From NCBI GenBank assembly GCA_016703535.1, contig JADJBV010000002.1, forward strand, positions 2,177,721 to 2,241,720: a stretch of DNA of 64,000 nucleotides, in the 5' to 3' direction. The notes beneath the pieces are model-generated. The model saw nothing but the letters and a program-made list of their open reading frames with translations, searched no databases and had not been told where the DNA came from. The position numbers were made by a program, and so were the translations under genes. Positions 1-64,000 of the stretch are shown here, piece after piece (the first letter of the stretch is position 1; each line of letters starts with the position of its first letter). The stretch is from Deltaproteobacteria bacterium (GTDB taxonomy: Bacteria > Myxococcota > Kuafuiibacteriia > Kuafuiibacteriales > Kuafuiibacteriaceae).

Positions 1-76
1 CTTTGGTCGCCGACCTGGCGCACCAGCTGGGCCGCACCTTGGCCGGCACGGTGCCCGCCTCTGCGGAGGCCGAGCT

Positions 77-2293
77 GTGAGCGACAAACAACGCAAGCTC
101 AAGGACAAAGCCTCGAAGCTCCACGCCGAAGGCAAATACAAGGAGGCGCTCAAGCTCTACGAGCAGGTGGTCGTCGAAGATCCAACCGAGCTGCAGTGCC
201 TGCTCAAGGTCGGCGACATCTACAAGCGCCTCGGGCAACGGGAAGCCGCGGTAAAGGCCTACGAGCCGGTCGCCAAACACTACGCTGAAGATGGCCTGCT
301 GCTGAAGGCGATCGCGGTCTGCAAGATGATCTTGGCCGCCGATCCGCACCACGCCGGCACCCAAGCGATGCTCAACCAACTGCACGGCAAAAAGCGCGGG
401 CCGATCGGCGCCAGCACCTTGCCGCTGAAGCCGCCGCCGCCCCGGCCGATGATCAGCCCAGCCGAACGGCTGGAGCGCAGCTTTGGGATCTCGAGTGATC
501 TGCCCGCATCTTCGACGTCCAACGACGACGATGAAGAGATGGTGATCGAGCGGACCTCCCGTCCTGCCCCGAGCCGCCCGGCGCCCAATCCCTCCTCACC
601 TTCGGCGCCGGCTGAGGCGGTGTTGCCGGCGGCCTCGTGGCCTCCCAAGCCGGGCGCGCCGACGCCGAACCCGGCTACGCCCAACGCCCCCGCGTGGCCG
701 GTGGCCGCCAAAACTGGGACCCCGGCGCCGTCCTGGCCGGCTTCGACGCCCACCTCCCCGCCGTTGGGCGCCGCTTGGCCCCAGACCCCGGCCGCCGGCC
801 CGTCTTGGCCCCCCACTCCACCCGCGGCGGCGACGCCCTCTTGGCCTGCTGCCCCCGCCGCTTCGGCGGCCGGCCCTGCACCCTCCGCCTGGCCCCCCAA
901 ATCTGCGGCCCCACCGCCGGTGCCGGCGGACGTCGAGGAAGAGGCCTCCCTCGAGGACTCGGAGCTCGACATCTCGGTGGGCGCGGTGATCGAAGAGACC
1001 GCCCACGAAGGCCTGGACTTGGAGGCCGACCACGAGTCGGAGCTGAAGGCCTTGATGGGTGAACTCGGTGGCCAAGTTGGCGCCCACGACGACGGCGGCG
1101 ATGAACCCCTGGGGAACGACGAACCAATGGAGTCACCGTCCCCCTTGTCGGCCTTGCCCGAAGATCCGGTGCCTCAGCCGATGGACGAGACCTGGAACGG
1201 CAAGATCCGGCTCCAAGATCTGGACGGCCCGCCCCCCGAAGAGCCCCAGGGCCGCTTTTTGGAGGAGTCCAGCGCCTTGATCTTGAGCGACGTGGTCGAC
1301 ACCGCCGAGCTCCTGATCCCGCCGGACCTCGGCACCGGCAAAGAAGTGCCGATCGAACTCACTCAACGGAGCAGCAGCGGCCGCTCCCCCGCCAACACCG
1401 GCAACTTCGACGACAACGAGTCGGCCCGCTACGAGGCCTCCAACGCCGACGTCTTGGGCCAACCCCAGATCCCGCTCTTTTCAGATCTGCCCAAAAACGC
1501 CTTCGTCGAGCTCTTGGTGCAGATGGAGATGAAGGAACTTTCACCCGGCGAATACGTGATCAAGGAGGGCGACATCGGCGACTCCTTCTTCGTGTTGGCC
1601 ACCGGCAAAGTCCGGGTCTCTCGCAGAGCCGAGGGCGGCTCCGAGGTGATCTTGGCCTACCTGACCGACGGCGCCTTTTTTGGCGAGATGGCGCTGCTCC
1701 AAGGGGGCCCACGGACCGCCTCGGTGATCGTCGAAGAAGACAGCCAACTCTTCGAGATCAAAAAGGAGCTCCTCGATCAGGTGGTGGCCCGTTATCCGAG
1801 CGTCGCCGCCATCCTCAAGAACTTCTACAAACAACGGCTGCTCTCGACGGCGATGGCCACCCACCCGCTGTTCCGCCCCTTCAGCAACGCCGAACGCCGG
1901 CAGCTGATGGAGATGTTCAAGAGCCGTGCCTTCGAGGCCGGCAGCGTGCTCCTCGAGGAAGGGAAAAAAGGCACCGGCCTCTACCTCGCCCTCTACGGCA
2001 GCCTGGAGGTCAGCAAGGACCAGGACGGCAACAAGCTGGTCCTGGCCGAGCTGGGCCCGGGCGATCTGTTCGGCGAGATGTCCCTCCTGACGGGCAAGCC
2101 GACGGTCGCGACCGTTCGGGCCATGACCGAGTGTTACGTGCTCCGGCTCTCCAAGAAGAAGTTCGACGAGGTGATCATGACCCACCCCCAGGTCCTGGAG
2201 CTGGTTTCGGTGGTCTCGGACGAACGTTCGGCCATCAACCAGACCCTCCTCTCGGCCCAAGACGAGGTCGCCGCCGGCACCATCTTGGTCTGA
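77..2293 (+). CDS. TPR-like N-terminus / proline-rich 'SWP/AWP' low-complexity linker / tandem cyclic-nucleotide-binding (cNMP) domain protein
   Basis: 738-aa ORF with a GTG start. The N-terminal ~100 aa are TPR-like helices (GKYKEALKLYEQV..LLKVGDIYKRLGQREAAVKAY). Next comes a ~200-aa Pro/Ala/Ser-rich stretch with repeated xSWP/AWP units, then an acidic region. The C-terminal half has two cNMP-binding signatures (FFGEMALL..PRTASV and LFGEMSLLTGKPTVATVRA). A stop is followed by a hairpin. Confidence 0.7.
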   Translation: MSDKQRKLKDKASKLHAEGKYKEALKLYEQVVVEDPTELQCLLKVGDIYKRLGQREAAVKAYEPVAKHYAEDGLLLKAIAVCKMILAADPHHAGTQAMLNQLHGKKRGPIGASTLPLKPPPPRPMISPAERLERSFGISSDLPASSTSNDDDEEMVIERTSRPAPSRPAPNPSSPSAPAEAVLPAASWPPKPGAPTPNPATPNAPAWPVAAKTGTPAPSWPASTPTSPPLGAAWPQTPAAGPSWPPTPPAAATPSWPAAPAASAAGPAPSAWPPKSAAPPPVPADVEEEASLEDSELDISVGAVIEETAHEGLDLEADHESELKALMGELGGQVGAHDDGGDEPLGNDEPMESPSPLSALPEDPVPQPMDETWNGKIRLQDLDGPPPEEPQGRFLEESSALILSDVVDTAELLIPPDLGTGKEVPIELTQRSSSGRSPANTGNFDDNESARYEASNADVLGQPQIPLFSDLPKNAFVELLVQMEMKELSPGEYVIKEGDIGDSFFVLATGKVRVSRRAEGGSEVILAYLTDGAFFGEMALLQGGPRTASVIVEEDSQLFEIKKELLDQVVARYPSVAAILKNFYKQRLLSTAMATHPLFRPFSNAERRQLMEMFKSRAFEAGSVLLEEGKKGTGLYLALYGSLEVSKDQDGNKLVLAELGPGDLFGEMSLLTGKPTVATVRAMTECYVLRLSKKKFDEVIMTHPQVLELVSVVSDERSAINQTLLSAQDEVAAGTILV

Positions 2294-2314
2294 CCTCGGG
2301 CCAACCCCGAGCGA

Positions 2315-2332
2315 CCGAACGTGCCGGTTCGG
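2315..2332 (+). terminator. Short GC hairpin (CCGAAC-GTGCCG-GTTCGG) 22 nt after the stop of the 77..2293 gene. It is terminator-like but has no U-tract.
   Basis: Perfect 6-bp inverted repeat seen directly in the sequence. Intrinsic terminators in high-GC bacteria often lack T-runs. Confidence 0.3.
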
Positions 2333-2333
2333 C

Positions 2334-2362
2334 TTGACATTCGCCGGCCAGATCCGTGAACT
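2334..2362 (+). promoter_or_regulatory. Candidate sigma70-type promoter for tRNA-Pro (TTGACA -17 nt- TGAACT)
   Basis: A perfect -35 hexamer TTGACA sits at ~2334-2339, followed by a 17-nt spacer and a weak -10 (TGAACT, 3/6). The spacing puts the transcription start about 3-5 nt before the tRNA 5' end at 2373. Confidence 0.3.
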
Positions 2363-2372
2363 CCGCCCCCAT

Positions 2373-2447
<75 letters not shown>

Positions 2448-2499
2448 TATGCTAAGGGCTCGGAATCCATAAGGTTCCGGGCCCTTGGTGTTTGTGGCC

Positions 2500-4329
2500 T
2501 TAGCCGTTCGACAAGAGCGCGTAGGCCATCGCCGCCGCCAAGGACAGGCCAAGGGCCACCGCGGTGAAGCCGAAGACGCGATAGGAGATGGCCCAAACCA
2601 AGGACGGCGGGGCCTCCATGACCAACTCGCCGAGGCGGCCTTCGGCCTGGAGCCGCTTCCACTGCTCCGGGCGCTCCTCCCGCAGCTCCTCCTCCGAGAT
2701 CCGGCCGTCGAAGATCACCGTGTCCATCGGGAACTTCTCGGGTCGGAAGTGCGTGTTGAAGAAGTGCACGGTGAAGATGAAGCCGGTGGCGAGGAGGGCC
2801 TCGTCCGAGTGCACGATGGTCGCCAAGTTGAAGAACCACCCCGGCACCAGGTGAGCGGCGGCCTCCGGGAACCAGAGCATGAGCCCACTCAGGCCGATGG
2901 CGAACATGCCCCAGAACACGGCCAGGAAGTCGAACTTCTCCCAGTAGGTCCATCGATCGAAGCTGGGCCGCGGCCCTCGGAAGGTGAACCAGCGGAACAT
3001 CGCGATGATGTCCCGAAGGTCGCGCAGGTTGGGGAACAGCGAGTCCGGTCCCCAGAGCCGAGCCCACCAGCTGCCGCCGGGGCGTTGGCGATCGAAGAGG
3101 AAGCGGAAGCTCATCCCCAACGCGACGATGAAGTACCCAAAGGTGATCACCGCGGCGCTGTGGTGGATGGCCCGGGCCCGGTCTGGTCCGCCGACCCAAC
3201 CCATCAGCGTGTGGCCCCAGCCGGTGCCGCTGAACTTCAGCGGCAGGCCTGTGAACGCCAGGGCGAGGAAGCTGACCACCACCACCAGGTGGAGCCCGAT
3301 CTGCACCGGGGTGAAGCGACGATAGGTCTTGCCGTGGGCGCTGGGACGGGGGACCGGGGGCGTCGGGTTGTTGCGGCGTTCGACGAATGCGCGCAGGGCC
3401 CACAACGCTGAGTGCACCCAGAAGAAGAAGAAGGTGCCGACCAGCAGCGAGGTCATTCCGATCCGGGTCCAGTACAACGCCGGGCTCTTCACCCGGTCGC
3501 CGTCTTCGGCGTGGGGGATGAACTCCACGAAGGAGGAGGTGGCGCCGGCGTGGCACTGGCCGCAGGTCGCGACCAGGTGGTTCGGGGAGACGCTGGACTC
3601 GGGATCTTCGGCCTTCCGCACCTCGTGTGAGCGGTGGCAGTCAGCGCAGCCCGCGACCTTCTCCGGGTAGCCGAGCCTCACGTTTTTGCCGTGAAAGCTC
3701 TGGAAAAAGGTCTCGCCGGCGATCCAGGTGACCTCGTTTTTCTCCATCTTCTCCCGATCGTCGTGGCACTCGAGGCAGGCCATGGTGTGGAAGGCGCGCC
3801 CTTTTTCATCGTTGTCGATCTTGGCCACGGTGTGGGTCGCGTGACAGTCGGTGCAGGTTGGTGCGTCGAAGTGGCCTTCCTTCAGGGCGGCGTAGTGGGT
3901 CGAGGCGAAGTAGGGCGCCTGGCGTGAGTGGCACCCGGCGCAGGTCTCGGCGGTCCTGAGCTTGTCGCCCTTGTGTGACTTGAGGGTGTGGATGTCCGAG
4001 TGGCAGCCCACACAACCCGCCGGGAGTCGCTCGCTGTTGTGGATGCTTCCTTCGTGTTGCTCCGCCTCCTTTTCGTGGCAGCGGGCGCATTCGGTCGAGA
4101 CGAAGGCCGCGGCACACTGCTGATCGCCGGAAGTGGGCGCCGCTTGGCTGTCGTCCTTCTGGTGGCAGGCGGTGCAGGTGAGATCAGCGTGGACCGAAAC
4201 GTCGTAGCGTTGCCCCGGCACCTGCTCCTCGTGGCAGGTCAAGCAGGCGCTGGTCCCCTGCGCCGCCATCGCAACGCTCGGAGAGACCAGGAGCTGGGCG
4301 AGGAGCAAGGTGCGGGTGGCGGTAGACAT
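2500..4329 (-). CDS. CbcL-like quinol:periplasm oxidoreductase. An N-terminal periplasmic 9-heme c-type cytochrome is fused to a C-terminal HydC/FdnI-like diheme cytochrome-b membrane domain.
   Basis: 609 aa. A signal peptide is followed by nine CxxCH motifs (CLTCH, CTACH, CARCH, CVGCH, CAGCH, CTDCH, CLECH, CADCH, CGQCH). About 280 aa of polytopic membrane sequence with conserved His residues (HLVVVVSFLALAFTGLPLKF, HHSAAVITFGYF, VHSDEALLATGFIFTVHFFNTHF) is typical of Ni/Fe-hydrogenase or formate-dehydrogenase b-type subunits. Order and heme count match Geobacter CbcL. It is the last gene of the minus-strand operon, 13 nt after the upstream gene. Confidence 0.8.
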   Translation of the reverse strand: MSTATRTLLLAQLLVSPSVAMAAQGTSACLTCHEEQVPGQRYDVSVHADLTCTACHQKDDSQAAPTSGDQQCAAAFVSTECARCHEKEAEQHEGSIHNSERLPAGCVGCHSDIHTLKSHKGDKLRTAETCAGCHSRQAPYFASTHYAALKEGHFDAPTCTDCHATHTVAKIDNDEKGRAFHTMACLECHDDREKMEKNEVTWIAGETFFQSFHGKNVRLGYPEKVAGCADCHRSHEVRKAEDPESSVSPNHLVATCGQCHAGATSSFVEFIPHAEDGDRVKSPALYWTRIGMTSLLVGTFFFFWVHSALWALRAFVERRNNPTPPVPRPSAHGKTYRRFTPVQIGLHLVVVVSFLALAFTGLPLKFSGTGWGHTLMGWVGGPDRARAIHHSAAVITFGYFIVALGMSFRFLFDRQRPGGSWWARLWGPDSLFPNLRDLRDIIAMFRWFTFRGPRPSFDRWTYWEKFDFLAVFWGMFAIGLSGLMLWFPEAAAHLVPGWFFNLATIVHSDEALLATGFIFTVHFFNTHFRPEKFPMDTVIFDGRISEEELREERPEQWKRLQAEGRLGELVMEAPPSLVWAISYRVFGFTAVALGLSLAAAMAYALLSNG

Positions 4330-4342
4330 AAATGTGGTCTCC

Positions 4343-5521
4343 TCAACTGCACAGACCAGCCGCTCGCCGAGCCGTCTTCAGCTTGATGCGTGTCTGGTAG
4401 GAGTCCTTCGGGAAGGCGTCGAGTACGCTGAGCGGCGGCCGCGCCCAGTCGAAGTGGGGCAGGTCCGCGACGGGCAGGAACACCTCTCTCCAGTCGGAGA
4501 GGCCGTGCTCGAGCACGTAGAGGTTGGTGACGCCCTCCATCTTCAGCCGCTTCCAGGCCCGGGCCGCGACCTCTGGGTCATCGCTGATCAAGATGACGAC
4601 GCCGTTGACGGGGAGTTGATTGAGCTGAAAGCGCAGGCCGGGCTCGAGCAGCGCGTCGTATTGGACGTTCTTCGACCCGGCCAGGTGGAAGGTCTCAAAG
4701 GCCTCGGGTGCACGTAGGTCGAGGGTCACGAGCTTCACCGAGGCGTCGTTCCAGGTCTTCACGTACTCGAGGGGGTGCACCTGTTCCTCGCGCCGTTCGA
4801 GGAGCTCCTGGTATTGATCACCAAGCCGCGCCCACTTGTCCTCGGGGGTCATTTCTCCCTTGCTCCAGATGAAAAGCGCCAGGGCCAACGCCGAACCCGC
4901 CGCCGCGACGTACCGCGGGTTCTGCGGAGCCCACCGGACCGGCGCCCCCGCCATGAACGCCTCGGCCCTTTCGGCCGCATAAAAGAGGATCAGGGCCAAC
5001 GCGGTGACCCCCACGACCGTGGCCCCGATCGACCAGCCGAGCCAGTCCGAGACCAGGAGACGTTCGGTATACGACGAGTTCCAGAAGGGTTCGTACAGAG
5101 ACACGGTCTCGGCGAAGATCCCGGCGCCGACGATCGTCCCGACCAAAAAGAGCAGGCCGTCGATCTTGAAGCTGGCCGCCGACACCGCCGAGGTCCCGGG
5201 GCAATAACCGCCCACGACGAACCCGACGCCCATCACCAGACCGCCCACGATCCCCGGCCAGAGGTAGGTCTGGTTGACGAAGATCTTCGAGAAGTCGAGG
5301 TACCCGAGGGAGGCCGCGAGGAAGATGAGCAAACAAGCGGTCAAGATGCCGCTGAACATCGTCTTGAGCACGGTCATGTCGCGGAAGTAGAACTGGGAAG
5401 CGAGCTTCTTCGCGTTCCCGAAGCCCGCCAACTCCAGCACCACGCCGAAGCCGACCCCGATCAGGGCCGAGACCAGGTAGACGAGCCATTTACCATTTGC
5501 CGTGAGATCGAGCGGGAGCAT
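4343..5521 (-). CDS. YeeE/YedE-family sulfur (thiosulfate) transporter half fused to a C-terminal rhodanese-like domain
   Basis: The ORF track gives 4343..5605. I prefer the internal start MLPLDLTANGKW (track-derived 5521), which sits 12 nt after the upstream gene. The membrane part has the YeeE/YedE signature GGYCPGTS. The C-terminal ~130 aa is a rhodanese fold (DLRAPEAFETFHLAGSKNV...VVILISDDPEVAARAW). The catalytic Cys position appears substituted (ISDD), so it may be an inactive rhodanese. Confidence 0.75.
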   Translation of the reverse strand: MLPLDLTANGKWLVYLVSALIGVGFGVVLELAGFGNAKKLASQFYFRDMTVLKTMFSGILTACLLIFLAASLGYLDFSKIFVNQTYLWPGIVGGLVMGVGFVVGGYCPGTSAVSAASFKIDGLLFLVGTIVGAGIFAETVSLYEPFWNSSYTERLLVSDWLGWSIGATVVGVTALALILFYAAERAEAFMAGAPVRWAPQNPRYVAAAGSALALALFIWSKGEMTPEDKWARLGDQYQELLERREEQVHPLEYVKTWNDASVKLVTLDLRAPEAFETFHLAGSKNVQYDALLEPGLRFQLNQLPVNGVVILISDDPEVAARAWKRLKMEGVTNLYVLEHGLSDWREVFLPVADLPHFDWARPPLSVLDAFPKDSYQTRIKLKTARRAAGLCS

Positions 5522-5532
5522 AACTTGTCTCC

Positions 5533-6051
5533 TCAGTTCCAGAGCCGACGGACGAACCAGGCCAACGCGTAGGCGCCCAGGAAGACCGAAAACATGAAGG
5601 CCCACGAGCCAAGGGAGAGCACCGCGCCACCACTCAGCGCCTGCCCCGACGTGCAGCCCCGGGCCAAACGCGCGCCGTAACCCATGATCAGCCCTCCCAG
5701 GACGGCCAAGGCCAGACGTTTGGCTTTCCCGACCCCCGGGCCGGCGATCACCTCGAGCTTTTGCCGTCGGTGGAGGCGGGCCGAAAGGGCGCCCCCGAGG
5801 AGGGTGCCGAGGAGCATCATCACGCTCGAGTGATCGAGCGCGTGTCGATCGCCGCCGGCCATCGCCGCCAGATAACCGACCCGATCGACGTGGGACTGGG
5901 CCACGGTCGCCACCATCGAGGCCTCGATGCGGCTGATCGCACCCGAGGCGCCGAGCCCGCTGTGGGTCAGCGCGAAGGCCGCGAAGAGCACGATCCCAAG
6001 GAGTACACCCGCCGCGTAGGGGTTCATGAACTTGCTTGCATCAGTCTTCAT
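5533..6051 (-). CDS. YeeE/YedE-family sulfur transporter half (small subunit)
   Basis: The ORF track gives 5533..6291. The upstream 80 codons are Arg/Pro junk that overlaps the neighbouring gene. I place the start at MKTDASKFMNPYAAGVLLG (6051), 173 aa. It is a polytopic membrane protein with the YeeE/YedE motif RGCTSGQALSG. It overlaps the octaheme cytochrome stop by 11 nt. Confidence 0.7.
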   Translation of the reverse strand: MKTDASKFMNPYAAGVLLGIVLFAAFALTHSGLGASGAISRIEASMVATVAQSHVDRVGYLAAMAGGDRHALDHSSVMMLLGTLLGGALSARLHRRQKLEVIAGPGVGKAKRLALAVLGGLIMGYGARLARGCTSGQALSGGAVLSLGSWAFMFSVFLGAYALAWFVRRLWN

Positions 6052-7480
6052 AACGAATCCCTCCCGCGGGGTCTCGCTCGTAGCCGAGCGCCTTCCAGTC
6101 GAGGCGGCCCTTGGGGCCGTGGCAGTCTTGGCAAACCAGCGCCTCTTTGGCCGGCGCGACCATGTGGGTGATGGGCCAGTACATATGGGTCTTGGTGAAG
6201 TCGAACTCGCCGCTGTAGGGCAGGCCGGCGGTCGCCATCCCCTTCTTCGCCGCGGCGGCCCAGTCGAACTGGGTCCAATATCCGCCCTCACCGCTGGTGA
6301 TCGGAGGGATCAGGATCTTGTTGATCGGATCCCAAATCTGTTTGGCCCGGTGGATCTTGAAGGGCCACAACTTGGCCTTTGGATCGTCGCGGCCACCGAG
6401 CGGTTGGTTCATGGCCTGATCATCGCTGGTGACGGGATCGCCCATCAGATAACGATCCATCTTCCCGTTGTACCAGGCGTACTCCGGGCGAACCTCGCCG
6501 TCGTAGCGGAACTCTCCTTTGATCTTGAGATACTCGTGGGTCGAGTCCTGGCGCGCCTGGTCGCCGGCCTTGGACCAATCCCAGTCCATCTTGGTCGGGT
6601 ACTTTCGAGCGAAGGCGGGGACGTGGCAGGTCTGGCAGGCCAGGCGATCGAGGTGTTTGTTTAGCACCGCGTCCTTGTGCGGATTTCCGCTGTGGCACTT
6701 GTCGCAGCCGAAGCGGGCCGGGTGAGAGGCCTCGCTGTAGGTCGCGTTCATCTTCCCGGGCACCACGTGTCCGTGGGCTTCGTGGCAGTCCGTGCATTGG
6801 AAGTTGAGCTTGCCCATGTGCACGTCGAGTTCCTCGTTGGGGTTGAGCAGCGAGTCATCGAGGTCGCCGTGTTTGACGCCCATTCCTCCTCCGCCGTTGA
6901 AGTGGCAGCTCCCGCAGTTGTCGCGGCCGGGGGCCCGGACGCTGCCCGCTGCGGCGGCGAGGTCGACCTGTTTGCCGGGGAGGCCGCCCTTCTCTTTGGC
7001 GTAGCCTCCGGAGCCGTCGTGGCAAGCGAGACAGTCGACGTTTTCTTGTCGGGTGAAGTCGAAGTTGTCGTCGGTCCACCCGTAGCCGGCGTGGCACTTG
7101 GTGCAGGACGCCCAGTTCCCGGACACGCTGATGCAGAAGTTGTTGATCAGGTTCTTCTTCCCGATCGGGATCGACTTCCCATCCCGGATCGCGTCCCCCG
7201 ACAACCAGGTCCAATGGGCCGTCTGCATGACCTCCTTGGCGGATTCGGGGTGGCAGGAGAGGCACTTCTGGGTCACCTCCGGCCCGGTAGCGATCTTCTC
7301 CTTGAAGAAGGCGGTGTGATCGAGGTGCGGCTTGGCCCGGTCGGCGAGGGGGTTTCGGGGCGGGGTCGAGATCGCCGTCGAGAGGTGGCTGCCGGGCGCG
7401 GGTTGGGTCGGCCGGGCAGAGATGAGGAGGCCAGCCCCCCCCGCGGCCAAGGCCCCCAAGATGAGCGCTCGGTGTTTCAT
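6041..7480 (-). CDS. Octaheme c-type cytochrome, tetrathionate-reductase (OTR) family
   Basis: Start at MKHRALILGALAAGGAGLLISARP (signal peptide); the track ORF extends to 7549. Eight CxxCH motifs are present (CLSCH, CTKCH, CLACH, CGSCH, CTDCH, CDKCH, CQTCH, CQDCH) in ~480 aa. Conserved OTR-like blocks include NFCISVSGNWASCTKCH and GKLNFQCTDCHEAHGH. It is the first gene of the minus-strand operon. Confidence 0.75.
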   Translation of the reverse strand: MKHRALILGALAAGGAGLLISARPTQPAPGSHLSTAISTPPRNPLADRAKPHLDHTAFFKEKIATGPEVTQKCLSCHPESAKEVMQTAHWTWLSGDAIRDGKSIPIGKKNLINNFCISVSGNWASCTKCHAGYGWTDDNFDFTRQENVDCLACHDGSGGYAKEKGGLPGKQVDLAAAAGSVRAPGRDNCGSCHFNGGGGMGVKHGDLDDSLLNPNEELDVHMGKLNFQCTDCHEAHGHVVPGKMNATYSEASHPARFGCDKCHSGNPHKDAVLNKHLDRLACQTCHVPAFARKYPTKMDWDWSKAGDQARQDSTHEYLKIKGEFRYDGEVRPEYAWYNGKMDRYLMGDPVTSDDQAMNQPLGGRDDPKAKLWPFKIHRAKQIWDPINKILIPPITSGEGGYWTQFDWAAAAKKGMATAGLPYSGEFDFTKTHMYWPITHMVAPAKEALVCQDCHGPKGRLDWKALGYERDPAGGIRYED

Positions 7481-7581
7481 GCCCATGCTCCAATGCATCG
7501 GCAACACCACTCGTAACTCGATGAAATCACGATGTGACTTGTGCCACACGGGTCGATGGTGCTACGTTTTGTCGCACCGAC

Positions 7582-8979
7582 ATGACACACGATGTTGCAG
7601 ATCCGCGAAACACCATCGCGCTCCAGGCCGTGCACATCGCCTTCGGCTCTCTCGGGCGGGCCTGCCTCGCCCTCGACCGGAACTTTCGTATCGTTCACGC
7701 CTCACCCCTCCTCGATGAGCTCGGGGGTCAGGGGTCGGCGGATCGGCTGGTCGGCACCGACGTCGCGAGTCTGCTGGGGGCGGAGTTGTTCGGGCCCGGC
7801 GGCCGGATGCGGTCGGCCCTCGAGGGCGGCGAACGTCGGGAGGGTTGGCGAGCAACGCTGGCCACGCCGGATCGCCGACGTTTGGTTTCGCTGTCGGCCT
7901 GCCCCTTATTGCACCCTCCATCGGGTCCCTGCACGCCGGGCGTCGAATACCTGGTGGTGCTGCGCCCGGCCGAGGAGGAGCTGACGCTCCCGCAAGCGGG
8001 CCTGGGTTTGGTCGGGCGCTCCCGAGCGATGGATCGGGTCATCCGCCTCCTGGATATGCTGCGCCACAGCGAAGCGACGGTGCTGATCGAAGGAGAAAGC
8101 GGCACCGGCAAGGAGGTGTTGGCGCGGCTCATCCACGACCAGTCACCCCGCGGGCATGGTCCCTTCGTCCCGGTGGCGCCGGCCGCGCTGCCGGAGGATC
8201 TCCTGGAGAGTGAACTCTTCGGCCACGTCCGGGGTGCGTTCACCGGCGCACACAAAGACCGGGTCGGCAGGTTCGAGGTCGCGAACGACGGCACGATCTT
8301 CCTCGACGAACTCGGCGAACTCCCGCTCCACTTGCAGGTCAAGTTGCTGCGCGTACTCCAGGACCACACCTTCGAGCGGGTGGGAGAGAACACGCCGCGC
8401 CGGACCCAAGCCCGGATCATCGCCGCGACCAACCGCAACCTGAAGAAGGAGATCGCCGCGGGGCGCTTCCGTGAAGATCTCTACTACCGCCTGCGAGTGG
8501 TCCCCATCGAGGTCCCTCCTCTGCGCGCCCGGCGTGAGGACATCGAGCCCATCGCCCAGCTCCTGCTCTCCCGGGCCGGCGAACGCCTCGGTCGCTCCTT
8601 GCTCTTGGCCCCCGAGGTCCTGCGGATGCTTCTCTCCTATCCTTGGCCCGGCAACGTACGCGAACTGGAGAACGCCCTCGAATATGCCACGGTCGTTTGT
8701 CGCGGCCAGACGATCTCGCCCGAAGATCTGCCGCCGGAGGTCCAAAGCGGCGCCCTGGGAAGTCCGTCCCCGCCCGAACCTGCCCTGCCGCCGATGCCGG
8801 CCTCGAGTCCCGCTCGAGACGATGAACGTGACGCCCTGCTGAGCGCGCTGCAAGCCCACGGCTACCGGCGCGCCGAAGTGGCCGACGCGTTGGGCATGAG
8901 TCGGAGCACGCTCTGGCGCAAGATGAAACAACACGATCTCGCTCGAGCTCGTCCGCCTTCGTCACGCCGGGCCCGGTGA
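7582..8979 (+). CDS. Sigma-54-dependent transcriptional activator (bacterial enhancer-binding protein) with an N-terminal sensor domain
   Basis: AAA+ sigma54-interaction domain (ESGTGKEVLARLIHDQSPR...GAFTGA...ELGELPLHLQVKLLRVLQ...IIAATNRNL...FREDLYYRLRVVPIEVPPLRAR) and a C-terminal HTH (RRAEVADALGMSRSTLWRKM). An alternative start is at 7534. It is divergent from the sulfur operon with a ~100 bp gap. Confidence 0.8.
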   Translation: MTHDVADPRNTIALQAVHIAFGSLGRACLALDRNFRIVHASPLLDELGGQGSADRLVGTDVASLLGAELFGPGGRMRSALEGGERREGWRATLATPDRRRLVSLSACPLLHPPSGPCTPGVEYLVVLRPAEEELTLPQAGLGLVGRSRAMDRVIRLLDMLRHSEATVLIEGESGTGKEVLARLIHDQSPRGHGPFVPVAPAALPEDLLESELFGHVRGAFTGAHKDRVGRFEVANDGTIFLDELGELPLHLQVKLLRVLQDHTFERVGENTPRRTQARIIAATNRNLKKEIAAGRFREDLYYRLRVVPIEVPPLRARREDIEPIAQLLLSRAGERLGRSLLLAPEVLRMLLSYPWPGNVRELENALEYATVVCRGQTISPEDLPPEVQSGALGSPSPPEPALPPMPASSPARDDERDALLSALQAHGYRRAEVADALGMSRSTLWRKMKQHDLARARPPSSRRAR

Positions 8980-8981
8980 GT

Positions 8982-10298
8982 TTAGTCGTGGGTCTCGAAG
9001 ATGAAGGGGTAGGTCACCACCACCACACCGCCGCCTTTGGGGGCGGGGAACTTGAGGGAACGCATCACTTGGGTCAGGCAGGACTCGACCTTGTTGTTGC
9101 CGAGGCTGGTCTCTTTTAGGCTCGCGTCGGCGACGGCGCCGTTGGGGGCGATGGTGAAGTAGACCGCTGCTTTGCCGGCCAGGTTGGGATCGGCTTGGAG
9201 CTCCTTTTCGTAGCAGAACTTGAAGCGGGGCAGGGCGCTCCGTATCACCCGGGCGATCTCGTCTTTGCTGAGGCCGTCGCCCATCTGGATCGGTCGACCG
9301 CCGCCGCGAATGGCGGGGCCCCGCTTTTGGCCGGGGAGCCCCACGTCGATGCCCACGCCCGGGCCCGAGCCGGGGCCTCGCCCGACGCCGCCGATGCCCA
9401 AGGAACCTCCACCACCTCCGGCTTGGTGACCGCGGCTGCCCATGCCCCCGAAGCCGCCCGCGTCGGTGAGCTCTTGGCCGCGCAGTCCGCCCATGGCCAG
9501 GTTGAGGCCGGTGCCGAGGCCTCCCGATCCCAGGACGGTGGCGGCGGCGTTGCCCGGTAGAGACGCCAAGATGCCCAGCAGGCCGGCGCTTTTTGCGATC
9601 TTCGTGTTGGCGGCGACGGTGCTGGGATCGACCCGGGGTGCGCCGCGGTTTTTGGAGGGGGCGGCGTCTTTGAGGGGCGCCTTTTTCCCGAGGCGTCCTT
9701 CCTTGCCAGGCTGGCCTCCGGCGGACTTTTTGGGGGCCGGAGGCTCCTTCTGGAGTTGCACCATCCTCACGTGCCCTCGGCTCCTCCACAACTCCTCGAT
9801 CGTCCGGGCGGACCTCGGCGTGATCCAGGCGGTGGCGATCAAGAAGGCGTGCACCAACATCGAGATCGCGAACAAACGCGCCATCGGCCAGTCGGTGAAC
9901 GCGGCGGCCCGGCCGCGGGTGGCGTGCCCTTCGACCATCGCGAAGTGGTACCCGAGCCCCTCGAAGTTGTAGCTCAGGCTCTGTTTCGGGCCCAAGGTCT
10001 GGACCCGCTCGTGGCTCAGTCGTTCGGTCCGCCGCGGATCCTCCCGGTGGAGTTCGGCGCCGGCCGGTACGGAGATCTTGGCCCCGCCCGAAAACCGGTC
10101 GGCCAAAACTCGGGCCTCACTTTGCCCGGGGATCTGCAAGTTGCCTTGCAAACTCCCCAAGGTGATCGGCCCCAGGTGTTCGAGTTGGGCGGCGTCGAGC
10201 CGACCGTCGCCCCAAGTGATGGAGACAAAAAGGGCTTGCTGATCATCGGCGGGGGTGGCGCCGCGAGGGGCGAGGGGTCGGCGGAAGGGACGAGTCAT
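8982..10298 (-). CDS. AgmX/PglI-like membrane protein: N-terminal cytoplasmic domain, one TM helix, Gly-rich linker, TonB-C-like C-terminal domain
   Basis: 438 aa. A TM segment (LFAISMLVHAFLIATAWI) is followed by a long Gly-rich region (GGFGGMGSRGHQAGGGGGSLGIGGVGRGPGSGPG). The C-terminal ~90 aa (SKDEIARVIRSALPRFKFCYEKEL...VVVVTYPFIF) resembles the myxobacterial gliding-motility AgmX/PglI / TonB C-terminal fold. Confidence 0.55.
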   Translation of the reverse strand: MTRPFRRPLAPRGATPADDQQALFVSITWGDGRLDAAQLEHLGPITLGSLQGNLQIPGQSEARVLADRFSGGAKISVPAGAELHREDPRRTERLSHERVQTLGPKQSLSYNFEGLGYHFAMVEGHATRGRAAAFTDWPMARLFAISMLVHAFLIATAWITPRSARTIEELWRSRGHVRMVQLQKEPPAPKKSAGGQPGKEGRLGKKAPLKDAAPSKNRGAPRVDPSTVAANTKIAKSAGLLGILASLPGNAAATVLGSGGLGTGLNLAMGGLRGQELTDAGGFGGMGSRGHQAGGGGGSLGIGGVGRGPGSGPGVGIDVGLPGQKRGPAIRGGGRPIQMGDGLSKDEIARVIRSALPRFKFCYEKELQADPNLAGKAAVYFTIAPNGAVADASLKETSLGNNKVESCLTQVMRSLKFPAPKGGGVVVVTYPFIFETHD

Positions 10299-10367
10299 GA
10301 TGAGAACCTCTGTCCCTCGGACAACGAGGCTCCGGCCCGGTTCCCACTTCCGCCGACCGTCGTAGCG

Positions 10368-10841
10368 TCAACTCCGCATTCGTAAGGCCTGGCGCCGTTG
10401 GTTCACCTCGTCGCTGAGGTTGCGCCGCTGGGAACGGAGCTCGTCGCCGGTGAGTTGCCCGTCGCCGTTTTGATCCAGCTTGGCCAAGAGGTCCTCGACC
10501 GAAACGGTCTGGCCGCTGCGTTCGCTGGCGTGTTGCGCCATGGCCTGCAAGGCCTCTTGCGACAGGGCTGTGCCTTCCCCTGGGCCCATGAACTGGGACT
10601 GGCCAAAGGGCGGCGGGGGTGGGCGTCCCTTGGCCAACTCCTGCTGGGAAACTTTTCCATCACCATCGGTGTCCAACTTTTGCTTGAGCTCGGCGACCGA
10701 CACCGACTGCCCGGTCCGCTCCGAGATCTTCTGGGCGAAGGCCGACAACTTCTGATCATCCAGCTTCCCGTCGCCGCTGCTGTCCAACCTTTGGAACATC
10801 CGGTCGCCCCCCGGCGGGGCCCCAATTCGACTTGTGCTCAT
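10368..10841 (-). CDS. EF-hand calcium-binding protein (three EF-hand loops)
   Basis: DSSGDGKLDDQKL, DTDGDGKVSQQEL and DQNGDGQLTGDEL each match the 12-residue EF-hand loop consensus DxDxDGxIxxxE. The start may instead be MFQRL at 10799. Confidence 0.7.
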   Translation of the reverse strand: MSTSRIGAPPGGDRMFQRLDSSGDGKLDDQKLSAFAQKISERTGQSVSVAELKQKLDTDGDGKVSQQELAKGRPPPPPFGQSQFMGPGEGTALSQEALQAMAQHASERSGQTVSVEDLLAKLDQNGDGQLTGDELRSQRRNLSDEVNQRRQALRMRS

Positions 10842-11039
10842 GACTACGCTCCTTCCTGTGAACGTGAACTCGGCCCTTCCGAGTTCGTTGTGCAGGTATC
10901 GGGCGCGGCGGGCAGGAGTCCGTTGCGTTGGGTAACGGAAGGCGGGGCCCTTAACAAACCTTTACAGTCCCGCAAGGGGCCCGAAAGGCTCCTTGGCGCT
11001 GGCTCCTGAATACTGAGCACTCGAGGTCTCCGCCGAAAC

Positions 11040-11699
11040 ATGCACAACGCCGGTCCCATCTTCGTGCTCACCTCCAACTCCACCGGGCAGGCTCACGCCG
11101 CCGCACTTTTGGCCGAGGGCTACGAGGCCCGGGCCGTCGACCCCAGCCGCTTCCACCTGCCCGCGATCTTGGACGCCCGCCCTCGAGCGGTGGTGCTCGA
11201 AGGTGATCCCGATGGCCTCGAGCAATGCCGCGCCCTCCGGGCCCACTACCCAGGCGGCATCGTGCTGCAGCTCCCGACCCGGGCCCCGGCCCACGAGGTC
11301 GAGGCGATCGACGCCGGCGCCGACGACGTCATCGAGGCCACCGATCCCGAGGTCTTGTTGGTGGCCAAGGTCCGGCGCCTCTTTCGTCGCAGCGAACCTC
11401 AACCTGGCCCCGCGCCGCGCCTCGAGCTCGATCGAAACGAACGGCGCGCCCGTTATGAGGGTCATGAGCTGGACCTGACCGATCACGAACTCGACATCTT
11501 GGCGGCTTTGGTCGATCGCGGTGGCGAGGTCGTGACCCGCCAGGAGCTCTACTTGACCGTGCGCGGCACCGAATACGACGGATTGGAGCGGGGCATCGAC
11601 GTCCACGTCTCGCGCATCCGCGCCAAGCTCAAAGCCGCCGGGGTCGACGGGCGGGCGATCAAGGCCATCCGGGGCGCCGGCTACGCCTGGGTCGGCTGA
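11040..11699 (+). CDS. OmpR/PhoB-family winged-helix transcriptional regulator with a degenerate (pseudo-) receiver domain
   Basis: The C-terminal winged helix is clear (LDLTDHELDILAALVDRGGEVVTRQELY...IDVHVSRIRAKL...IKAIRGAGYAWV). The N-terminal ~110 aa has a receiver-like fold but lacks the acidic DD pocket and an obvious phospho-acceptor Asp/Lys context. Confidence 0.65.
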   Translation: MHNAGPIFVLTSNSTGQAHAAALLAEGYEARAVDPSRFHLPAILDARPRAVVLEGDPDGLEQCRALRAHYPGGIVLQLPTRAPAHEVEAIDAGADDVIEATDPEVLLVAKVRRLFRRSEPQPGPAPRLELDRNERRARYEGHELDLTDHELDILAALVDRGGEVVTRQELYLTVRGTEYDGLERGIDVHVSRIRAKLKAAGVDGRAIKAIRGAGYAWVG

Positions 11700-11864
11700 G
11701 TTCGACGCTCCGCTGACCGAAGGCTCGGGATCCCCAGAACCTGGTCCCGGGCACAGCCGAGCCTCGAACCTCTCAAGGATCTCGGGATCTTCGCGGGTGG
11801 ATCCAGATCCCTTACACGCCCCTACCCAGAAACATCGCCGGGCCGCTGCCGAGAACCAGCGCCG

Positions 11865-12389
11865 GTGGAGTCGAGTTCCCCGAAAAAAGCCCGAGGTCCC
11901 CTGGAGCGGGCCCTGATCGGCCGCCTGTCGTCGGACGGCGCGGGGGGATATCGGCTGGCGGAGCACGAGTGGCCCGGGTTGCGGCGGCTCTTGGACCAGA
12001 CTTTGGCCGGGCCCGACGCTTGGAGCGCGATCCGTCGTTGGCTTCAGCTGTCGGTGGCGATGGACGGGGCCTTGGCCTCACCCGAAGTGGGCCAGCGGAT
12101 GCGGCAACTCCTCCGAGAGGCGCCTGGGGGTGTGGCCCTGGTCCGCCGGCACCTGCTCAAGGTCGGCGCCATCGACGACGTCCGGGCCTTCTTGAAGAGT
12201 GAGGCCCGCAGCCAAACACCGACCGCGCCGATGCTCGATCGGCGACCGCCTCGGAACACCGTGCGCCTCTCTGAATTTTTGGATCTCGCGGGCGGGCAAG
12301 GCGTGCCCCGGGTCATTCGACGTGACCCAACCCGATGGCCGAGCCAGGACGGCTCGGAGAAAGACAGGATGTCATGGCCGAGGGAGTAG
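11865..12389 (+). CDS. Hypothetical protein with no recognisable domain
   Basis: 174-codon ORF with GC-rich third positions. It overlaps the next ORF by ~55 nt and the true end or start is uncertain. No motif was recognised. Confidence 0.35.
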   Translation: MESSSPKKARGPLERALIGRLSSDGAGGYRLAEHEWPGLRRLLDQTLAGPDAWSAIRRWLQLSVAMDGALASPEVGQRMRQLLREAPGGVALVRRHLLKVGAIDDVRAFLKSEARSQTPTAPMLDRRPPRNTVRLSEFLDLAGGQGVPRVIRRDPTRWPSQDGSEKDRMSWPRE

Positions 12390-13702
12390 GGCTGGGAGAC
12401 AACGATCGGACTCGGGTTGGGAGCGTCGAGGCCAAGGCCGAAACGCCAGCGGTGGACGCCGCTGACGCCGACCGGATCTCAGCCGCGGCTGACGCGGTGC
12501 CGACCGAAAGCTTGACCAAAGCGGGGCTCGACGTCGCGGGCGGTGAACTTGCGGTCGATGGCATGGATGGGATGCAAAATGACGATCCCGCCAAACGCGC
12601 CGCCGAAAATCCGGCCGGGATCTTGGCCGATCCGACGAAGACGCCGGAGCAGCTGGGGGCCCACCTCCGGGGCCTGAGCACCGCGGAGCTCACCAACACC
12701 GTGAAGGGCATCGACACCCCGGAGCTGGGATATGGCGCCAACGTTCGGCCTGAAGGCTGGAAGGCGCTGAGCACCGAGGTCGATCGCCGGTTTGGTGAGG
12801 CGCTGCGGAATCAAGTGGGCAATCAGGACCTGGCCAACCTGTCCCAAGAGTCGGTGCGTCAACCTGGCTTGCAAAAGAGCTGGAACGAAAAGACCTGGCG
12901 CGAAGTGTCCGGATTCCAGGATCAGTACGCCCCCGAAAACCAGCAGTTTCATCGGACCTTGCAGCACACCACCCAAATGCGGAACGCCATCGTCAACGGC
13001 GGCCTGCGCCCGGCTGACATGACGAACGGTGAGCTGCTGAAGAAGGTCGGCGAGATCCCGGGGATGCGGACCGCCAGCGACGTGATGAGTTTGGCCGGTA
13101 TCCCAGGGATGTTGGCGTCGATGGCCGGCGAAGGAAAGATCCAGGATCGGCTGGACGAACTCGGCAAGCGGATGCAGGACGGCCGTTTGCCGGCGATGAA
13201 CGCGGACACAGGAGAAGGCAGCCCCGAAGCTCGGGCCGCCGGGACTGCCATCGGCGTGGCCCAGCTGGCCTCTGCCCTCAACCCTCGCAACCTGTTGAGC
13301 AAAGGGCTTGGCTCCTTGTTTGGTGGCGGCGCCAGGATGACCGCCTCCGAAGCGCGGATCAGCGGCGTGTTGCGGGAGGCTGCCACTCGCAAAGGCAACT
13401 TCGGACTTGGCACCTTGACCCGCAGCGAGGCGTTGCAGGCCGGCGAAGCTTGGGTGGGCCCGGGTTTCATCAAGTCGATCGGTCAAGGCGGCGAGACGAT
13501 CTTGACCAGCGCCGACGGGCTTCGTCGTTATCGCGACTTCATGCCGAAGAGTGGTCAGTTCCCCGGCGTGCAGGCCAACCTGGAGTCACTCCAGCTGGGC
13601 CAGGCCTTCACTGGGCTGCAACGTTCGCGCAACTGGTCGGTGAATGGGCACATCACCTTGCAGCCCGATCCCACGTTGTTTCAGCGGCTCTGGCCTTTCT
13701 GA
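12335..13702 (+). CDS. Hypothetical 455-aa protein with no recognisable domain
   Basis: Long ORF without a signal peptide or TM segment. It is rich in Gly/Ala/Leu, and nothing matches a family I know. An alternative start is at 12374 (MAEGVGL). Confidence 0.5.
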   Translation: MAEPGRLGERQDVMAEGVGLGDNDRTRVGSVEAKAETPAVDAADADRISAAADAVPTESLTKAGLDVAGGELAVDGMDGMQNDDPAKRAAENPAGILADPTKTPEQLGAHLRGLSTAELTNTVKGIDTPELGYGANVRPEGWKALSTEVDRRFGEALRNQVGNQDLANLSQESVRQPGLQKSWNEKTWREVSGFQDQYAPENQQFHRTLQHTTQMRNAIVNGGLRPADMTNGELLKKVGEIPGMRTASDVMSLAGIPGMLASMAGEGKIQDRLDELGKRMQDGRLPAMNADTGEGSPEARAAGTAIGVAQLASALNPRNLLSKGLGSLFGGGARMTASEARISGVLREAATRKGNFGLGTLTRSEALQAGEAWVGPGFIKSIGQGGETILTSADGLRRYRDFMPKSGQFPGVQANLESLQLGQAFTGLQRSRNWSVNGHITLQPDPTLFQRLWPF

Positions 13703-13954
13703 TCCTGTCGTTCACCACGGATCTTCGGGTGGGGGGCTTGCATCTTGGGGTGCGGCTCCTTTAGTTTGATCACGTGCGAGCCGCGCTCTTCACAACCGCG
13801 ACGACTACCGCCATGGGCGGCTGGGTCGTCGTGGGCACGCGGGCTCGCTAGTCAGCCAACTCCGCTAACCTTCACCCCCAACCCGCCCGGCGATCGCACG
13901 GGGCGGGTGGAGTTTGGCTGTACCCTACGATCGTCGGGCCCACTGGAGTTTCCG

Positions 13955-15157
13955 ATGTTCGATCATGAAGATCACCGAGAGCTGGCCAAGCGGCTGGATC
14001 TATTTCACTTCGAAGAGGTCGCGCCGGGCATGGTGTTTTGGCACCCCCGGGGCTGGGCCGTTTACCGCCGGCTGGAAGAGATCGTGCGGCGGAGATCCCA
14101 ACGAGAGTTGTTCGAGGAGGTCCGGACGCCCCAGCTCTTGCGCCGGGCGGTCTGGGAAGAGAGCGGCCACTGGCAACACTTCAAGGAGGGGATGTTCGCC
14201 CTCCTGGACGGCGCCGAAGACGCCGCGGTGAAGCCGGTGAGTTGCCCCGGCCACGCGCACCTGGTGCGTCGAAGGGCTCCGGGGTATCGGGCCCTGCCGA
14301 TCCGCATCTTCGAGCTGGGCCTGGTGCACCGAGACGAGCCGAGCGGCGCGTTGCAAGGCCTCTTGCGCTTGCGACAGTTCACGCAGGATGACGGCCACGT
14401 GTTCTGCCGGCCCGAACAAGCCGAAGCCGAACTCTTGCGGTTTTTGAGTGGAGTGGCCCCGTTTTATCAGGCCTTCGGCTTCGAGAAGGTCCGCTTCGCG
14501 CTTTCTTTGCGGCCCGAGTCCCGGGCCGGCGCCGAGGCCGCCTGGGATTGGGCCGAAGGTGTGTTGAGCAAGGTGCTCGACGGCCTCGGCCACGGCTTTT
14601 CGGTGCAGCCGGGTGGTGGCGCCTTTTACGGCCCGAAGGTGGAGGTGGTGTTGTCCGATCGGCTGGGTCGGGAGTGGCAATGTGGCACGATCCAGCTGGA
14701 CGTGGTGCCCGAGCGTTTTGGTCTGGAGTATGTGGAGGCCGACGGGAGCCGAAAGCCGCCGGTGATGTTGCACCAGGCCCTCTTCGGATCGCTGGAGCGA
14801 TTTATCGCCATGGTCCTCGAGCAACACGGGGCACGGCTGCCAGCGTGGCTTTCGCCCGAGGCGGTGGTGCTCCTCCCCATTGGCCCCGAGGCCGCCGGGC
14901 AGGTGTCCCGCTGGGCCGCGGACCTCCGGGATCAGGGCGTGGCCGCGGCGGTCGACGCGAGGGAGGAGTCCTTGTCCCGACGGATCGCCGAGGCCCACGA
15001 TCGGGGCGTCTCCGAGGTTTGGGTGGTCGGTCCCGCCGAGCTCGCCGCGGGTATGGTCTCCCGGCGCCGGGCCGGTGCCTCCGAGGTACGCCCCTTCGCC
15101 GAGTTGGCACCCGAGCTCATCGAACGTTGTCGACCCCCCGCGGTGGTCTACGGCTGA
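13955..15157 (+). CDS. Threonyl-tRNA synthetase paralog with a class-II catalytic core and anticodon-binding domain only. The N-terminal TGS and editing domains are absent.
   Basis: The start MFDHEDHRELAKRLDLFHF..APGMVFWHPRGW aligns with the start of the ThrRS catalytic domain (E. coli DHRKIGKQLDLYH..APGMVFWH). ThrRS-specific zinc ligands and motifs are present: VSCPGH, motif 2 HRDEPSGALQGLLRLRQFTQDDGHVF, HQALFGSLERF and motif 3 GGAFYGPKVE. The C-terminal anticodon-binding domain is present. The track ORF 13745..15157 carries an upstream 70-aa junk extension. Confidence 0.8.
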   Translation: MFDHEDHRELAKRLDLFHFEEVAPGMVFWHPRGWAVYRRLEEIVRRRSQRELFEEVRTPQLLRRAVWEESGHWQHFKEGMFALLDGAEDAAVKPVSCPGHAHLVRRRAPGYRALPIRIFELGLVHRDEPSGALQGLLRLRQFTQDDGHVFCRPEQAEAELLRFLSGVAPFYQAFGFEKVRFALSLRPESRAGAEAAWDWAEGVLSKVLDGLGHGFSVQPGGGAFYGPKVEVVLSDRLGREWQCGTIQLDVVPERFGLEYVEADGSRKPPVMLHQALFGSLERFIAMVLEQHGARLPAWLSPEAVVLLPIGPEAAGQVSRWAADLRDQGVAAAVDAREESLSRRIAEAHDRGVSEVWVVGPAELAAGMVSRRRAGASEVRPFAELAPELIERCRPPAVVYG

Positions 15158-15160
15158 GGT

Positions 15161-15763
15161 TCAGGGCGCGCCCAAAAACGGGCCCTGGGGTTGGTACTCG
15201 AGGCGAGCGGCACCTTTGGCCGCCGCCTCGGGTCCAGCGATCCGCCGCACCAGGTGGAGGGCCAGATCGATCCCCGAGATCACACCGCCGGCGGTCACCA
15301 AGTTGCCATCGTCGACAACCCGTTCCCGCACCACCACCGCCCCACTTTCGGCGAGAGCCGACAGCGCCACGTGGTGGCTCACCGCCCGCCGCCCCTTGGT
15401 GATGCCCGCCGCCGCCAAGATCATGCTCCCGGTGCACACCGAAGCCATACTTTTGCCCGCCGCCGACAACTCAGCGAGTCGCGCGGGCAACACCCCTCGT
15501 TGAATCTCCGCCCAAGCCCCCACCGGTCCCCGAGCCGCCCAAGCCCCCCCCGGCACCACCACCCAGTCCCAAGAATCGTCGAGCACCCCGGTCGCCTCCA
15601 AGCTCAACCCATGGGTCGCGGTAAACCGCAGTTGCCCATCGAAGGAGACCAACTCGGTGTGAAGCGCCGCGCCCGCCAACTCCGCGGCCCGCAACACTTC
15701 AAACGGCTCCACCACATCCAGCTCATCGAAGCCCTGAAACAACGGGATCGCCAAACGGATCAT
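15161..15763 (-). CDS. DJ-1/PfpI (ThiJ) family protein
   Basis: Start at MIRLAIPLFQGFDELDVVEPFEVL. Nucleophile-elbow context ASVCTGSMILAAAGI. About 200 aa, typical for the family. Confidence 0.8.
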   Translation of the reverse strand: MIRLAIPLFQGFDELDVVEPFEVLRAAELAGAALHTELVSFDGQLRFTATHGLSLEATGVLDDSWDWVVVPGGAWAARGPVGAWAEIQRGVLPARLAELSAAGKSMASVCTGSMILAAAGITKGRRAVSHHVALSALAESGAVVVRERVVDDGNLVTAGGVISGIDLALHLVRRIAGPEAAAKGAARLEYQPQGPFLGAP

Positions 15764-15849
15764 GCCGCCCCTCCTAAAGCCCAAGCCCCCACCAGTCCAG
15801 CCCCAGGTCCTCCCGCCCACCTCCCGCAGCCCCAAGCCTCATCCTCACG

Positions 15850-16135
15850 CCCGCAGCCTCACGCCTCAGCCCGACGCCTCAGCCCGACGCCTCAGCCTCA
15901 CGCCAAGCCCGACGCCTCACCCTCACGCCAACGCCTCAGCCCCCCGCCTCATCCTCAAGCCTCAGCGACACGCCTCATCCTCAAGCCTCAGCGACACGCC
16001 TCAGCCCCCCGCCTCATCCTCAAGCCTCAGCGACACGCCTCAGCCCCCCGCCTCAGCGACACGCCTCAGCCCCCCGCCTCAGCGACACGCCTCAGCCCCC
16101 CACCTCAGCCCCCGCCTCAGCCCCCCACCTCCCAC
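15850..16135. repeat. Tandem repeat array A: degenerate 13-nt period (CGCCTCAGCCCCC / CGCCTCAGCGACA) with a 26-nt super-unit GCCTCATCCTCAAGCCTCAGCGACAC in 3 copies
   Basis: Seen directly in the sequence. About 20 units with a C-rich plus strand. The G-rich minus strand has G5-6 runs spaced by CTGAGGC, which gives G-quadruplex potential. The region is non-coding and lies upstream of the DJ-1 gene. Confidence 0.7.
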
Positions 16136-16150
16136 GCTCGCAGCTTCGGC

Positions 16151-16279
16151 GTAGGCGGGGGGACCCTCTCCCGTAGCGAACAGTCTGGGGCAGGAGGGTC
16201 GGGGCCCCAGGGGGCCCAGGACGGGCCCCTCTGTTCGCGAGGGAGAGGGTCCCCCCGCCGAAAGCCGAAGTGTACCTCG
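16151..16279. repeat. About 130-nt imperfect inverted repeat (long hairpin/cruciform). Arms GCTTCGGC..GGCGGGGGGACCCTCTCCC..GCGAACAG pair with CTGTTCGC..GGGAGAGGGTCCCCCCGCC..GCCGAAG.
   Basis: Left arm ~16151-16191 and right arm ~16238-16279 pair as 7+19+7 bp with two internal loops. The central ~46-nt loop itself contains GGGGCCCC palindromes. The hairpin sits between repeat arrays A and B. Confidence 0.6.
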
Positions 16280-16284
16280 GCCCC

Positions 16285-16535
16285 CCCGCAACCCACCTCA
16301 CGCAACCCACGCCCGCAGCCCACCTCACGCAACCCACCCCGCGCAACCCACCTTGCGAATCCACCGCCCCGCAACCCACCTTGTAAAGCCCAGCGCTCGC
16401 AACCCAACTTGCGAATCCACCTCGCGCAACCCAACTTGCGAATCCACCTCGCGCAACCCAACTTGCGAATCCACCGCCCCGCAACCCACCTTGCGAAGCC
16501 CAAGCGCCCGCAATCCACCTTGCGAACCAACAACC
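16285..16535. repeat. Tandem repeat array B: about 8-9 degenerate copies of a 25-29-nt unit CGCAACCCA(A/C)CTTGCGAATCCACC(T/GCCC), each with a small palindrome CGCAA-N6-TTGCG
   Basis: Seen directly. The units are contiguous with no unique spacers. Every unit carries a 5-bp inverted repeat with a 6-nt loop. The array lies downstream of the ABC permease gene, which runs convergently on the minus strand. Confidence 0.7.
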
Positions 16536-16560
16536 ACCCCGAGCGCCTCACCGCGCGAAG

Positions 16561-19127
16561 TTATTCGTAGGAGAGGGCCTCAGTGACATCCATCCGAGCC
16601 GCCCGCCGCCCCGGCAACAGCCCTGCCAAGGCCGCGGTGACCACCACGGTGATGGCCACCCGAGCCGCCGCGGCCGCCGGGAAGCTGTAGTCGACGTGCC
16701 AGCCCGTGGAAGCCAAGGCGACGGTGCGAACGAAGACCAGGCCCATCGGGACCCCCAAAAAGAGGCCGGTGAGGGCCGACGCGAGCCCAAGGAAGCCGGC
16801 CTCGGCCACCACACTGACGGCGACCTGCCGCTGAGTGGCACCGACCGCCCGCAACACGCCGATCTCCCGGATCCGATCGATGACCGCGGCCAACATGGTG
16901 CCGACCACCCCAAGGAGGGCCACCGCCAAGGTGATGAAGTCGGTGGACTTCAGGATCGCCAAAGATTGGGTGACCACTCGGCGAATCTCCTCTCGCAGCT
17001 TGGAGGCCGGGGTGATGAACAAAGCGCGGTCGTCGCCGAAGCGCCGCTTCACCTCGGCCACCACCTGATCCACGTCGACCCCGTCCTTCAGGTAGAGGTC
17101 CATCGAGTCGACCAGATCGTCTTGCCAGTACTCCTGGAACCAGCGCCGATCGATGAAGCCCAGGCCCTGGTCCGAGGTGTAGTCCACGAAGATCGCCCGC
17201 ACCTCGAACTTATGCCGGCCGGTGGGGGTGTCGATCTCCAAGGTGTCACCCGGGTGTTTGCCGAGGCGCCGGGCGCCATTTTCGGACAACATGATCCGGG
17301 GCTCGGCGTAGAGCTCACCCCGCTGCACCTCACCTTCGGTGTACTTCAGCTTCCGCTTTCGGCGCTCCTGCTGGGCCAGATAACGGTCGGTGTTGAGCGA
17401 CAAGAGCTGGAGCCGCAGCGGGCCGACCTCTTGGTTGATGATCCGGGCGGGCTGGACCACGTCGACGCCGGGGATGTCGGCCAGGCGCTCCATCATCTCG
17501 GGGCGGAAGGGCACGTTGTGTTGGTCGGCCAATGGAGAACCGGCGGTGATCAAGACGTCGGCGGGGACCGACTGCTCGACCCAGTCCATCATCGACATCT
17601 CCAAGGAGCGGCCCCAGCTGGCGATGCAGACCCCAGAGGCCACCGAGACCATCAAGGCCGCGACGGTCAAGACGCTGCGCTCCATCGAACGCTCCACGTT
17701 GTCGACGGCCAGGCGCCCTGGCACACCCAACCAGGCCTCGAAGATTCCGCCCATCGCTCGCCGAAAGATCAAGACGAAGCTGGGGACGAACAAGGTGGCC
17801 GCCACCACAAAGAGGCCGAGGGACACAAAACCCAAGACCAAAACCTCGGCCCCCAACCACGCGGTGGCGAAGGCCGGCAACAAACACAGGAGCCCCGCGA
17901 ACAACATCTTCCGATGCGGCAAGCGGCGCCGCGCCGTGGCCGAACTTCGGGCCCGGCGTAAGGTCTCCACCGGATCGACGTGGGCCGCGGCCCGGGCTGG
18001 CAGGTAGGCGGCCACCAAGGTCGCGATCATCCCCGACAACACCCCGTAGATCCCAAGATCCAAGGTGATCTTGGGCGGGGTCGGCTGGATCGGGGCGTAG
18101 AACTGGCTGACGTTGCCGGTGGTCTGATCGAGCGCCAGTTGGGCCAAACCGTGGGCCAACAACAAGCCAAATAGGCCGCCGACCAGGCCCAAGATCCCCG
18201 CCTCCAAACAGAAGGTCAACACGACCCGCCCTTGGGACACGCCGATCGCGCGGAGGATTCCGATCTCGCGCCGCCGCTGGGCCACCGCCACGCTGACCGC
18301 GTTGTAGATCAGGAACATGCCGACCATCAGGGCAATCAGGCCCGCCACTTGGATGCCGGCCTCCAGCGGCCCCAAGATGCCCGCCAGGTGTTGGGCCCGG
18401 CCCTCGGGGCCCTCGACCCGGCCCCGACCGCCGACCACCTTTTGCAAGACAACTTGCATTGCCGCCGCGGTGTGTTCGGGCGCCACCGCGATCTCGATCC
18501 GATCGACCCGTTCGCCCCGGCCGAAGCTGAGCATGAGCGCCTCGGTGTACATCACCGCCACTTGCCCGCCGAAGGCCGCGGTGGGGCCTTCGTCCTCGAG
18601 GATGCCGCGGATCCTAAAGGCCTTGGTGCCTTCGCCGGTCACCAACTCCAAGGCGCCGCCCAACTCGAGCTTCTGCCGCTCGGCCAACTTGCGGCTCACC
18701 AAAATGCCGACCGGATCGTTGATCAGCTCCAGCGGATCTTCGACCGCGTCTTGGCCGGCCGTCGACTTAAACGGCAAAAAGTAGCGGTCGCCCAAGAAAT
18801 CGACGCCCAACACCAACAGCGGACCATCGCCGCCCGGCTGACGCGTGATCACCTCCAAGGTGCCGGCGGCGTGGGCCACCCCTTTGGTGTCCAAGATCGC
18901 CTCGACCAACTCACTCGGCACCCCGACGTCACCGTTGGTGACCACCAGATCGGCTTTACCGGCGACTCGACCCACGGTTTCGGTGAAGGCCCCGACCAAG
19001 CTGCGGTTGACCGCGGTGGTGGCGACCAACATGGCCACCCCCAGTCCAATTCCGAACAACACCAACAAGGTGCGGAGCGGCGAATGCACCAAGTGCCGGA
19101 GGGAGATCTCGCGGAGCAGCGACAACA

Positions 19128-19128
<1 letters not shown>
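16561..19128 (-). CDS. ABC transporter permease, MacB/FtsX-like with duplicated FtsX domains (855 aa)
   Basis: N-terminal TM helix, a large periplasmic domain, then FtsX 4-TM bundles twice. The start overlaps the stop of the upstream ATPase gene (TGATG). Confidence 0.85.
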
Positions 19129-19820
<692 letters not shown>

Positions 19821-20085
19821 CCGGCCCCGGAAGCTAGCAGGGTGCGGAAAAAGGGGCACTACTGCGGAAGGCGATCAGGGGGCTGCGAGCGGCGGACTCT
19901 TCGCTGCGCTGCTCAACGTACCGAATCAAGTACGCTTCCGCTGCTCGCTCCTCGTGCGCCGCTCTCGCTCCCCTGCTCGCCTCCTCGCTACGCGCCTCTT
20001 TCCCCGCGCCCTGCTCGTACACGCGGTTCGGGATCGCGAGGTTTGGCTGCGGGGTTTGCTCGAACATGTGGTAGATGCCCCACCC

Positions 20086-21627
20086 ATGCACGACCCGAAG
20101 TTGGCCGCCGAGGCCCTGGCCGAGCTCCCCGCCGACATCGCCGACAGCCCACTCTTCAACGGCGACCTGGCGCCGGTGCCCAAAGGGCGGCGGGACTGGA
20201 CCACCTACAACTTCGCGGCGCTCTGGATCTCGATGGCCCACTGCATCCCAACCTACATGTTGGCGGGCGGGTTGATCTCGGTGGGCATGAACTGGTGGCA
20301 GGCGCTGCTGACCATCGGCCTCGGCAACATCATCGTGCTCGGGCCGATCCTGCTCAACGCCCACCCGGGCACCAAATACGGGATCCCGTTCCCCGTCTTG
20401 GCTCGCTCTTCCTTCGGTACGGTCGGCGCCAACGTCCCGGCGGTGTTGCGGGCGATCGTCGCCTGCGGCTGGTTCGGCATCCAGACCTTCATCGGCGGTG
20501 AGGCGGTGAAGACCTTCCTCGAGGCCCTCTGGCCTGCCTACGCCGGGCTCGGTGGAGGCGTTCAGATCTTGGGGCTGTCGATCCCCAGCGCCATCACCTT
20601 TTTGGTCTTTTGGGCCCTCAACATCTTGATCATCTACCGAGGCATGGACGCGGTGCGGGTGTTCGAGAACTGGGCCGCGCCGTTGGTGTTGGTGATGGCC
20701 GCGGTGCTGATGATCTGGGCCGTATCGGTGGCTGGCGGCCTGGGGCCGATGTTGTCTCAGCCGTCGAAGTTCGAGAGTTTTGGCGCCTTCTGGAAGGTCT
20801 TTATCCCGTCCCTGACGGGCATGATCGGCTTTTGGGCCACCCTCTCCTTGAACATCCCGGACTTCACCCGCTTCGGCAAAGGTCAAAAGGAGCAGATGCT
20901 CGGCCAGACCTTGGGCCTGCCCACCACCATGATCGCTTTTTCGGCGATGGGGGTGGTGATCACCTCGGCGTCCCACGCGATCTTGGTGGGCACCCCGGTT
21001 GAGAAGTTGTGGGATCCGGTCTTCATCTTGGCTCAGCTCACCTCCGCCGCACCGCCGCCCGGCCTCGCCGAACCGCTGATCGCTTCGCCGGGCATTCGGC
21101 TCCTGGTGGCGGTCGTGGCCTTGTTCGGCGTTGCGGTGGCGACCATCTCGGTGAACATCGCCGCCAACGTGGTCAGCCCCGCCAACGACTTTGCCAACTT
21201 GGCGCCGCGGCTGATCAGCTTCAAGACCGGCGGCCTGATCACCGGCCTGCTCGGCATCGCGATCATGCCCTGGAAGTTGTTGTCCAGCGCCGAGGTCTAC
21301 ATCTTCAACTGGTTGATCGGTTATTCGGCGCTGCTCGGCCCGATCGCCGGGATCATGGTCGCCGACTACTGGCTGCTCCGGAACAAGACCTTGGACGTGC
21401 CGGATCTCTATCGCCCCAACGGCCGTTATGCCGGCGTCAACTGGATCGCGATCGCCGCGTTGTTCATCGGGGTGTTGCCGAACCTGCCGGGCTTTTTGCA
21501 GAGCGCCAAACTCACCCAGATGGAGCCCGGGTTCTTCGACGCGATCTATCCTTACGCCTGGTTCACGGGCTTCCTCTTGGCGGGTGGGCTCTACCTGCTC
21601 GCCATGAAGCGGAAGCCGGCGCGCTGA
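20086..21627 (+). CDS. NCS1 family nucleobase:cation symporter (cytosine/allantoin/hydantoin permease type)
   Basis: Start at MHDPKLAAE (ATG verified in frame). The 12-TM profile and sequence are typical of NCS1 (WISMAHCIPTYMLAG, GWFGIQTFIGG, NIPDFTRF). Confidence 0.8.
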   Translation: MHDPKLAAEALAELPADIADSPLFNGDLAPVPKGRRDWTTYNFAALWISMAHCIPTYMLAGGLISVGMNWWQALLTIGLGNIIVLGPILLNAHPGTKYGIPFPVLARSSFGTVGANVPAVLRAIVACGWFGIQTFIGGEAVKTFLEALWPAYAGLGGGVQILGLSIPSAITFLVFWALNILIIYRGMDAVRVFENWAAPLVLVMAAVLMIWAVSVAGGLGPMLSQPSKFESFGAFWKVFIPSLTGMIGFWATLSLNIPDFTRFGKGQKEQMLGQTLGLPTTMIAFSAMGVVITSASHAILVGTPVEKLWDPVFILAQLTSAAPPPGLAEPLIASPGIRLLVAVVALFGVAVATISVNIAANVVSPANDFANLAPRLISFKTGGLITGLLGIAIMPWKLLSSAEVYIFNWLIGYSALLGPIAGIMVADYWLLRNKTLDVPDLYRPNGRYAGVNWIAIAALFIGVLPNLPGFLQSAKLTQMEPGFFDAIYPYAWFTGFLLAGGLYLLAMKRKPAR

Positions 21628-21631
21628 TCCG

Positions 21632-22588
21632 CTACTGTTGCTGGGCCTCGAAGGCCACGTAGATCTTGGGGGCGATCGCGTCGGGCACGACCTTGAGGAG
21701 CCCACCGTAGGCATCACCTTGACGGAGCGTCACTTTGCCGCCGTCTTCGCCGCCCGAGTACTTCACGCTGCCGCCCAGCTCGACCAACGACTGATAAGGG
21801 AACAGGCCGAGGGCCTCCCGGCCGACGATGTCGCGCAACACTTGGCAGGCATCGACCAAGGTCCCGGCGCTGATGTCCACGCTGAGCAGCCCGACGTCGA
21901 CCTCCAGCTCCGACCTGCCGTTGAGGATCGCGTTGACCAAAGTCGAACACTCGAGGGCCGCCAAGACGCTGTTTTTTTGGCTCTCCAAGCCGGCGCCCAA
22001 GACCACCACCTCCGCCAAAGACAAGACCAAACCACCAAAACCGAGGGGCACCTCGTGGGGCTCGAGGACAAACTCCTCGTCCTCGACCTCGCCGTTCCAT
22101 TCGGCGATCACGCCGTCGGGGTTGAGCTGTTCGCCGGTCACCCGGTGTACGCCGTTGGCGATGGCCATCTCGAAGGCAGTGAAGGTCTCTTTGCCTTCGA
22201 CGCCGTCGCCACCTTCTTCCAGCTCCAAGGTGCTGGTGACCGTCACGTCGGCCAGGGCACCCCTCAGCGCCAAGGTCGTGCTCCCATCGGCGCGGAGCTC
22301 CGGAGCCAACTCCTGATCGATCAGCGTCCGCAAGGTGGGGCGCACCAGGCCATCCAGGCCCACCGCCAGGTCGTCGGCGGTCCCGAAGGGCAGGGGGGTC
22401 TTGTCGGCGATCTCGGCGATCAACAGATCGATCACCGCGTCGCTGGCGCTGCGGCCGTCGGCCAGCGGACCACTGAGGTTCCAGTGGCCGGTGGTGGTGT
22501 AGCTCCCGACCCACTCCGGATCGCCGCAAGCGGTTGAGAACAAGGCCAGCCCCAAAAGAGAGGCCGCCCCGTGGAACGTACGTTTCAT
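21632..22588 (-). CDS. Secreted hypothetical protein (signal peptide MKRTFHGAASLLGLALFSTACG, possible lipoprotein)
   Basis: Signal peptide plus Cys. The mature part is acidic with no recognised domain. The track ORF start at 22669 lacks a signal peptide, so I prefer 22588. Confidence 0.5.
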   Translation of the reverse strand: MKRTFHGAASLLGLALFSTACGDPEWVGSYTTTGHWNLSGPLADGRSASDAVIDLLIAEIADKTPLPFGTADDLAVGLDGLVRPTLRTLIDQELAPELRADGSTTLALRGALADVTVTSTLELEEGGDGVEGKETFTAFEMAIANGVHRVTGEQLNPDGVIAEWNGEVEDEEFVLEPHEVPLGFGGLVLSLAEVVVLGAGLESQKNSVLAALECSTLVNAILNGRSELEVDVGLLSVDISAGTLVDACQVLRDIVGREALGLFPYQSLVELGGSVKYSGGEDGGKVTLRQGDAYGGLLKVVPDAIAPKIYVAFEAQQQ

Positions 22589-22701
22589 GGGGCCAGTATG
22601 CCCCAGGACCCGGCCGCCACCGAGGTGGCCCAAATCTGTGCGCGCCGCCAATTGCCGACCCTCACCCACCGGCCGCCTGTGCCGGCCCTCACGTCACACC
22701 C

Positions 22702-23502
22702 CTATTCGATGACCAGATCTTTGGGCAACAACAGCAGCGCGATCCCCGCGACGATCCGGTAGATGGCGAAGCCCCGGAAGGTGTGGCCGGCGACAAAACG
22801 CAGCAGCCAACGAATGGTGGCCCAGGCCACAAAAAACGCGACGGTCATGCCCAGCAAAAACGAGGGCCCGGTGCCCGAAAGTTGATCCCGGAACTTGAGC
22901 AGTTCGTAGCCCGAGGCCGCGAACATGGTGGGGATGGCGAGGTAAAACGAAAAGAGCGTGGCGGTGGGGCGATCCAACTTCACCGCCAAACCACCGATGA
23001 TGGTGGAGCCGCTCCGGCTCATGCCGGGCCACAAGGCGAGGATCTGCGCGCACCCCACCAAAAGAGCCTGGCGCCGGGTGATGTCCAAGAGGCGGACCGT
23101 GCGATCGCTGACCTTCGGGTCCCCTCGATCCAGGAAGAGGATGGCCACGCCGCCGACGATCCACGCCAAAGAGACGCCGACCGGGCTCTCGAGCAAGGCG
23201 GAGATCGCGTCGTGAAAGAGGAAACCCAAGATCGCGCTCGGCAAAAATCCCAGGGCCAACTTGATCACCAAGTCCACGGTCTGGGCTCGGCTGTGGCTCA
23301 ACAGGCTCCAGATCTCGCGGCGGCGATCGACCAACACCGCCAAGATCGCGCCCAGCTGGATCACCACCAAAAAAGGCTCGCGCCAGATCGGATTGAAGGA
23401 CAGTAGGCGCGCCGCCACCACCAAGTGACCGGTGCTCGAGATCGGGAGGAACTCCGTTAGTCCTTCCACCAAGGCCAAGATCAGGATCGGCAGCCAGAGC
23501 AC
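22702..23502 (-). CDS. uppP: Undecaprenyl-diphosphate phosphatase UppP/BacA
   Basis: MLWLPILILALVEGLTEFLPISSTGHL... is the hallmark N-terminus of UppP. It is a 266-aa polytopic membrane protein. Confidence 0.85.
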   Translation of the reverse strand: MLWLPILILALVEGLTEFLPISSTGHLVVAARLLSFNPIWREPFLVVIQLGAILAVLVDRRREIWSLLSHSRAQTVDLVIKLALGFLPSAILGFLFHDAISALLESPVGVSLAWIVGGVAILFLDRGDPKVSDRTVRLLDITRRQALLVGCAQILALWPGMSRSGSTIIGGLAVKLDRPTATLFSFYLAIPTMFAASGYELLKFRDQLSGTGPSFLLGMTVAFFVAWATIRWLLRFVAGHTFRGFAIYRIVAGIALLLLPKDLVIE

Positions 23503-23585
23503 GAGGGCCTGTTAGCCTTTTTCAATCGGCGGGTCCAACGGCGCTTTGTGCGCCCGAGGCCGGAGGTCACCGGTAAAGAGGGGCG

Positions 23586-24152
23586 ATGACGCGACGTACC
23601 GCCTCCCAATTCGGCCTGGCTTTCCTGGTCGGGCTCGCCCTCGGGTGCAGCGACGATCCCAGCGACGACCGAGGCAACGGGGCCGACAGCGGCGCCGTCG
23701 CCGACAGCGGCGCGACCGATCAGGGCGTCGCGGACACCGGCGCCGATCTGGGCGTCGACTCGGGCCCGGCCGACACCGGGCTCGTCGACAGCGGCGTCTT
23801 CGACCTGGGGCTCACCGACAGCGGCCTGCACGACAGCGGCGTCCACGACACCGGGGCCAACTTTCCGGATGGCGGCCAGGCCGACGCCGAGGTCGACGCG
23901 GGCGTAAGTTGTGGTCTGCTCGGCACCGAATGCAGCGGCGGCGATGACTGCGGCCCCAACCTGTTCTGCGGCTTTGAAGGCATCTGCGTGCCGATCCCCG
24001 AGTGTGGTGGCTTCGTGATGGCCTCTTGCCCCAACACCTCTCCGATCTGCCTGTACTACGCGGGCGCCGACATCGGGCCTTGCTTCACCCAGTTCGAGCG
24101 CAACTGTGTCTGCAACAACCCCAACATCTCCCGCTTGTTCGCTGGGTGTTAG
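23586..24152 (+). CDS. Secreted lipoprotein with Asp-Ser/Thr-Gly repeats and a Cys-rich C-terminal module
   Basis: Signal peptide ending in a lipobox-like LALGCS. About 14 copies of a (V/A)xDxG(A/V/L) pentad (DSGAVADSGATDQGVADTGADLGVDSGPADTGLVDSGVFDLGLTDSGLHDSGVHDTG). The C-terminal 70 aa carry 12 Cys. Confidence 0.55.
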   Translation: MTRRTASQFGLAFLVGLALGCSDDPSDDRGNGADSGAVADSGATDQGVADTGADLGVDSGPADTGLVDSGVFDLGLTDSGLHDSGVHDTGANFPDGGQADAEVDAGVSCGLLGTECSGGDDCGPNLFCGFEGICVPIPECGGFVMASCPNTSPICLYYAGADIGPCFTQFERNCVCNNPNISRLFAGC

Positions 24153-24228
24153 CGATCCGTTTGAGCCGGCCCGGCGACCGCACAAGCCGCTCTTGGGGCC
24201 GGGACCTGCGGTCTGCTACCCTGGACAA

Positions 24229-24942
24229 GTGTTGGGACGGTTGGGTTTGGTCCTCCTGATCTCGGGGAGCGGGTGCCTCCTCGAGATCGACGAGGCCTTG
24301 ATCCCAGGCCGCGGTCCGGGGGACGGCGGTGTTCGCCCCGACGGCGGGCCGGACGGGTGCCCCGCTGACCAGGTGCCCCTCGTTTCCGGGGGCTGCATCG
24401 ATCGCACCGAGGTCAACAACCAAGCCTACCGAGCCTTCGTCGACGCTCGGGGTGGCGACCTCTCGGGGCGCCCCGAAGCTTGCGCCTTCGACACCCAAAA
24501 CGAGCCGAGCCAGGAGTGGCCGCCCTCCCAGGGGCGCTTGGAGCACCCGGTCACCTTCGTGGACTGGTGTGATGCCTTTGCCTACTGCTCCTACCTGGGC
24601 CGGTCCCTCTGCGCCGCCGGGGCCTGGCGGGAGGCCTGCGGGACCCTGGCCTATCCTTATGGGGCCAGTTATCAAGCGGGGACCTGCCAAGGGGACGCCC
24701 AGAACCCCGGTCAACGCCGCACCGATCCGGTCGGGAGTCACCCCGGGTGTGTCGGGCCGAGTGGCGCCCTGGATCTGTCGGGGAGCGTCGAAGAATGGAT
24801 CAACGACTGCGCCGGCGACCAGTGTGGGTTGGCGGGCGGGAGCTTCCTCGATCCGCCGGCCTCTTTGACCTGCACCGCACCCCGAACGGCCCCGATCGGC
24901 AGTTCGGCTCAAGCCCGTGGCTTCCGGTGTTGCAGCCCCTGA
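24229..24942 (+). CDS. Formylglycine-generating-enzyme (FGE/SUMF1) domain protein, secreted or lipid-anchored
   Basis: FGE-domain blocks IDRTEVNNQAYRAFV, HPVTFVDWCDAFAYCSYLG, GSVEEWINDC and RGFRCC. I prefer the GTG start at 24229, which gives the signal peptide VLGRLGLVLLISGSGC. The track ORF starts at 24106. Confidence 0.65.
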   Translation: MLGRLGLVLLISGSGCLLEIDEALIPGRGPGDGGVRPDGGPDGCPADQVPLVSGGCIDRTEVNNQAYRAFVDARGGDLSGRPEACAFDTQNEPSQEWPPSQGRLEHPVTFVDWCDAFAYCSYLGRSLCAAGAWREACGTLAYPYGASYQAGTCQGDAQNPGQRRTDPVGSHPGCVGPSGALDLSGSVEEWINDCAGDQCGLAGGSFLDPPASLTCTAPRTAPIGSSAQARGFRCCSP

Positions 24943-24961
24943 CGTAGCATCCCAGGTGCGG

Positions 24962-26368
24962 ATGACCGACACCCAGAGCCTCCCGGTCGGACGTGGTGCC
25001 CCCACGCCCACCGACGGCCCCCCTGCGTTGGTCGGGGTGGGCACCCGCCTCGGCCGCTACGAGATCTTGGCGCCCCTGGCCCGAGGCGGCATGGCCGAGG
25101 TCTGGGTGGCGCGACAGAGCGGCGAGTTGGGCTTTGAGCGAGAGGTCGCGCTCAAGACCATCCGCCCCGAACACGCCAAAGACGTCGCGTTTCGCCGGAG
25201 TTTCTTGGAGGAGGCCCGAGTCGCCTCCCGGCTGCGGCACGCCCACGTCGTCGAAGTTCTGGACCTGGGCGAAGAGGCGGACGTCGTTTATCTGGCCATG
25301 CCCCTGGTGGACGGGCCTTCACTCCGCCAACTCGAAGATCAAGAGGGGCGGTTGCCGTTGCAACTTGCCTTGCGGATCATGCTCGACGTGTTGGCGGGGC
25401 TGCACGCCGCCCATGAGTTGGCCGACGCCAAAGGCACGCCGATGCAGCTGGTGCATCGGGACGTGTCGCCGCACAACGTCTTGATCGGCCGAGACGGGAT
25501 CGCCAAGTTGGCCGACTTCGGGGTGGCCAAAGCCCTGGGGCGGTTGGTGGAGGAGACCGATCAAGGCCAGCTGCGGGGCAAAATCGGCTATTTTTCGCCG
25601 GAACAAGTGCAGCGACAGCCGATCGATCGTCGCAGCGATCTCTTTTCGGTCGGCGTGATCCTCTGGGAACTCGCCACTCACCGCCGCCTGTTTTTGGGGG
25701 GAGATCTGATCGAGGCCCTGGTCCGGGTGGCCAAGGCCGATGCCCCGAACCCGCGCCGTTTTGCCCCCGACGTGCCCGAGCCGGTGGCCGCGGTGATCGG
25801 TCGGGCGTTGTGCCGTGATCCCGCGGGCCGGCCCGGGACCGCCGCCGAGTTGGCCTCGGCCTTGGAGGCGGCGGCTCAAACGGCGGGGGTGGCGATCGCG
25901 ACCCACCGGGAGTTGGCGGCCCGGGTGGCCCAGGTCTCCCCGCCCCGCACCTTCCCCAAGCGGGCGCCGTTGCCCCTGACCCCACTCCCGGTCGAAGCCC
26001 AAAGTGAGGGCCTTCAGGTGGTCGCGACGGGGGTCAGCGAGGCCTTGCCACGCCGGCCTTGGGTCCCCCTCGGCCTGGTCGCCGGGGCGATCGTGTTGAT
26101 CGGGGCGATCTTGGGCTTTGTCGGGTCCCGCCGGACACCGGAGGTCCAGGCCCTGCCGACGCCCCCGCCGGTCGCCGAGATCGCCCCCGCCGCACCGCCG
26201 CCGTCCACCATCGAACCGCCCCCGGTGGAGGCGCCGCCGCCGGACCCCACAAACCGGGCGGTGGACCCCAGCCCGAGTGAAGGGCCAAGCCGCAGCTCGA
26301 ACAAGAGGTCCACCCCTCGGACCCAGCCGCCCTCGAAGCCCAAGTTCGCCAACCCCTACGGACCATGA
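24962..26368 (+). CDS. Ser/Thr protein kinase (Hanks-type) with a Pro-rich linker and C-terminal TM segment
   Basis: Glycine-rich loop LARGGMAEVWVA, VAIK-like ALKTIRPE, catalytic loop HRDVSPHNVLI, DFG and the GKIGYFSPE activation segment. A TM helix lies near residue 370, followed by a Pro-rich tail. Confidence 0.85.
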   Translation: MTDTQSLPVGRGAPTPTDGPPALVGVGTRLGRYEILAPLARGGMAEVWVARQSGELGFEREVALKTIRPEHAKDVAFRRSFLEEARVASRLRHAHVVEVLDLGEEADVVYLAMPLVDGPSLRQLEDQEGRLPLQLALRIMLDVLAGLHAAHELADAKGTPMQLVHRDVSPHNVLIGRDGIAKLADFGVAKALGRLVEETDQGQLRGKIGYFSPEQVQRQPIDRRSDLFSVGVILWELATHRRLFLGGDLIEALVRVAKADAPNPRRFAPDVPEPVAAVIGRALCRDPAGRPGTAAELASALEAAAQTAGVAIATHRELAARVAQVSPPRTFPKRAPLPLTPLPVEAQSEGLQVVATGVSEALPRRPWVPLGLVAGAIVLIGAILGFVGSRRTPEVQALPTPPPVAEIAPAAPPPSTIEPPPVEAPPPDPTNRAVDPSPSEGPSRSSNKRSTPRTQPPSKPKFANPYGP

Positions 26369-27171
26369 TCACCTTGCTCCTCCTGCTCTCGGCGCCTACG
26401 CCCGAGGCTCAAAAGTTGGCCCAGCAGAGTTTTGCGGAAGCCGAGCTGGCCTTCGGTCGCCGGGAGTACGCCGCCGCCGCCGCCGCCTTCGAACAAGCGG
26501 CCCGGGCCGTGCCTCACCCCGCCCCTTGGCTCAACGCCGCTGAAGCCTGGGAGAAGGCCGGCGCCATCGATCGGGCCGCTGAAGATTGTGAGCAGGCCCT
26601 GGCGGTGCCGGAGGCCTCGGCGGTGCATCGGCAGGCGGCGTTTGCCTGTCTGGATCGACACGGCCCCCAGCTGGCCTTCCTCGAGGTCCAAGGTCCCAGC
26701 ACCGGCACCGCGCGGATCGACGATCGGAGTTCGGATCTGCCGACCCGTCGTTGGTTGCGCCCGGGCCGATATGTCCTGCGCCTCGAGGACCGAACCTCGG
26801 GGACCCAAGAGGAAGAGGTGTTGAACTTGGTCGCCGGTCAACGTTTGACCCGGGCCTTGACCCCGCCCCCTCCGCCGCCGGCGTTGCCCCGGGTGTTGAC
26901 CCAAACCCCGACCTCGAGCCCTGCTTTGATCGCTGAAAGCCCAGGTCCGGGGATCGCCACCTGGGCCGCCTTTGGCGTGGCCGGGGGCGCGACCCTCGGC
27001 GCCGCCATCTTGGGCGCACTGACGGTCTCGGCCCAGAGCAACTTCGAGGCGGCCCCCAGCCAAGACGCCGCCGATACATTTTATGGGCGACGCACTGGGA
27101 CCAACGTGGCGTTGGCGGTGGCGATCGGCGCGGCGGGGGCGGGGCTGCTCTTTTGGGCCCTCGAGTTGTAG
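26365..27171 (+). CDS. Hypothetical membrane-anchored protein (helical repeat N-terminal domain, C-terminal TM helices), translationally coupled to the kinase
   Basis: ATGA overlap with the kinase stop. Features are a signal-like N-terminus, TPR-like helices and C-terminal Ala/Gly-rich TM helices. Confidence 0.5.
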
Positions 27172-27181
27172 GCTCGGGCCC

Positions 27182-28531
27182 GTGAGCGGCGAGACCCTCT
27201 TCCATCCACACGCCGGCGGCCCGACCTTCGCGGTGCACGCGGTGGATCTCGAGGTGCAAAAGGGCCCGGACCTGGGACGTCGCGCCCGGGTCGATCGCCC
27301 CACCTTCATCGTCGGGACCGGCGTCAGCGCCGACCTGCGGCTCAGCGACGGCACTGTGTCCCGGGAACACCTGCGACTTTTCCTCGATCCCCTGGGCCTG
27401 CGGATCCGGGACGAAGGCAGCAAAAACGGCACCTGGTTGTCCGGGCTGCGGCTCAGCGACGGCCTGTTGACCCAAGGCACCACGCTGGAGCTCGGCAACA
27501 CGACGCTCAAGGTGCACCTCGAGTCGGGGCCGCTGGATCTGCCCCTCTCCAGCGAAGGTCACTTCGGCCGAGCGCTGGGGGTGTCGGCGTCGATGCGCCA
27601 CCTCTTTGCGGTGTTGGAGCGGGCGGCCCGCTCCGACGTGACCGTGTTGCTCGAGGGCGAAAGTGGCGTGGGCAAAGAGGTGCTGGCCCGCTCCCTCCAC
27701 GAATCCTCAGCTCGGGCCGAAGGGCCCTTCATCGCCGTCGACTGTGGGGCCATCCCGGCCAACCTGATGGAGGCCGAACTTTTTGGGCACGAAAAGGGTG
27801 CCTTTACCGGCGCCGACGCCCCTCGCTTGGGGCTCTTCGAACAGGCCCAAGGCGGCACCTTGTTCCTCGACGAGGTCGGCGAGTTGCCCCTGGAAATGCA
27901 ACCCAAGTTGCTGCGGGTCTTGGAGACCAAAGAGGTGCGGCCTTTGGGGGGCACCGCAGTCCGCAAGTTGGATTGCAGAGTGGTGGCCGCCACCAACCGC
28001 CGGCTGCACGAGTCGTCTCAAAAGGGCGAGTTTCGCCAAGACCTCTACTACCGCCTGGCGGTGGCCCGGGTGACCGTGCCGCCCCTCCGAGATCGCCCCG
28101 ACGATGTGTTGCCCTTGGCGACCGAACTCTTGCGGGTGGCGCAACGGGATCGCAGCGCCGTATTGCCGACCGACCTGGCCGCCTTGTTGCTCGGTTATCG
28201 CTGGCCCGGCAACGTGCGCGAACTCCGGAACGTGGTCGAGCGTTTTGCCTTGTTGGGCGTGCGGGACGCGCCCGCCCTCTTCGACGCCCAAGCCCAGGAG
28301 CGAGGTGGCGCGGCGGATCTGTCGACCTTGCCGTACCACGAGGCCCGTCGGGTGGCCCTCGAGCGCTTCGAGCGAAGTTACCTGCCCGCGGTCTTGACCC
28401 GGGCCGGCGGGGTGGTGGCCAAGGCCGCCGAGTTGGCCGAGGTGGCTCGCCCCAGCTTCTACCGAATGTTGGATCGGATCCGCCCTCCGGGTGAACACCG
28501 AGGCGAAGAAGAGCCCCCTGAAGGCCGCTAG
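27182..28531 (+). CDS. FHA-domain sigma-54-dependent transcriptional activator
   Basis: N-terminal FHA domain ([28 protein letters not shown]...GSKNGTW). AAA+ sigma54 domain ([61 protein letters not shown]) and a C-terminal HTH. I prefer the GTG start at 27182; the track start at 27083 overlaps the upstream gene by 88 nt. Confidence 0.8.
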
Positions 28532-28731
28532 GACGCTCCTGGATCGCGGCTCACCGAAGAACGCTGTAAACCCAACATTTTTCGTTCCTGGCTTCCTTTT
28601 TTCCTAAGCGATCCACCTCGTCCGAAGGTGCCTGTCTCCGGCGCGGAGACAATCTTCTCCGCTTGGGCGACGTGTGGCCCTCGAGCATCACCCGGCCCGT
28701 GGTGGCCCAGCCGTTGCTAACGCTTCGTTCC

Positions 28732-29574
28732 ATGATGCGACGCCAAAATGCCCTGGGTGTAGGCGCAGGTCTCCTCCTCGCCGCCTGTGGCACCGACTCG
28801 ACCTCAACCGCCACCTTCGCCGACGCCCGGGACGGAGTGGCTCGCCTGCGGGTGGCCCTCTCCACCTCGGGTGCCGCGGCGATGCCGATGGGGCAGGGCA
28901 ACGGCAACAAACACCAAGTGGCCCTCGACGAGGCGATCGTCACCATCGATCGCGTGACGGTGCACTCCTCCAGCGTCGGTTGGGTGACCCTGCGGGACTC
29001 GATCAACGTCGCGATCGATGTGTTGCGCCTCGGTGATCACGCGGCCGAGTTGGGCTTCGCCGATCTCCCGACCGGGCGCATCAACCAGATCCGCCTCCAC
29101 GTCGACGGCGCTTCACCGCCGTACGTGACCACCGCCGACGGCGAACGGGTGCCGCTCAAGGTGCCCTCGGGTGAACAGAGTGGCCTGAAGGTGAAGGGAA
29201 ACTGGGAGCTGGACGACTGCGCGGAGACCACCATCGATCTGCAGCTGGATGGCAAGAAGGCGATCTGGATCCACCCGACCGGTCACGGCGATCTCTACAT
29301 CTTGCGGCCCACGATCAAGGCCGGCTCCTCGGTGATCCCGGGCGAATGTGACGGGACGCCCGACAACGGCATCCCGCCGGGTGAGCTGGAGCCGATGACC
29401 GATCCGCTCCCCGGCGGCGAAGACCCGGGGACCGATCCCAACACCGATCCGGCCACCGATCCCAACGACGTGATCGACCCGCCGCCCAGCGGCAATGGCG
29501 CACCTTGCAGCGGTAACCTGGACTGCGGGGTGACCGAGATCTGCGGCAGCGACGGCACCTGCATGGGCCTGTGA
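28732..29574 (+). CDS. Lipoprotein, DUF4382-like
   Basis: Start at MMRRQNALGVGAGLLLAACG (lipobox). The mature part resembles DUF4382 (IDLQLDGKKAIWIHPTGHGDLYILRPTIKA). The C-terminal segment is Pro/Asp-rich. Confidence 0.55.
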   Translation: MMRRQNALGVGAGLLLAACGTDSTSTATFADARDGVARLRVALSTSGAAAMPMGQGNGNKHQVALDEAIVTIDRVTVHSSSVGWVTLRDSINVAIDVLRLGDHAAELGFADLPTGRINQIRLHVDGASPPYVTTADGERVPLKVPSGEQSGLKVKGNWELDDCAETTIDLQLDGKKAIWIHPTGHGDLYILRPTIKAGSSVIPGECDGTPDNGIPPGELEPMTDPLPGGEDPGTDPNTDPATDPNDVIDPPPSGNGAPCSGNLDCGVTEICGSDGTCMGL

Positions 29575-29622
29575 CGCTTCCTCGCTGGACGCCGCCGCCC
29601 CGCCGAGTGTAACCCGAGGGGC

Positions 29623-30453
29623 ATGTCTCTTTCGGCTGGCGCGTTACGCCCGTTGATCTTGGTCACCAACGACGACGGGATCCACGCCGAAGGCATCAAG
29701 GCCCTGGCCCGGGCCCTGGTGACGATCGCCGACGTGGCGGTTTTTGCCCCGGATCGCAACCGCTCCGGCGTCTCCCACTCGATCAGCCTGTTGCGCCCCT
29801 TGCGGGTGATCGAGTTGGCCCCGGGCTGGCACCAGATCGACGGCACCCCCGCCGACTGCGTGTACTTGGCGGTGCATGACGTGTTGCAACGCCGCCCCGA
29901 CCTGGTCGTCTCGGGGATCAACGCCGGGCCCAACCTGAGCTTCGACGTCCACTACTCGGGCACCGTGGGCGGCGCCATGGAAGGCACCTTGCTCGGCATC
30001 CCGGGCATCGCGGTCTCCTTGGCCAACACCCGCCACGGCAGCTTCGAGTTGGCCGCCGAGTTCACCAAGTCCTTGGCCGCGTGGGTGTTGGCCAACGGAA
30101 TGCCGGCCAACACCACCTTCAACGTCAACGTCCCCGGCGGCACCCCCAAAGGGTGGCAGCTGACCTTCATGGGCCACCGCCTCTTTCGTCACGCCGTCGA
30201 ACGCCGCCAAGATCCACGCGGCTTCCCGTACTACTGGATCGGCGGCGTACCCGACGAACCTCGAGACATCCCCGGCAGCGACTGCAACGCCATCGCCGAC
30301 GGCCTGATCTCGGTGACGCCGCTTTCGGTCGATCTCACCCACCGCAGCGTGTTCGACCGACGCCTGCCTGGCCTGGAGATCGAAGCTTTGCCCGAGGTGC
30401 CGCCCATCGCCCCACCCGGCGAGGCTCCGGCGATCGGCCAGGCCAGACGATGA
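29623..30453 (+). CDS. surE: 5'/3'-nucleotidase SurE
   Basis: The N-terminus LILVTNDDGIHAEGIKALARAL...APDRNRSGVSHSISL is diagnostic for SurE. Confidence 0.85.
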   Translation: MSLSAGALRPLILVTNDDGIHAEGIKALARALVTIADVAVFAPDRNRSGVSHSISLLRPLRVIELAPGWHQIDGTPADCVYLAVHDVLQRRPDLVVSGINAGPNLSFDVHYSGTVGGAMEGTLLGIPGIAVSLANTRHGSFELAAEFTKSLAAWVLANGMPANTTFNVNVPGGTPKGWQLTFMGHRLFRHAVERRQDPRGFPYYWIGGVPDEPRDIPGSDCNAIADGLISVTPLSVDLTHRSVFDRRLPGLEIEALPEVPPIAPPGEAPAIGQARR

Positions 30454-31247
30454 ACTGGCGGGCCGCTTGGGCCTTGGTTTTGGTGTTGGCCTCTTGTGCC
30501 ACCCCCCCGCCGGCTCGGCCTCGCCCCCGGCCGGGACAATCGACGCACCGGGTGGCGGCCGGCGAAAACGCGTACCGGATCGCCAAAAAATACGGGACCA
30601 CCGTCGAGGTTTTGGCGGAGCTCAACCAACTGGAGGATCCCGAGTCCTTGGCGGTTGGCCAGGTGTTGATCCTCCCCGGTGCCGCCCCCGCGCCGCCTCC
30701 GCCCCCTCCGCCCGGGGCCCCCCAAGACGTCGTTCCCCCGGCCCCGCCACCGCCGGTCGAGGCCCTCGATGAAGAGGAGCGCACCTTGGCCGAGGTGAAG
30801 GCTCGGCTCGGCCGCGAAGAGGCGGCGCCCCTCGCCGGGTGTGACGGTCACCCGACCGGCGCCAAAAACAAGGCCGCGTCCACTGGCCTCATCTGGCCGG
30901 TCGACGGCGTGGTGGTCGGCAAGTTCGGACAACGGGACGGCGAACGACACGACGGGCTCGACATCGGGGCACCGGACGGCACCCCGGTTTGGGCGGCGGC
31001 GGCGGGCGAAGTGATCTACTCCGGCGAACAGTCGGGCTACGGCCTCCTGGTGATCGTGCGGCACGACGATGGTCGCACCACCATCTACGCCCGCAACGCC
31101 AAAAACTGCGTGGGCTCGGGTCAAAAGGTTGACCGTGGTCAAGTTGTTGCGTTGGTGGGCCGCAGCGAAGGGGCCGACGCTCCGTATCTGCACTTCGAGC
31201 TGCGGACCGAAAAAGGCCCGGTCAACCCTCGGGGCCACCTGCCCTGA
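30450..31247 (+). CDS. LysM + M23 peptidase lipoprotein (NlpD-like)
   Basis: Start at MNWRAAWALVLVLASC (ATGA overlap with the surE stop). LysM (YRIAKKYGTTVEVLAELNQL). M23 motifs HDGLDIGAPDGTPV and GYGLLVIVRHDDGRTTIYA with a ...HFELR site. The surE-nlpD neighbourhood is a conserved synteny. Confidence 0.8.
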   Translation: MNWRAAWALVLVLASCATPPPARPRPRPGQSTHRVAAGENAYRIAKKYGTTVEVLAELNQLEDPESLAVGQVLILPGAAPAPPPPPPPGAPQDVVPPAPPPPVEALDEEERTLAEVKARLGREEAAPLAGCDGHPTGAKNKAASTGLIWPVDGVVVGKFGQRDGERHDGLDIGAPDGTPVWAAAAGEVIYSGEQSGYGLLVIVRHDDGRTTIYARNAKNCVGSGQKVDRGQVVALVGRSEGADAPYLHFELRTEKGPVNPRGHLP

Positions 31248-31284
31248 ACCGACGGTCCTTTGATCGCCCTCACGGCGTCGGCCC

Positions 31285-33291
31285 GTGGCCCCCCGCACCT
31301 TCCCGAGATATGGCTCGGCCGTGGTCACGCCCAGCGCCCCCTCGACCGCCACCCCGCCCGCCCCCGAAGCGACCTTCGCCCGAACCTTCGTGTGGCCGGC
31401 GCTTTGGGTGTTCTTGCTGCCGGTGGTCGGCCTCGGCTTCACCACCTTCCACCTGGAGAAGTGGGCCTACGAACTTCGCGAGGAGATCCGCGCGGAGCAG
31501 GCCAAGGCGCCGACGATCCCTCCCGAACAACTCGAACAACAGCTGGGGGCGATCGATCTGGGCGCGGTCGCCTGGGAGCGCTGCGGCCCGCTTGGCTTCA
31601 ACGAGGAACCTCAGGGTCTGTGGAGCGGCTTCTGTAGCCAGATGCTGCAGTTCACCTGGGTGCAGCGGATCGGCGCGGCGCTCCTCGGCTTGGCCACCTT
31701 GGTGTTTTTGGGGCTCTTGGCCACCATCGCTTGGGCCGATCGTTCGCCGCGGCATCAGCACCGGGCCTTTCACTTGGGCTGGACCCTGCTTCGGGGCTTT
31801 TCGTTGCCGCACCTGGCGGGGCAGGGGCTGATCCTGTTGTTCCTGTCCTTTTGGGGCACGGCGCTGACGATGAACATGTACGTCCCGAAGTTGATCCTCA
31901 TGGCGGGGATCCTGGGATTTTTGGCGGCGGCCGCGGCGGTCCGGGCGCTTTGGGCCCGACATCATCACGTGCCGACCGAACACGGCGTGGTCCTCGATCC
32001 GTCCCGGGCCCCCGCGTTTTTTGCGCGCATGCGAGAGCTCGCCGACCGGGCCGGCACCGCGCCACCGAAGAACGTGGTGTTGGGCATCGACGACAACTTC
32101 TTCGTCACCGAGGTGCCCCTTTTGGTCGCCGCTCAGCTCCCGACGCCCCAGCGTCCGGTGGTGGAGACCCAGCGGCTCGAGGGCCGCACCCTCTACGCCA
32201 GCCTATCGTTGCTCCGGGCCATGGATCGCGCCGAAGCCGACGCGGTGTTGGTCCACGAGTTGGGTCACTTTGCCCAGGGCGACACCTTGCGCTCCCAGCA
32301 GATGAACCCGCTGCTGCGGCGCTTCGAAGCCTACCTATCGACCCTGGCCCAGACCTTCACCTTCGGGATCGGCAGCTGCATGGTCGCGTTTTATGCGCTC
32401 TTCGAGCGGATCATGAAACGGCGCTCTCGGGAGGCCGAGCTCACCGCCGACCGCTTGGCGGCCAAGTTGATCGGCCCGAGCCCCGTGGCGGAGGCGCTGC
32501 TGAAGGTCGGCGCGTACATGCGGTATCGGGCTCAAACCGAAAGCCGGATCCTCGAGTCCATGACCACCCAAGAGCTGCGCCTCGCCCAGCGGGTCGTGGA
32601 AGGTTTTTCGCGCTTCGTCGCCGAACCCTCGGGGCGCAGCGAGCTGCTCAGCAGCCTGCTGCACGGGGGCACGCCCCATCCCTTCGACAGCCACCCGCCC
32701 CTCGAGGAGCGCCTGCGTAACCTGGGGATCGAGGCGCCCTCCAGCGACGCCTTGACCCGCTTGGCCCAGCGGCCCGCCGAGACCGCCTGCGACGACATCC
32801 TCGAGGCCGAAGTGATCGAACAGGGCCTCTGGACCTCCTACGAGGAGCGTTTCCAAGCGAATCACGACTTCCTCATCGCGCTCCGCTTGGCACCCAAGAC
32901 CCCGGAGGAGATCGCTCAGGTCGAGCGCCACTTTCCGCCCGTCGAGTACCCCAGCAAAGTGGGGGTGGTGCGCCTCGACTGGCGGGGGCTGCAGCTGCCG
33001 GGCGGCGTCGAGGTCCCCTACGCCGACATCGCGACCGCCCAGACCAAAGACCTCTTCGTCGGGGGGAAGGCCCTGGTCCTGGAGCTCCGGAGTGGGCCTC
33101 GACAAGAGCTGAAGCTCCGCGACTTCTTGGGGAAGGGTGATCAGCTCCTCGGCGACTTCGCCCGCTTCTACCAGCGCCACGAGATCAGCCAGCAGCCCGC
33201 CCCGGCGCCGGTCCCCGAACCCGGGGCGCCCGCTCCGCCTCCAGAGGAGCCTACCCCTCCACCATCGGTTGGGGGTATGACGGCTCCGTGA
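31285..33291 (+). CDS. Membrane metalloprotease, M48 (HtpX/Ste24)-like, with a large C-terminal extension
   Basis: N-terminal TM helices. HExxH zinc motif in M48 context (AVLVHELGHFAQGDTLRS). 668 aa. The start is uncertain. Confidence 0.55.
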   Translation: MAPRTFPRYGSAVVTPSAPSTATPPAPEATFARTFVWPALWVFLLPVVGLGFTTFHLEKWAYELREEIRAEQAKAPTIPPEQLEQQLGAIDLGAVAWERCGPLGFNEEPQGLWSGFCSQMLQFTWVQRIGAALLGLATLVFLGLLATIAWADRSPRHQHRAFHLGWTLLRGFSLPHLAGQGLILLFLSFWGTALTMNMYVPKLILMAGILGFLAAAAAVRALWARHHHVPTEHGVVLDPSRAPAFFARMRELADRAGTAPPKNVVLGIDDNFFVTEVPLLVAAQLPTPQRPVVETQRLEGRTLYASLSLLRAMDRAEADAVLVHELGHFAQGDTLRSQQMNPLLRRFEAYLSTLAQTFTFGIGSCMVAFYALFERIMKRRSREAELTADRLAAKLIGPSPVAEALLKVGAYMRYRAQTESRILESMTTQELRLAQRVVEGFSRFVAEPSGRSELLSSLLHGGTPHPFDSHPPLEERLRNLGIEAPSSDALTRLAQRPAETACDDILEAEVIEQGLWTSYEERFQANHDFLIALRLAPKTPEEIAQVERHFPPVEYPSKVGVVRLDWRGLQLPGGVEVPYADIATAQTKDLFVGGKALVLELRSGPRQELKLRDFLGKGDQLLGDFARFYQRHEISQQPAPAPVPEPGAPAPPPEEPTPPPSVGGMTAP

Positions 33292-33812
33292 TCACGCCTT
33301 CCGAACTCGAACGCCTGGTGATGAACGTCCCTGACTTCCCGAAGCCCGGGATCATGTTCAAGGACCTGACCCCGATCTTCCTCAATCCGAAGGCCTTTCA
33401 GGGGCTGATCGAGGTGTTCGCCGAGCGTTATCGAGGCGAAAACCTGGACGCGGTGGTGGCGATCGAGTCTCGGGGTTTTGTGATCGGCGCGCCGCTGGCG
33501 GCCGCGTTGGGCGTGGGTTTGGTGCTGGTGCGCAAGCCGGGAAAGTTGCCGCGCCCCACCCATCGTCGCACCTACGCCCTCGAATACGGGACCGATACCC
33601 TCGAGATGCATCAGGACGCGGTGCGGCCCGGGGCTCGGGTGTTGATCGTCGACGACGTACTGGCGACCGGTGGCACCGCCAAGGCGGTCTCGGATCTCCT
33701 GGGTGACGCTCAAGCCCAGATTGTTGAGGCCGCTTTTGTGGCCGAGCTGGGCTTCCTTTCGGGCCGAAAGCGCCTCGCTCCCACCCCTGTCTTTGCGGTC
33801 CTGGAGTACTGA
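33288..33812 (+). CDS. apt: Adenine phosphoribosyltransferase
   Basis: PRPP-binding motif VLIVDDVLATGGTAKA and an APRT-like N-terminus (FPKPGIMFKDLTPIF). 174 aa. Confidence 0.85.
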   Translation: MITPSELERLVMNVPDFPKPGIMFKDLTPIFLNPKAFQGLIEVFAERYRGENLDAVVAIESRGFVIGAPLAAALGVGLVLVRKPGKLPRPTHRRTYALEYGTDTLEMHQDAVRPGARVLIVDDVLATGGTAKAVSDLLGDAQAQIVEAAFVAELGFLSGRKRLAPTPVFAVLEY

Positions 33813-33881
33813 TCCCACCCCATCCCCTTATGTGGCGGTATTGACAGCATTTTCGGCCCAAGTTACCAATGGGCGTGGGGT

Positions 33882-33955
33882 GCTCCCGTAGCTCAGTTGG
33901 ATAGAGCGACGGTTTCCTAAACCGTAGGCCACAGGTTCAATTCCTGTCGGGGGCG
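33882..33955 (+). tRNA. tRNA-Arg (anticodon CCT)
   Basis: Hand-folded. Acceptor is GCTCCCG/CGGGGGC, D-arm is GCTC-AGTTGGATA-GAGC, anticodon stem is ACGGT/ACCGT with loop TTCCTAA, and the T-arm is ACAGG-TTCAATT-CCTGT. Confidence 0.85.
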
Positions 33956-33986
33956 TAGCTCGGATCCACTGGGGAAGGGCGTGTGA

Positions 33987-34370
33987 ATGAACAAGTCAGA
34001 GCTCGTGGAAAAGCTGGCCGAACGCGCGAAGATCACCAAGAAGCGCGCGGAATTGGTCGTGAATTTGGTGTTCGACCAAATGGCCCAGGCGCTGAAGCGG
34101 GGGGAGCGGATCGAGATCCGCGGCTTCGGCAGCTTCACCAGCAAGGCCTATGAGGCCTACACCGGTCGTAACCCGCGGACGGGAGAAACCATCCACGTAC
34201 CCGCCAAGCGCTTGCCATTCTTCAAGGTTGGCAAGGAGCTGAAGGAACGGGTCGACTATCCGCAGGTGGCGCGAACGAACGGGGCCGGTGGGGCCCCGAT
34301 CGATGGCGACGACGACGATGACGACGATCTCGGAGACGAGGATGAAGACGGAGACGACACCGCAGATTGA
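33987..34370 (+). CDS. IHF/HU-family DNA-binding protein with a poly-acidic C-terminal tail
   Basis: MNKSELVEKLAERAKITKKRAELVVNLVFD...RGFGSF...RNPRTGE is the IHF/HU fold. The C-terminal 30 aa are DGDDDDDDDLGDEDEDGDD. Confidence 0.8.
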   Translation: MNKSELVEKLAERAKITKKRAELVVNLVFDQMAQALKRGERIEIRGFGSFTSKAYEAYTGRNPRTGETIHVPAKRLPFFKVGKELKERVDYPQVARTNGAGGAPIDGDDDDDDDLGDEDEDGDDTAD

Positions 34371-35529
34371 ACCCCGGGTGGGTGGTGCTGCGCGGTCTCC
34401 TTCTCTCCCTCTCGCGTCCGACATCGAGGCTCAGCTCGTGGCCCTCAAGGGTCGTCGAGTGGCGGTGGCGTTGTCGGGTGGCGTCGACTCGGCGGTGGCG
34501 GCCTTGCTCCTCGCCCGGGCCGGCGCCTCGCCGATCGGCTTGGCGTTGCGCCTCCACGATCCCGAGCCCGACAACCCCTTGGCGCCCCGGGCCTGTTGTA
34601 CGCCCGATGATCTCCAAGACGCTCGTCGGGTCGCCGAGGCCCTCGGCATTCCGTTTTACGTGCTCGACGCTCGGGAGGCCTTCAGCAGCGAGGTGGTCCA
34701 GCCCTTCGTCGACGCCTACCTGGCCGGCAAGACCCCCAACCCCTGTGTCGGCTGCAACAGCTTCGTGAAGCTCGATCGCCTGGACGCTCGGGCCCGGGCC
34801 TTGGGCTGCGTCGCCCTCGCGACCGGCCACTACGCTCGCTTGGCCCACGATCCGAACGGCGCGCCCCACCTCTACGCCGGCGCCGATGTCGAGAAGGATC
34901 AGTCCTACTTTTTGTTCGGCGTCGAGTCCGGGATCTTGTCGCGGCTGGTGTTCCCGTTGGGGGCGATGACCAAACCCCAGGTGCGGGAGATGGCCCTCGC
35001 TTCGGGCCTGCCGGTGGCCCACAAGCTCGACAGCCAAGAAGTGTGTTTTGTCGGAGGTGCAGGCGCGGGCGACTTCGTGCGGCGCCGGGCCGAGGCTCGG
35101 GGTGATCATCGGGGCAAGATCTTGGATCCCGAAGGTCGCGTTTTGGGCGAACACGACGGCGTCATGGGCTACACCGTTGGGCAACGGAAGGGGTTGGGCG
35201 TCTCGGCGGCCCACCCGCTCCACGTCTTGTCGATCGACGCCGAAGACAAGTCGATCACCGTGGGCGCGGCCGAGCTCTTGCTGCGCCGGGGCTTGCGCGC
35301 GTCGAAGGCCGCCTGGCCCGCCGGGGTGCCGAGGGGCCCGATCGTCGCCGAAGCTCGCATCCGTTATCGGGGCCGACCGTCCCGGGCCACCATCACGCCC
35401 CTCGCCGGCGATCGGGTCGAGGTCCACTTCGAGCAGCCGATGCGGGCCATCGCGCCCGGGCAAGCGGTGGTGTTCAGCGATGGACCCGAAATTTTGGGCG
35501 GCGCCTTCATCGACGAGGCCCTCGCTTGA
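34342..35529 (+). CDS. mnmA: tRNA-specific 2-thiouridylase MnmA
   Basis: PP-loop VALSGGVDSAV. Catalytic cysteines (CCTPDDL, CVGCNSFVKL). An alternative GTG start at 34378 sits just after the IHF stop. Confidence 0.85.
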   Translation: MKTETTPQIEPRVGGAARSPSLPLASDIEAQLVALKGRRVAVALSGGVDSAVAALLLARAGASPIGLALRLHDPEPDNPLAPRACCTPDDLQDARRVAEALGIPFYVLDAREAFSSEVVQPFVDAYLAGKTPNPCVGCNSFVKLDRLDARARALGCVALATGHYARLAHDPNGAPHLYAGADVEKDQSYFLFGVESGILSRLVFPLGAMTKPQVREMALASGLPVAHKLDSQEVCFVGGAGAGDFVRRRAEARGDHRGKILDPEGRVLGEHDGVMGYTVGQRKGLGVSAAHPLHVLSIDAEDKSITVGAAELLLRRGLRASKAAWPAGVPRGPIVAEARIRYRGRPSRATITPLAGDRVEVHFEQPMRAIAPGQAVVFSDGPEILGGAFIDEALA

Positions 35530-36305
35530 GTGATCCGATCGAAGAGGCGCCGCCGCCGCCGATCGCCGATCCGGTCGGCCGCTTGGAGGAGCGCCTGGGG
35601 CATCACTTCGCCGATGCGCGCCTGCTCCACGAGGCCTTGACCCACCGCTCCTACGTCAACGAGTGCACCGAACCGACGGTGAAGGACAACGAACGGCTGG
35701 AGTTCTTGGGCGACGCGGTGATCGACCTGGTGGTGTCCGAGGCCCTGATGGCCCGATATCCCTCGGCCAGGGAGGGGCGCTTATCCAAGGTCCGGGCCTC
35801 TTTGGTCAGCGAGCCGGGTTTGGCCAAGTTGGCCGAACAGATCGGGCTCGGCGAGTCGCTGCGGCTGGGCCGGGGGGAAGAGCTCTCGGGCGGCCGGGCC
35901 AAGGCCTCCATCTTGAGCGACGCCTTCGAGGCCCTGATCGCCGCCCTCTATTTGGACGCGGGCATGGCCAAGGTCGCCCAGGTGCTCCTGCCCCGGCTGG
36001 CGTTGCCGGACGACGACGACTTGGATCGGGCCGATCCCAAGACCGACCTGCAGCAGCGGATCCAGGCCGAGCGACACCTCACCCCCACCTATCGGCTGGT
36101 CGGGGAGCGGGGCCCGGACCACGACAAGTCCTTCGTGGTGGAGATCTTGGTCGGGGGTGAAGTCCTCTCTACCGGCAGCGGGCGCACCAAAAAAGAGGCG
36201 GAACAGCAGGCCGCCGCCCGGGTCCTGGCCGACCTGGATCAGCCGCGGCCGGCGCCCGTGGTGCCCGATCCGCCCCCCACCGAGCCGGGTCCAGCCTCCG
36301 CTTGA
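35526..36305 (+). CDS. rnc: Ribonuclease III
   Basis: RNase III signature ERLEFLGDAVIDLVVSE plus a C-terminal dsRBD. It overlaps mnmA by 4 nt and lies upstream of era (conserved rnc-era synteny). Confidence 0.9.
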   Translation: MSDPIEEAPPPPIADPVGRLEERLGHHFADARLLHEALTHRSYVNECTEPTVKDNERLEFLGDAVIDLVVSEALMARYPSAREGRLSKVRASLVSEPGLAKLAEQIGLGESLRLGRGEELSGGRAKASILSDAFEALIAALYLDAGMAKVAQVLLPRLALPDDDDLDRADPKTDLQQRIQAERHLTPTYRLVGERGPDHDKSFVVEILVGGEVLSTGSGRTKKEAEQQAAARVLADLDQPRPAPVVPDPPPTEPGPASA

Positions 36306-36341
36306 CCCTCGGGGCCGGCTGGGATTCCTTCCGCCCTCGTC

Positions 36342-36989
<648 letters not shown>

Positions 36990-36991
36990 AC

Positions 36992-38239
36992 ATGCCGCCG
37001 CCTCGTGCCCGCCGCCGCGGCTCTGCCGCACCCAAGAAGCCTGGACGCACCTACGGACCGCCCAAAAAAGGGGAGGCCAGAAAAGGCGACCCCAAGAAGG
37101 GTGGAGCCAAAAAGTTCCTGGGCCCCAAAAAAGGCCCTCAAAAGCGGGATTCCCGGAGCGACGAGCCGGATCGGGTCGCCCCCAAGCGGCGGAGTCGGCC
37201 AGCGCCACGTCCCCAGCTCCAGCCGATCACGCCCGAAGATCGGGAGCGGAAGCCCGGCGAAGGTTTTGTGCGGCGGGCCGTGGAGCCGACCATCGGCGAC
37301 GGCTCAACCTTTCGGTCGGGCTACGTGGCCTTGGTGGGGCGGCCCAACGCTGGCAAGTCCACCCTGCTGAACGCCTTGCTGGGCCAGAAGCTGGCGGCGA
37401 CCACCCACAAGCCCCAGACCACTCGCAAGAACTTGCTCGGCGTGTTGCACCCGCCGGGCGCGCAGCTGTTGCTCCTCGACACGCCCGGCTACCACAAGGC
37501 TCAGGGGCCGCTGAACCGCTTTATGGTGGCTCAGGCCGAGACCGCCATCGGTGACGCCGACGTGGTGGCGCTGGTGGTCGAGGCCCGGGAAGACTCGACC
37601 ATCACCCCGGGCAACGATCTGTTGGTGGAGGCCTTGGCCAAGGCCAAGAAGAAGGTGGTCCTGCTCCTCAACAAGATCGACCTGGTGAAGAAGAAGCAGA
37701 GCCTCATTCACCAGCTCGGATCCTATCGAGAGCGGCTGGGTGAACACCTGGTGGCGGCGGTGCCGATCTCGGCCCGGAAGCGCCAAGGCCTGACCGAAGC
37801 GGTCGAAGAGATCGCTCGGGCCTTGCCCGAAGGTCCCAAGTACTTCGACGACGATCAGCTGACCGACGCCAGCGAACGTTCGGTGGTCAGCGAGTTCATC
37901 CGCGAGAAGGTGATGTTGGCGACCCGGGCCGAGTTGCCTTACGCGGTGGCGGTCAGCATCGACGCCTTCACCGATCAGCGGCCCCAGCTGGTGCGCCTGA
38001 TGGCGACCCTGCACGTCGAGCGCGAGTCCCAAAAGGGTATCGTCATCGGCAAGGGCGGCGAGACCTTGAAGCGGATCGGCTTTTCGGCCCGCAAGGACAT
38101 CGAGTTCTTCTTGGGGACCAAGGTGTTCCTGGAGCTGCACGTGCGGGTGACCAGCGCTTGGTCGACCAGCCGACGGGCCTTGGCCGAGCTCGGTTATGGC
38201 GCCGATGAAGGTGGGGAGCTTCGGCTCGAGGAGGAGTGA
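36992..38239 (+). CDS. era: GTPase Era (KH domain) with a ~95-aa Lys/Pro-rich N-terminal extension
   Basis: G1 GRPNAGKST, G3 DTPG, G4 NKID, and a C-terminal KH domain. The N-terminal KKPG/PKKG-rich stretch is in frame from the ATG at 36992, which sits directly after the PPIase stop. The start may instead be GTG at 37268 or 37280. Confidence 0.85.
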   Translation: MPPPRARRRGSAAPKKPGRTYGPPKKGEARKGDPKKGGAKKFLGPKKGPQKRDSRSDEPDRVAPKRRSRPAPRPQLQPITPEDRERKPGEGFVRRAVEPTIGDGSTFRSGYVALVGRPNAGKSTLLNALLGQKLAATTHKPQTTRKNLLGVLHPPGAQLLLLDTPGYHKAQGPLNRFMVAQAETAIGDADVVALVVEAREDSTITPGNDLLVEALAKAKKKVVLLLNKIDLVKKKQSLIHQLGSYRERLGEHLVAAVPISARKRQGLTEAVEEIARALPEGPKYFDDDQLTDASERSVVSEFIREKVMLATRAELPYAVAVSIDAFTDQRPQLVRLMATLHVERESQKGIVIGKGGETLKRIGFSARKDIEFFLGTKVFLELHVRVTSAWSTSRRALAELGYGADEGGELRLEEE

Positions 38240-39777
38240 TGTTGGGGCACAAACCGATCGTGGCGATCGTCGGCCGACCCAACGTCGGCAAGTCGCGCCT
38301 CTTCAACCGCATCCTCAACCGGCAACGTTCGATCGTGGCCGACATGCCCGGCGTGACCCGGGATCGGATCTACGCCGACGCCTCACTGTCAGGCGAACGG
38401 TCCGATGTCGACGTGGTGTTGGTCGACACCGGCGGCTTTGATCCCCACTCCAGCGATCCGATCATGCGGCGGGTGGTCGAGCAGACCCAGCTGGCCATCG
38501 ACGAGGCCGACGTCGTGTTGTTCTTGGCCGACGGCCGGGCCGGCGTGATGCCTGAAGACCACGACATCGCCCAGATGTTGCGTAAGGGCGCCAAAAAGGT
38601 GGTCCTGGCGGTCAACAAGCTGGACGGCCCTGCTCAAGACGAGCTGCTCGGCGACTTTTATGCCCTCGGCATCAAGGACCTGATCCCGGTCAGCGGCGCC
38701 CACGGGCGCAACGTCGGTGAGATGGAAGAGATGTTGGTCGGCTTTTTGCCGGCCCGGGCCGAGGACGACGTCTCGGCCCTCGAAGAGGTCCCCGAGGCCG
38801 GCGAAGATCCCAGCGAAACCAACCAGCCCATCCGGGTGGCGGTGATCGGCCGCCCCAACGCGGGCAAGTCGTCGTTGATCAACCGCCTGCTCGGCGAAGA
38901 TCGCCACCTGGTCTCGGACGTGGCTGGTACCACCGTCGATTCGGTCGACTCGTTGATCGAGTTCCAGGGCCAGCCGATGTTGTTCATCGACACCGCGGGC
39001 ATCCGGCGCAAACGGTCGATCGCGCTGCGGCTCGAACGTTACAGCGTGATCGCTGCCTTGAAGGGGTTGGAGCGTTCCGACGTGGCGCTTCTGCTGCTCG
39101 ACGCCACCGAGCCGATCTCCGCCCAAGACGCCAAGGTCTCGGCCTTCGCGTACGAGCGGGGCAAAGCGGTGATCTTGGTGGTGTCCAAGTGGGATCGGGT
39201 GCCCGGCGAAAGTCAGCGGGCCCGCTTCACCCAGACCCTCCAGCGCGAGCTCCCCCACTTGGCCTATGCGCCGGTGGTCTACACCAGCGCCCACACCGGC
39301 TTCGGCCTCGATCGCCTCTTGCCCAAGATCCTAGAGGTCCAGAGCGAATATTGCCGCCGGGTCACCACCGGAAAGCTCAACCAGTTTGCCGGCCGTCTCA
39401 TGAAGGATCAGCCGCCGCCTTCCCGCAAAGGCAAACACGGCAAGATCTACTACATCACCCAGATCGACGTGCGGCCGCCCCGGTTTTTGGTCTCCGTCAA
39501 CAACCCCGATCTGTTTCACTTTAGCTATCGCCGCTTTTTGGTGAACGCGATCCGGGAAGAGTACGGCTTCGGCGGTGTTCCCCTCTTGGTCGGCTACCGG
39601 TCCCACAAAGACGAAGATCGGGCCGCCCCCAAACGCGACGCAACCAGCAACGATCCCAAGAAGTTGGCCACCGCCATCAAGCGGGCCCGAAAGGCCGGCA
39701 AGGCGCCACCGCCCCCACCCAAGCAAAAGGGGCGCTCCGAAAAGACCGGCGGCAAGACCACCAAACGTTCCCGCTGA
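38236..39777 (+). CDS. der: GTPase Der/EngA (tandem G domains + KH-like) with a Lys-rich C-terminal tail
   Basis: Two GTP-binding domains (GRPNVGKS and GRPNAGKS). ATGA overlap with era. Confidence 0.9.
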   Translation: MMLGHKPIVAIVGRPNVGKSRLFNRILNRQRSIVADMPGVTRDRIYADASLSGERSDVDVVLVDTGGFDPHSSDPIMRRVVEQTQLAIDEADVVLFLADGRAGVMPEDHDIAQMLRKGAKKVVLAVNKLDGPAQDELLGDFYALGIKDLIPVSGAHGRNVGEMEEMLVGFLPARAEDDVSALEEVPEAGEDPSETNQPIRVAVIGRPNAGKSSLINRLLGEDRHLVSDVAGTTVDSVDSLIEFQGQPMLFIDTAGIRRKRSIALRLERYSVIAALKGLERSDVALLLLDATEPISAQDAKVSAFAYERGKAVILVVSKWDRVPGESQRARFTQTLQRELPHLAYAPVVYTSAHTGFGLDRLLPKILEVQSEYCRRVTTGKLNQFAGRLMKDQPPPSRKGKHGKIYYITQIDVRPPRFLVSVNNPDLFHFSYRRFLVNAIREEYGFGGVPLLVGYRSHKDEDRAAPKRDATSNDPKKLATAIKRARKAGKAPPPPPKQKGRSEKTGGKTTKRSR

Positions 39778-39845
39778 GCCTTGGCCGGCGCTACCAAGAT
39801 CGCCTCCGTCTCAATTCGCCCGACCCCTGGCCGAATGAGACCTAC

Positions 39846-40592
39846 GTGGTCAACCCCGCGCAGAAGCCACATCTGATGGCGCCGGACGACCACCGAGCGG
39901 TCACCGAAGCCGAACGGTTTTGGTCCAACCTAGCGACCCCCACCACCACCCCGGTTTTTGCGCTCGATCTGCCGCTCCAGCTGACCCTTCCCTACAAGAC
40001 GATCACCGTGACCACCCAGGTCCGGCTCTTGGGCATGAAGGTCGACCGCTTTTTGCTCTGCGATCTGCCGTCCCACGAGGGCACCTCCCTCGGCACCACC
40101 GGGGCCTCTTGCACCGTCCGTTACCTGCTCCACGGCCGAGTGGTGGGTTTTGTGGCCCAGGTCCTGAAGGCCCAGTTTTCGCCCGAACCGCTGATGTTCC
40201 TCTCGTACCCGAAGGCGGTCAGCGAGGTCGTGTTGCGGCAGCAGGAGCGGGTCCGGGTGAACCTCGAGGCGGTGGGCCGCATCTTCGGCAAGGCCGAACG
40301 CACCAACGGCGTCATCCGCGATCTCAGCGTGGGCGGTTGTGGCCTCTACTTGGACGATGAGACCAAGCTGGAGTTGGGCACCGAAATGACCCTCTACATC
40401 AAGTTCCCTGGCGAAGAGAGCCTTCGGAAGGTGAAGGCCACCATCCGGGGCATCCGTCGCCAACGGAAGAGCAAGGGCGTGATCTTGGGCTTGTCCTTTG
40501 GCTTCGACGCCGAAGACCTGCCGGTGAAGAAGGAGATCGAGAACCTGGTGGCGGCCCGATCCGGGGTCGGCAGCGGCGATCTGATCGTGTAG
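39846..40592 (+). CDS. PilZ-domain (c-di-GMP-binding) protein, YcgR-like
   Basis: RxxxR motif (RQQERVRV) and D/NxSxxG motif (RDLSVGGCG) at PilZ spacing. Confidence 0.65.
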   Translation: MVNPAQKPHLMAPDDHRAVTEAERFWSNLATPTTTPVFALDLPLQLTLPYKTITVTTQVRLLGMKVDRFLLCDLPSHEGTSLGTTGASCTVRYLLHGRVVGFVAQVLKAQFSPEPLMFLSYPKAVSEVVLRQQERVRVNLEAVGRIFGKAERTNGVIRDLSVGGCGLYLDDETKLELGTEMTLYIKFPGEESLRKVKATIRGIRRQRKSKGVILGLSFGFDAEDLPVKKEIENLVAARSGVGSGDLIV

Positions 40593-40601
40593 CTTCGGCC
40601 G

Positions 40602-41846
40602 GTGACCCGGCGCCTCCAATTTTGGTTCGACTTCTCTTGCCCCTACGCCTACCTGGCCTCGACCCAGGTGGAGGCCTTGGCGGCCCGGACCGGCGCCGCG
40701 CTGGATCCCCAGCCGATGTTGTTGGGCGGAGTCTTCCGGGCCCACGAGACCCCCCAGAAGTTGTTCGCCACTTTGGGGGCCGCCAAGGCCAAACACAACT
40801 CCGCTGACCTGGAGCGTTTTGCGGCCTTGTTCGGGGTGCGGCTGGAGATGCCCGGCGGTCACCCGCTGCGGACGGTCACCGCGCTGCGGGCCCTCTTGGT
40901 GGTCGGCGCGCCCTTCTTGCCCTTGGCGCACCGATTTTTCGCCGCCTATTGGGCCCGAGGGATCGATCTGTCGACCAAAGAGGGCGTGGCTCGGGTGTTG
41001 ACCGAGGCCGGCCACGATCCCGGGCCGATCTTGGAGAAGGCCGAGTCCGCCGAGATCAAGGATGAGCTGCGGCGCCGCACCGATGAAGCGATCGCCCTCG
41101 GGATCTTCGGCGCGCCGGCCTTTGTGGTCGACGAGCAACTCTACTTTGGCCAGGACCGGCTCGATCTGGTGGAGCGGGCCTTGGGCGGCGCGCCGTTGCC
41201 CTTGGCCGATCCGCCGGGACCGGTGTCGGCGCCGGTCGACGTGTGGTTCGACTACTCCAGCCCCTTTTCGTACTTCGGCTGGGCTCAGATCGATCGTTGC
41301 CTGCCCGGTGTCGCTCGCCCGAAGCCGATGTTGTTGGGCGCGGTGTTCAAGGAGGTGGGGCAGGTCAACGTGCCGCTCTTGGCCCAAAGCCCCGCCAAAC
41401 AGCGCTACCTCGCCACCGACACCATCCGCCAAGCCGAAAAGGCGGGGGTGCCCTTCCGCTGGCCCAGCCGCTTCCCGATGAACACGGTGTTGGCCTTGCG
41501 CCTGACGATCGCCGCCGAAGCCCACCTGCGCCCCGAGGGCCGGCGCCTGATCACCCGGTTCTACCAGGCCTATTGGGCCGAGGATCGGGATCTCGCGGAT
41601 CCGGCGGTGTTGGCCACGATCCTGACGGAGGAGGGCTACGACGCCGAACGGCTCTTGGCCGCCGCCCAGTCGACGGAGGTCAAGGAGACCCTGCGGTCGT
41701 TGACCGGGGAGGCGGTGGCCGCCGGCGTATTTGGCGCCCCGACCTTTGTGGTCCACCACCCGGGGCGTACGCCCTCCTTGTATTGGGGTTCGGATCGGAT
41801 CGAGTTGGCGGCCTTGTCGTCGGCGGGTCTGGGGCGGGTTGATTGA
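40602..41846 (+). CDS. Tandem DsbA-like (2-hydroxychromene-2-carboxylate isomerase family) thioredoxin-fold protein
   Basis: Two homologous halves, each starting WFDFSCPYAYL / WFDYSSPFSYF (DsbA-like CPxx motif). Confidence 0.7.
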   Translation: MTRRLQFWFDFSCPYAYLASTQVEALAARTGAALDPQPMLLGGVFRAHETPQKLFATLGAAKAKHNSADLERFAALFGVRLEMPGGHPLRTVTALRALLVVGAPFLPLAHRFFAAYWARGIDLSTKEGVARVLTEAGHDPGPILEKAESAEIKDELRRRTDEAIALGIFGAPAFVVDEQLYFGQDRLDLVERALGGAPLPLADPPGPVSAPVDVWFDYSSPFSYFGWAQIDRCLPGVARPKPMLLGAVFKEVGQVNVPLLAQSPAKQRYLATDTIRQAEKAGVPFRWPSRFPMNTVLALRLTIAAEAHLRPEGRRLITRFYQAYWAEDRDLADPAVLATILTEEGYDAERLLAAAQSTEVKETLRSLTGEAVAAGVFGAPTFVVHHPGRTPSLYWGSDRIELAALSSAGLGRVD

Positions 41847-42892
41847 TGCGCGCCGGGTGGGGGCTCTTGTTGGCCCTTTGGGCCTGCGGCGACGAGGTCG
41901 AGCCCCCCGACGGCGGCGCCTTGGATTCGGGCCCGGCGGACACCGGACAGGTCCTCGACGTTGGACTCGACGCCGCCGTCTTCGATCAGGGCGCTGACGC
42001 GGGTCCGGCGGACCTCTCCTTCGCCGACGCGGCCCCTCCCGACGCCGACCCGGTGGATCTCGGGCCCATCGATCCCCTGGTGGGGCGAGGTACGGTGGAG
42101 TTGGTCGCCGAAGGCTTCACCTTCACCGAAGGTCCCCAGTGGATCGAGGCCGACGGCACGCTGCTCTTCAGCGACATCAACGGCAACACCATCCACCGGC
42201 TCACGCCGCCGGCCGCGATCAGCCCCTACCGGATGCCCAGCAACAACTCCAACGGCTTGGCGATCGACGTCCAGGGCCGCTTGTTGGCCGCCGAACACGG
42301 GGCCCGTCGGGTGTCGGTGGCGACCTTGGGACAAGCCGAAGTGACCTTGGTCGAACGGTACCAGGGGCAACAACTCAACTCCCCCAACGACCTGGTGGTC
42401 CGCAGCGACGGCACCATCTACTTCACCGACCCACCCTACGGTTTGGGCAATCGGCAGCGGGAGGTTCCATTTAATGGAGTCTATCGAATAGATCCACTGG
42501 GCGCCCTGGAGGTCGAGTGGGAGGGACCCCTCTCCAGCCGGCCCAACGGCATCGCCCTTTCGCCCGACGAACAGGTGCTCTACGTGGCGGACACGGTGGG
42601 GTTGGTGCGGGCCTACGACGTCTTGGGGAGCGGCGCCTTGACCAACGAGCGGACCCTCGTGCCCAACATCAGCGGCCCGGACGGGATGGCGGTGGACAGC
42701 GCCGGCAACCTCTACGTCACCGCGGGGACCGGGGTCGAGGTGTACGGGCCCGATGGCCACTCCTTTGGCGTGATCCCGGTGCCCCGCCAGCCCGCCAACT
42801 GCGCCTTTGGGGGCGCCGACCACCGGACCCTCTACATCACCGCCCGCCAGGGGCTCTACCGCGTCTCCCTCTCGATCCCTGGCTTACCGTAG
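41843..42892 (+). CDS. SMP-30/gluconolactonase/LRE-family lipoprotein
   Basis: Lipobox LALWACG. Beta-propeller motifs FTEGPQW, NSPNDLVVRSDGTIYFTDP and RPNGIALSPDEQVLYVADT. Confidence 0.75.
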   Translation: MMRAGWGLLLALWACGDEVEPPDGGALDSGPADTGQVLDVGLDAAVFDQGADAGPADLSFADAAPPDADPVDLGPIDPLVGRGTVELVAEGFTFTEGPQWIEADGTLLFSDINGNTIHRLTPPAAISPYRMPSNNSNGLAIDVQGRLLAAEHGARRVSVATLGQAEVTLVERYQGQQLNSPNDLVVRSDGTIYFTDPPYGLGNRQREVPFNGVYRIDPLGALEVEWEGPLSSRPNGIALSPDEQVLYVADTVGLVRAYDVLGSGALTNERTLVPNISGPDGMAVDSAGNLYVTAGTGVEVYGPDGHSFGVIPVPRQPANCAFGGADHRTLYITARQGLYRVSLSIPGLP

Positions 42893-42908
42893 TGGTAGGG
42901 ACTGAGGC

Positions 42909-43232
42909 GTGAGCCTCTCCGAAAAGAGCTGCGTGCCATGCCGCGGCGACGTCCCCCCTCTCCCGCCTTCGGAGGTTGAAGGGCTGCTGTTGGAGCTGCC
43001 GGCCTGGAGTTTGGTCGATGGGCACCTCTATCGACGCTTCGACTTTCCGGACTTCACCTCGGCCCTGGCGCTCCTCAACCAGGTCGCCGCCTTGGCCGAG
43101 GTCGAGGGCCACCACCCGGATCTCCTGCTGGCCTGGGGGCGCTTGGAGGTGACCATCTTCACCCACGCGATCAACGGGCTCACCGAAAGTGACTTCGTGT
43201 TGGCCGCCAAGATCGATCGCTTGAGGCGTTGA
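42909..43232 (+). CDS. Pterin-4a-carbinolamine dehydratase
   Basis: 107 aa with the PCD signature EVEGHHPDL. Confidence 0.8.
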   Translation: MSLSEKSCVPCRGDVPPLPPSEVEGLLLELPAWSLVDGHLYRRFDFPDFTSALALLNQVAALAEVEGHHPDLLLAWGRLEVTIFTHAINGLTESDFVLAAKIDRLRR

Positions 43233-43813
43233 TGTTGCACCTGGCCGTCGCCACCACCGATCCGACCTGGGCCACTCGAGCCGCCGCGGCCTTGCCGGTG
43301 GTCCTGTTGGACCACGCCCACTGCGAAAAGAAGGCGGCCTCGACCGCGGTGAACCTGATCTTCCGTTATCCCGATCGCCCCCAGCTGATGTTGCCCTTGT
43401 CTCGGCTGGCCCGAGAGGAGTTGGCCCACTTCGAGGAGGTGCTGGAGCAGCTGGCGGCCCGCGGGATCCCGTTTGGTCGACAACGCCCCAGCCCCTACGC
43501 CGGCAAGTTGATGGCCTGCCTGCGGGAGAAGGAGCCGGCGCGCCTGCTCGACACGTTGTTGTGTTGTGCCTTCATCGAGGCCCGGAGCTGCGAGCGGATG
43601 AAGTTGTTGGCCGAGGCCCTGACCGATCCGGAGCTGATCAAGCTCTACAAGGGGCTTTTGGCGGCCGAAGCTCGGCACCATCAGCTCTACCTGGAGTTGG
43701 CCTTGACCATCGCCCCCGAGGCCGAGGTGGAGGCGCGCTTGGCCGAGATCGGCGCCCACGAGGGACGGGTGATCGCCGAGGGGCCGACCGAACCGCGGCT
43801 CCACAACGCCTGA
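43229..43813 (+). CDS. miaE: tRNA-(ms2io6A)-hydroxylase MiaE-like ferritin-fold protein
   Basis: DHAHCEKKAA and CAFIEARSCERMKLLAE diiron-ligand blocks. Confidence 0.7.
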   Translation: MMLHLAVATTDPTWATRAAAALPVVLLDHAHCEKKAASTAVNLIFRYPDRPQLMLPLSRLAREELAHFEEVLEQLAARGIPFGRQRPSPYAGKLMACLREKEPARLLDTLLCCAFIEARSCERMKLLAEALTDPELIKLYKGLLAAEARHHQLYLELALTIAPEAEVEARLAEIGAHEGRVIAEGPTEPRLHNA

Positions 43814-43850
43814 GGTGACGCGCCGCTCAAACCCGGCTAAAGGGCCAGGC

Positions 43851-44333
43851 ATGGCGACCCGCCACTGGCTCTTCAAGTCCGAGCCCGAAGTCTTCTCCTT
43901 CGACGACCTCTGGAAGGCCAAGGGCCGCACCACCTCCTGGGACGGGGTGCGCAACTACCAAGCCCGGAACCTCTTGAGGGACGAGATCAAGAAGGGGGAC
44001 CTGGTCCTCTACTACCACTCCAACGCCGATCCCCAGGTGGTGGTGGGTGTATGTGAGGTCGTGAAAGAGGGGCATCCGGACCTCACCCAGTTCGACCCGA
44101 AGTCGGACCACTACGATCCCGACGCCGAAGAAGGGAATCCGCGGTGGTACGTGGTCGACATCAAGGCCAGGGACCGCTTGGAACGGCCGGTCTCCTTGCC
44201 CGAGCTCAAGGTGGCCAAGGGGCTGGACGGCCTGATGTTGACCAAGAAGGGCTCGCGGCTGTCGGTCCAGCCGGTCAGCCCTGAGCACTTTGCGCGCATT
44301 CTCGAAATCGCCCAGGAAAAGCCGAAAAAATAG
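43851..44333 (+). CDS. EVE (PUA-like) domain protein
   Basis: RHWLFKSEPEVFSFDDL...WDGVRNYQARN is the EVE-domain signature. I prefer the start at MATRHW. Confidence 0.7.
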   Translation: MATRHWLFKSEPEVFSFDDLWKAKGRTTSWDGVRNYQARNLLRDEIKKGDLVLYYHSNADPQVVVGVCEVVKEGHPDLTQFDPKSDHYDPDAEEGNPRWYVVDIKARDRLERPVSLPELKVAKGLDGLMLTKKGSRLSVQPVSPEHFARILEIAQEKPKK

Positions 44334-44376
44334 GCAAATTGGTGCCCTGCCGCTCCAGTTGGGCCGAGGGCGTCCG

Positions 44377-45201
44377 ATGTGTATCGGAGTGGATGTTCTG
44401 CTCCCGGCTCGACCGAGTCGACTCACCTGTTATGTCTCGGACGGCGTGATCTTCGAGGCCCCGGTCCAGCGGCTGACCGCGACCGGAGTTTTCGTGCCCT
44501 GCACCCGGGACGACCTCCAGCTGACCAACGAGGTCCGGGTCGACTTCCACAGCGACCCCCCGATCAGCTTCCACGGCACGGTCTCCACTTGGGTGCGGGG
44601 CCGTGGCGTCCGCATCGAGGCCGGCTACAACACGCCGACCGAAGTCCTGGACGTGCTCTCGCGTTGGGCCGCCGAAGATCCCCAAAGTGGGGACCTGCCC
44701 AGGGTCGAGGCCCGAGAGCCGACGCCGGTGCCACGCCTGCCGCCACCTCGCTTGCCGACGCCGGCCCCCAAGGCCGCCCCCACGCCGGCCCTGGAGGCTT
44801 CGGCGCCCGCGAAGACCAGCAAACAACCGATCACCGACACCCGACGCCTGCTGATCGTCGATGACGATCCCGGCATCTTGAAGATGTTGCACCGTCGGTT
44901 GTCCCGCTTCGGCTACGACATCGCGGCGGTCGACTCGCCCCCCGACGCGCTGGAGCTCCTCCATAAACAGGACGTGGACGCGGTGTTGCTCGACTGGATG
45001 CTCCCGACCATCCCGGGCTACGACATGCTCAAAGAGATCAAGCAGGAGCACCCGGGCCTCCCGGTGGCGGTTGTCTCGGGATCTTTGTGGTGGCAAAACG
45101 CCGAGGCCGAGCTGTTGACCTTGGGCGCCTCTCGCGTGTTCCCCAAGCCGATCGACCTCGAGGCGGTGGCGGCCTGGTTGGAAGTCGCCACTCACCGCTA
45201 A
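44377..45201 (+). CDS. Hybrid N-terminal PilZ-like domain + C-terminal CheY-like receiver domain protein
   Basis: The C-terminus is a canonical receiver (LLIVDDDPGIL...DAVLLDWMLP...PVAVVSG...KP). The N-terminal ~110 aa is PilZ-like, followed by a Pro-rich linker. Confidence 0.65.
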   Translation: MCIGVDVLLPARPSRLTCYVSDGVIFEAPVQRLTATGVFVPCTRDDLQLTNEVRVDFHSDPPISFHGTVSTWVRGRGVRIEAGYNTPTEVLDVLSRWAAEDPQSGDLPRVEAREPTPVPRLPPPRLPTPAPKAAPTPALEASAPAKTSKQPITDTRRLLIVDDDPGILKMLHRRLSRFGYDIAAVDSPPDALELLHKQDVDAVLLDWMLPTIPGYDMLKEIKQEHPGLPVAVVSGSLWWQNAEAELLTLGASRVFPKPIDLEAVAAWLEVATHR

Positions 45202-45434
45202 ACTTCGGGGCCGCTACTTGGCGGTCACCCGCAACGAGATGCGGCGGTTTTTGCCGCGGCACTCTTCGGTGTCGTTGGTCGGACACACGAAGTGGTTGGC
45301 GCCGTAGCCCTCGGGATCGATGCGCTTCTTTTCGATGCCCAGGTCAATCAGGTTCTGAGCCACGTTCTTGGCCCGCCCGGTGGAGAGTCCACTCTGGCCC
45401 GCGTCGATGGCGAGCCCTGGCTAGACCCGTGGGA

Positions 45435-47249
45435 TCATCGCTCCTGGATCTCGACCTCGGCGCCTTCGACGTGGAACTCGACCCGACGGTTTTGGGCCCG
45501 ATTGTCTGGGCTGTTGTTGGGGACCAGCGGTTGAGTTTCGCCGAAGCCCGCGGGCTCTAGCAGACCTTGGTCCACGCCTTGGGCGACCAGGTAAGCGACC
45601 ACACTCTTGGCCCGCTTCTCCGAGAGGCGCAGGTTGCCCGAGTCGTTGCCGACGTCGTCGGTGTGGCCTTCGACCCGAACCTTGGTCAACTTGTTCCGCT
45701 TGATCACCGCGGCCACGTCGTTGAGGAGCGCGTAGGAGCGGGCCTCGATCACCGCCGAGCTGGTCTTGAAGTAGACCTTGTCCAAGATCTCGATCCGCTC
45801 ACCCTTCAGCACCGCCAGCTGCTTCTTGGCGCAGCCGCCGTTCTCCAGGACCCCCGGCTCGTCGGGGCACTGATCCAGGCGATCGGCGATGTTGTCGTGG
45901 TCTCGATCGGTGTCGGGGCAGCCCTTGTTCTCCTTGACCCCCGGCGCCGAAACGCACTTGTCGGCCACGTCGAGCACGCCGTCGGCGTCGTTGTCCGGAT
46001 CCGGGCAGCCGTCTTGGTCCTCCCACTGGTCCACGTCTTCGGCGTCGTTCGGGCACTGATCGGCCTTGCCGCGCAGACCGTCGCCGTCGGGGTCGGGCAC
46101 CTCGTCGGGGCAACCGTCCTGATCTTCGTGTTCGTTTTGGGTCTCGGGCTCGAGGCGACACCGATCGGCGGTGTCCGGGATCTGGTCGCCATCGTCGTCG
46201 GGATCGACGCAGCCGTCTTGGTCTTCGAACTCGTCCTTGTCCTCCGCCACGTCCGGGCAGGTGTCGTCCGGATCGTTCAAGCCGTCGCCGTCGCTGTCGG
46301 TGGGCGGGGCCCAGGTGTAGCGCAGGCCGAGCAGGGCCCGGAAGTCGGGGGTGCCGTAGGCCTTGGTGAGGCCCACGCCGCCCGCGGCGTAAGCGGTGAG
46401 GGGGATCGGGAAGTCGTAGGCCAGGCCAAAGTCGAGTTCGCTGGCGACCGCCTCCGCGGACTCGAAGGCCAGATCCAACACCGTGGCCATCGAATAGGAG
46501 AGGTCCAGCTCCAGCGGCGGGCCGCCCACCTCCGCCAGCCGGGCGCCGAGGCCGACCTTCAAGAAGAACTCGTCATCGACGGCGAGGTTCACGAAGTCGA
46601 CCTTGTTGCGCATTCGAAAGCCGACGTTGCCGGCCAAGCGCATCAGGCCAAAGCTGCGAGAGGCCAAGAGGGCCGGGCGGAAGCCCACGGTGTCGTCGCC
46701 GAAGTAGGCCTCTTCGGTGGCGGTGGGCAAAGACACCGCCGCCATCACCGCCAGGTCCAGGCCCTGATCGGCCTGGCGCAAGATGCGGATCTTGGGGATC
46801 AGCCTCAGATCTCCGAGGCCAGCGCTGCTCAACTCCGGGAGGGTCCCGACCACCCCGGGCAAGAGGTCACTGCGGCTCTGGCCGAGGATCACCGGCAAGG
46901 CCAAGCCCAGCTCCACCCACTCGAACAGGGCGATGGCCCCGCCGACCTCACCACCCCAACGGGAGGCGACCAGGGAACCTTGGCGTTCGTCGTCGCTCTC
47001 TCGATAGAGCACCAAGGGGTCGTTGGCGTAGCCCATCCACAACCAAACGTTCCACGACAAATGCCGTGGAACACCGGCCCACTCGGTGTCCAGAATGCCG
47101 CCCCGATCGATGGTCAAGGCGAAGCGTTCGATGCCGAAGCTCCTTCGCTCCGGCACGTTCTGGGCGTTGGCCTGCTGGGCTGCCGCGCCGGTCGCCAACA
47201 GGAACACCAGCGCCGTGGTGACCCGCCGCCGTAGGCCTGAGGTGCGCAC
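45435..47249 (-). CDS. OmpA-family protein module: signal-peptide-like N-terminus, beta-rich domain, thrombospondin-type-3 (TSP3) Ca-binding repeats and a C-terminal OmpA peptidoglycan-binding domain. It lies in the same continuous frame as the giant ORF below.
   Basis: A candidate GTG start at 47249 gives VRTSGLRRRVTTALVFLLATGAAAQQANAQ (n-region, h-region, AXA). TSP3 repeats follow (DSDGDGLNDPDDTCPD, EDQDGCVDPDDDGD, repeated). The C-terminal OmpA domain is VYFKTSSAVIEARSYALLNDVAAVIKRNKLTKVRVEGHTDDVGNDSGNLRLSEKRAKSVVAYLVAQGV...NRRVEFHV. No stop codon separates it from the upstream module. Confidence 0.55.
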   Translation of the reverse strand: MRTSGLRRRVTTALVFLLATGAAAQQANAQNVPERRSFGIERFALTIDRGGILDTEWAGVPRHLSWNVWLWMGYANDPLVLYRESDDERQGSLVASRWGGEVGGAIALFEWVELGLALPVILGQSRSDLLPGVVGTLPELSSAGLGDLRLIPKIRILRQADQGLDLAVMAAVSLPTATEEAYFGDDTVGFRPALLASRSFGLMRLAGNVGFRMRNKVDFVNLAVDDEFFLKVGLGARLAEVGGPPLELDLSYSMATVLDLAFESAEAVASELDFGLAYDFPIPLTAYAAGGVGLTKAYGTPDFRALLGLRYTWAPPTDSDGDGLNDPDDTCPDVAEDKDEFEDQDGCVDPDDDGDQIPDTADRCRLEPETQNEHEDQDGCPDEVPDPDGDGLRGKADQCPNDAEDVDQWEDQDGCPDPDNDADGVLDVADKCVSAPGVKENKGCPDTDRDHDNIADRLDQCPDEPGVLENGGCAKKQLAVLKGERIEILDKVYFKTSSAVIEARSYALLNDVAAVIKRNKLTKVRVEGHTDDVGNDSGNLRLSEKRAKSVVAYLVAQGVDQGLLEPAGFGETQPLVPNNSPDNRAQNRRVEFHVEGAEVEIQER

Positions 47250-50200
47250 CGGCGCCGCTAGAAGTGCCCTCCGGCGCCCGAACACGCCGAACGCGAGCAG
47301 AAGCAGCCCAACTGCCACCGAGCCGAGGGGCCCTGGAGTCGGCCCGTGGGAGGTCGAACAACCACAGCCGCCCCCCGCCAGGCCGATCCCGTCGACGACG
47401 CCGTCGCCGTTGTCGTCGACGTCGCAGCCGGCCCCTTGGCCGTCAGCGTCCAGGTCCAACTGATCCGGGTTGGGCAGGGCCGGACAGTTGTCGCTCCCAT
47501 CGGGGACGCCGTCGCCGTCTTGGTCGGCGCTGCCCAGCTGATCGTCGGCCGGGTTGAGCGGATCTCGTTCACCGTCGTCTTTGCGCCCGTTTTGGTTGGT
47601 GTCTTCGTCGCCGTCTTCGGCGCCGCCGTTGTCGGTGTCCGGGTCGACCGCCGAGGTGGTGGTGCCCGGATCCGCGTCCGGCACGAAGAAGCCCGCCCCG
47701 ACGTTGGTGTCGGCGTTGGGGGTGGTCACGCCGAGTTCGGTGCCGTCGAAGAGGCCGTCGTCGTCCGAGTCGGGATCCAGCGCGTTGATCGCGCCGTCCT
47801 GATCGCCGTCGACCCCGGGGTTGGGTTCGTCGCCGTCGAGCACGCCGTCGTCGTCGCTGTCGGCGTCTTGGGGATCGGTGCCCAGGTCGGCCTCTTCGTC
47901 GTCGCTGAGGCCGTCCTGGTCCGAGTCGGTCGGGGCCTGGTCGTCGCTGCCCAAGTTGGGATCGGTCTCGCCGCCGTCGATGCGGCCGTCGTGGTTGGCG
48001 TCTTCGGCGCCGTCGTCCACGCCGCCGTCGTCGGTGTCTTTGTCGAGGGGATCGGTGGTGGTGGTCGGATCTTGATCCGCCACGAAGGCTCCGGCGGCGA
48101 CGTCGGTCCCGGTCCCCGGGGTGGTCACGCCCAGCTCGGTGCCGTCCAAGATCGCGTCGTTGTCGCTGTCCGGATCCAGGGCGTTGATCAGACCGTCGCC
48201 GTCGCTGTCCACCCCGGGCCGCGGTTCAGCGCCATCTTTTATGCCGTCGTCGTCGCTGTCGGCGTCATCCGGATCGGTGCCGAGCTGGACCTCGACGTCA
48301 TCGGGCAAACCGTCGCCGTCCCGGTCGTTGGCTTGGTCGTCGCTCGGGTCCAGCGGATCCCGCTCCCCCGGATCCCGTTGGCCGTCGAGATCCAGGTCCT
48401 CGAGGCCGTCCGAGAGGCCGCCGCCGTCGCTGTCCGGATCCACCGCCGAGGTGGTGGTGTTGGGATCGGCGTCGGGCACGTAGTTCCCCGCCGCCACGTC
48501 GGTGTCGGCGTTGGGTTGGGTGACGCCCCGTTCGGTGCCGTCGAAGAGTCCGTCGCCGTCGCTGTCGGCGTCCAGCACGTTCACTCGGCCGTCGCCGTCG
48601 GTGTCGTGACCCGGGTTGTTCTCTTGGCCGTCGATCACCCCGTCGTCGTCGCTGTCGGCGTCCGCCGGATCCGAGCCGAGGGCGGCCTCTTCGTCGTCGC
48701 TGAGGCCGTCGCCGTCTCCATCGGTCGGGGCCACGTCGTCGGCGGCCAGGTTGGGGTCGGTCTCGCCCGCGTCGATGCGCCCGTTGTGGTTGGCGTCTTC
48801 GGCGCCGTCCTCGACCGAGCCGTCATCGCTGTCGGCGTCGAGGGGATCGGTGGTGTTCGACGGATCCGCGTCCGGCACGAAGGCGCCGCTCGAAGCGTCG
48901 GTGCCCGGGCCGGCCACGGTGACGCCCAACTCGGTGCCGTCGAAGATCCCGTCGTCGTCGCTGTCCGGATCGTTGGCGTTGACCAAGCCATCCCCGTCGC
49001 TGTCGACGCCGGGCATCCGTTCACTGCCATCCCCAACGCCGTCGTCGTCGCTGTCGGGGTCATCCGGGTCGGTCCCGATCGCCACCTCTTCATCATCGGG
49101 CAGGCCATCCCCGTCCCGATCGTTTTCACAGGCGTCGCCGATCCCGTTGCTGTTGCCGTCGATCTGGTCGGTGTTGATCACCGTCCGGCAGTTGTCGGTG
49201 CCGTCGACGATGGTGTCCATGTCGCTGTCCAGGTCTCGGAAGTCCGGGGTCCCGTCGCCATCCGAGTCGACCGGCGGCGTGGTGCCCAGGTTGTCCCCGG
49301 CCTCGTCCTCGTCGTTGACCCCGTCCATGTCGCTGTCCAGGTCCAGGTAGTCAGCGGTGCCGTCGTTATCGGTGTCGACCGGGGCCGTACCCAGGTTGGT
49401 GTCGCCGGCTTCATCCCGGTCCAAGATCCCGTCGTCGTCCGAGTCCAGGTCCTGGAAGTTGGGGGTGCCGTCGCCGTCGGTGTCGCCGGTGCCCTCGACG
49501 TCGTCGGGGATGCCGTCGCCGTCGGTGTCCAAGAGGTCGTCGTTGCGGTTCCTTGGGTTCCGTTCGCCGGCGTCGACCCGACCGTTGCGATCGGCGTCTT
49601 CCACGCCGTCGTTGACCGTGCCTCGATCGGTGTCGGCCAAGACGGGGCTGGTCGTGGTGGTGGGATCCGCGTCGGCGCGGAAGTTGCCCCGGGCCACGTC
49701 GGTGGCGGTGCTGGTGGTGGTCACGCCCAGTTCGGTGCCGTCGAAGATCCCGTCGCCGTCCGAGTCCGGATCGAGGACGTTGATCGTGCCGTCGTTGTCG
49801 CTGTCGTCGGCGTAGTTGGGTTCGTCACCGTCCAACACGCCGTCGTCGTCGGTGTCCGCGTCGTTGGGATCACTCCCCAGCCGCACCTCTTCGGCGTTGG
49901 ACAGGCCGTCGCCGTCGGTGTCCGCCGAGGGCAGGCGGTCGTCGCTGGGATCCAGGGGGTTGCGTTCCCCAGCGTCGACCCGGCCGTTTTTGTTGGTGTC
50001 TTCGGTGCCGTCCCGCAAGCCGCCCCGGTCGGTGTCGGGATCGATCGGGCTGGTGGTGGTGGTCGGATCCGCATCGGCCACGAAGTGCCCGGCCGCGACG
50101 TCGGTGTCGGGACCGGCGGTGGTCACGCCGAGCTCGGTGCCGTCGTAGAGGCCGTCGTTGTCCGAATCCGGATCCAAAAGGTTGGGCGCGCCGTCGGCGT

Positions 50201-53200
50201 CAGCGTCGGCGGCGAAGTTGGGCTCTTCGCCGTCCCGCACCCCGTCGTCGTCGCTGTCGGCGTCGTTGGGGTCGCTGCCCAGCTCCGCTTCGACCACGTC
50301 CGGGAGGCCGTCCCCGTCGGTGTCGACCAAGGCCGGGACGTCGTCGGCGGCCAAGTTGGGGTTCCTTTCGCCGAGATCGACCCGCCCGTTGCGGTTCAGA
50401 TCTTCGGCGCCGTCGTTGACCGTGCCGTTGTCGGTGTCGGCGTCCAGCGGATCGGTGGTGCTGGCCGGGTCTTGGTCGGCGAGGAAGGCGCCTCGGCTCA
50501 GATCGGTGTCGGCGTCCGGCGTGGTGCGGCCGAGTTCGGTGCCGTCGTAGAGGCCGTCGTCGTCGCTGTCCACGTCTCGGGCGTTGATCAACCCATCCCC
50601 GTCGCTGTCGACCAGGGGCGAAGGCTCCGCGCCATCGGGCGCGCCGTCGTCGTCGGTGTCGGCGTCGTTCGGATCGGTCTCGTTGGCGTCCTGGAAGCCG
50701 TCCCCGTCGGCGTCTTCGTCACCATCGGCCAGGCCGTCGCCGTCGGTGTCGGCGGCGTTGGGGTTGGTGGTGCTGGTCGGGTCGGTGTCGGGGACGAAGG
50801 CTCCTGCACCCGGATCAGTGTCCGGGGTCTCGGCGGCGGTCAGGCCCCGTTCGGTGCCGTCGTGGAGGCCGTCGCCATCGGTGTCCGCCTCGACCGGTGA
50901 GGACTCGCCCGGGTCCAACACGCCGTCGCCGTCGGCGTCTTCGGTGCCGTCCAACAAACCATCGTCATCGCTGTCGGCATCCAGCGGCGAGGAGCCCCAA
51001 GTGTCCACCTCGACGCCGTCCCCCACGCCGTCGTCGTCGCTGTCCGGATCGTTGGGATCGGTGCCCAGGCCCCCTTCGCGCACGTTGGTCAGGCCATCGC
51101 CGTCGTCGTCGGCGCCGACCTCGATCTGCACCGTCGCCGTGTCGAAGCCGCCGTTGCCGTCGCTCACCGTGTAGGTGAAGCTGTCGGTCCCGACAAAGCC
51201 GGGGTTGGCGGTGTAGGTGATGGTGCCGTCGCCGTTGATCACCGCCGTGCCGTTGGCGGGCAGGCTGACGCCGTCGATCGCCAGGGTGTCGCCGGCGTCG
51301 GGATCTTGGTCGTTGCCCAACGCCGCGATCACCACCGACTGACCCGGATCGGCCTCGGCCTCGTCATCGGCCGCCACCGGCGCGTCGTTGGTCGGGTTGA
51401 TGATGATCGTGACCTGAGCGGTCGAGCTTTGGCCGTCCGCGTCGGTCACCTGGTAGGTGAAGGTCGCGGTCCCGTTCTGGTCCGGCGCCGGGGTGAAGAT
51501 GATGGTCCCGTCGGGTTGGGCCACCGCGGTGCCTTGGGCCGGGGCGCCGGTGACGCTGACCGAAACCGGGCCGTCGCCTAGGCCGCTGTCGTTGGCCAAC
51601 ACGTTGACGGTGACCGCTTGATCTTCGTCGGTGGTGGTGTTGTCGGCGGCGGCGCTGGGGGTGTCGTTGCGCGGCTGGACCGTGACGGTGACGGTGGCGG
51701 TGGACTGCTGCCCGTCGGCGTCGGTGACCGTATATTGGTAGCTGTCGGTGCCGTTGAAGTCGGCCCGGGGCGTGTAGCGGACGGTCCCGTTGGCGTTGAC
51801 CACCACCGTACCGTTGCTCGGCTGGGCCGCGATGCTGACGGTGACCGGGCCGTCGCCCAGGCCGCTGTCGTTGGCCAAGAGGTTGCTGTTGACCGTGCCG
51901 TCTTCGGCCACGGTGACGGCGTTGTTGTTGGCCACCGGGGTGTCGTTGACCGCGGTGACGGTGATCTGGACCGTGGCGGTGTCGTTTTGGCCGTCGGCGT
52001 CGGTGACCCGGTAGGTGAGGGTGACGACGCCGTTGAAGTCGGCGGCCGGTGTGTAGGTGATGGTTCCGTTGGCGTTGGCCACCGCGGTGCCGCTCCCCGG
52101 TGGGGTGACGATGGTGACCGTCACCGGCGTGTTGCCCAGGCCGGTGTCGTTGCCCAATACATTAAATGTACCGGCCGAGTCCTCGGCGGTGTTGACCAGG
52201 TCGTTGACCGCGTCCGGGATGTCGACGGTGGGATCCAGGTAGTCGGGGATGGTGTCGCCGTCGAGGTCACCGGTTTCGGTGGCGTCGGGGCGGCCGTCGC
52301 CGTCGCTGTCGGTGTCGTACCAAGGGGGGACTCCGTCGCCGTCGATGTTCAGCCCGTAGGTGGTGCCTTGGGCCAGTTCGGTGCTGGTGGGGATGGTGTC
52401 GCCGTCGTCGTCCGAATCCCGGAAGTTGAGGAGGCCGTCGTTGTCGACGTTGCCGGTGCCTTCGGCCGAGTCCAGGACGCCGTCGTTGTCGCTGTCGGTG
52501 TCCAGGGCGTCGATGGGACCGTTGCCGTCGGTGTTGATCGGCAAGCCGCCGTTGGTCTCGACGCCGTCGTTGATCCCGTCGTTGTCGCTGTCGGTGTCCA
52601 GCGGATCGGTGCCGATGCCGACCTCTTCGCCGTCGTCAGCGCCGTCGTTGTCGGTGTCGACGTCGGCCGGATCGGTGCCGTAGGTGCAGAGCTCGTCGAT
52701 GTCGCTGAGGGTGTCGCCATCGGTGTCGGTGGCGGCGCTCAAGGCCCGGACCTGGATCGTCCCGGACTGGGTGCTGCGGGCCCAGCTGTAGGTGTCGAGG
52801 AAGGCGTTGTTCCCCTTCGATGTAGCGCTGTAGTTGCCCCAGGCGCGGCCGTTGATGTTGGCCAACACCGCGTCCGCGTAGTTGCCAGAAGCCATCCCGT
52901 TGGCGCCCGACGCGACCAACCCTTGCTGGCCGTTGGGCATGTTGACCTCGTTGGCTTGGACCGCCGCGTCGTTCCAATACATCGCCAGGCCGGTGCGCCC
53001 GTTGGCGGCGTCGACCTCGAAGAACTGCATGCCCTGGTAGCTGGTCTCGATGTCTTGGGCCAGGTAGTGGACTTCACCGACCTGGATCGAAGCCCGGCAG
53101 TCGTAGTTGCCCGTGGGCACGAAGTTGCCGGCGTTGTTGCGCCCGTCCCAGGCCCGGGTGTTGGCGCCGGGGGTGGTGGTGCCGATCAAAAACAGGTCCG

Positions 53201-53996
53201 CCGTGGAGGTGCGGTCGAACTGGCCGTCTTGGTTGAGGTCGCAGATCAAGTGATAGGTTCCGGTGACGTCGGTGGTGAAGCTGAAGAGGCCCGTCGAGGT
53301 CCCGGGGACGATGGCGCTGCAGGTCTCCGCCGCGCCCACCTGGGTGAAGGTGAAGTTGCTGACCGCCGGCACCAAGGGGTTGTAGGTCGCGAGGGTCGGG
53401 GGGTTGAGGTAGATCTGGTAGAGCGGCGTGAAGGTGTTGCCGGCGCTGGGCACGCTGCGGCCGGCGTTGGCGCCGTTGACGCCCGTCTGGTTCATGCCCA
53501 TGTTCCAGATGAAGCCCTGGAGTCCATTGAAGCGAATGTCGATGACCGCGTTGCGGTTGGCAGCGCCGCCGTTCACCAAGGCGTAAAGTGAGGTGTTCAT
53601 CGCCGATGCGCCGCCGGCGTAGGTGCCGGTGTCGAAGTACCAGCGGGTCGACCACAACCGCCCGCCCGCTTGCACTGGGTTGTTGACCCGCAGGTCCCAG
53701 GCGCCGCCTTGGTCGTTGGTCAAGGTCACCCGATAGGCGCCGTTGCCGTTGCCGTTCAGGTTGGCGGTGGCGCCGTTGCCCAAGGTGGCGATCTGGGTGC
53801 CGGCCGGATTGAAGATCCGGGCCTGGCCCGCGCCGCTCCAAGTGATGGTCTCGACGGTGGCGTCCAAGATGTCGACGTTCAACACCGTGGTGTTGACCAT
53901 GTCCGATTGGGTGCCGAGGGTCGCGGTGCCTTCGGCTCGGGCGATCAGCGGAGCCAACAAAAGGGAGGCGAAGATCGACGTGGCAATTCGCGACAT
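47250..53996 (-). CDS. Giant secreted repeat adhesin module (about 2250 aa): signal peptide, unknown beta-rich N-terminal domain, ~5 cadherin-like/Ig-like repeats, ~9 large TSP3 Ca-binding repeat modules, then a MYXO-CTERM-like sorting signal
   Basis: Signal peptide MSRIATSIFASLLLAPLIARAEG. Cadherin-like repeats (VTVTAVNDTPVANNNAVTVAEDGTV..., about 100 aa each) lie around 51.0-52.2 kb. Dozens of TSP3 motifs (DTDGDGLxDxxE, DSDDDGxxDG) lie around 47.4-51.0 kb. The frame ends with GCGCSTSHGPTPGPLGSVAVGLLLLAFGVFGRRR (Cys-rich GCGC, TM helix, RRR). The reading frame then continues into the OmpA module without a stop. Confidence 0.55.
47262..47375 (-). other. MYXO-CTERM-like tripartite sorting signal (GCGCS / ~13-aa spacer / TM helix / RRR) located internally in the 8.56-kb ORF
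   Basis: Translation GLAGGGCGCSTSHGPTPGPLGSVAVGLLLLAFGVFGRRR was verified codon by codon on the minus strand. A TAG lies 2 codons downstream in the +1 frame. Confidence 0.6.
47400..51000. repeat. Intragenic tandem repeats: about 9 copies of a ~420-bp module encoding TSP3 repeat units (DSDxDGLxDGTELGVTTP..DTDVAAGxFVxDADPxTTTDPLDxDTDxGGVxDGxEDxNxNGRxDxGExDPNL)
   Basis: The periodicity is visible in both the nucleotide and protein sequence. The antisense shadow ORFs 47346..50900 and 51618..53591 come from the same repeats. Confidence 0.7.
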
Positions 53997-54141
53997 TGAA
54001 GCGAGTTTATCGTTCGAATCGGTGGCGAACGTAAGTTCTCGGCTCCCCCAACCGATCCGGGCCGCGCTGGCCGCGGGAGATGCCCCAGGATGAGACGTCC
54101 GGGTGGGGTCGACGAGGTGGCCGCGGGGATGGCCGCTGCGG

Positions 54142-54976
54142 TCAGCTCAGGCCCAACACTTCGCGGACGGTGGTGAAGGGGAGGGCCTTCACGAGGTACT
54201 CGAGCTTGCCAAACATCCGATCGAGCCCGTTGTAGCCGCGGAAGTCGCGCAAGGTACCTTGCGAAAAGCGCGGGATCTCCGGATCGATCTCCCAGGGGTG
54301 GAGGTAGACGATGGTGGGCTGGCCTTCGGCCTGGTTCACGTGGGCGAGGGCCTTCGCCAAGATCTCCACCGGAAAAAGCCGCAGGTAACCACCGCCCGCG
54401 ACCGGCAGGTTTCGCCCGAACTTGCGATAGGTGGTCAGGGGGAACTCCCAGAGTTTTTTTCCGTGGATTGAAAGCTCAACCGGGAAACGGGAGTAGTCGG
54501 CGATGCCGTAGCGGTCGTGCACGATCGGGAAGATCGACGACGAATACCCAAAGCCCTCTTCGACCAAGATCTCATGGGCCCACAAGGACTGACGGGTCAC
54601 CGAATACGTCGGGGCCCGATAACCAACCACCCTGGCGCCAATCAAGCCCTCGAGGAGATCCTTCACCTGCCGCAGATCCGCTCGGAACTCAAGCGGGGGT
54701 CATCTCGAAGACCAGCCGGTGCCAGTAGCTGTGGGCCGCCACCTCGTGACCACGCCGGTGGATCTCTTTGACCAAGGCCCGTTGGCGATCGGCGACCCAA
54801 CCCAACACGAAGAAGGTCGCCTTGATCCCGTGTTGATCGAAGAGATCGAGCAGTCGCCGGGTCTGTTGATCACTCCGCATCGGTTGGGCCGGCCACAGGT
54901 CTCGTGGCACCCGCTGGTCGAGGTTCTGGACCGTGAAGTACTCCTCCACGTCCACCGTCATCGCGTTCTGCACCAC
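54142..54976 (-). pseudogene. Polysaccharide deacetylase (NodB-homology, PEP-CTERM/EPS-locus subfamily with DUF3473 C-terminal half), interrupted by a 1-nt frameshift at a C5/G5 run near 54694-54699
   Basis: The N-terminal piece (54689..54976) carries NodB motifs TVDVEEYF, ATFFVLGWVA and GHEVAAHSYWH and ends ...RLVFEMTPA*. Shifting one base reads straight on as PPLEFRADLRQVKDLLEGLIGARVVGYRAPTYSVT, the start of the 54142..54666 ORF. Confidence 0.6.
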
Positions 54977-54980
54977 GGCC

Positions 54981-55928
54981 TCAGCCCTTCGCGCGTTTTT
55001 TCCGAGTGCCCTTGTTGCCTCGGGCCAAGAACACCGAACCCACCACTCGGGTTCGGCCGATGGTCTCGACCGCCTTGTCCAGGGCGGCCCGTTTGGTGCG
55101 GCCCGCGGCGCCGATCATCACGACTGCGTCGACGTTCTGAGCGATCAGCGGCACGTCAGCGTGAGGGATGGCGGCCGGCGCGTCGATCAGCAAGACATCG
55201 ACGGACTGGTAAAGTTCGGCCAGCAGTGACTTGAACTTGGGCGAACTCAAGATGGAGGCGGGGTTCTGGTGGGTCCCGCCAGCGTGCAACACGATCAGGT
55301 TGCGCCCCAACACCCGGGCCACACACTGGGACAGGGGGAACTTGCCCTCCAACGCCTGCAGCAGCCCGCGGTTTTGATCCAGGTTGAACAAACTCCCAGC
55401 CCGGGGGGCCCGGAAGTTGGCGTCGATCAGCGCGATCTTCCGCTCCGAGTCTTCGCTCATCACCAAGGCCAAGTTGGAGGCGACCACCGTCTTGCCGTCC
55501 CCTTCACCGGGGGAGGTGAACAAGAAGGACTTGTAGCCGAGCCGGGTCCGCATCTCCTCCAGCCGAGTCGCCAAGATTCGGACCTCGGCGGCGAAGGGCC
55601 CGTCTTTTTCGTGCAGGACCATCAGGTCCTTCGACTCGGAGGGCATGGCGCTGATCGCAGTGTCGGTCAGCGAGATGGTCTGGCCTTTGACCAAGGCGCC
55701 GCGGCTCGACGGCGCAGGCGCGGCGGCGCCACTCGGCGGGCTCCAGCTGGCCCGGGCGCTCCTCGGGGCCGGCGCCTCGGGGGCGGCGCTCCGTCGGCCC
55801 GACTCGATGGACTCGGGCAAGCGCATCATGCCCGGCTTGTTGCTGAACACCTGCGAGCCCGGCGTCGAGGCCAAGGTCTTGGGCGGAAATGCCCCTTTGG
55901 GGCCGCCCTTTTTTCCGTCGTCGCTCAA
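54981..55928 (-). CDS. BY-kinase-like (CpsD/Wzc C-terminal, MinD/ParA-superfamily) exopolysaccharide-biosynthesis ATPase
   Basis: Walker A-like SPGEGDGKTVVASNLA, DANFRAP (A') and VLLIDAPAA (Walker B). The Ala/Pro-rich N-terminus is disordered. Confidence 0.65.
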   Translation of the reverse strand: MSDDGKKGGPKGAFPPKTLASTPGSQVFSNKPGMMRLPESIESGRRSAAPEAPAPRSARASWSPPSGAAAPAPSSRGALVKGQTISLTDTAISAMPSESKDLMVLHEKDGPFAAEVRILATRLEEMRTRLGYKSFLFTSPGEGDGKTVVASNLALVMSEDSERKIALIDANFRAPRAGSLFNLDQNRGLLQALEGKFPLSQCVARVLGRNLIVLHAGGTHQNPASILSSPKFKSLLAELYQSVDVLLIDAPAAIPHADVPLIAQNVDAVVMIGAAGRTKRAALDKAVETIGRTRVVGSVFLARGNKGTRKKRAKG

Positions 55929-56524
55929 TCGGCTGATCCTTTGCCGGCCAGAGGCCCTTCATCTGGCCGCGTCGTCGACTTCGTGTCCAGCCCCGTCGGT
56001 GGGGTGGGCGTGGGCTTTGGGTCCAGCGGCGCCGCGGCGGCCTTCTTTTCGGCCCGGGCTTGCAACTCCGCCGCGGCCTTCAGGACCTTTCGGACCGCGT
56101 CCTCGAACAGGGCTTCGGGCGCCGCGATCGTCACCAGGTAGGATACGGAGCCCGGCACGACCCACTGGCGAACCCGGTGTGAACCGTCTCGCCGATCGAT
56201 CTGCGGTGCTTCGAAGGGGCCGGTGCTCAGGACCCCCGGCTTGGCTTCGGCCGACAAGGCGGCCGGCAACCCGTTCAAAGCCTCGCTCCCGGCTTCAACC
56301 GAGGGCTCCAGCCGATGGACGGTGACCACCACTTGCCCGTCCGGGTTCTTGGGACCCAAGAACACCGCGAGGGTCCCATCCGGGAGCTCCTTCTGGTTGC
56401 TCCAACCTTTGGGCACCAGCGCTTGAACCTGGTTCCAAGTCGGGGGACGCGGCGAAGACGCCGAAGCCACCTCGGGCCAGGCCGCTCCGTAGAGCAGCAC
56501 CAAAAGCAGCCCCCGCCGCCTCAC
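55925..56524 (-). CDS. Secreted hypothetical protein
   Basis: Signal peptide MRRRGLLLVLLYGAAWPEVASA. No recognised domain. Confidence 0.45.
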   Translation of the reverse strand: MRRRGLLLVLLYGAAWPEVASASSPRPPTWNQVQALVPKGWSNQKELPDGTLAVFLGPKNPDGQVVVTVHRLEPSVEAGSEALNGLPAALSAEAKPGVLSTGPFEAPQIDRRDGSHRVRQWVVPGSVSYLVTIAAPEALFEDAVRKVLKAAAELQARAEKKAAAAPLDPKPTPTPPTGLDTKSTTRPDEGPLAGKGSAD

Positions 56525-58710
56525 TTTTTTCGCCCCAAAAAGCCCAGGATCCCGCCCTTTTTTCCGCCCGCTTGGTCCTTGTTCACCGAAATGGTGGCGG
56601 CCATCGACAAGATCTTCTGCAGGTTCTTTTCGTAGGCGTTGTTGCCTGGCGCCAGCTCGATGGCCCGCTCCACCAGCTCTTGCGCCCGAATGAAGCTGTG
56701 CTTCTTCATCGCCAAGATCACGCCCAGGCGATTGTAGAACGCCGCTTGCTTCGACTCCTCGATCGCCCGCTCCAGAAGTTCGATGGCCCGATCGACGTTG
56801 CCGCTGTTTTCGGCTTCGGTGGCAGCGTTGTACAGCTCGCGGGCCTTCTCGAGGGCGCCGCTGCCGACCCCTTTGGGTTTGGCGTCCGGGTTCTTGTTCA
56901 GGTCTTCGAAGGCCTGGTTGTAGAGCGGGTTCGAAGGATCGAAGGTCAAGGCCAACTTCATGTTCATGCGGGCCGAGACCAAGTTGCCCTCGGCCTTGTC
57001 CTTGAGGGCCTGCTCGAACAACTTCTGGGCCTTCAACATCCGAGCGTTGTCGACCGGCTCGGCGTTCTTCAGCGGCCTCTCTCGCGGATCACTCTTTGGG
57101 CCCTCTTTGGCCTCGCTGGGGCGCGCCGGCTCGGGTTCGGCCTTGCGCAACGGCTCGGGGGGCACCGTGTCGGGCCCTCGCTTCTCCAAGCGGGACACCC
57201 CACTCAACTTCTCTTGGATCGGCCCTCGCTTCACCGCCGCGGCCAGGGCCCGTTTTTTCGCCTCTTTGGTGGCGGTGTCGTCGACCTGGGCGGTGCTCTT
57301 GCCCACCGGCGCGATCCGCGGGGTGCCGGTGATCTCCGGGCTCTGGAGCGGGTTGGCCGGCGCCTTGGTCACCAACGACGGAGGCACCTCCTCCAAAAAC
57401 GCGGGATCGAGCAGGGCCGGATGGGACGGCGCCTTCAGCGCGATCGGGCCCGACGGCTCCATCAAAGAAGGCAGTGGGGTGCTCCTCTTTTGGGCCTGGG
57501 CCGACGGCAGGCCCAGGGACGCTGGGGCCTTGGCGCCGGTCACCGAAGGCGGCGGCAAGTTGGCTTGCAGAGCGGCCCGGGCCCGGATCGGCTCGTCGGG
57601 GATCTCGACCTCCGCCGTGGCCTCCTCGGCGTCGCCTTCGTCGAGTTCACTCGGCTGCACCAAGGGACGATCGTCGGCCTCGTCCTCCTCCGGCTCTTCT
57701 CGTTCGATCAAACCCCCGGCGTCGTCGGCCGACACCGAGGACTCGGACCACACGTCGGACAAGGAGCTCTTCATCCGGCGCCGGGGCGCGACCGTCGGAT
57801 CTTCGCCCAAGGCGTGGGTCTCTTCCCAATCCGGGGTCGGTGAACGGGCCGAGGTGCTGGGCAATCGCGGCTCGGAGGTGACGCTGTCCTCCAGGCTCGG
57901 CTCGGCGTCTTCGTAGTCGGAGACGCTCGGCAGATCATCGAAGTCCGGCGGCAGCTGCACCTCGGGGGTTCGGGCGACCACCGCCGCTCGATCCAGGGAT
58001 TGGGTCTGGAGCAGCTCGTTGTCGTCGTCCGGCTCCTTGGGGAAGACCGGCAGCGGTGAAGGACGCCGCAGCGAAGCCGGCGCGGGCCCGGGGCGCGCCG
58101 CCTGACGTTTGGCCGGGGGCGGAGAGGCGGCCCGCAACGACTCACGCCGGCGACGTTCGCGTTGAGGCCTGCGGGTGGCGCCGTCGTGGCCGTTGGGGCC
58201 GACGATCACCACCGCGTTTTTATCGAGCAAGGTTAAGAGGGTCACCGCCACTTCTTGGGGGGCCAGGCCCGAGGTCTTTTGGATCTCCCGGACCGTGCGG
58301 CGACCGTCGATGCAGGAGAGGATGAAGTCTTCGTACGGCGTCCGGGGCAAGGTGGTGTCGGCCTCCGACAGCCGGGGCACCGCGTCGGGGTGCACCACTC
58401 GGGTCGTCGAGCCGGCGGCGTAGTAGAGGAAGGTCGAGGTCCGGCCCCCCTCGCCCGCGCCCGCGCCGTGGACCACCGCAAACTCTCCCTCGGCGACGCT
58501 GACGTTGCCCAAGATCACCGCGTCGGGGACCGAGTCTTCTTGTTCGGGCCGGGGCCAGGCGATCAGCTTGGTCCGCTCCTCTCGGATCGGAGCCTCCCCC
58601 GGTGCGCTGTCAGGGGGTGGCTCCAAGACGGACGGATCCAAAATGTGGTCACACTTCGGGCAGATCCAGGCCTCGTTGTTGATCGAGGCTTTACACGCCG
58701 GGCACTTCAA
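56521..58710 (-). CDS. Zinc-ribbon / DUF4388-like / C-terminal TPR repeat protein
   Basis: N-terminal CPxC..CPKC zinc ribbon. The block DFILSCIDGRRTVREIQKTSGLAPQEVAVTLLTLLDKNAVVIV is DUF4388-like. A long acidic/Pro-rich disordered middle is followed by C-terminal TPR helices. Confidence 0.5.
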   Translation of the reverse strand: MKCPACKASINNEAWICPKCDHILDPSVLEPPPDSAPGEAPIREERTKLIAWPRPEQEDSVPDAVILGNVSVAEGEFAVVHGAGAGEGGRTSTFLYYAAGSTTRVVHPDAVPRLSEADTTLPRTPYEDFILSCIDGRRTVREIQKTSGLAPQEVAVTLLTLLDKNAVVIVGPNGHDGATRRPQRERRRRESLRAASPPPAKRQAARPGPAPASLRRPSPLPVFPKEPDDDNELLQTQSLDRAAVVARTPEVQLPPDFDDLPSVSDYEDAEPSLEDSVTSEPRLPSTSARSPTPDWEETHALGEDPTVAPRRRMKSSLSDVWSESSVSADDAGGLIEREEPEEDEADDRPLVQPSELDEGDAEEATAEVEIPDEPIRARAALQANLPPPSVTGAKAPASLGLPSAQAQKRSTPLPSLMEPSGPIALKAPSHPALLDPAFLEEVPPSLVTKAPANPLQSPEITGTPRIAPVGKSTAQVDDTATKEAKKRALAAAVKRGPIQEKLSGVSRLEKRGPDTVPPEPLRKAEPEPARPSEAKEGPKSDPRERPLKNAEPVDNARMLKAQKLFEQALKDKAEGNLVSARMNMKLALTFDPSNPLYNQAFEDLNKNPDAKPKGVGSGALEKARELYNAATEAENSGNVDRAIELLERAIEESKQAAFYNRLGVILAMKKHSFIRAQELVERAIELAPGNNAYEKNLQKILSMAATISVNKDQAGGKKGGILGFLGRKK

Positions 58711-58776
58711 GGGCCCACACCCATCCCGGGTGGAGCATACCTGCGACCGGCAGGAGGCCCAATCGGCCCAAGGGAC

Positions 58777-59769
58777 CTAAAGCTCATGCTTGAAGCGGTA
58801 GAAGGCTTCCCCATCGAAGGTGACCTTGTCGACCAGCTCGCCCAGGATGGTGTGTAGGGTTAACGATCCATCCGCAAAGAGCAAAGACTGGGTCATCTCC
58901 ACGACGTTGCCGTCGTCGTCTTCGGCCTCGCCCTCCCAAAAGAGCTCGACGCCGGTCCCGTCGCCCTTCGGCACCCAAATCTCCCAGCCGTCCAAAAACA
59001 CCCGCCAAGGTTCGCTGAGCCGGGGATCGTTGAGGCCCAGCAGGAGCGGCCCGGGATCGTCCTTGAGTTTGCTGTGGAGCGCCGCCTTCAGCCGAGCCTC
59101 GGCGCTTTTGCTCAAGGTCGGTGACTCGTAGATCGCTCGCAGCAAGGCGAGGAGGTCCTCGAGGTCCGGCCCCGTCAACAGCTCCTTGGTCTTCCGGGAG
59201 AGCCGGCCCCGGGTGCGCTGATAGATGTCGAACATCGCCTCCAGCGGCTTGAGGAAGTCGGGGGGGCGGACCTCGACCTCCGGGAGATCGGGGTGGGCCC
59301 GGGCTCGGGCGCTCGGCAAGATCGCGCCCAAGGACTCGCCGGGACTGTCGCTCTCTTGGCCGATCACGATCTCGTCGACGCCCGGCGTCTGATCGAGCCC
59401 GAGCTTTCGCGCGTGTTGGCTGCGGTAGTAGTTGGCGTCGTGGCTGAGGTGCCCGGGGGTGGTGCCTTTTTTGGGCTCCTCGGGTTCGGCTTCGTCGCGA
59501 CGGCGTTTTTGGCCGTCGTCGTCCAGGTCCTCCCGGACCCGCTTCACCTCTTTGGTCTTCTTTTTGGCCTCGGCCTCTTGTTGTTTGGGGATCGGACCGT
59601 CGTAGCCGCTCTTCGCTTGGTGCTGGAGCTCGGCGACGTGTTCTTCGTGTTGTTCCCCCGGTGAGTCGATGACGTGGCCGGGTTTCCTGGCCACCGCCTT
59701 TTGCGGAGTTCTGGGGCTGGGGAGGTTCGGGCGCTCCGAGTCCCCCGGCCCGGTCGGCTTGATCGCCAC
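58777..59769 (-). CDS. Hypothetical protein (highly charged N-terminal half, conserved-looking C-terminal domain)
   Basis: 330-aa ORF with GC3-rich codons. No motif recognised. Confidence 0.45.
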   Translation of the reverse strand: MAIKPTGPGDSERPNLPSPRTPQKAVARKPGHVIDSPGEQHEEHVAELQHQAKSGYDGPIPKQQEAEAKKKTKEVKRVREDLDDDGQKRRRDEAEPEEPKKGTTPGHLSHDANYYRSQHARKLGLDQTPGVDEIVIGQESDSPGESLGAILPSARARAHPDLPEVEVRPPDFLKPLEAMFDIYQRTRGRLSRKTKELLTGPDLEDLLALLRAIYESPTLSKSAEARLKAALHSKLKDDPGPLLLGLNDPRLSEPWRVFLDGWEIWVPKGDGTGVELFWEGEAEDDDGNVVEMTQSLLFADGSLTLHTILGELVDKVTFDGEAFYRFKHEL

Positions 59770-59786
59770 GGCTCAGTCCTCTCGCG

Positions 59787-60296
59787 TCAGCCCTTGAAGA
59801 GGATGAACTTGCTGAGGTCGACGCCGAACTTCTGGTTGGTCTTCTTCAGGTAGTCCTGGTGCTCGTTGAGCATGTTCATCAGGTACTCCTGGAAGATATC
59901 CACGAAGAGGCAGACCGCGTTGTAGGTCGTCTCTTCGAACTTGGCCATCGCCTCGTTGAACTGATCCCGAGCATCCTCCGAGTCGTTGTCGCGGAAGTCG
60001 TTCTGCAGCCGCTCCCGGATCACCGGCGGTAACAACAAGAGCGAACGCAACACGTCCGACAACTTGAAGCTCTGCTGGGCCCGCACTTTGGTGATGTAGC
60101 GGAGCACCGAGGTCAAGGTGTCGGGTTCACCGGTGACCAGGTAGTCGCCGAAGGCCTCCAACAAGTGCTCGAGGCTTTGACGCAGCTCGGGCTTCGGCAC
60201 CTTGAGATACGCGGGCACCGTCGCCGGGATCCGCTCCATGAGATCTTCGACGATCTCGGCCTTGTTCTTCTCGAGGAAGGTAAATAGCTCGATCAC
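59787..60296 (-). CDS. Small helical protein, possibly RsbR-N-like (sensor non-heme globin) domain
   Basis: MIELFTFLEKNKAEIVEDLMERIP... has the flavour of RsbR N-terminal domains. GC content is noticeably lower than in the neighbours. Confidence 0.4.
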   Translation of the reverse strand: MIELFTFLEKNKAEIVEDLMERIPATVPAYLKVPKPELRQSLEHLLEAFGDYLVTGEPDTLTSVLRYITKVRAQQSFKLSDVLRSLLLLPPVIRERLQNDFRDNDSEDARDQFNEAMAKFEETTYNAVCLFVDIFQEYLMNMLNEHQDYLKKTNQKFGVDLSKFILFKG

Positions 60297-60380
60297 GCGG
60301 AGACGAGGCTAGCAGATCTGGGCCACCACCCCCATCGCCTTGTTGCGGATAGGCCCCCACAATGTGCGCAAAGGCCGGGC

Positions 60381-63164
60381 TCAGTACAGTTTGCCCGAGA
60401 TCCCGAGGCCTAGAGGCGCCGGGTCACCTTCCAGCCGCGGCGGCAACAACCAGGAGCCGACCTGCACGTCCCGGGGTTCAGGCAACAGCAGCGTCCAACC
60501 CCCCGTCGGGCCCGAGGGGCGGGCGTCGAACTTCGGCTGGCCCGGCGCGGTCGGGACCGGCGCCAGAGCTTCTCCTTCGTCCATCACCAAGCTGGTGACG
60601 ATCGCGGTCCCCAACAAGCCCCCCGCACACCCGATCACGTTGCCGGCGTTGACCCCCGAAGGGCCACCGGCCACCAAACCAAAGGTCGCGCCCGCCACCC
60701 CACCGCCGAGCCCGCCGACGTTGATCCAGCCCAGTTGTTCGGGCGCCACGTCCGCCAAAGGGCTGAGCGCCACCGCGGTGAGGGCCAGCCCGAGATCACT
60801 CGACACCAAGGTGGTCGCCAGGATCTCTCGGCGGGAGAGCTCGACGCCCGCTTGTTCGGCGAGCCGGGCGCCGAAGTAGCCGAGCCACACGCCCCACACC
60901 GATCCAGTGAAGGCCAACATCGCGTCCGGGACCTCGGGTTCGACGACCTGGGCCAGGCCCGCGCCGATCAAGCCGCCGGCGCCAACCGACAACAAGGTCG
61001 CTCCCGCCGCTTGGCGCCCGGTGGCGTCGGTGAGTGAAGCCAGGGCCGCGCCGTTCCACAAGGCTTGGGCGGTCCACATCACCTCGAAGGCCGTGTCTCC
61101 CTCCGAGTGGATCGTGGAGGGCGCGAGGGCCGCGAGACCGGCGGTGCCGAGCAGGCCCACCGACTCCAGGAACGCCACCGTCACCCGATTGTCTTCGGAG
61201 GCGAGGAGCCCCAGGCCCGCACCCGCGGCGTTGGCGGCGATGCCGCTGAAGCTGATCTCCACCAAGTCGGCGGTGTCGGTCGGGCTCACGCCGAACATCT
61301 CCGTGAGGATCGCGCCCCCCAACACGCCGGCGCCCGTGCCGAGCAACAATCCGCCCAGGATTTGTTCACCTGGCGGCGCTGCATCGGCGTGCCAAAAATA
61401 CGGGAGGAAGGCGCCGGCCCAACCGGCGTGTGCGGCGCTGACCGCGAGGAGCCCGCTCTCGAGGGGATCGTATTCGGTGAGCGGCGCCAAGGCGAAGGCC
61501 GCCACGCCCAAGGAGAGGGTGCCCACCTGGTGGAGGGAGGCCCGGGTTCGGGTGGAGCTGTTCGGCATCAGGAGCCCAAGCCCCAGGCCCATCGCTCCTC
61601 CCGACAAGGAGAAGGTCGCGGTCTCCAGGTTGTCGGCGCCGGGACGTTCCAACCATTGACTCGAGATCACCCCCACGCCGAAGCCGAGCCCGGTCATCCA
61701 CTCGGCGCCGGCGAACCGCTCTCGATCGCTCGGTCGGTCCCGCAGCACGTACGGCAGGCTGAGACCCAAGCTGGTGCCGAGTAAAGTGGGGACCGTGACG
61801 TGGATGGCCGCGTCGTCGTGGTAGGTCGTGGCCCCGGCGCTGAGCAACCCCGCGCCCAAGGCCAAGGTGCCGGCCCCCAACACCAAGGCGGCGTTGGTTT
61901 GTTGGCTGGCCCCGCTCAGGCCCGCGAGCCCGTGTCCAAACAAAGCACCGGCGCCGGCGTAGATCCCGGCCTCCCCCGCGTCCAAGGGATCGATCTCGAG
62001 CAGGTCGCTGGCCAACAAGGTGACGCCGCCCAAGGTGGCAGAGGTCAAAAGGGCGCCGCCGATCCGGACCCGAGCGTTGGGCGCCTCGCTACTCAATATA
62101 TCGCCGAGCAAAAGCCCGGTGAGGGCGCCGTACCCCGCGGCCACCGAGGCCGCCGCTCCATCACCGGCATCGACCGGTAGCCGGCTGAGCCCCAGGACCC
62201 CACCGACCAAACCCGCCGCGGTCCCGGCGAACATCACTTGGACCACGGTCCGTTCGGCGGCGTCGGGGACCAACAACACCACACCTGCCCCGGCCGCGGC
62301 GCCGCCCATACTTCCGACCACCGCCATCCGCTGTTGATCTGCGCTCAGGCCCGGCGACTCGAGGGCGATGGCGCTCAACACCGCCCCGGCGGTCCCACCC
62401 AACATCACGCCACCCACCACCTCCTCTCCCATCGAGCTGCGATCGAAGGCGCCGTAAGCCACCGGCGCAAACCCACCGAACCACGCGCCCAAGGCTGCGC
62501 CCAAGGTGATGGTGGTCGGGTCCGTGTCTCGACCGGTGGCGTGGAGGGTCGCCAAGGCCCCGAGCAAGGTACCCAACTCCACGATCGTCGCGTCGGCCCG
62601 GACACTCTGAGACGTCGCCAACAGCGCGGCGCCACTCCCCATCGTTCCACCAACGACGCTGGCCAAGAAGAGATCGAAGGGGCTGTGTTCGAGAGTCAAG
62701 GACTGGGTCAAGAGCAGCCCCGAGAGGTATCCGAGGGACTGGCCCAGGAGCACGCCGCCGAACGACTGAGAGGCCCGCTCCGAGTTGGTGATGATCCGCG
62801 ATCCCCAAAGGCCGAGCCAAGCGCCGCTTCCGGTCAACGCCAAGGTGGTGCCCAGATCCTGGGCCTGCATCTCGACCGAGTTGGTGAAGAAGGTCGCCGG
62901 GATGACGCCCAGGGCCAGGCCGCCGAGCAGAACCGTGCCGCCGGCCTGCAACGGATCTCCGTCTCGACCCGGCACCAACAGGGCCCCGAGGGTGCCGAGG
63001 CCCGCTTGGACACCCGAGGTGTTGATCAAGATCGCGTCGCCGATGGTCCAGTCCCGATCGTGGAGTGCAAACGCGCCGACGGTGGTCCCGAGGGTCGTGC
63101 CGATGGCGCCGCCCAAATGCCGCGAATAGGTGGGCCAAACTTCACCACCGAGGACCATCGGCAC
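60381..63164 (-). CDS. Gly/Ala-rich polytopic membrane protein, probably the C-terminal ~930 aa of a larger gene that continues upstream in another frame
   Basis: At least 25 predicted TM helices of G/A/L-rich sequence. The frame opens after a TGA at ~63236. The same Gly-rich sequence style already begins in the upstream HEAT-repeat ORF. Confidence 0.55.
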   Translation of the reverse strand: MPMVLGGEVWPTYSRHLGGAIGTTLGTTVGAFALHDRDWTIGDAILINTSGVQAGLGTLGALLVPGRDGDPLQAGGTVLLGGLALGVIPATFFTNSVEMQAQDLGTTLALTGSGAWLGLWGSRIITNSERASQSFGGVLLGQSLGYLSGLLLTQSLTLEHSPFDLFLASVVGGTMGSGAALLATSQSVRADATIVELGTLLGALATLHATGRDTDPTTITLGAALGAWFGGFAPVAYGAFDRSSMGEEVVGGVMLGGTAGAVLSAIALESPGLSADQQRMAVVGSMGGAAAGAGVVLLVPDAAERTVVQVMFAGTAAGLVGGVLGLSRLPVDAGDGAAASVAAGYGALTGLLLGDILSSEAPNARVRIGGALLTSATLGGVTLLASDLLEIDPLDAGEAGIYAGAGALFGHGLAGLSGASQQTNAALVLGAGTLALGAGLLSAGATTYHDDAAIHVTVPTLLGTSLGLSLPYVLRDRPSDRERFAGAEWMTGLGFGVGVISSQWLERPGADNLETATFSLSGGAMGLGLGLLMPNSSTRTRASLHQVGTLSLGVAAFALAPLTEYDPLESGLLAVSAAHAGWAGAFLPYFWHADAAPPGEQILGGLLLGTGAGVLGGAILTEMFGVSPTDTADLVEISFSGIAANAAGAGLGLLASEDNRVTVAFLESVGLLGTAGLAALAPSTIHSEGDTAFEVMWTAQALWNGAALASLTDATGRQAAGATLLSVGAGGLIGAGLAQVVEPEVPDAMLAFTGSVWGVWLGYFGARLAEQAGVELSRREILATTLVSSDLGLALTAVALSPLADVAPEQLGWINVGGLGGGVAGATFGLVAGGPSGVNAGNVIGCAGGLLGTAIVTSLVMDEGEALAPVPTAPGQPKFDARPSGPTGGWTLLLPEPRDVQVGSWLLPPRLEGDPAPLGLGISGKLY

Positions 63165-63952
63165 CGCCAGGCCGGTGAGCAGACCCCAACTTCCAGAGGT
63201 GGCGTAGAGGAGACCGGCCCGCCGTATAGGTCGTCATCGCCGCCGATCAAGTAGGCCGCGCCGACGCCCAGGGCCAGGCCACCGGTGGCGGTGAGGAAGG
63301 TGGCGCTGGCCGAGTCGTCTCGGATGCGCCCGAGCAGGCTCAAGGTGACGCCGCTGAAGGCACCCGATCCGAGCACAAAACCCACCTTGGCTTCGGGGGC
63401 CGGGAGGTTGCGCTGATATTCGGCGTAGACCTCCGGATAGTTCACCTCGAGCAGCCCTCGGGCCAAGGCGCCCAACGAATCTTCGCCATCGGCCAACCCC
63501 AACAGAAGTTCGGCGACCTGCGGGTGATGAGCGCGGGCCGTCAGGGTCAAAGCCAACGACCGCAGGTCCCGGTCCACGTTGGGATCGAGGGCCAACGGCA
63601 GCGCCGCTTCCACCAAACGCGGAGCCACTTGCGCTTTCCCCCGGAGCACCAAAAGAGCCTCCCGAAGGACCGGGGCTTCTCGTTCGACCAACACCTCTTC
63701 AAGTCGGGCTTCGGCTTCGGGCTCCGGTCGCTTGGCCAAGGCGGTGATCGAAAGTGATCGTACGTCCGAGAAGTTGGCGCTTCGGCTGAGCGCGATCATC
63801 GAATGCAAGCTTTCGCCCCGGGTGCTGGTGGAGAGGTGCTGCAACACGTTCCGGCGCACGTCGGACTCGCGATCGTCGGCGCCGTGCACCAGCAATAGGA
63901 CCGCGGCGCTGTCGGTGCTGCTGGCGATCAACTCCAAGGCCGCGAGCCGCAC
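63026..63952 (-). CDS. HEAT-repeat (PBS-lyase-like) N-terminal domain. Only about 63220..63952 is credible; the remainder of this frame is post-frameshift noise.
   Basis: HEAT-like repeats (DVRRNVLQHL..., DVRSLSITALAKR..., DRDLRSLALTLTA...). The sequence then runs into a Gly-rich TM-like stretch (GFVLGSGAFSGVTLSLLG...GGLALGVGAAYLIGG) before the frame degenerates. Confidence 0.5.
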   Translation of the reverse strand: MRLAALELIASSTDSAAVLLLVHGADDRESDVRRNVLQHLSTSTRGESLHSMIALSRSANFSDVRSLSITALAKRPEPEAEARLEEVLVEREAPVLREALLVLRGKAQVAPRLVEAALPLALDPNVDRDLRSLALTLTARAHHPQVAELLLGLADGEDSLGALARGLLEVNYPEVYAEYQRNLPAPEAKVGFVLGSGAFSGVTLSLLGRIRDDSASATFLTATGGLALGVGAAYLIGGDDDLYGGPVSSTPPLEVGVCSPAWRCRWSSVVKFGPPIRGIWAAPSARPSGPPSARLHSTIGTGPSATRS

Positions 63953-64000
63953 TGATGGGGCCGGATCTTTCGCGGCGATCTGATCGAGGACGTTGAGCCC

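Follow-up and report, generated by a model that had tools for sequence, protein, structure and literature searches.

An uninterrupted 8.56-kb reading frame on the minus strand of the window (the whole 64,000-nucleotide stretch analysed here) encodes a protein that is probably the single-gene form of a two-part surface module, made as one precursor according to the principle of a fused TraA and TraB, as in MXAN_5598 of M. xanthus. The frame is uninterrupted, as the initial annotation had stated; it opens with ATG and has no internal stop among its 2853 codons. The domain make-up proposed there (signal peptide, cadherin-like repeats, TSP3 repeats, MYXO-CTERM and OmpA) was borne out by HMM matches and a hydrophobicity scan (Table 1). 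Because GC3 is 0.889 in the frame, compared with 0.668 window-wide, and stays high in one frame on both flanks of the junction between the two parts, the frame is coding sequence rather than a chance high-GC frame. Only three segments of the protein are strongly hydrophobic in a Kyte-Doolittle scan: residues 4-19, 2222-2241 and 2259-2273. The gene is flanked by a response regulator on one side and polysaccharide-related genes on the other.

Table 1. Features of the fused gene and its product, in window coordinates (↓, predicted cleavage)
Feature	Residues	Position	Strand	Basis or remarks
Complete fused ORF	2853 aa	45435..53996	-	Adhesin, internal MYXO-CTERM, internal signal peptide, TraB-like anchor
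N-terminal signal peptide	1-21	53934..53996	-	MSRIATSIFASLLLAPLIARA↓EG; hydrophobic residues 4-19
Head domain	22-440	52677..53933	-	All-beta, several sandwich subdomains
First TSP3-type calcium-binding repeat block	441-590	52227..52676	-	26% Asp
Four tandem cadherin-like / Big_9 / 'tandem-95' Ig-like repeats	591-965	51102..52226	-	Pfam, NCBIfam
TSP3 stalk	966-2200	47397..51101	-	8 copies of a ~133-aa super-repeat, TSP3_bac
Internal MYXO-CTERM sorting signal	2208-2243	47268..47375	-	GGGCGCS, spacer, TM helix, RRR
Predicted cytoplasmic Arg-rich loop	2244-2258	47223..47267	-	ALLAAPVRTSGLRRR; holds GGG run and in-frame GTG
Second hydrophobic helix (putative internal signal peptide)	2259-2278	47163..47222	-	Hydrophobic residues 2259-2273
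TraB-like outer-membrane beta-barrel	2279-2562	46311..47162	-	~12 strands, AlphaFold2 and Foldseek
Cys-containing TSP3 calcium-binding linker	2563-2727	45816..46310	-	Family alignment, Foldseek
OmpA-like peptidoglycan-binding domain	2728-2853	45438..45815	-	Pfam OmpA 4.9e-23

Architecture of the adhesin, the junction and the anchor

The N-terminal 2243 residues are best explained as a Ca2+-stiffened surface adhesin, the adhesive role being read from the domain types alone. Homologues have the mature N-terminus A-x-A↓EG(S/T) in common. The head domain, of a type typical of one family of MYXO-CTERM surface proteins, matched no Pfam family and gave generic Ig/FN3-like matches only; it is confidently modelled and constitutes a new family. 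The cadherin-like repeats match Big_9 (2e-76) and Cadherin_5 (1e-56) of Pfam in four stretches each, and the protein scores 216 bits on the tandem-95 model of NCBIfam. Aspartate makes up 26.6% of the TSP3 stalk, in which a DGTE[LR]G motif recurs every 132-134 residues.

At the junction the order is ...GGGC2211GC2213S TSHGPTPGP LGSVAVGLLLLAFGVFG R2241RR ALLAAP V2250 RTSGL RRR VTTALVFLLATGAAAQQ A-N-A2278 ↓ QNVPERRSFGIERF... The tripartite design of MYXO-CTERM is present (GGGC2211GC2213S, hydrophobic residues 2222-2241 and R2241-R2243), and TIGR03901 matches residues 2208-2243 with 22.4 bits, barely over its cut-off of 20; the signal does not lie at the extreme C-terminus, however, for 610 residues come after RRR. 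The GGG run (47267-47269) and the in-frame GTG of V2250 (47247-47249) were found where the initial annotation had placed them. The motif ALLAAPV is common to the window loop and the relative P0200, in which it opens the second helix directly, and RR-x-L-x-x-APV is common to the loop and P0001. The long Arg-rich linker with its GTG seems to have expanded from a short linker of the P0200 type (RRRR-ALLAAPV...) and not to be the relic of a gene boundary. The second helix ends in a predicted signal peptidase I site, A-N-A↓Q; this A-N-A and the A-Q-A of the stand-alone homologue P0007 are both 12 residues ahead of an ERF motif. The helix is well placed to act as a signal peptide, for in alignments it and the AXA site coincide with the signal peptides that stand-alone homologues have.

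The C-terminal 575 residues make up a TraB-like anchor of barrel, TSP3 linker and OmpA domain. The architecture published for TraB, which forms a 1:1 complex with TraA (PMC12045341), fits the C-terminal part of the window protein: a signal peptide, an outer-membrane beta-barrel, TSP3 repeats and an OmpA domain were all recognized there by AlphaFold2, Foldseek and Pfam. TraB (NF033763) is also the best NCBIfam match of the C-terminal 604 residues, but its 237.9 bits are far under the curated cut-off of 700, and this part of the protein is accordingly classed by profile score as TraB-like and not as TraB proper. The AlphaFold2 model of the barrel has 12 long strands with pLDDT mostly of 80-97; its Foldseek matches are FapF (TMt 0.65-0.73) and a COG4313 channel, and Phenol_MetA_deg of Pfam matches it weakly. 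The D, C and G columns of the TSP3 linker are invariant across the family alignment, and the best Foldseek match of this linker is the periplasmic portion of Capnocytophaga gingivalis OmpA (5wtl). The OmpA-like domain matches the C-terminal domains of OmpA, Pal, YfiB and OprF in Foldseek.

The reading frame at the junction, and fused and split relatives

The initial annotation had offered two readings of the junction, a surplus base in the assembly or a polyprotein, and preferred neither. According to the former, one G too many at 47267-47269 would wrongly fuse a normal MYXO-CTERM adhesin gene (end, RRR-H-F-stop) with an independent OmpA gene whose start is GTG 47249. Removal of one G does yield RRR-H-F-TAG in the frame 1 translation, as had been claimed, and a textbook signal peptide follows the GTG; moreover, the source of the window is a MAG with a 2.85-Mb contig, and the assembly is not free of indel errors or pseudogenes, as the co-oriented gene just upstream (approximately 54142-54990) seems to be frameshifted. 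However, two JGI metagenome contigs of independent assembly (L088, with 98.27% identity to the window, and L089, with 98.75%) have the exact 71-nucleotide junction, GGAGGG included; with amino-acid differences from the window in common, they represent one other strain rather than two. At a divergence of 1.3-1.7% of bases, with synonymous and non-synonymous changes in ratios of 14:9 (L088) and 30:16 (L089), neither an indel nor a stop occurs in the 868 and 1443 codons of the frame that these contigs respectively cover, and the gene of L089 was called as a single 2853-residue product. Homologous linkers are in the same frame in P0001 and P0200, and where a MYXO-CTERM protein precedes a TraB-like gene in the same orientation, fused cases outnumber split ones by 13 to 6. 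A stop shortly after RRR is itself unremarkable, as the +1 frame at such junctions has 1-4 stops per 110 codons. An assembly error is therefore extremely improbable and, with the same junction in other assemblies and fused orthologues that have diverged, is refuted for practical purposes; the comparisons show that the 8.56-kb frame is real and conserved.

Comparison of orthologues, which had been proposed as a way to learn whether the locus is one gene or two, gave one gene in P0200, P0267, P0178, P0194 and L007 (all full-length) and in P0001 (partial). P0200 (2259 residues) has an identity to the window protein of 49% for the head and 52% for the TraB-like part, and its junction reads RRRR-ALLAAPVAIALTV...ARAQ. 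The window-type head is also found in P0267, P0178 and P0194. L007 is from a Bradymonadia MAG, and P0001 is the closest TraB-like sequence (53%). Fused forms account for 18 of the 120 word-index matches and 13 of the 80 GTDB species loci, including those of cultured Corallococcus (complete genome), Hyalangium, Vitiosangium and Pyxidicoccus. An internal MYXO-CTERM was also recognized in 78 of the 150 best TraB-like cluster representatives, a fraction that is not unbiased, being obtained with a regular expression on top-scoring representatives whose ranking may favour long TSP3-rich proteins. Fused forms occupy at least ten places on an NJ tree. The fused architecture is widespread, was found to be common in Myxococcota and has arisen repeatedly.

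In eleven split loci among the 80 the two genes are adjacent, with the MYXO-CTERM gene directly upstream of the TraB-like gene in six and directly downstream in five. A MYXO-CTERM gene and a TraB-like/OmpA gene are adjacent in L082-L087; in L083 and L084 the TraB-like gene comes first (46-48% identical) and a MYXO-CTERM protein with a window-type head second (38-40%), and in L085-L087 genes of the head family come directly after OmpA proteins with a full-length alignment to the TraB-like part. These neighbourhoods show the predicted adhesin and the TraB-like anchor to be conserved partners even when split. Because repeated independent fusions of different adhesins constitute gene-fusion evidence, the two parts are expected to act together; the functional coupling of a MYXO-CTERM adhesin with an OmpA/TSP3 protein suggested by the initial annotation is strongly supported, both by the TraB-like nature of the C-terminal part and by the adjacent genes of split relatives.

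Proposed processing of the precursor and its meaning

The polyprotein reading, with its self-consistent topology of two helices, is supported by sequence and by comparison, whereas the two cleavages that it includes are expected rather than observed. In the proposed pathway, Sec would export the adhesin part until the MYXO-CTERM helix acts as a stop-transfer segment, leaving the Arg-rich loop in the cytoplasm; the second helix, as an internal signal peptide, would then start translocation again. A cut by signal peptidase I after A-N-A2278 would free the TraB-like protein for insertion in the outer membrane by BAM and for binding to peptidoglycan. Myxosortase (MrtX), which is the enzyme that cleaves MYXO-CTERM (PMC11980579), would cut at the Cys motif, and the adhesin, presumably lipidated, would reach the cell surface through the type II secretion system, while the short two-helix hairpin would be thrown away. 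The outcome would be an adhesin and an anchor made exactly 1:1 at the same spot and ready for assembly into a TraAB-like complex, by which a long Ca-dependent surface adhesin would be tethered to the cell wall. Both cleavages, the lipidation, the dependence on type II secretion, the complex formation and the adhesive function are what we infer.

The frame could be real and yet serve as two cistrons, the TraB-like protein being made mainly from the internal GTG 47249 and the fusion being a tolerated by-product whose extension is removed with the MYXO-CTERM tail. The GTG (V2250) is conserved in P0001, where a +1-frame TGA overlaps it as GTGA, resembling the 4-base overlap of traA and traB (PMC3325183); the GTG is followed by the second RRR as an n-region and then by a full h-region, so that the fused chain need not be the sole product. 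Such a start is nevertheless unlikely, because GGAGGG lies 17 nucleotides upstream of the GTG, too distant for a Shine-Dalgarno sequence, and in most fused relatives a separate start would not fit, the Arg cluster of MYXO-CTERM doubling as the n-region (TRRRRRRHAAVVVALAAV... of L001 and RRRRALLAAPVAIALTV of P0200, for example). Ribosomes on the 6.7-kb upstream part would in any case read through, and the fused chain would still have to be handled. It is considerably less probable again that the second helix stays uncleaved, giving a double-spanning inner-membrane protein with a periplasmic OmpA part, or that the fusion is recent, functionless and decaying. An unusually long loop does precede the second helix in the window, but the barrel is conserved, confidently modelled and in need of release to reach the outer membrane; the position of the AXA site is conserved with that in the cleaved signal peptides of stand-alone homologues; the fusion is kept among proteins 37-52% identical, with synonymous changes exceeding non-synonymous ones between strains; and MXAN_5598 has been seen in outer-membrane vesicle and membrane proteomes of M. 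xanthus as an 'OmpA domain protein' (PMC4158809).

The fused genes may, as we suppose with moderate confidence, define a large class of bacterial polyproteins that has hardly been described, in which a sorting signal of C-terminal type (MYXO-CTERM) and a signal peptide of N-terminal type stand back to back as a two-helix hairpin. One Sec substrate would be divided by two different membrane proteases (myxosortase and signal peptidase I) into a lipid-anchored surface adhesin and the outer-membrane and peptidoglycan anchor that belongs to it, obligatorily 1:1 and at the same site. TraB-like barrels would then be general, dedicated partners of many unrelated MYXO-CTERM adhesins, as is suggested by the fact that the heads differ, the fusions arose repeatedly and the gene order is permuted, and TraB would be no peculiarity of outer-membrane exchange. 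The repeated fusions widen the TraA-TraB partnership, which until now was known from kin recognition and membrane exchange only, to many Myxococcota surface adhesins. Sorting signals placed back to back provide a simple, testable model of how a surface protein and its anchor could arise from one chain at a fixed 1:1 ratio in a Gram-negative cell, and the fused genes would be natural substrates for studying the action of myxosortase on internal signals. Giant ORFs with an internal MYXO-CTERM should be neither split into two genes nor flagged as frameshifts.

Relation to known systems

Several likenesses concern single parts of the protein. The 12-strand barrels of FapF and COG4313 resemble the window barrel in structure with a sequence identity of only 16-18%, and imply no functional link to amyloid secretion or hydrocarbon uptake; Capnocytophaga gingivalis OmpA (PDB 5wtl) matches the TSP3 and OmpA portion with an E-value of 5e-20. 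CglD, a lipoprotein of adventurous gliding motility, and MtsC, a MYXO-CTERM protein of cell cohesion, have a TSP3-rich super-repeat like that of the window protein. This super-repeat gives rise to the 394 bits over nine stretches obtained with the CglD model (NF033765, cut-off 400), the best stretch of which covers only profile positions 107-431 of 1124, and the MtsC model gave 64 bits against a cut-off of 350, again on repeats only. The window protein has a signal peptidase I-type signal peptide (A-R-A↓EG) at its start and not a lipoprotein signal. The CglD and MtsC matches point to shared building blocks and not to family membership.

TraA and TraB of M. xanthus resemble the window gene in that the gene of a MYXO-CTERM surface receptor directly precedes, in the same orientation, the gene of a partner with a signal peptide, an outer-membrane barrel, TSP3 repeats and an OmpA domain. 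They are, however, two genes rather than one, and the PA14-like variable domain and the Cys-rich TIGR04201 repeats of TraA were not found in the window protein by Pfam and NCBIfam scans; nothing about the window gene points to kin recognition or membrane exchange. The split pairs of uncultured Myxococcota (L083 and L084, and more distantly L085-L087) encode the same two partners as adjacent, co-oriented and often overlapping genes. Unlike the window gene, they have the anchor gene first and the adhesin second, as separate proteins; their adhesins are much shorter (approximately 450-1150 residues), with MYXO-CTERM truly C-terminal.

A gene of the same design is MXAN_5598, which Guo, Haft and Wall (mBio 2025) took to be two genes, similar to TraA plus TraB, that have probably fused; for it they proposed the same processing of the N-terminal part at the internal MYXO-CTERM (PMC11980579). 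Like the window gene, it is one ORF in which a large N-terminal adhesin with an internal MYXO-CTERM is followed by a second hydrophobic helix and an outer-membrane beta-barrel with OmpA, and its orthologues L009 and L048 have the same junction design. Proteins of the MXAN_5598 type have an AgmC_N head, Big_13/Big_7/Ca_tandemer repeats and few TSP3 repeats, whereas in the window protein the head is unrelated and is combined with cadherin-like repeats and a 1200-residue TSP3 stalk. The Corallococcus orthologue matches the AgmC N-terminal model of NCBIfam, and L009 scores 364 bits on AgmC_N (NF047640) against a cut-off of 275; an NCBIfam scan gave no match to this model in the window protein. MXAN_5598 adjoins ftsA/ftsZ in M. 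xanthus, and an FtsZ signature is present in L009 and L048, whereas no ftsZ was found near the gene in the window. The window gene is not an orthologue of MXAN_5598 but a gene of the same kind. A fusion of adhesin and anchor was already known from MXAN_5598, a single earlier instance that was barely described; its commonness in the phylum Myxococcota emerged here.

The giant gene, its junction and its neighbourhood

The initial annotation described one uninterrupted giant ORF, and this was confirmed: from an ATG start the frame runs for 2853 codons with no internal stop, and the GGG run and in-frame GTG lie where they had been placed (see table). The junction reads GGGCGCS-TSHGPTPGP-LGSVAVGLLLLAFGVFG-RRR-ALLAAPVRTSGL-RRR-VTTALVFLLATGAAAQQANA/QNVPERRSFGIERF, and just three strongly hydrophobic segments were found in the whole protein. 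HMM scans identified four Big_9/Cadherin_5/'tandem-95' repeats, TSP3_bac repeats and an OmpA domain. The repeats matched the CglD model in nine stretches (394 bits), and membership of CglD or MtsC was rejected because the match is confined to the repeats. GC3 is 0.889 against an overall GC content of 0.668, and remains high across the junction without a change of frame. No other ORF within the 64-kb window carries a MYXO-CTERM tail.

Coordinates of features of the giant gene, its surroundings and two related loci (aa, residues of the 2853-aa product)
Feature	Position	Strand	Basis or description
Giant ORF	window 53996 to 45435	-	
GGG run	window 47267-47269		
In-frame GTG	window 47247-47249		
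N-terminal signal peptide, hydrophobic segment	aa 4-19		hydropathy scan
TSP3 stalk	aa 966-2200		26.6% Asp; eight copies of a ~133-aa super-repeat
TIGR03901 MYXO-CTERM	aa 2208-2243		HMM, 22.4 bits (cut-off 20)
MYXO-CTERM helix	aa 2222-2241		hydropathy scan
Second helix	aa 2259-2273		hydropathy scan
Double-DSBA gene	window 40602-41846	+	414 aa; 2-hydroxychromene-2-carboxylate isomerase-like
DSBA region of another strain	L088 12638-13610		
Short ORF after giant ORF	window 45227-45430	-	
Broken deacetylase gene	window 54142-54990	-	
Further upstream ORFs	window 54981-63952	-	
Same-head MYXO-CTERM protein	L028 4318-6980	-	
AgmC-matching fused protein	L009 2996-11734	+	NCBIfam AgmC N-terminal-domain model, 364 bits (cut-off 275)

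The continuous frame had been attributed either to one extra G in the assembly or to a genuine polyprotein. Two JGI contigs span the junction: L088 (sample 3300056850), 98.27% identical to window positions 28239-48038, and L089 (sample 3300056599), 98.75% identical to positions 38097-49765. These identities show that the contigs, which are independent assemblies, come from a strain different from the window's; they differ from it at the same amino acids and together therefore represent a single additional strain. Both contain the exact 71-nt junction including GGAGGG, encode the same junction peptide, and have no indels or stops over the ORF codons covered (868 in L088, 1443 in L089), with more synonymous than non-synonymous differences from the window (14:9 and 30:16, respectively); the gene called on L089 has 2853 residues. 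This sequence evidence refutes the extra-G reading. Sequence and comparison with orthologous loci support the polyprotein reading, relatives being fused at every evolutionary distance examined; the cleavages of the polyprotein are predicted. The Der protein of the window (MBK6690061.1) is also present on JGI and Logan metagenome contigs. An exact look-up of the 2853-aa product and the neighbouring DsbA-like protein gave no match in an index without the genes of the source MAG, and so is uninformative on annotation.

Downstream of the giant ORF is a convergent response regulator, and upstream are a DUF3473 deacetylase, a P-loop protein and TPR proteins. The deacetylase gene, of a polysaccharide deacetylase family, is co-oriented and just upstream, with an apparent frameshift at which '...HRLVFEMTPA' and a stop give way to '...EFRADLRQVKDLL...'; it is either a pseudogene or the product of an assembly indel error. 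Together with the same-strand ORFs beyond it (a P-loop ParA/NUBPL-like ORF, a 729-aa TPR protein, a 330-aa ORF, a 927-aa ORF without family and a HEAT-repeat ORF), it may make up a cluster related to polysaccharides or the cell surface. Immediately past the stop of the giant ORF is a short ORF, annotated with 49 aa on each of the two JGI contigs. Its product ('LSTGRAKNVAQNLIDLGIEKKRIDPEGYGANHFVCPTNDTEECRGKNRRISLRVTAK') resembles an OmpA-like domain's C-terminal half, like the giant ORF's own end, and it may therefore be what is left of a 3' end that was displaced or duplicated. At the place of the window's double-DSBA gene, L088 has a 122-aa DSBA ORF and, on the other strand, a 183-aa ORF, a strain difference on this 98.3% identical contig.

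Fused and split relatives

The closest TraB-like sequence (P0001, 53% identity, different assembly), which is also the window's sister in a neighbour-joining tree of TraB-like parts, is fused, with a homologous linker read in the same frame (RR-S-L-R-R-APV-T versus RR-A-L-L-A-APV-R in the window), and the DNA motif CGGAGG(T/G)CACTTC is kept between the two. A full-length orthologue of 2259 aa (P0200), 49% identical in the head (the N-terminal all-beta domain) and 52% in the TraB-like part, is fused via the short linker 'RRRR-ALLAAPVAIALTVALAPQLARAQ'. Three more proteins (P0267, P0178 and P0194) have the window's head and are fused, as is the Bradymonadia locus L007. A conserved orthologous group bears this head; among the matches listed in a scan of genome contigs, none was closer than 45% identity. 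In P0200 the second helix starts right at 'ALLAAPV', and for this reason the longer loop of the window, with its second RRR and GTG, looks like a derived expansion and not a gene-boundary scar. TAG in the window and a GTGA overlap in P0001 place a +1-frame stop close to RRR. Such stops, considered as relics of a two-gene ancestor, were discounted as general evidence, since they are not systematic in other fused loci and the short linker of P0200 begins with the same 'ALLAAPV'.

With the junction and TraB-like part as query, 18 of the 120 best word-index matches were fused, as were 13 of the 80 loci listed from GTDB species genomes, including cultured Corallococcus coralloides (complete genome), Hyalangium versicolor, Vitiosangium and Pyxidicoccus. 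An exhaustive HMM search gave 78 fused forms, of up to 6313 aa, among the 150 best cluster representatives, a regular-expression count on top-scoring sequences whose ranking may favour long TSP3-rich proteins and which is not an unbiased frequency. Fused forms fall at no fewer than ten separate places in the tree. At many junctions there is no linker, and the MYXO-CTERM Arg cluster is the n-region of the next signal peptide (e.g. 'LTRRRRRRHAAVVVALAAVVTAPSLAAAQ' in L001). By these comparisons the fused design is common and arose repeatedly. Within the Myxococcaceae, very similar MYXO-CTERM tails ('GCSTGGAGTFAPLAL...') are fused in Pyxidicoccus (L048) and Corallococcus (L009), both by ftsZ, and a tail of the same type is split from the TraB-like part in Myxococcus sp. 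Y35 (L015), where a 2811-aa adhesin ends in 'RLRRTGRPHTPAD' and a stop; fusion or fission has therefore occurred between close relatives.

The same partners are also encoded by two genes. At L083 and L084, a TraB-like gene sharing 46-48% identity with the window's precedes, with a gap of 10 nt or an overlap of 20 nt, a gene for a MYXO-CTERM TSP3 protein whose first 440 aa share 38-40% identity with the window head. At L085-L087, short head-family MYXO-CTERM genes come directly after OmpA proteins that align full-length with the TraB-like part at 27-29% identity (4-nt overlap, 1-nt overlap or 62-nt gap). As separate genes the order is anchor then adhesin; as a single gene it is adhesin then anchor. 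Because the same two proteins occur both split, anchor first, and fused, adhesin first, there is strong gene-fusion evidence that they form a functional pair. Of the 80 loci listed, six (L008, L015, L016, L024, L033 and L039) have a co-oriented MYXO-CTERM gene directly upstream and five (L003, L004, L005, L018 and L040) have one directly downstream; the split relatives retain the partnership whichever gene comes first. A third arrangement is seen in the L028 MAG, where the gene for a same-head MYXO-CTERM protein and the TraB-like gene lie on opposite strands and converge.

The TraB-like part and predicted processing

The predicted structure of the C-terminal part comprises a barrel of about 12 long antiparallel strands, a TSP3 linker and an OmpA domain, the same architecture as that published for TraB (PMC12045341). 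In Foldseek searches the barrel matched FapF and a COG4313 channel (TMt 0.65-0.73), and the TSP3 and OmpA portion matched Capnocytophaga gingivalis OmpA (5wtl). No NCBIfam model matched better than TraB, yet the score of 238 bits is below the cut-off of 700, and the protein is therefore TraB-like, not TraB.

The adhesin would be exported through Sec by its N-terminal signal peptide until the MYXO-CTERM helix stopped transfer, the Arg-rich loop staying inside the cell by the positive-inside rule; helix 2 would re-start translocation, and signal peptidase I would cut after A-N-A2278. This A-x-A site ends 12 residues ahead of a conserved 'ERF' both in the window and in a stand-alone homologue (P0007). 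The barrel would then insert into the outer membrane, with the OmpA domain binding peptidoglycan, and myxosortase would cut at the Cys motif, the presumably lipidated adhesin being moved to the surface by the T2SS; myxosortase cleavage and T2SS surface transfer have been shown for TraA (PMC11980579). TraA:TraB complexes are 1:1 (PMC12045341), and a fused precursor would fix this ratio and the assembly site. The in-frame GTG could allow some separate initiation of the TraB-like part in the window gene. GGAGGG, 17 nt upstream of it, is too distant to act as its Shine-Dalgarno site, and in most relatives a separate start would not fit.

MXAN_5598 and other known systems

A literature search found no open-access paper on AgmC and a passing mention alone of MtsC. 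Internal MYXO-CTERM motifs occur in ORFs 'in rare cases' (Guo, Haft and Wall, mBio 2025, PMC11980579). MXAN_5598, with an adhesin, MYXO-CTERM, an outer-membrane barrel and an OmpA domain, is probably a fusion resembling TraA plus TraB; processing of its N-terminal part was proposed by the same authors (PMC11980579), and proteomics of outer-membrane vesicles and of membranes detected it (PMC4158809). L009 and L048, its orthologues, are fused too and adjoin ftsZ. The L009 protein passes the AgmC model, which ties the published MXAN_5598 to a named gliding-motility gene. The window gene is not an orthologue of MXAN_5598, from which it differs in head, repeats and neighbourhood. The concept is already in print for that one protein; to it are added a design that is common and repeatedly arisen, a partnership kept in split relatives in either order, and an orthologous group with this head. 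With its breadth and clean two-signal hairpin, the concept offers a good system for experiments.
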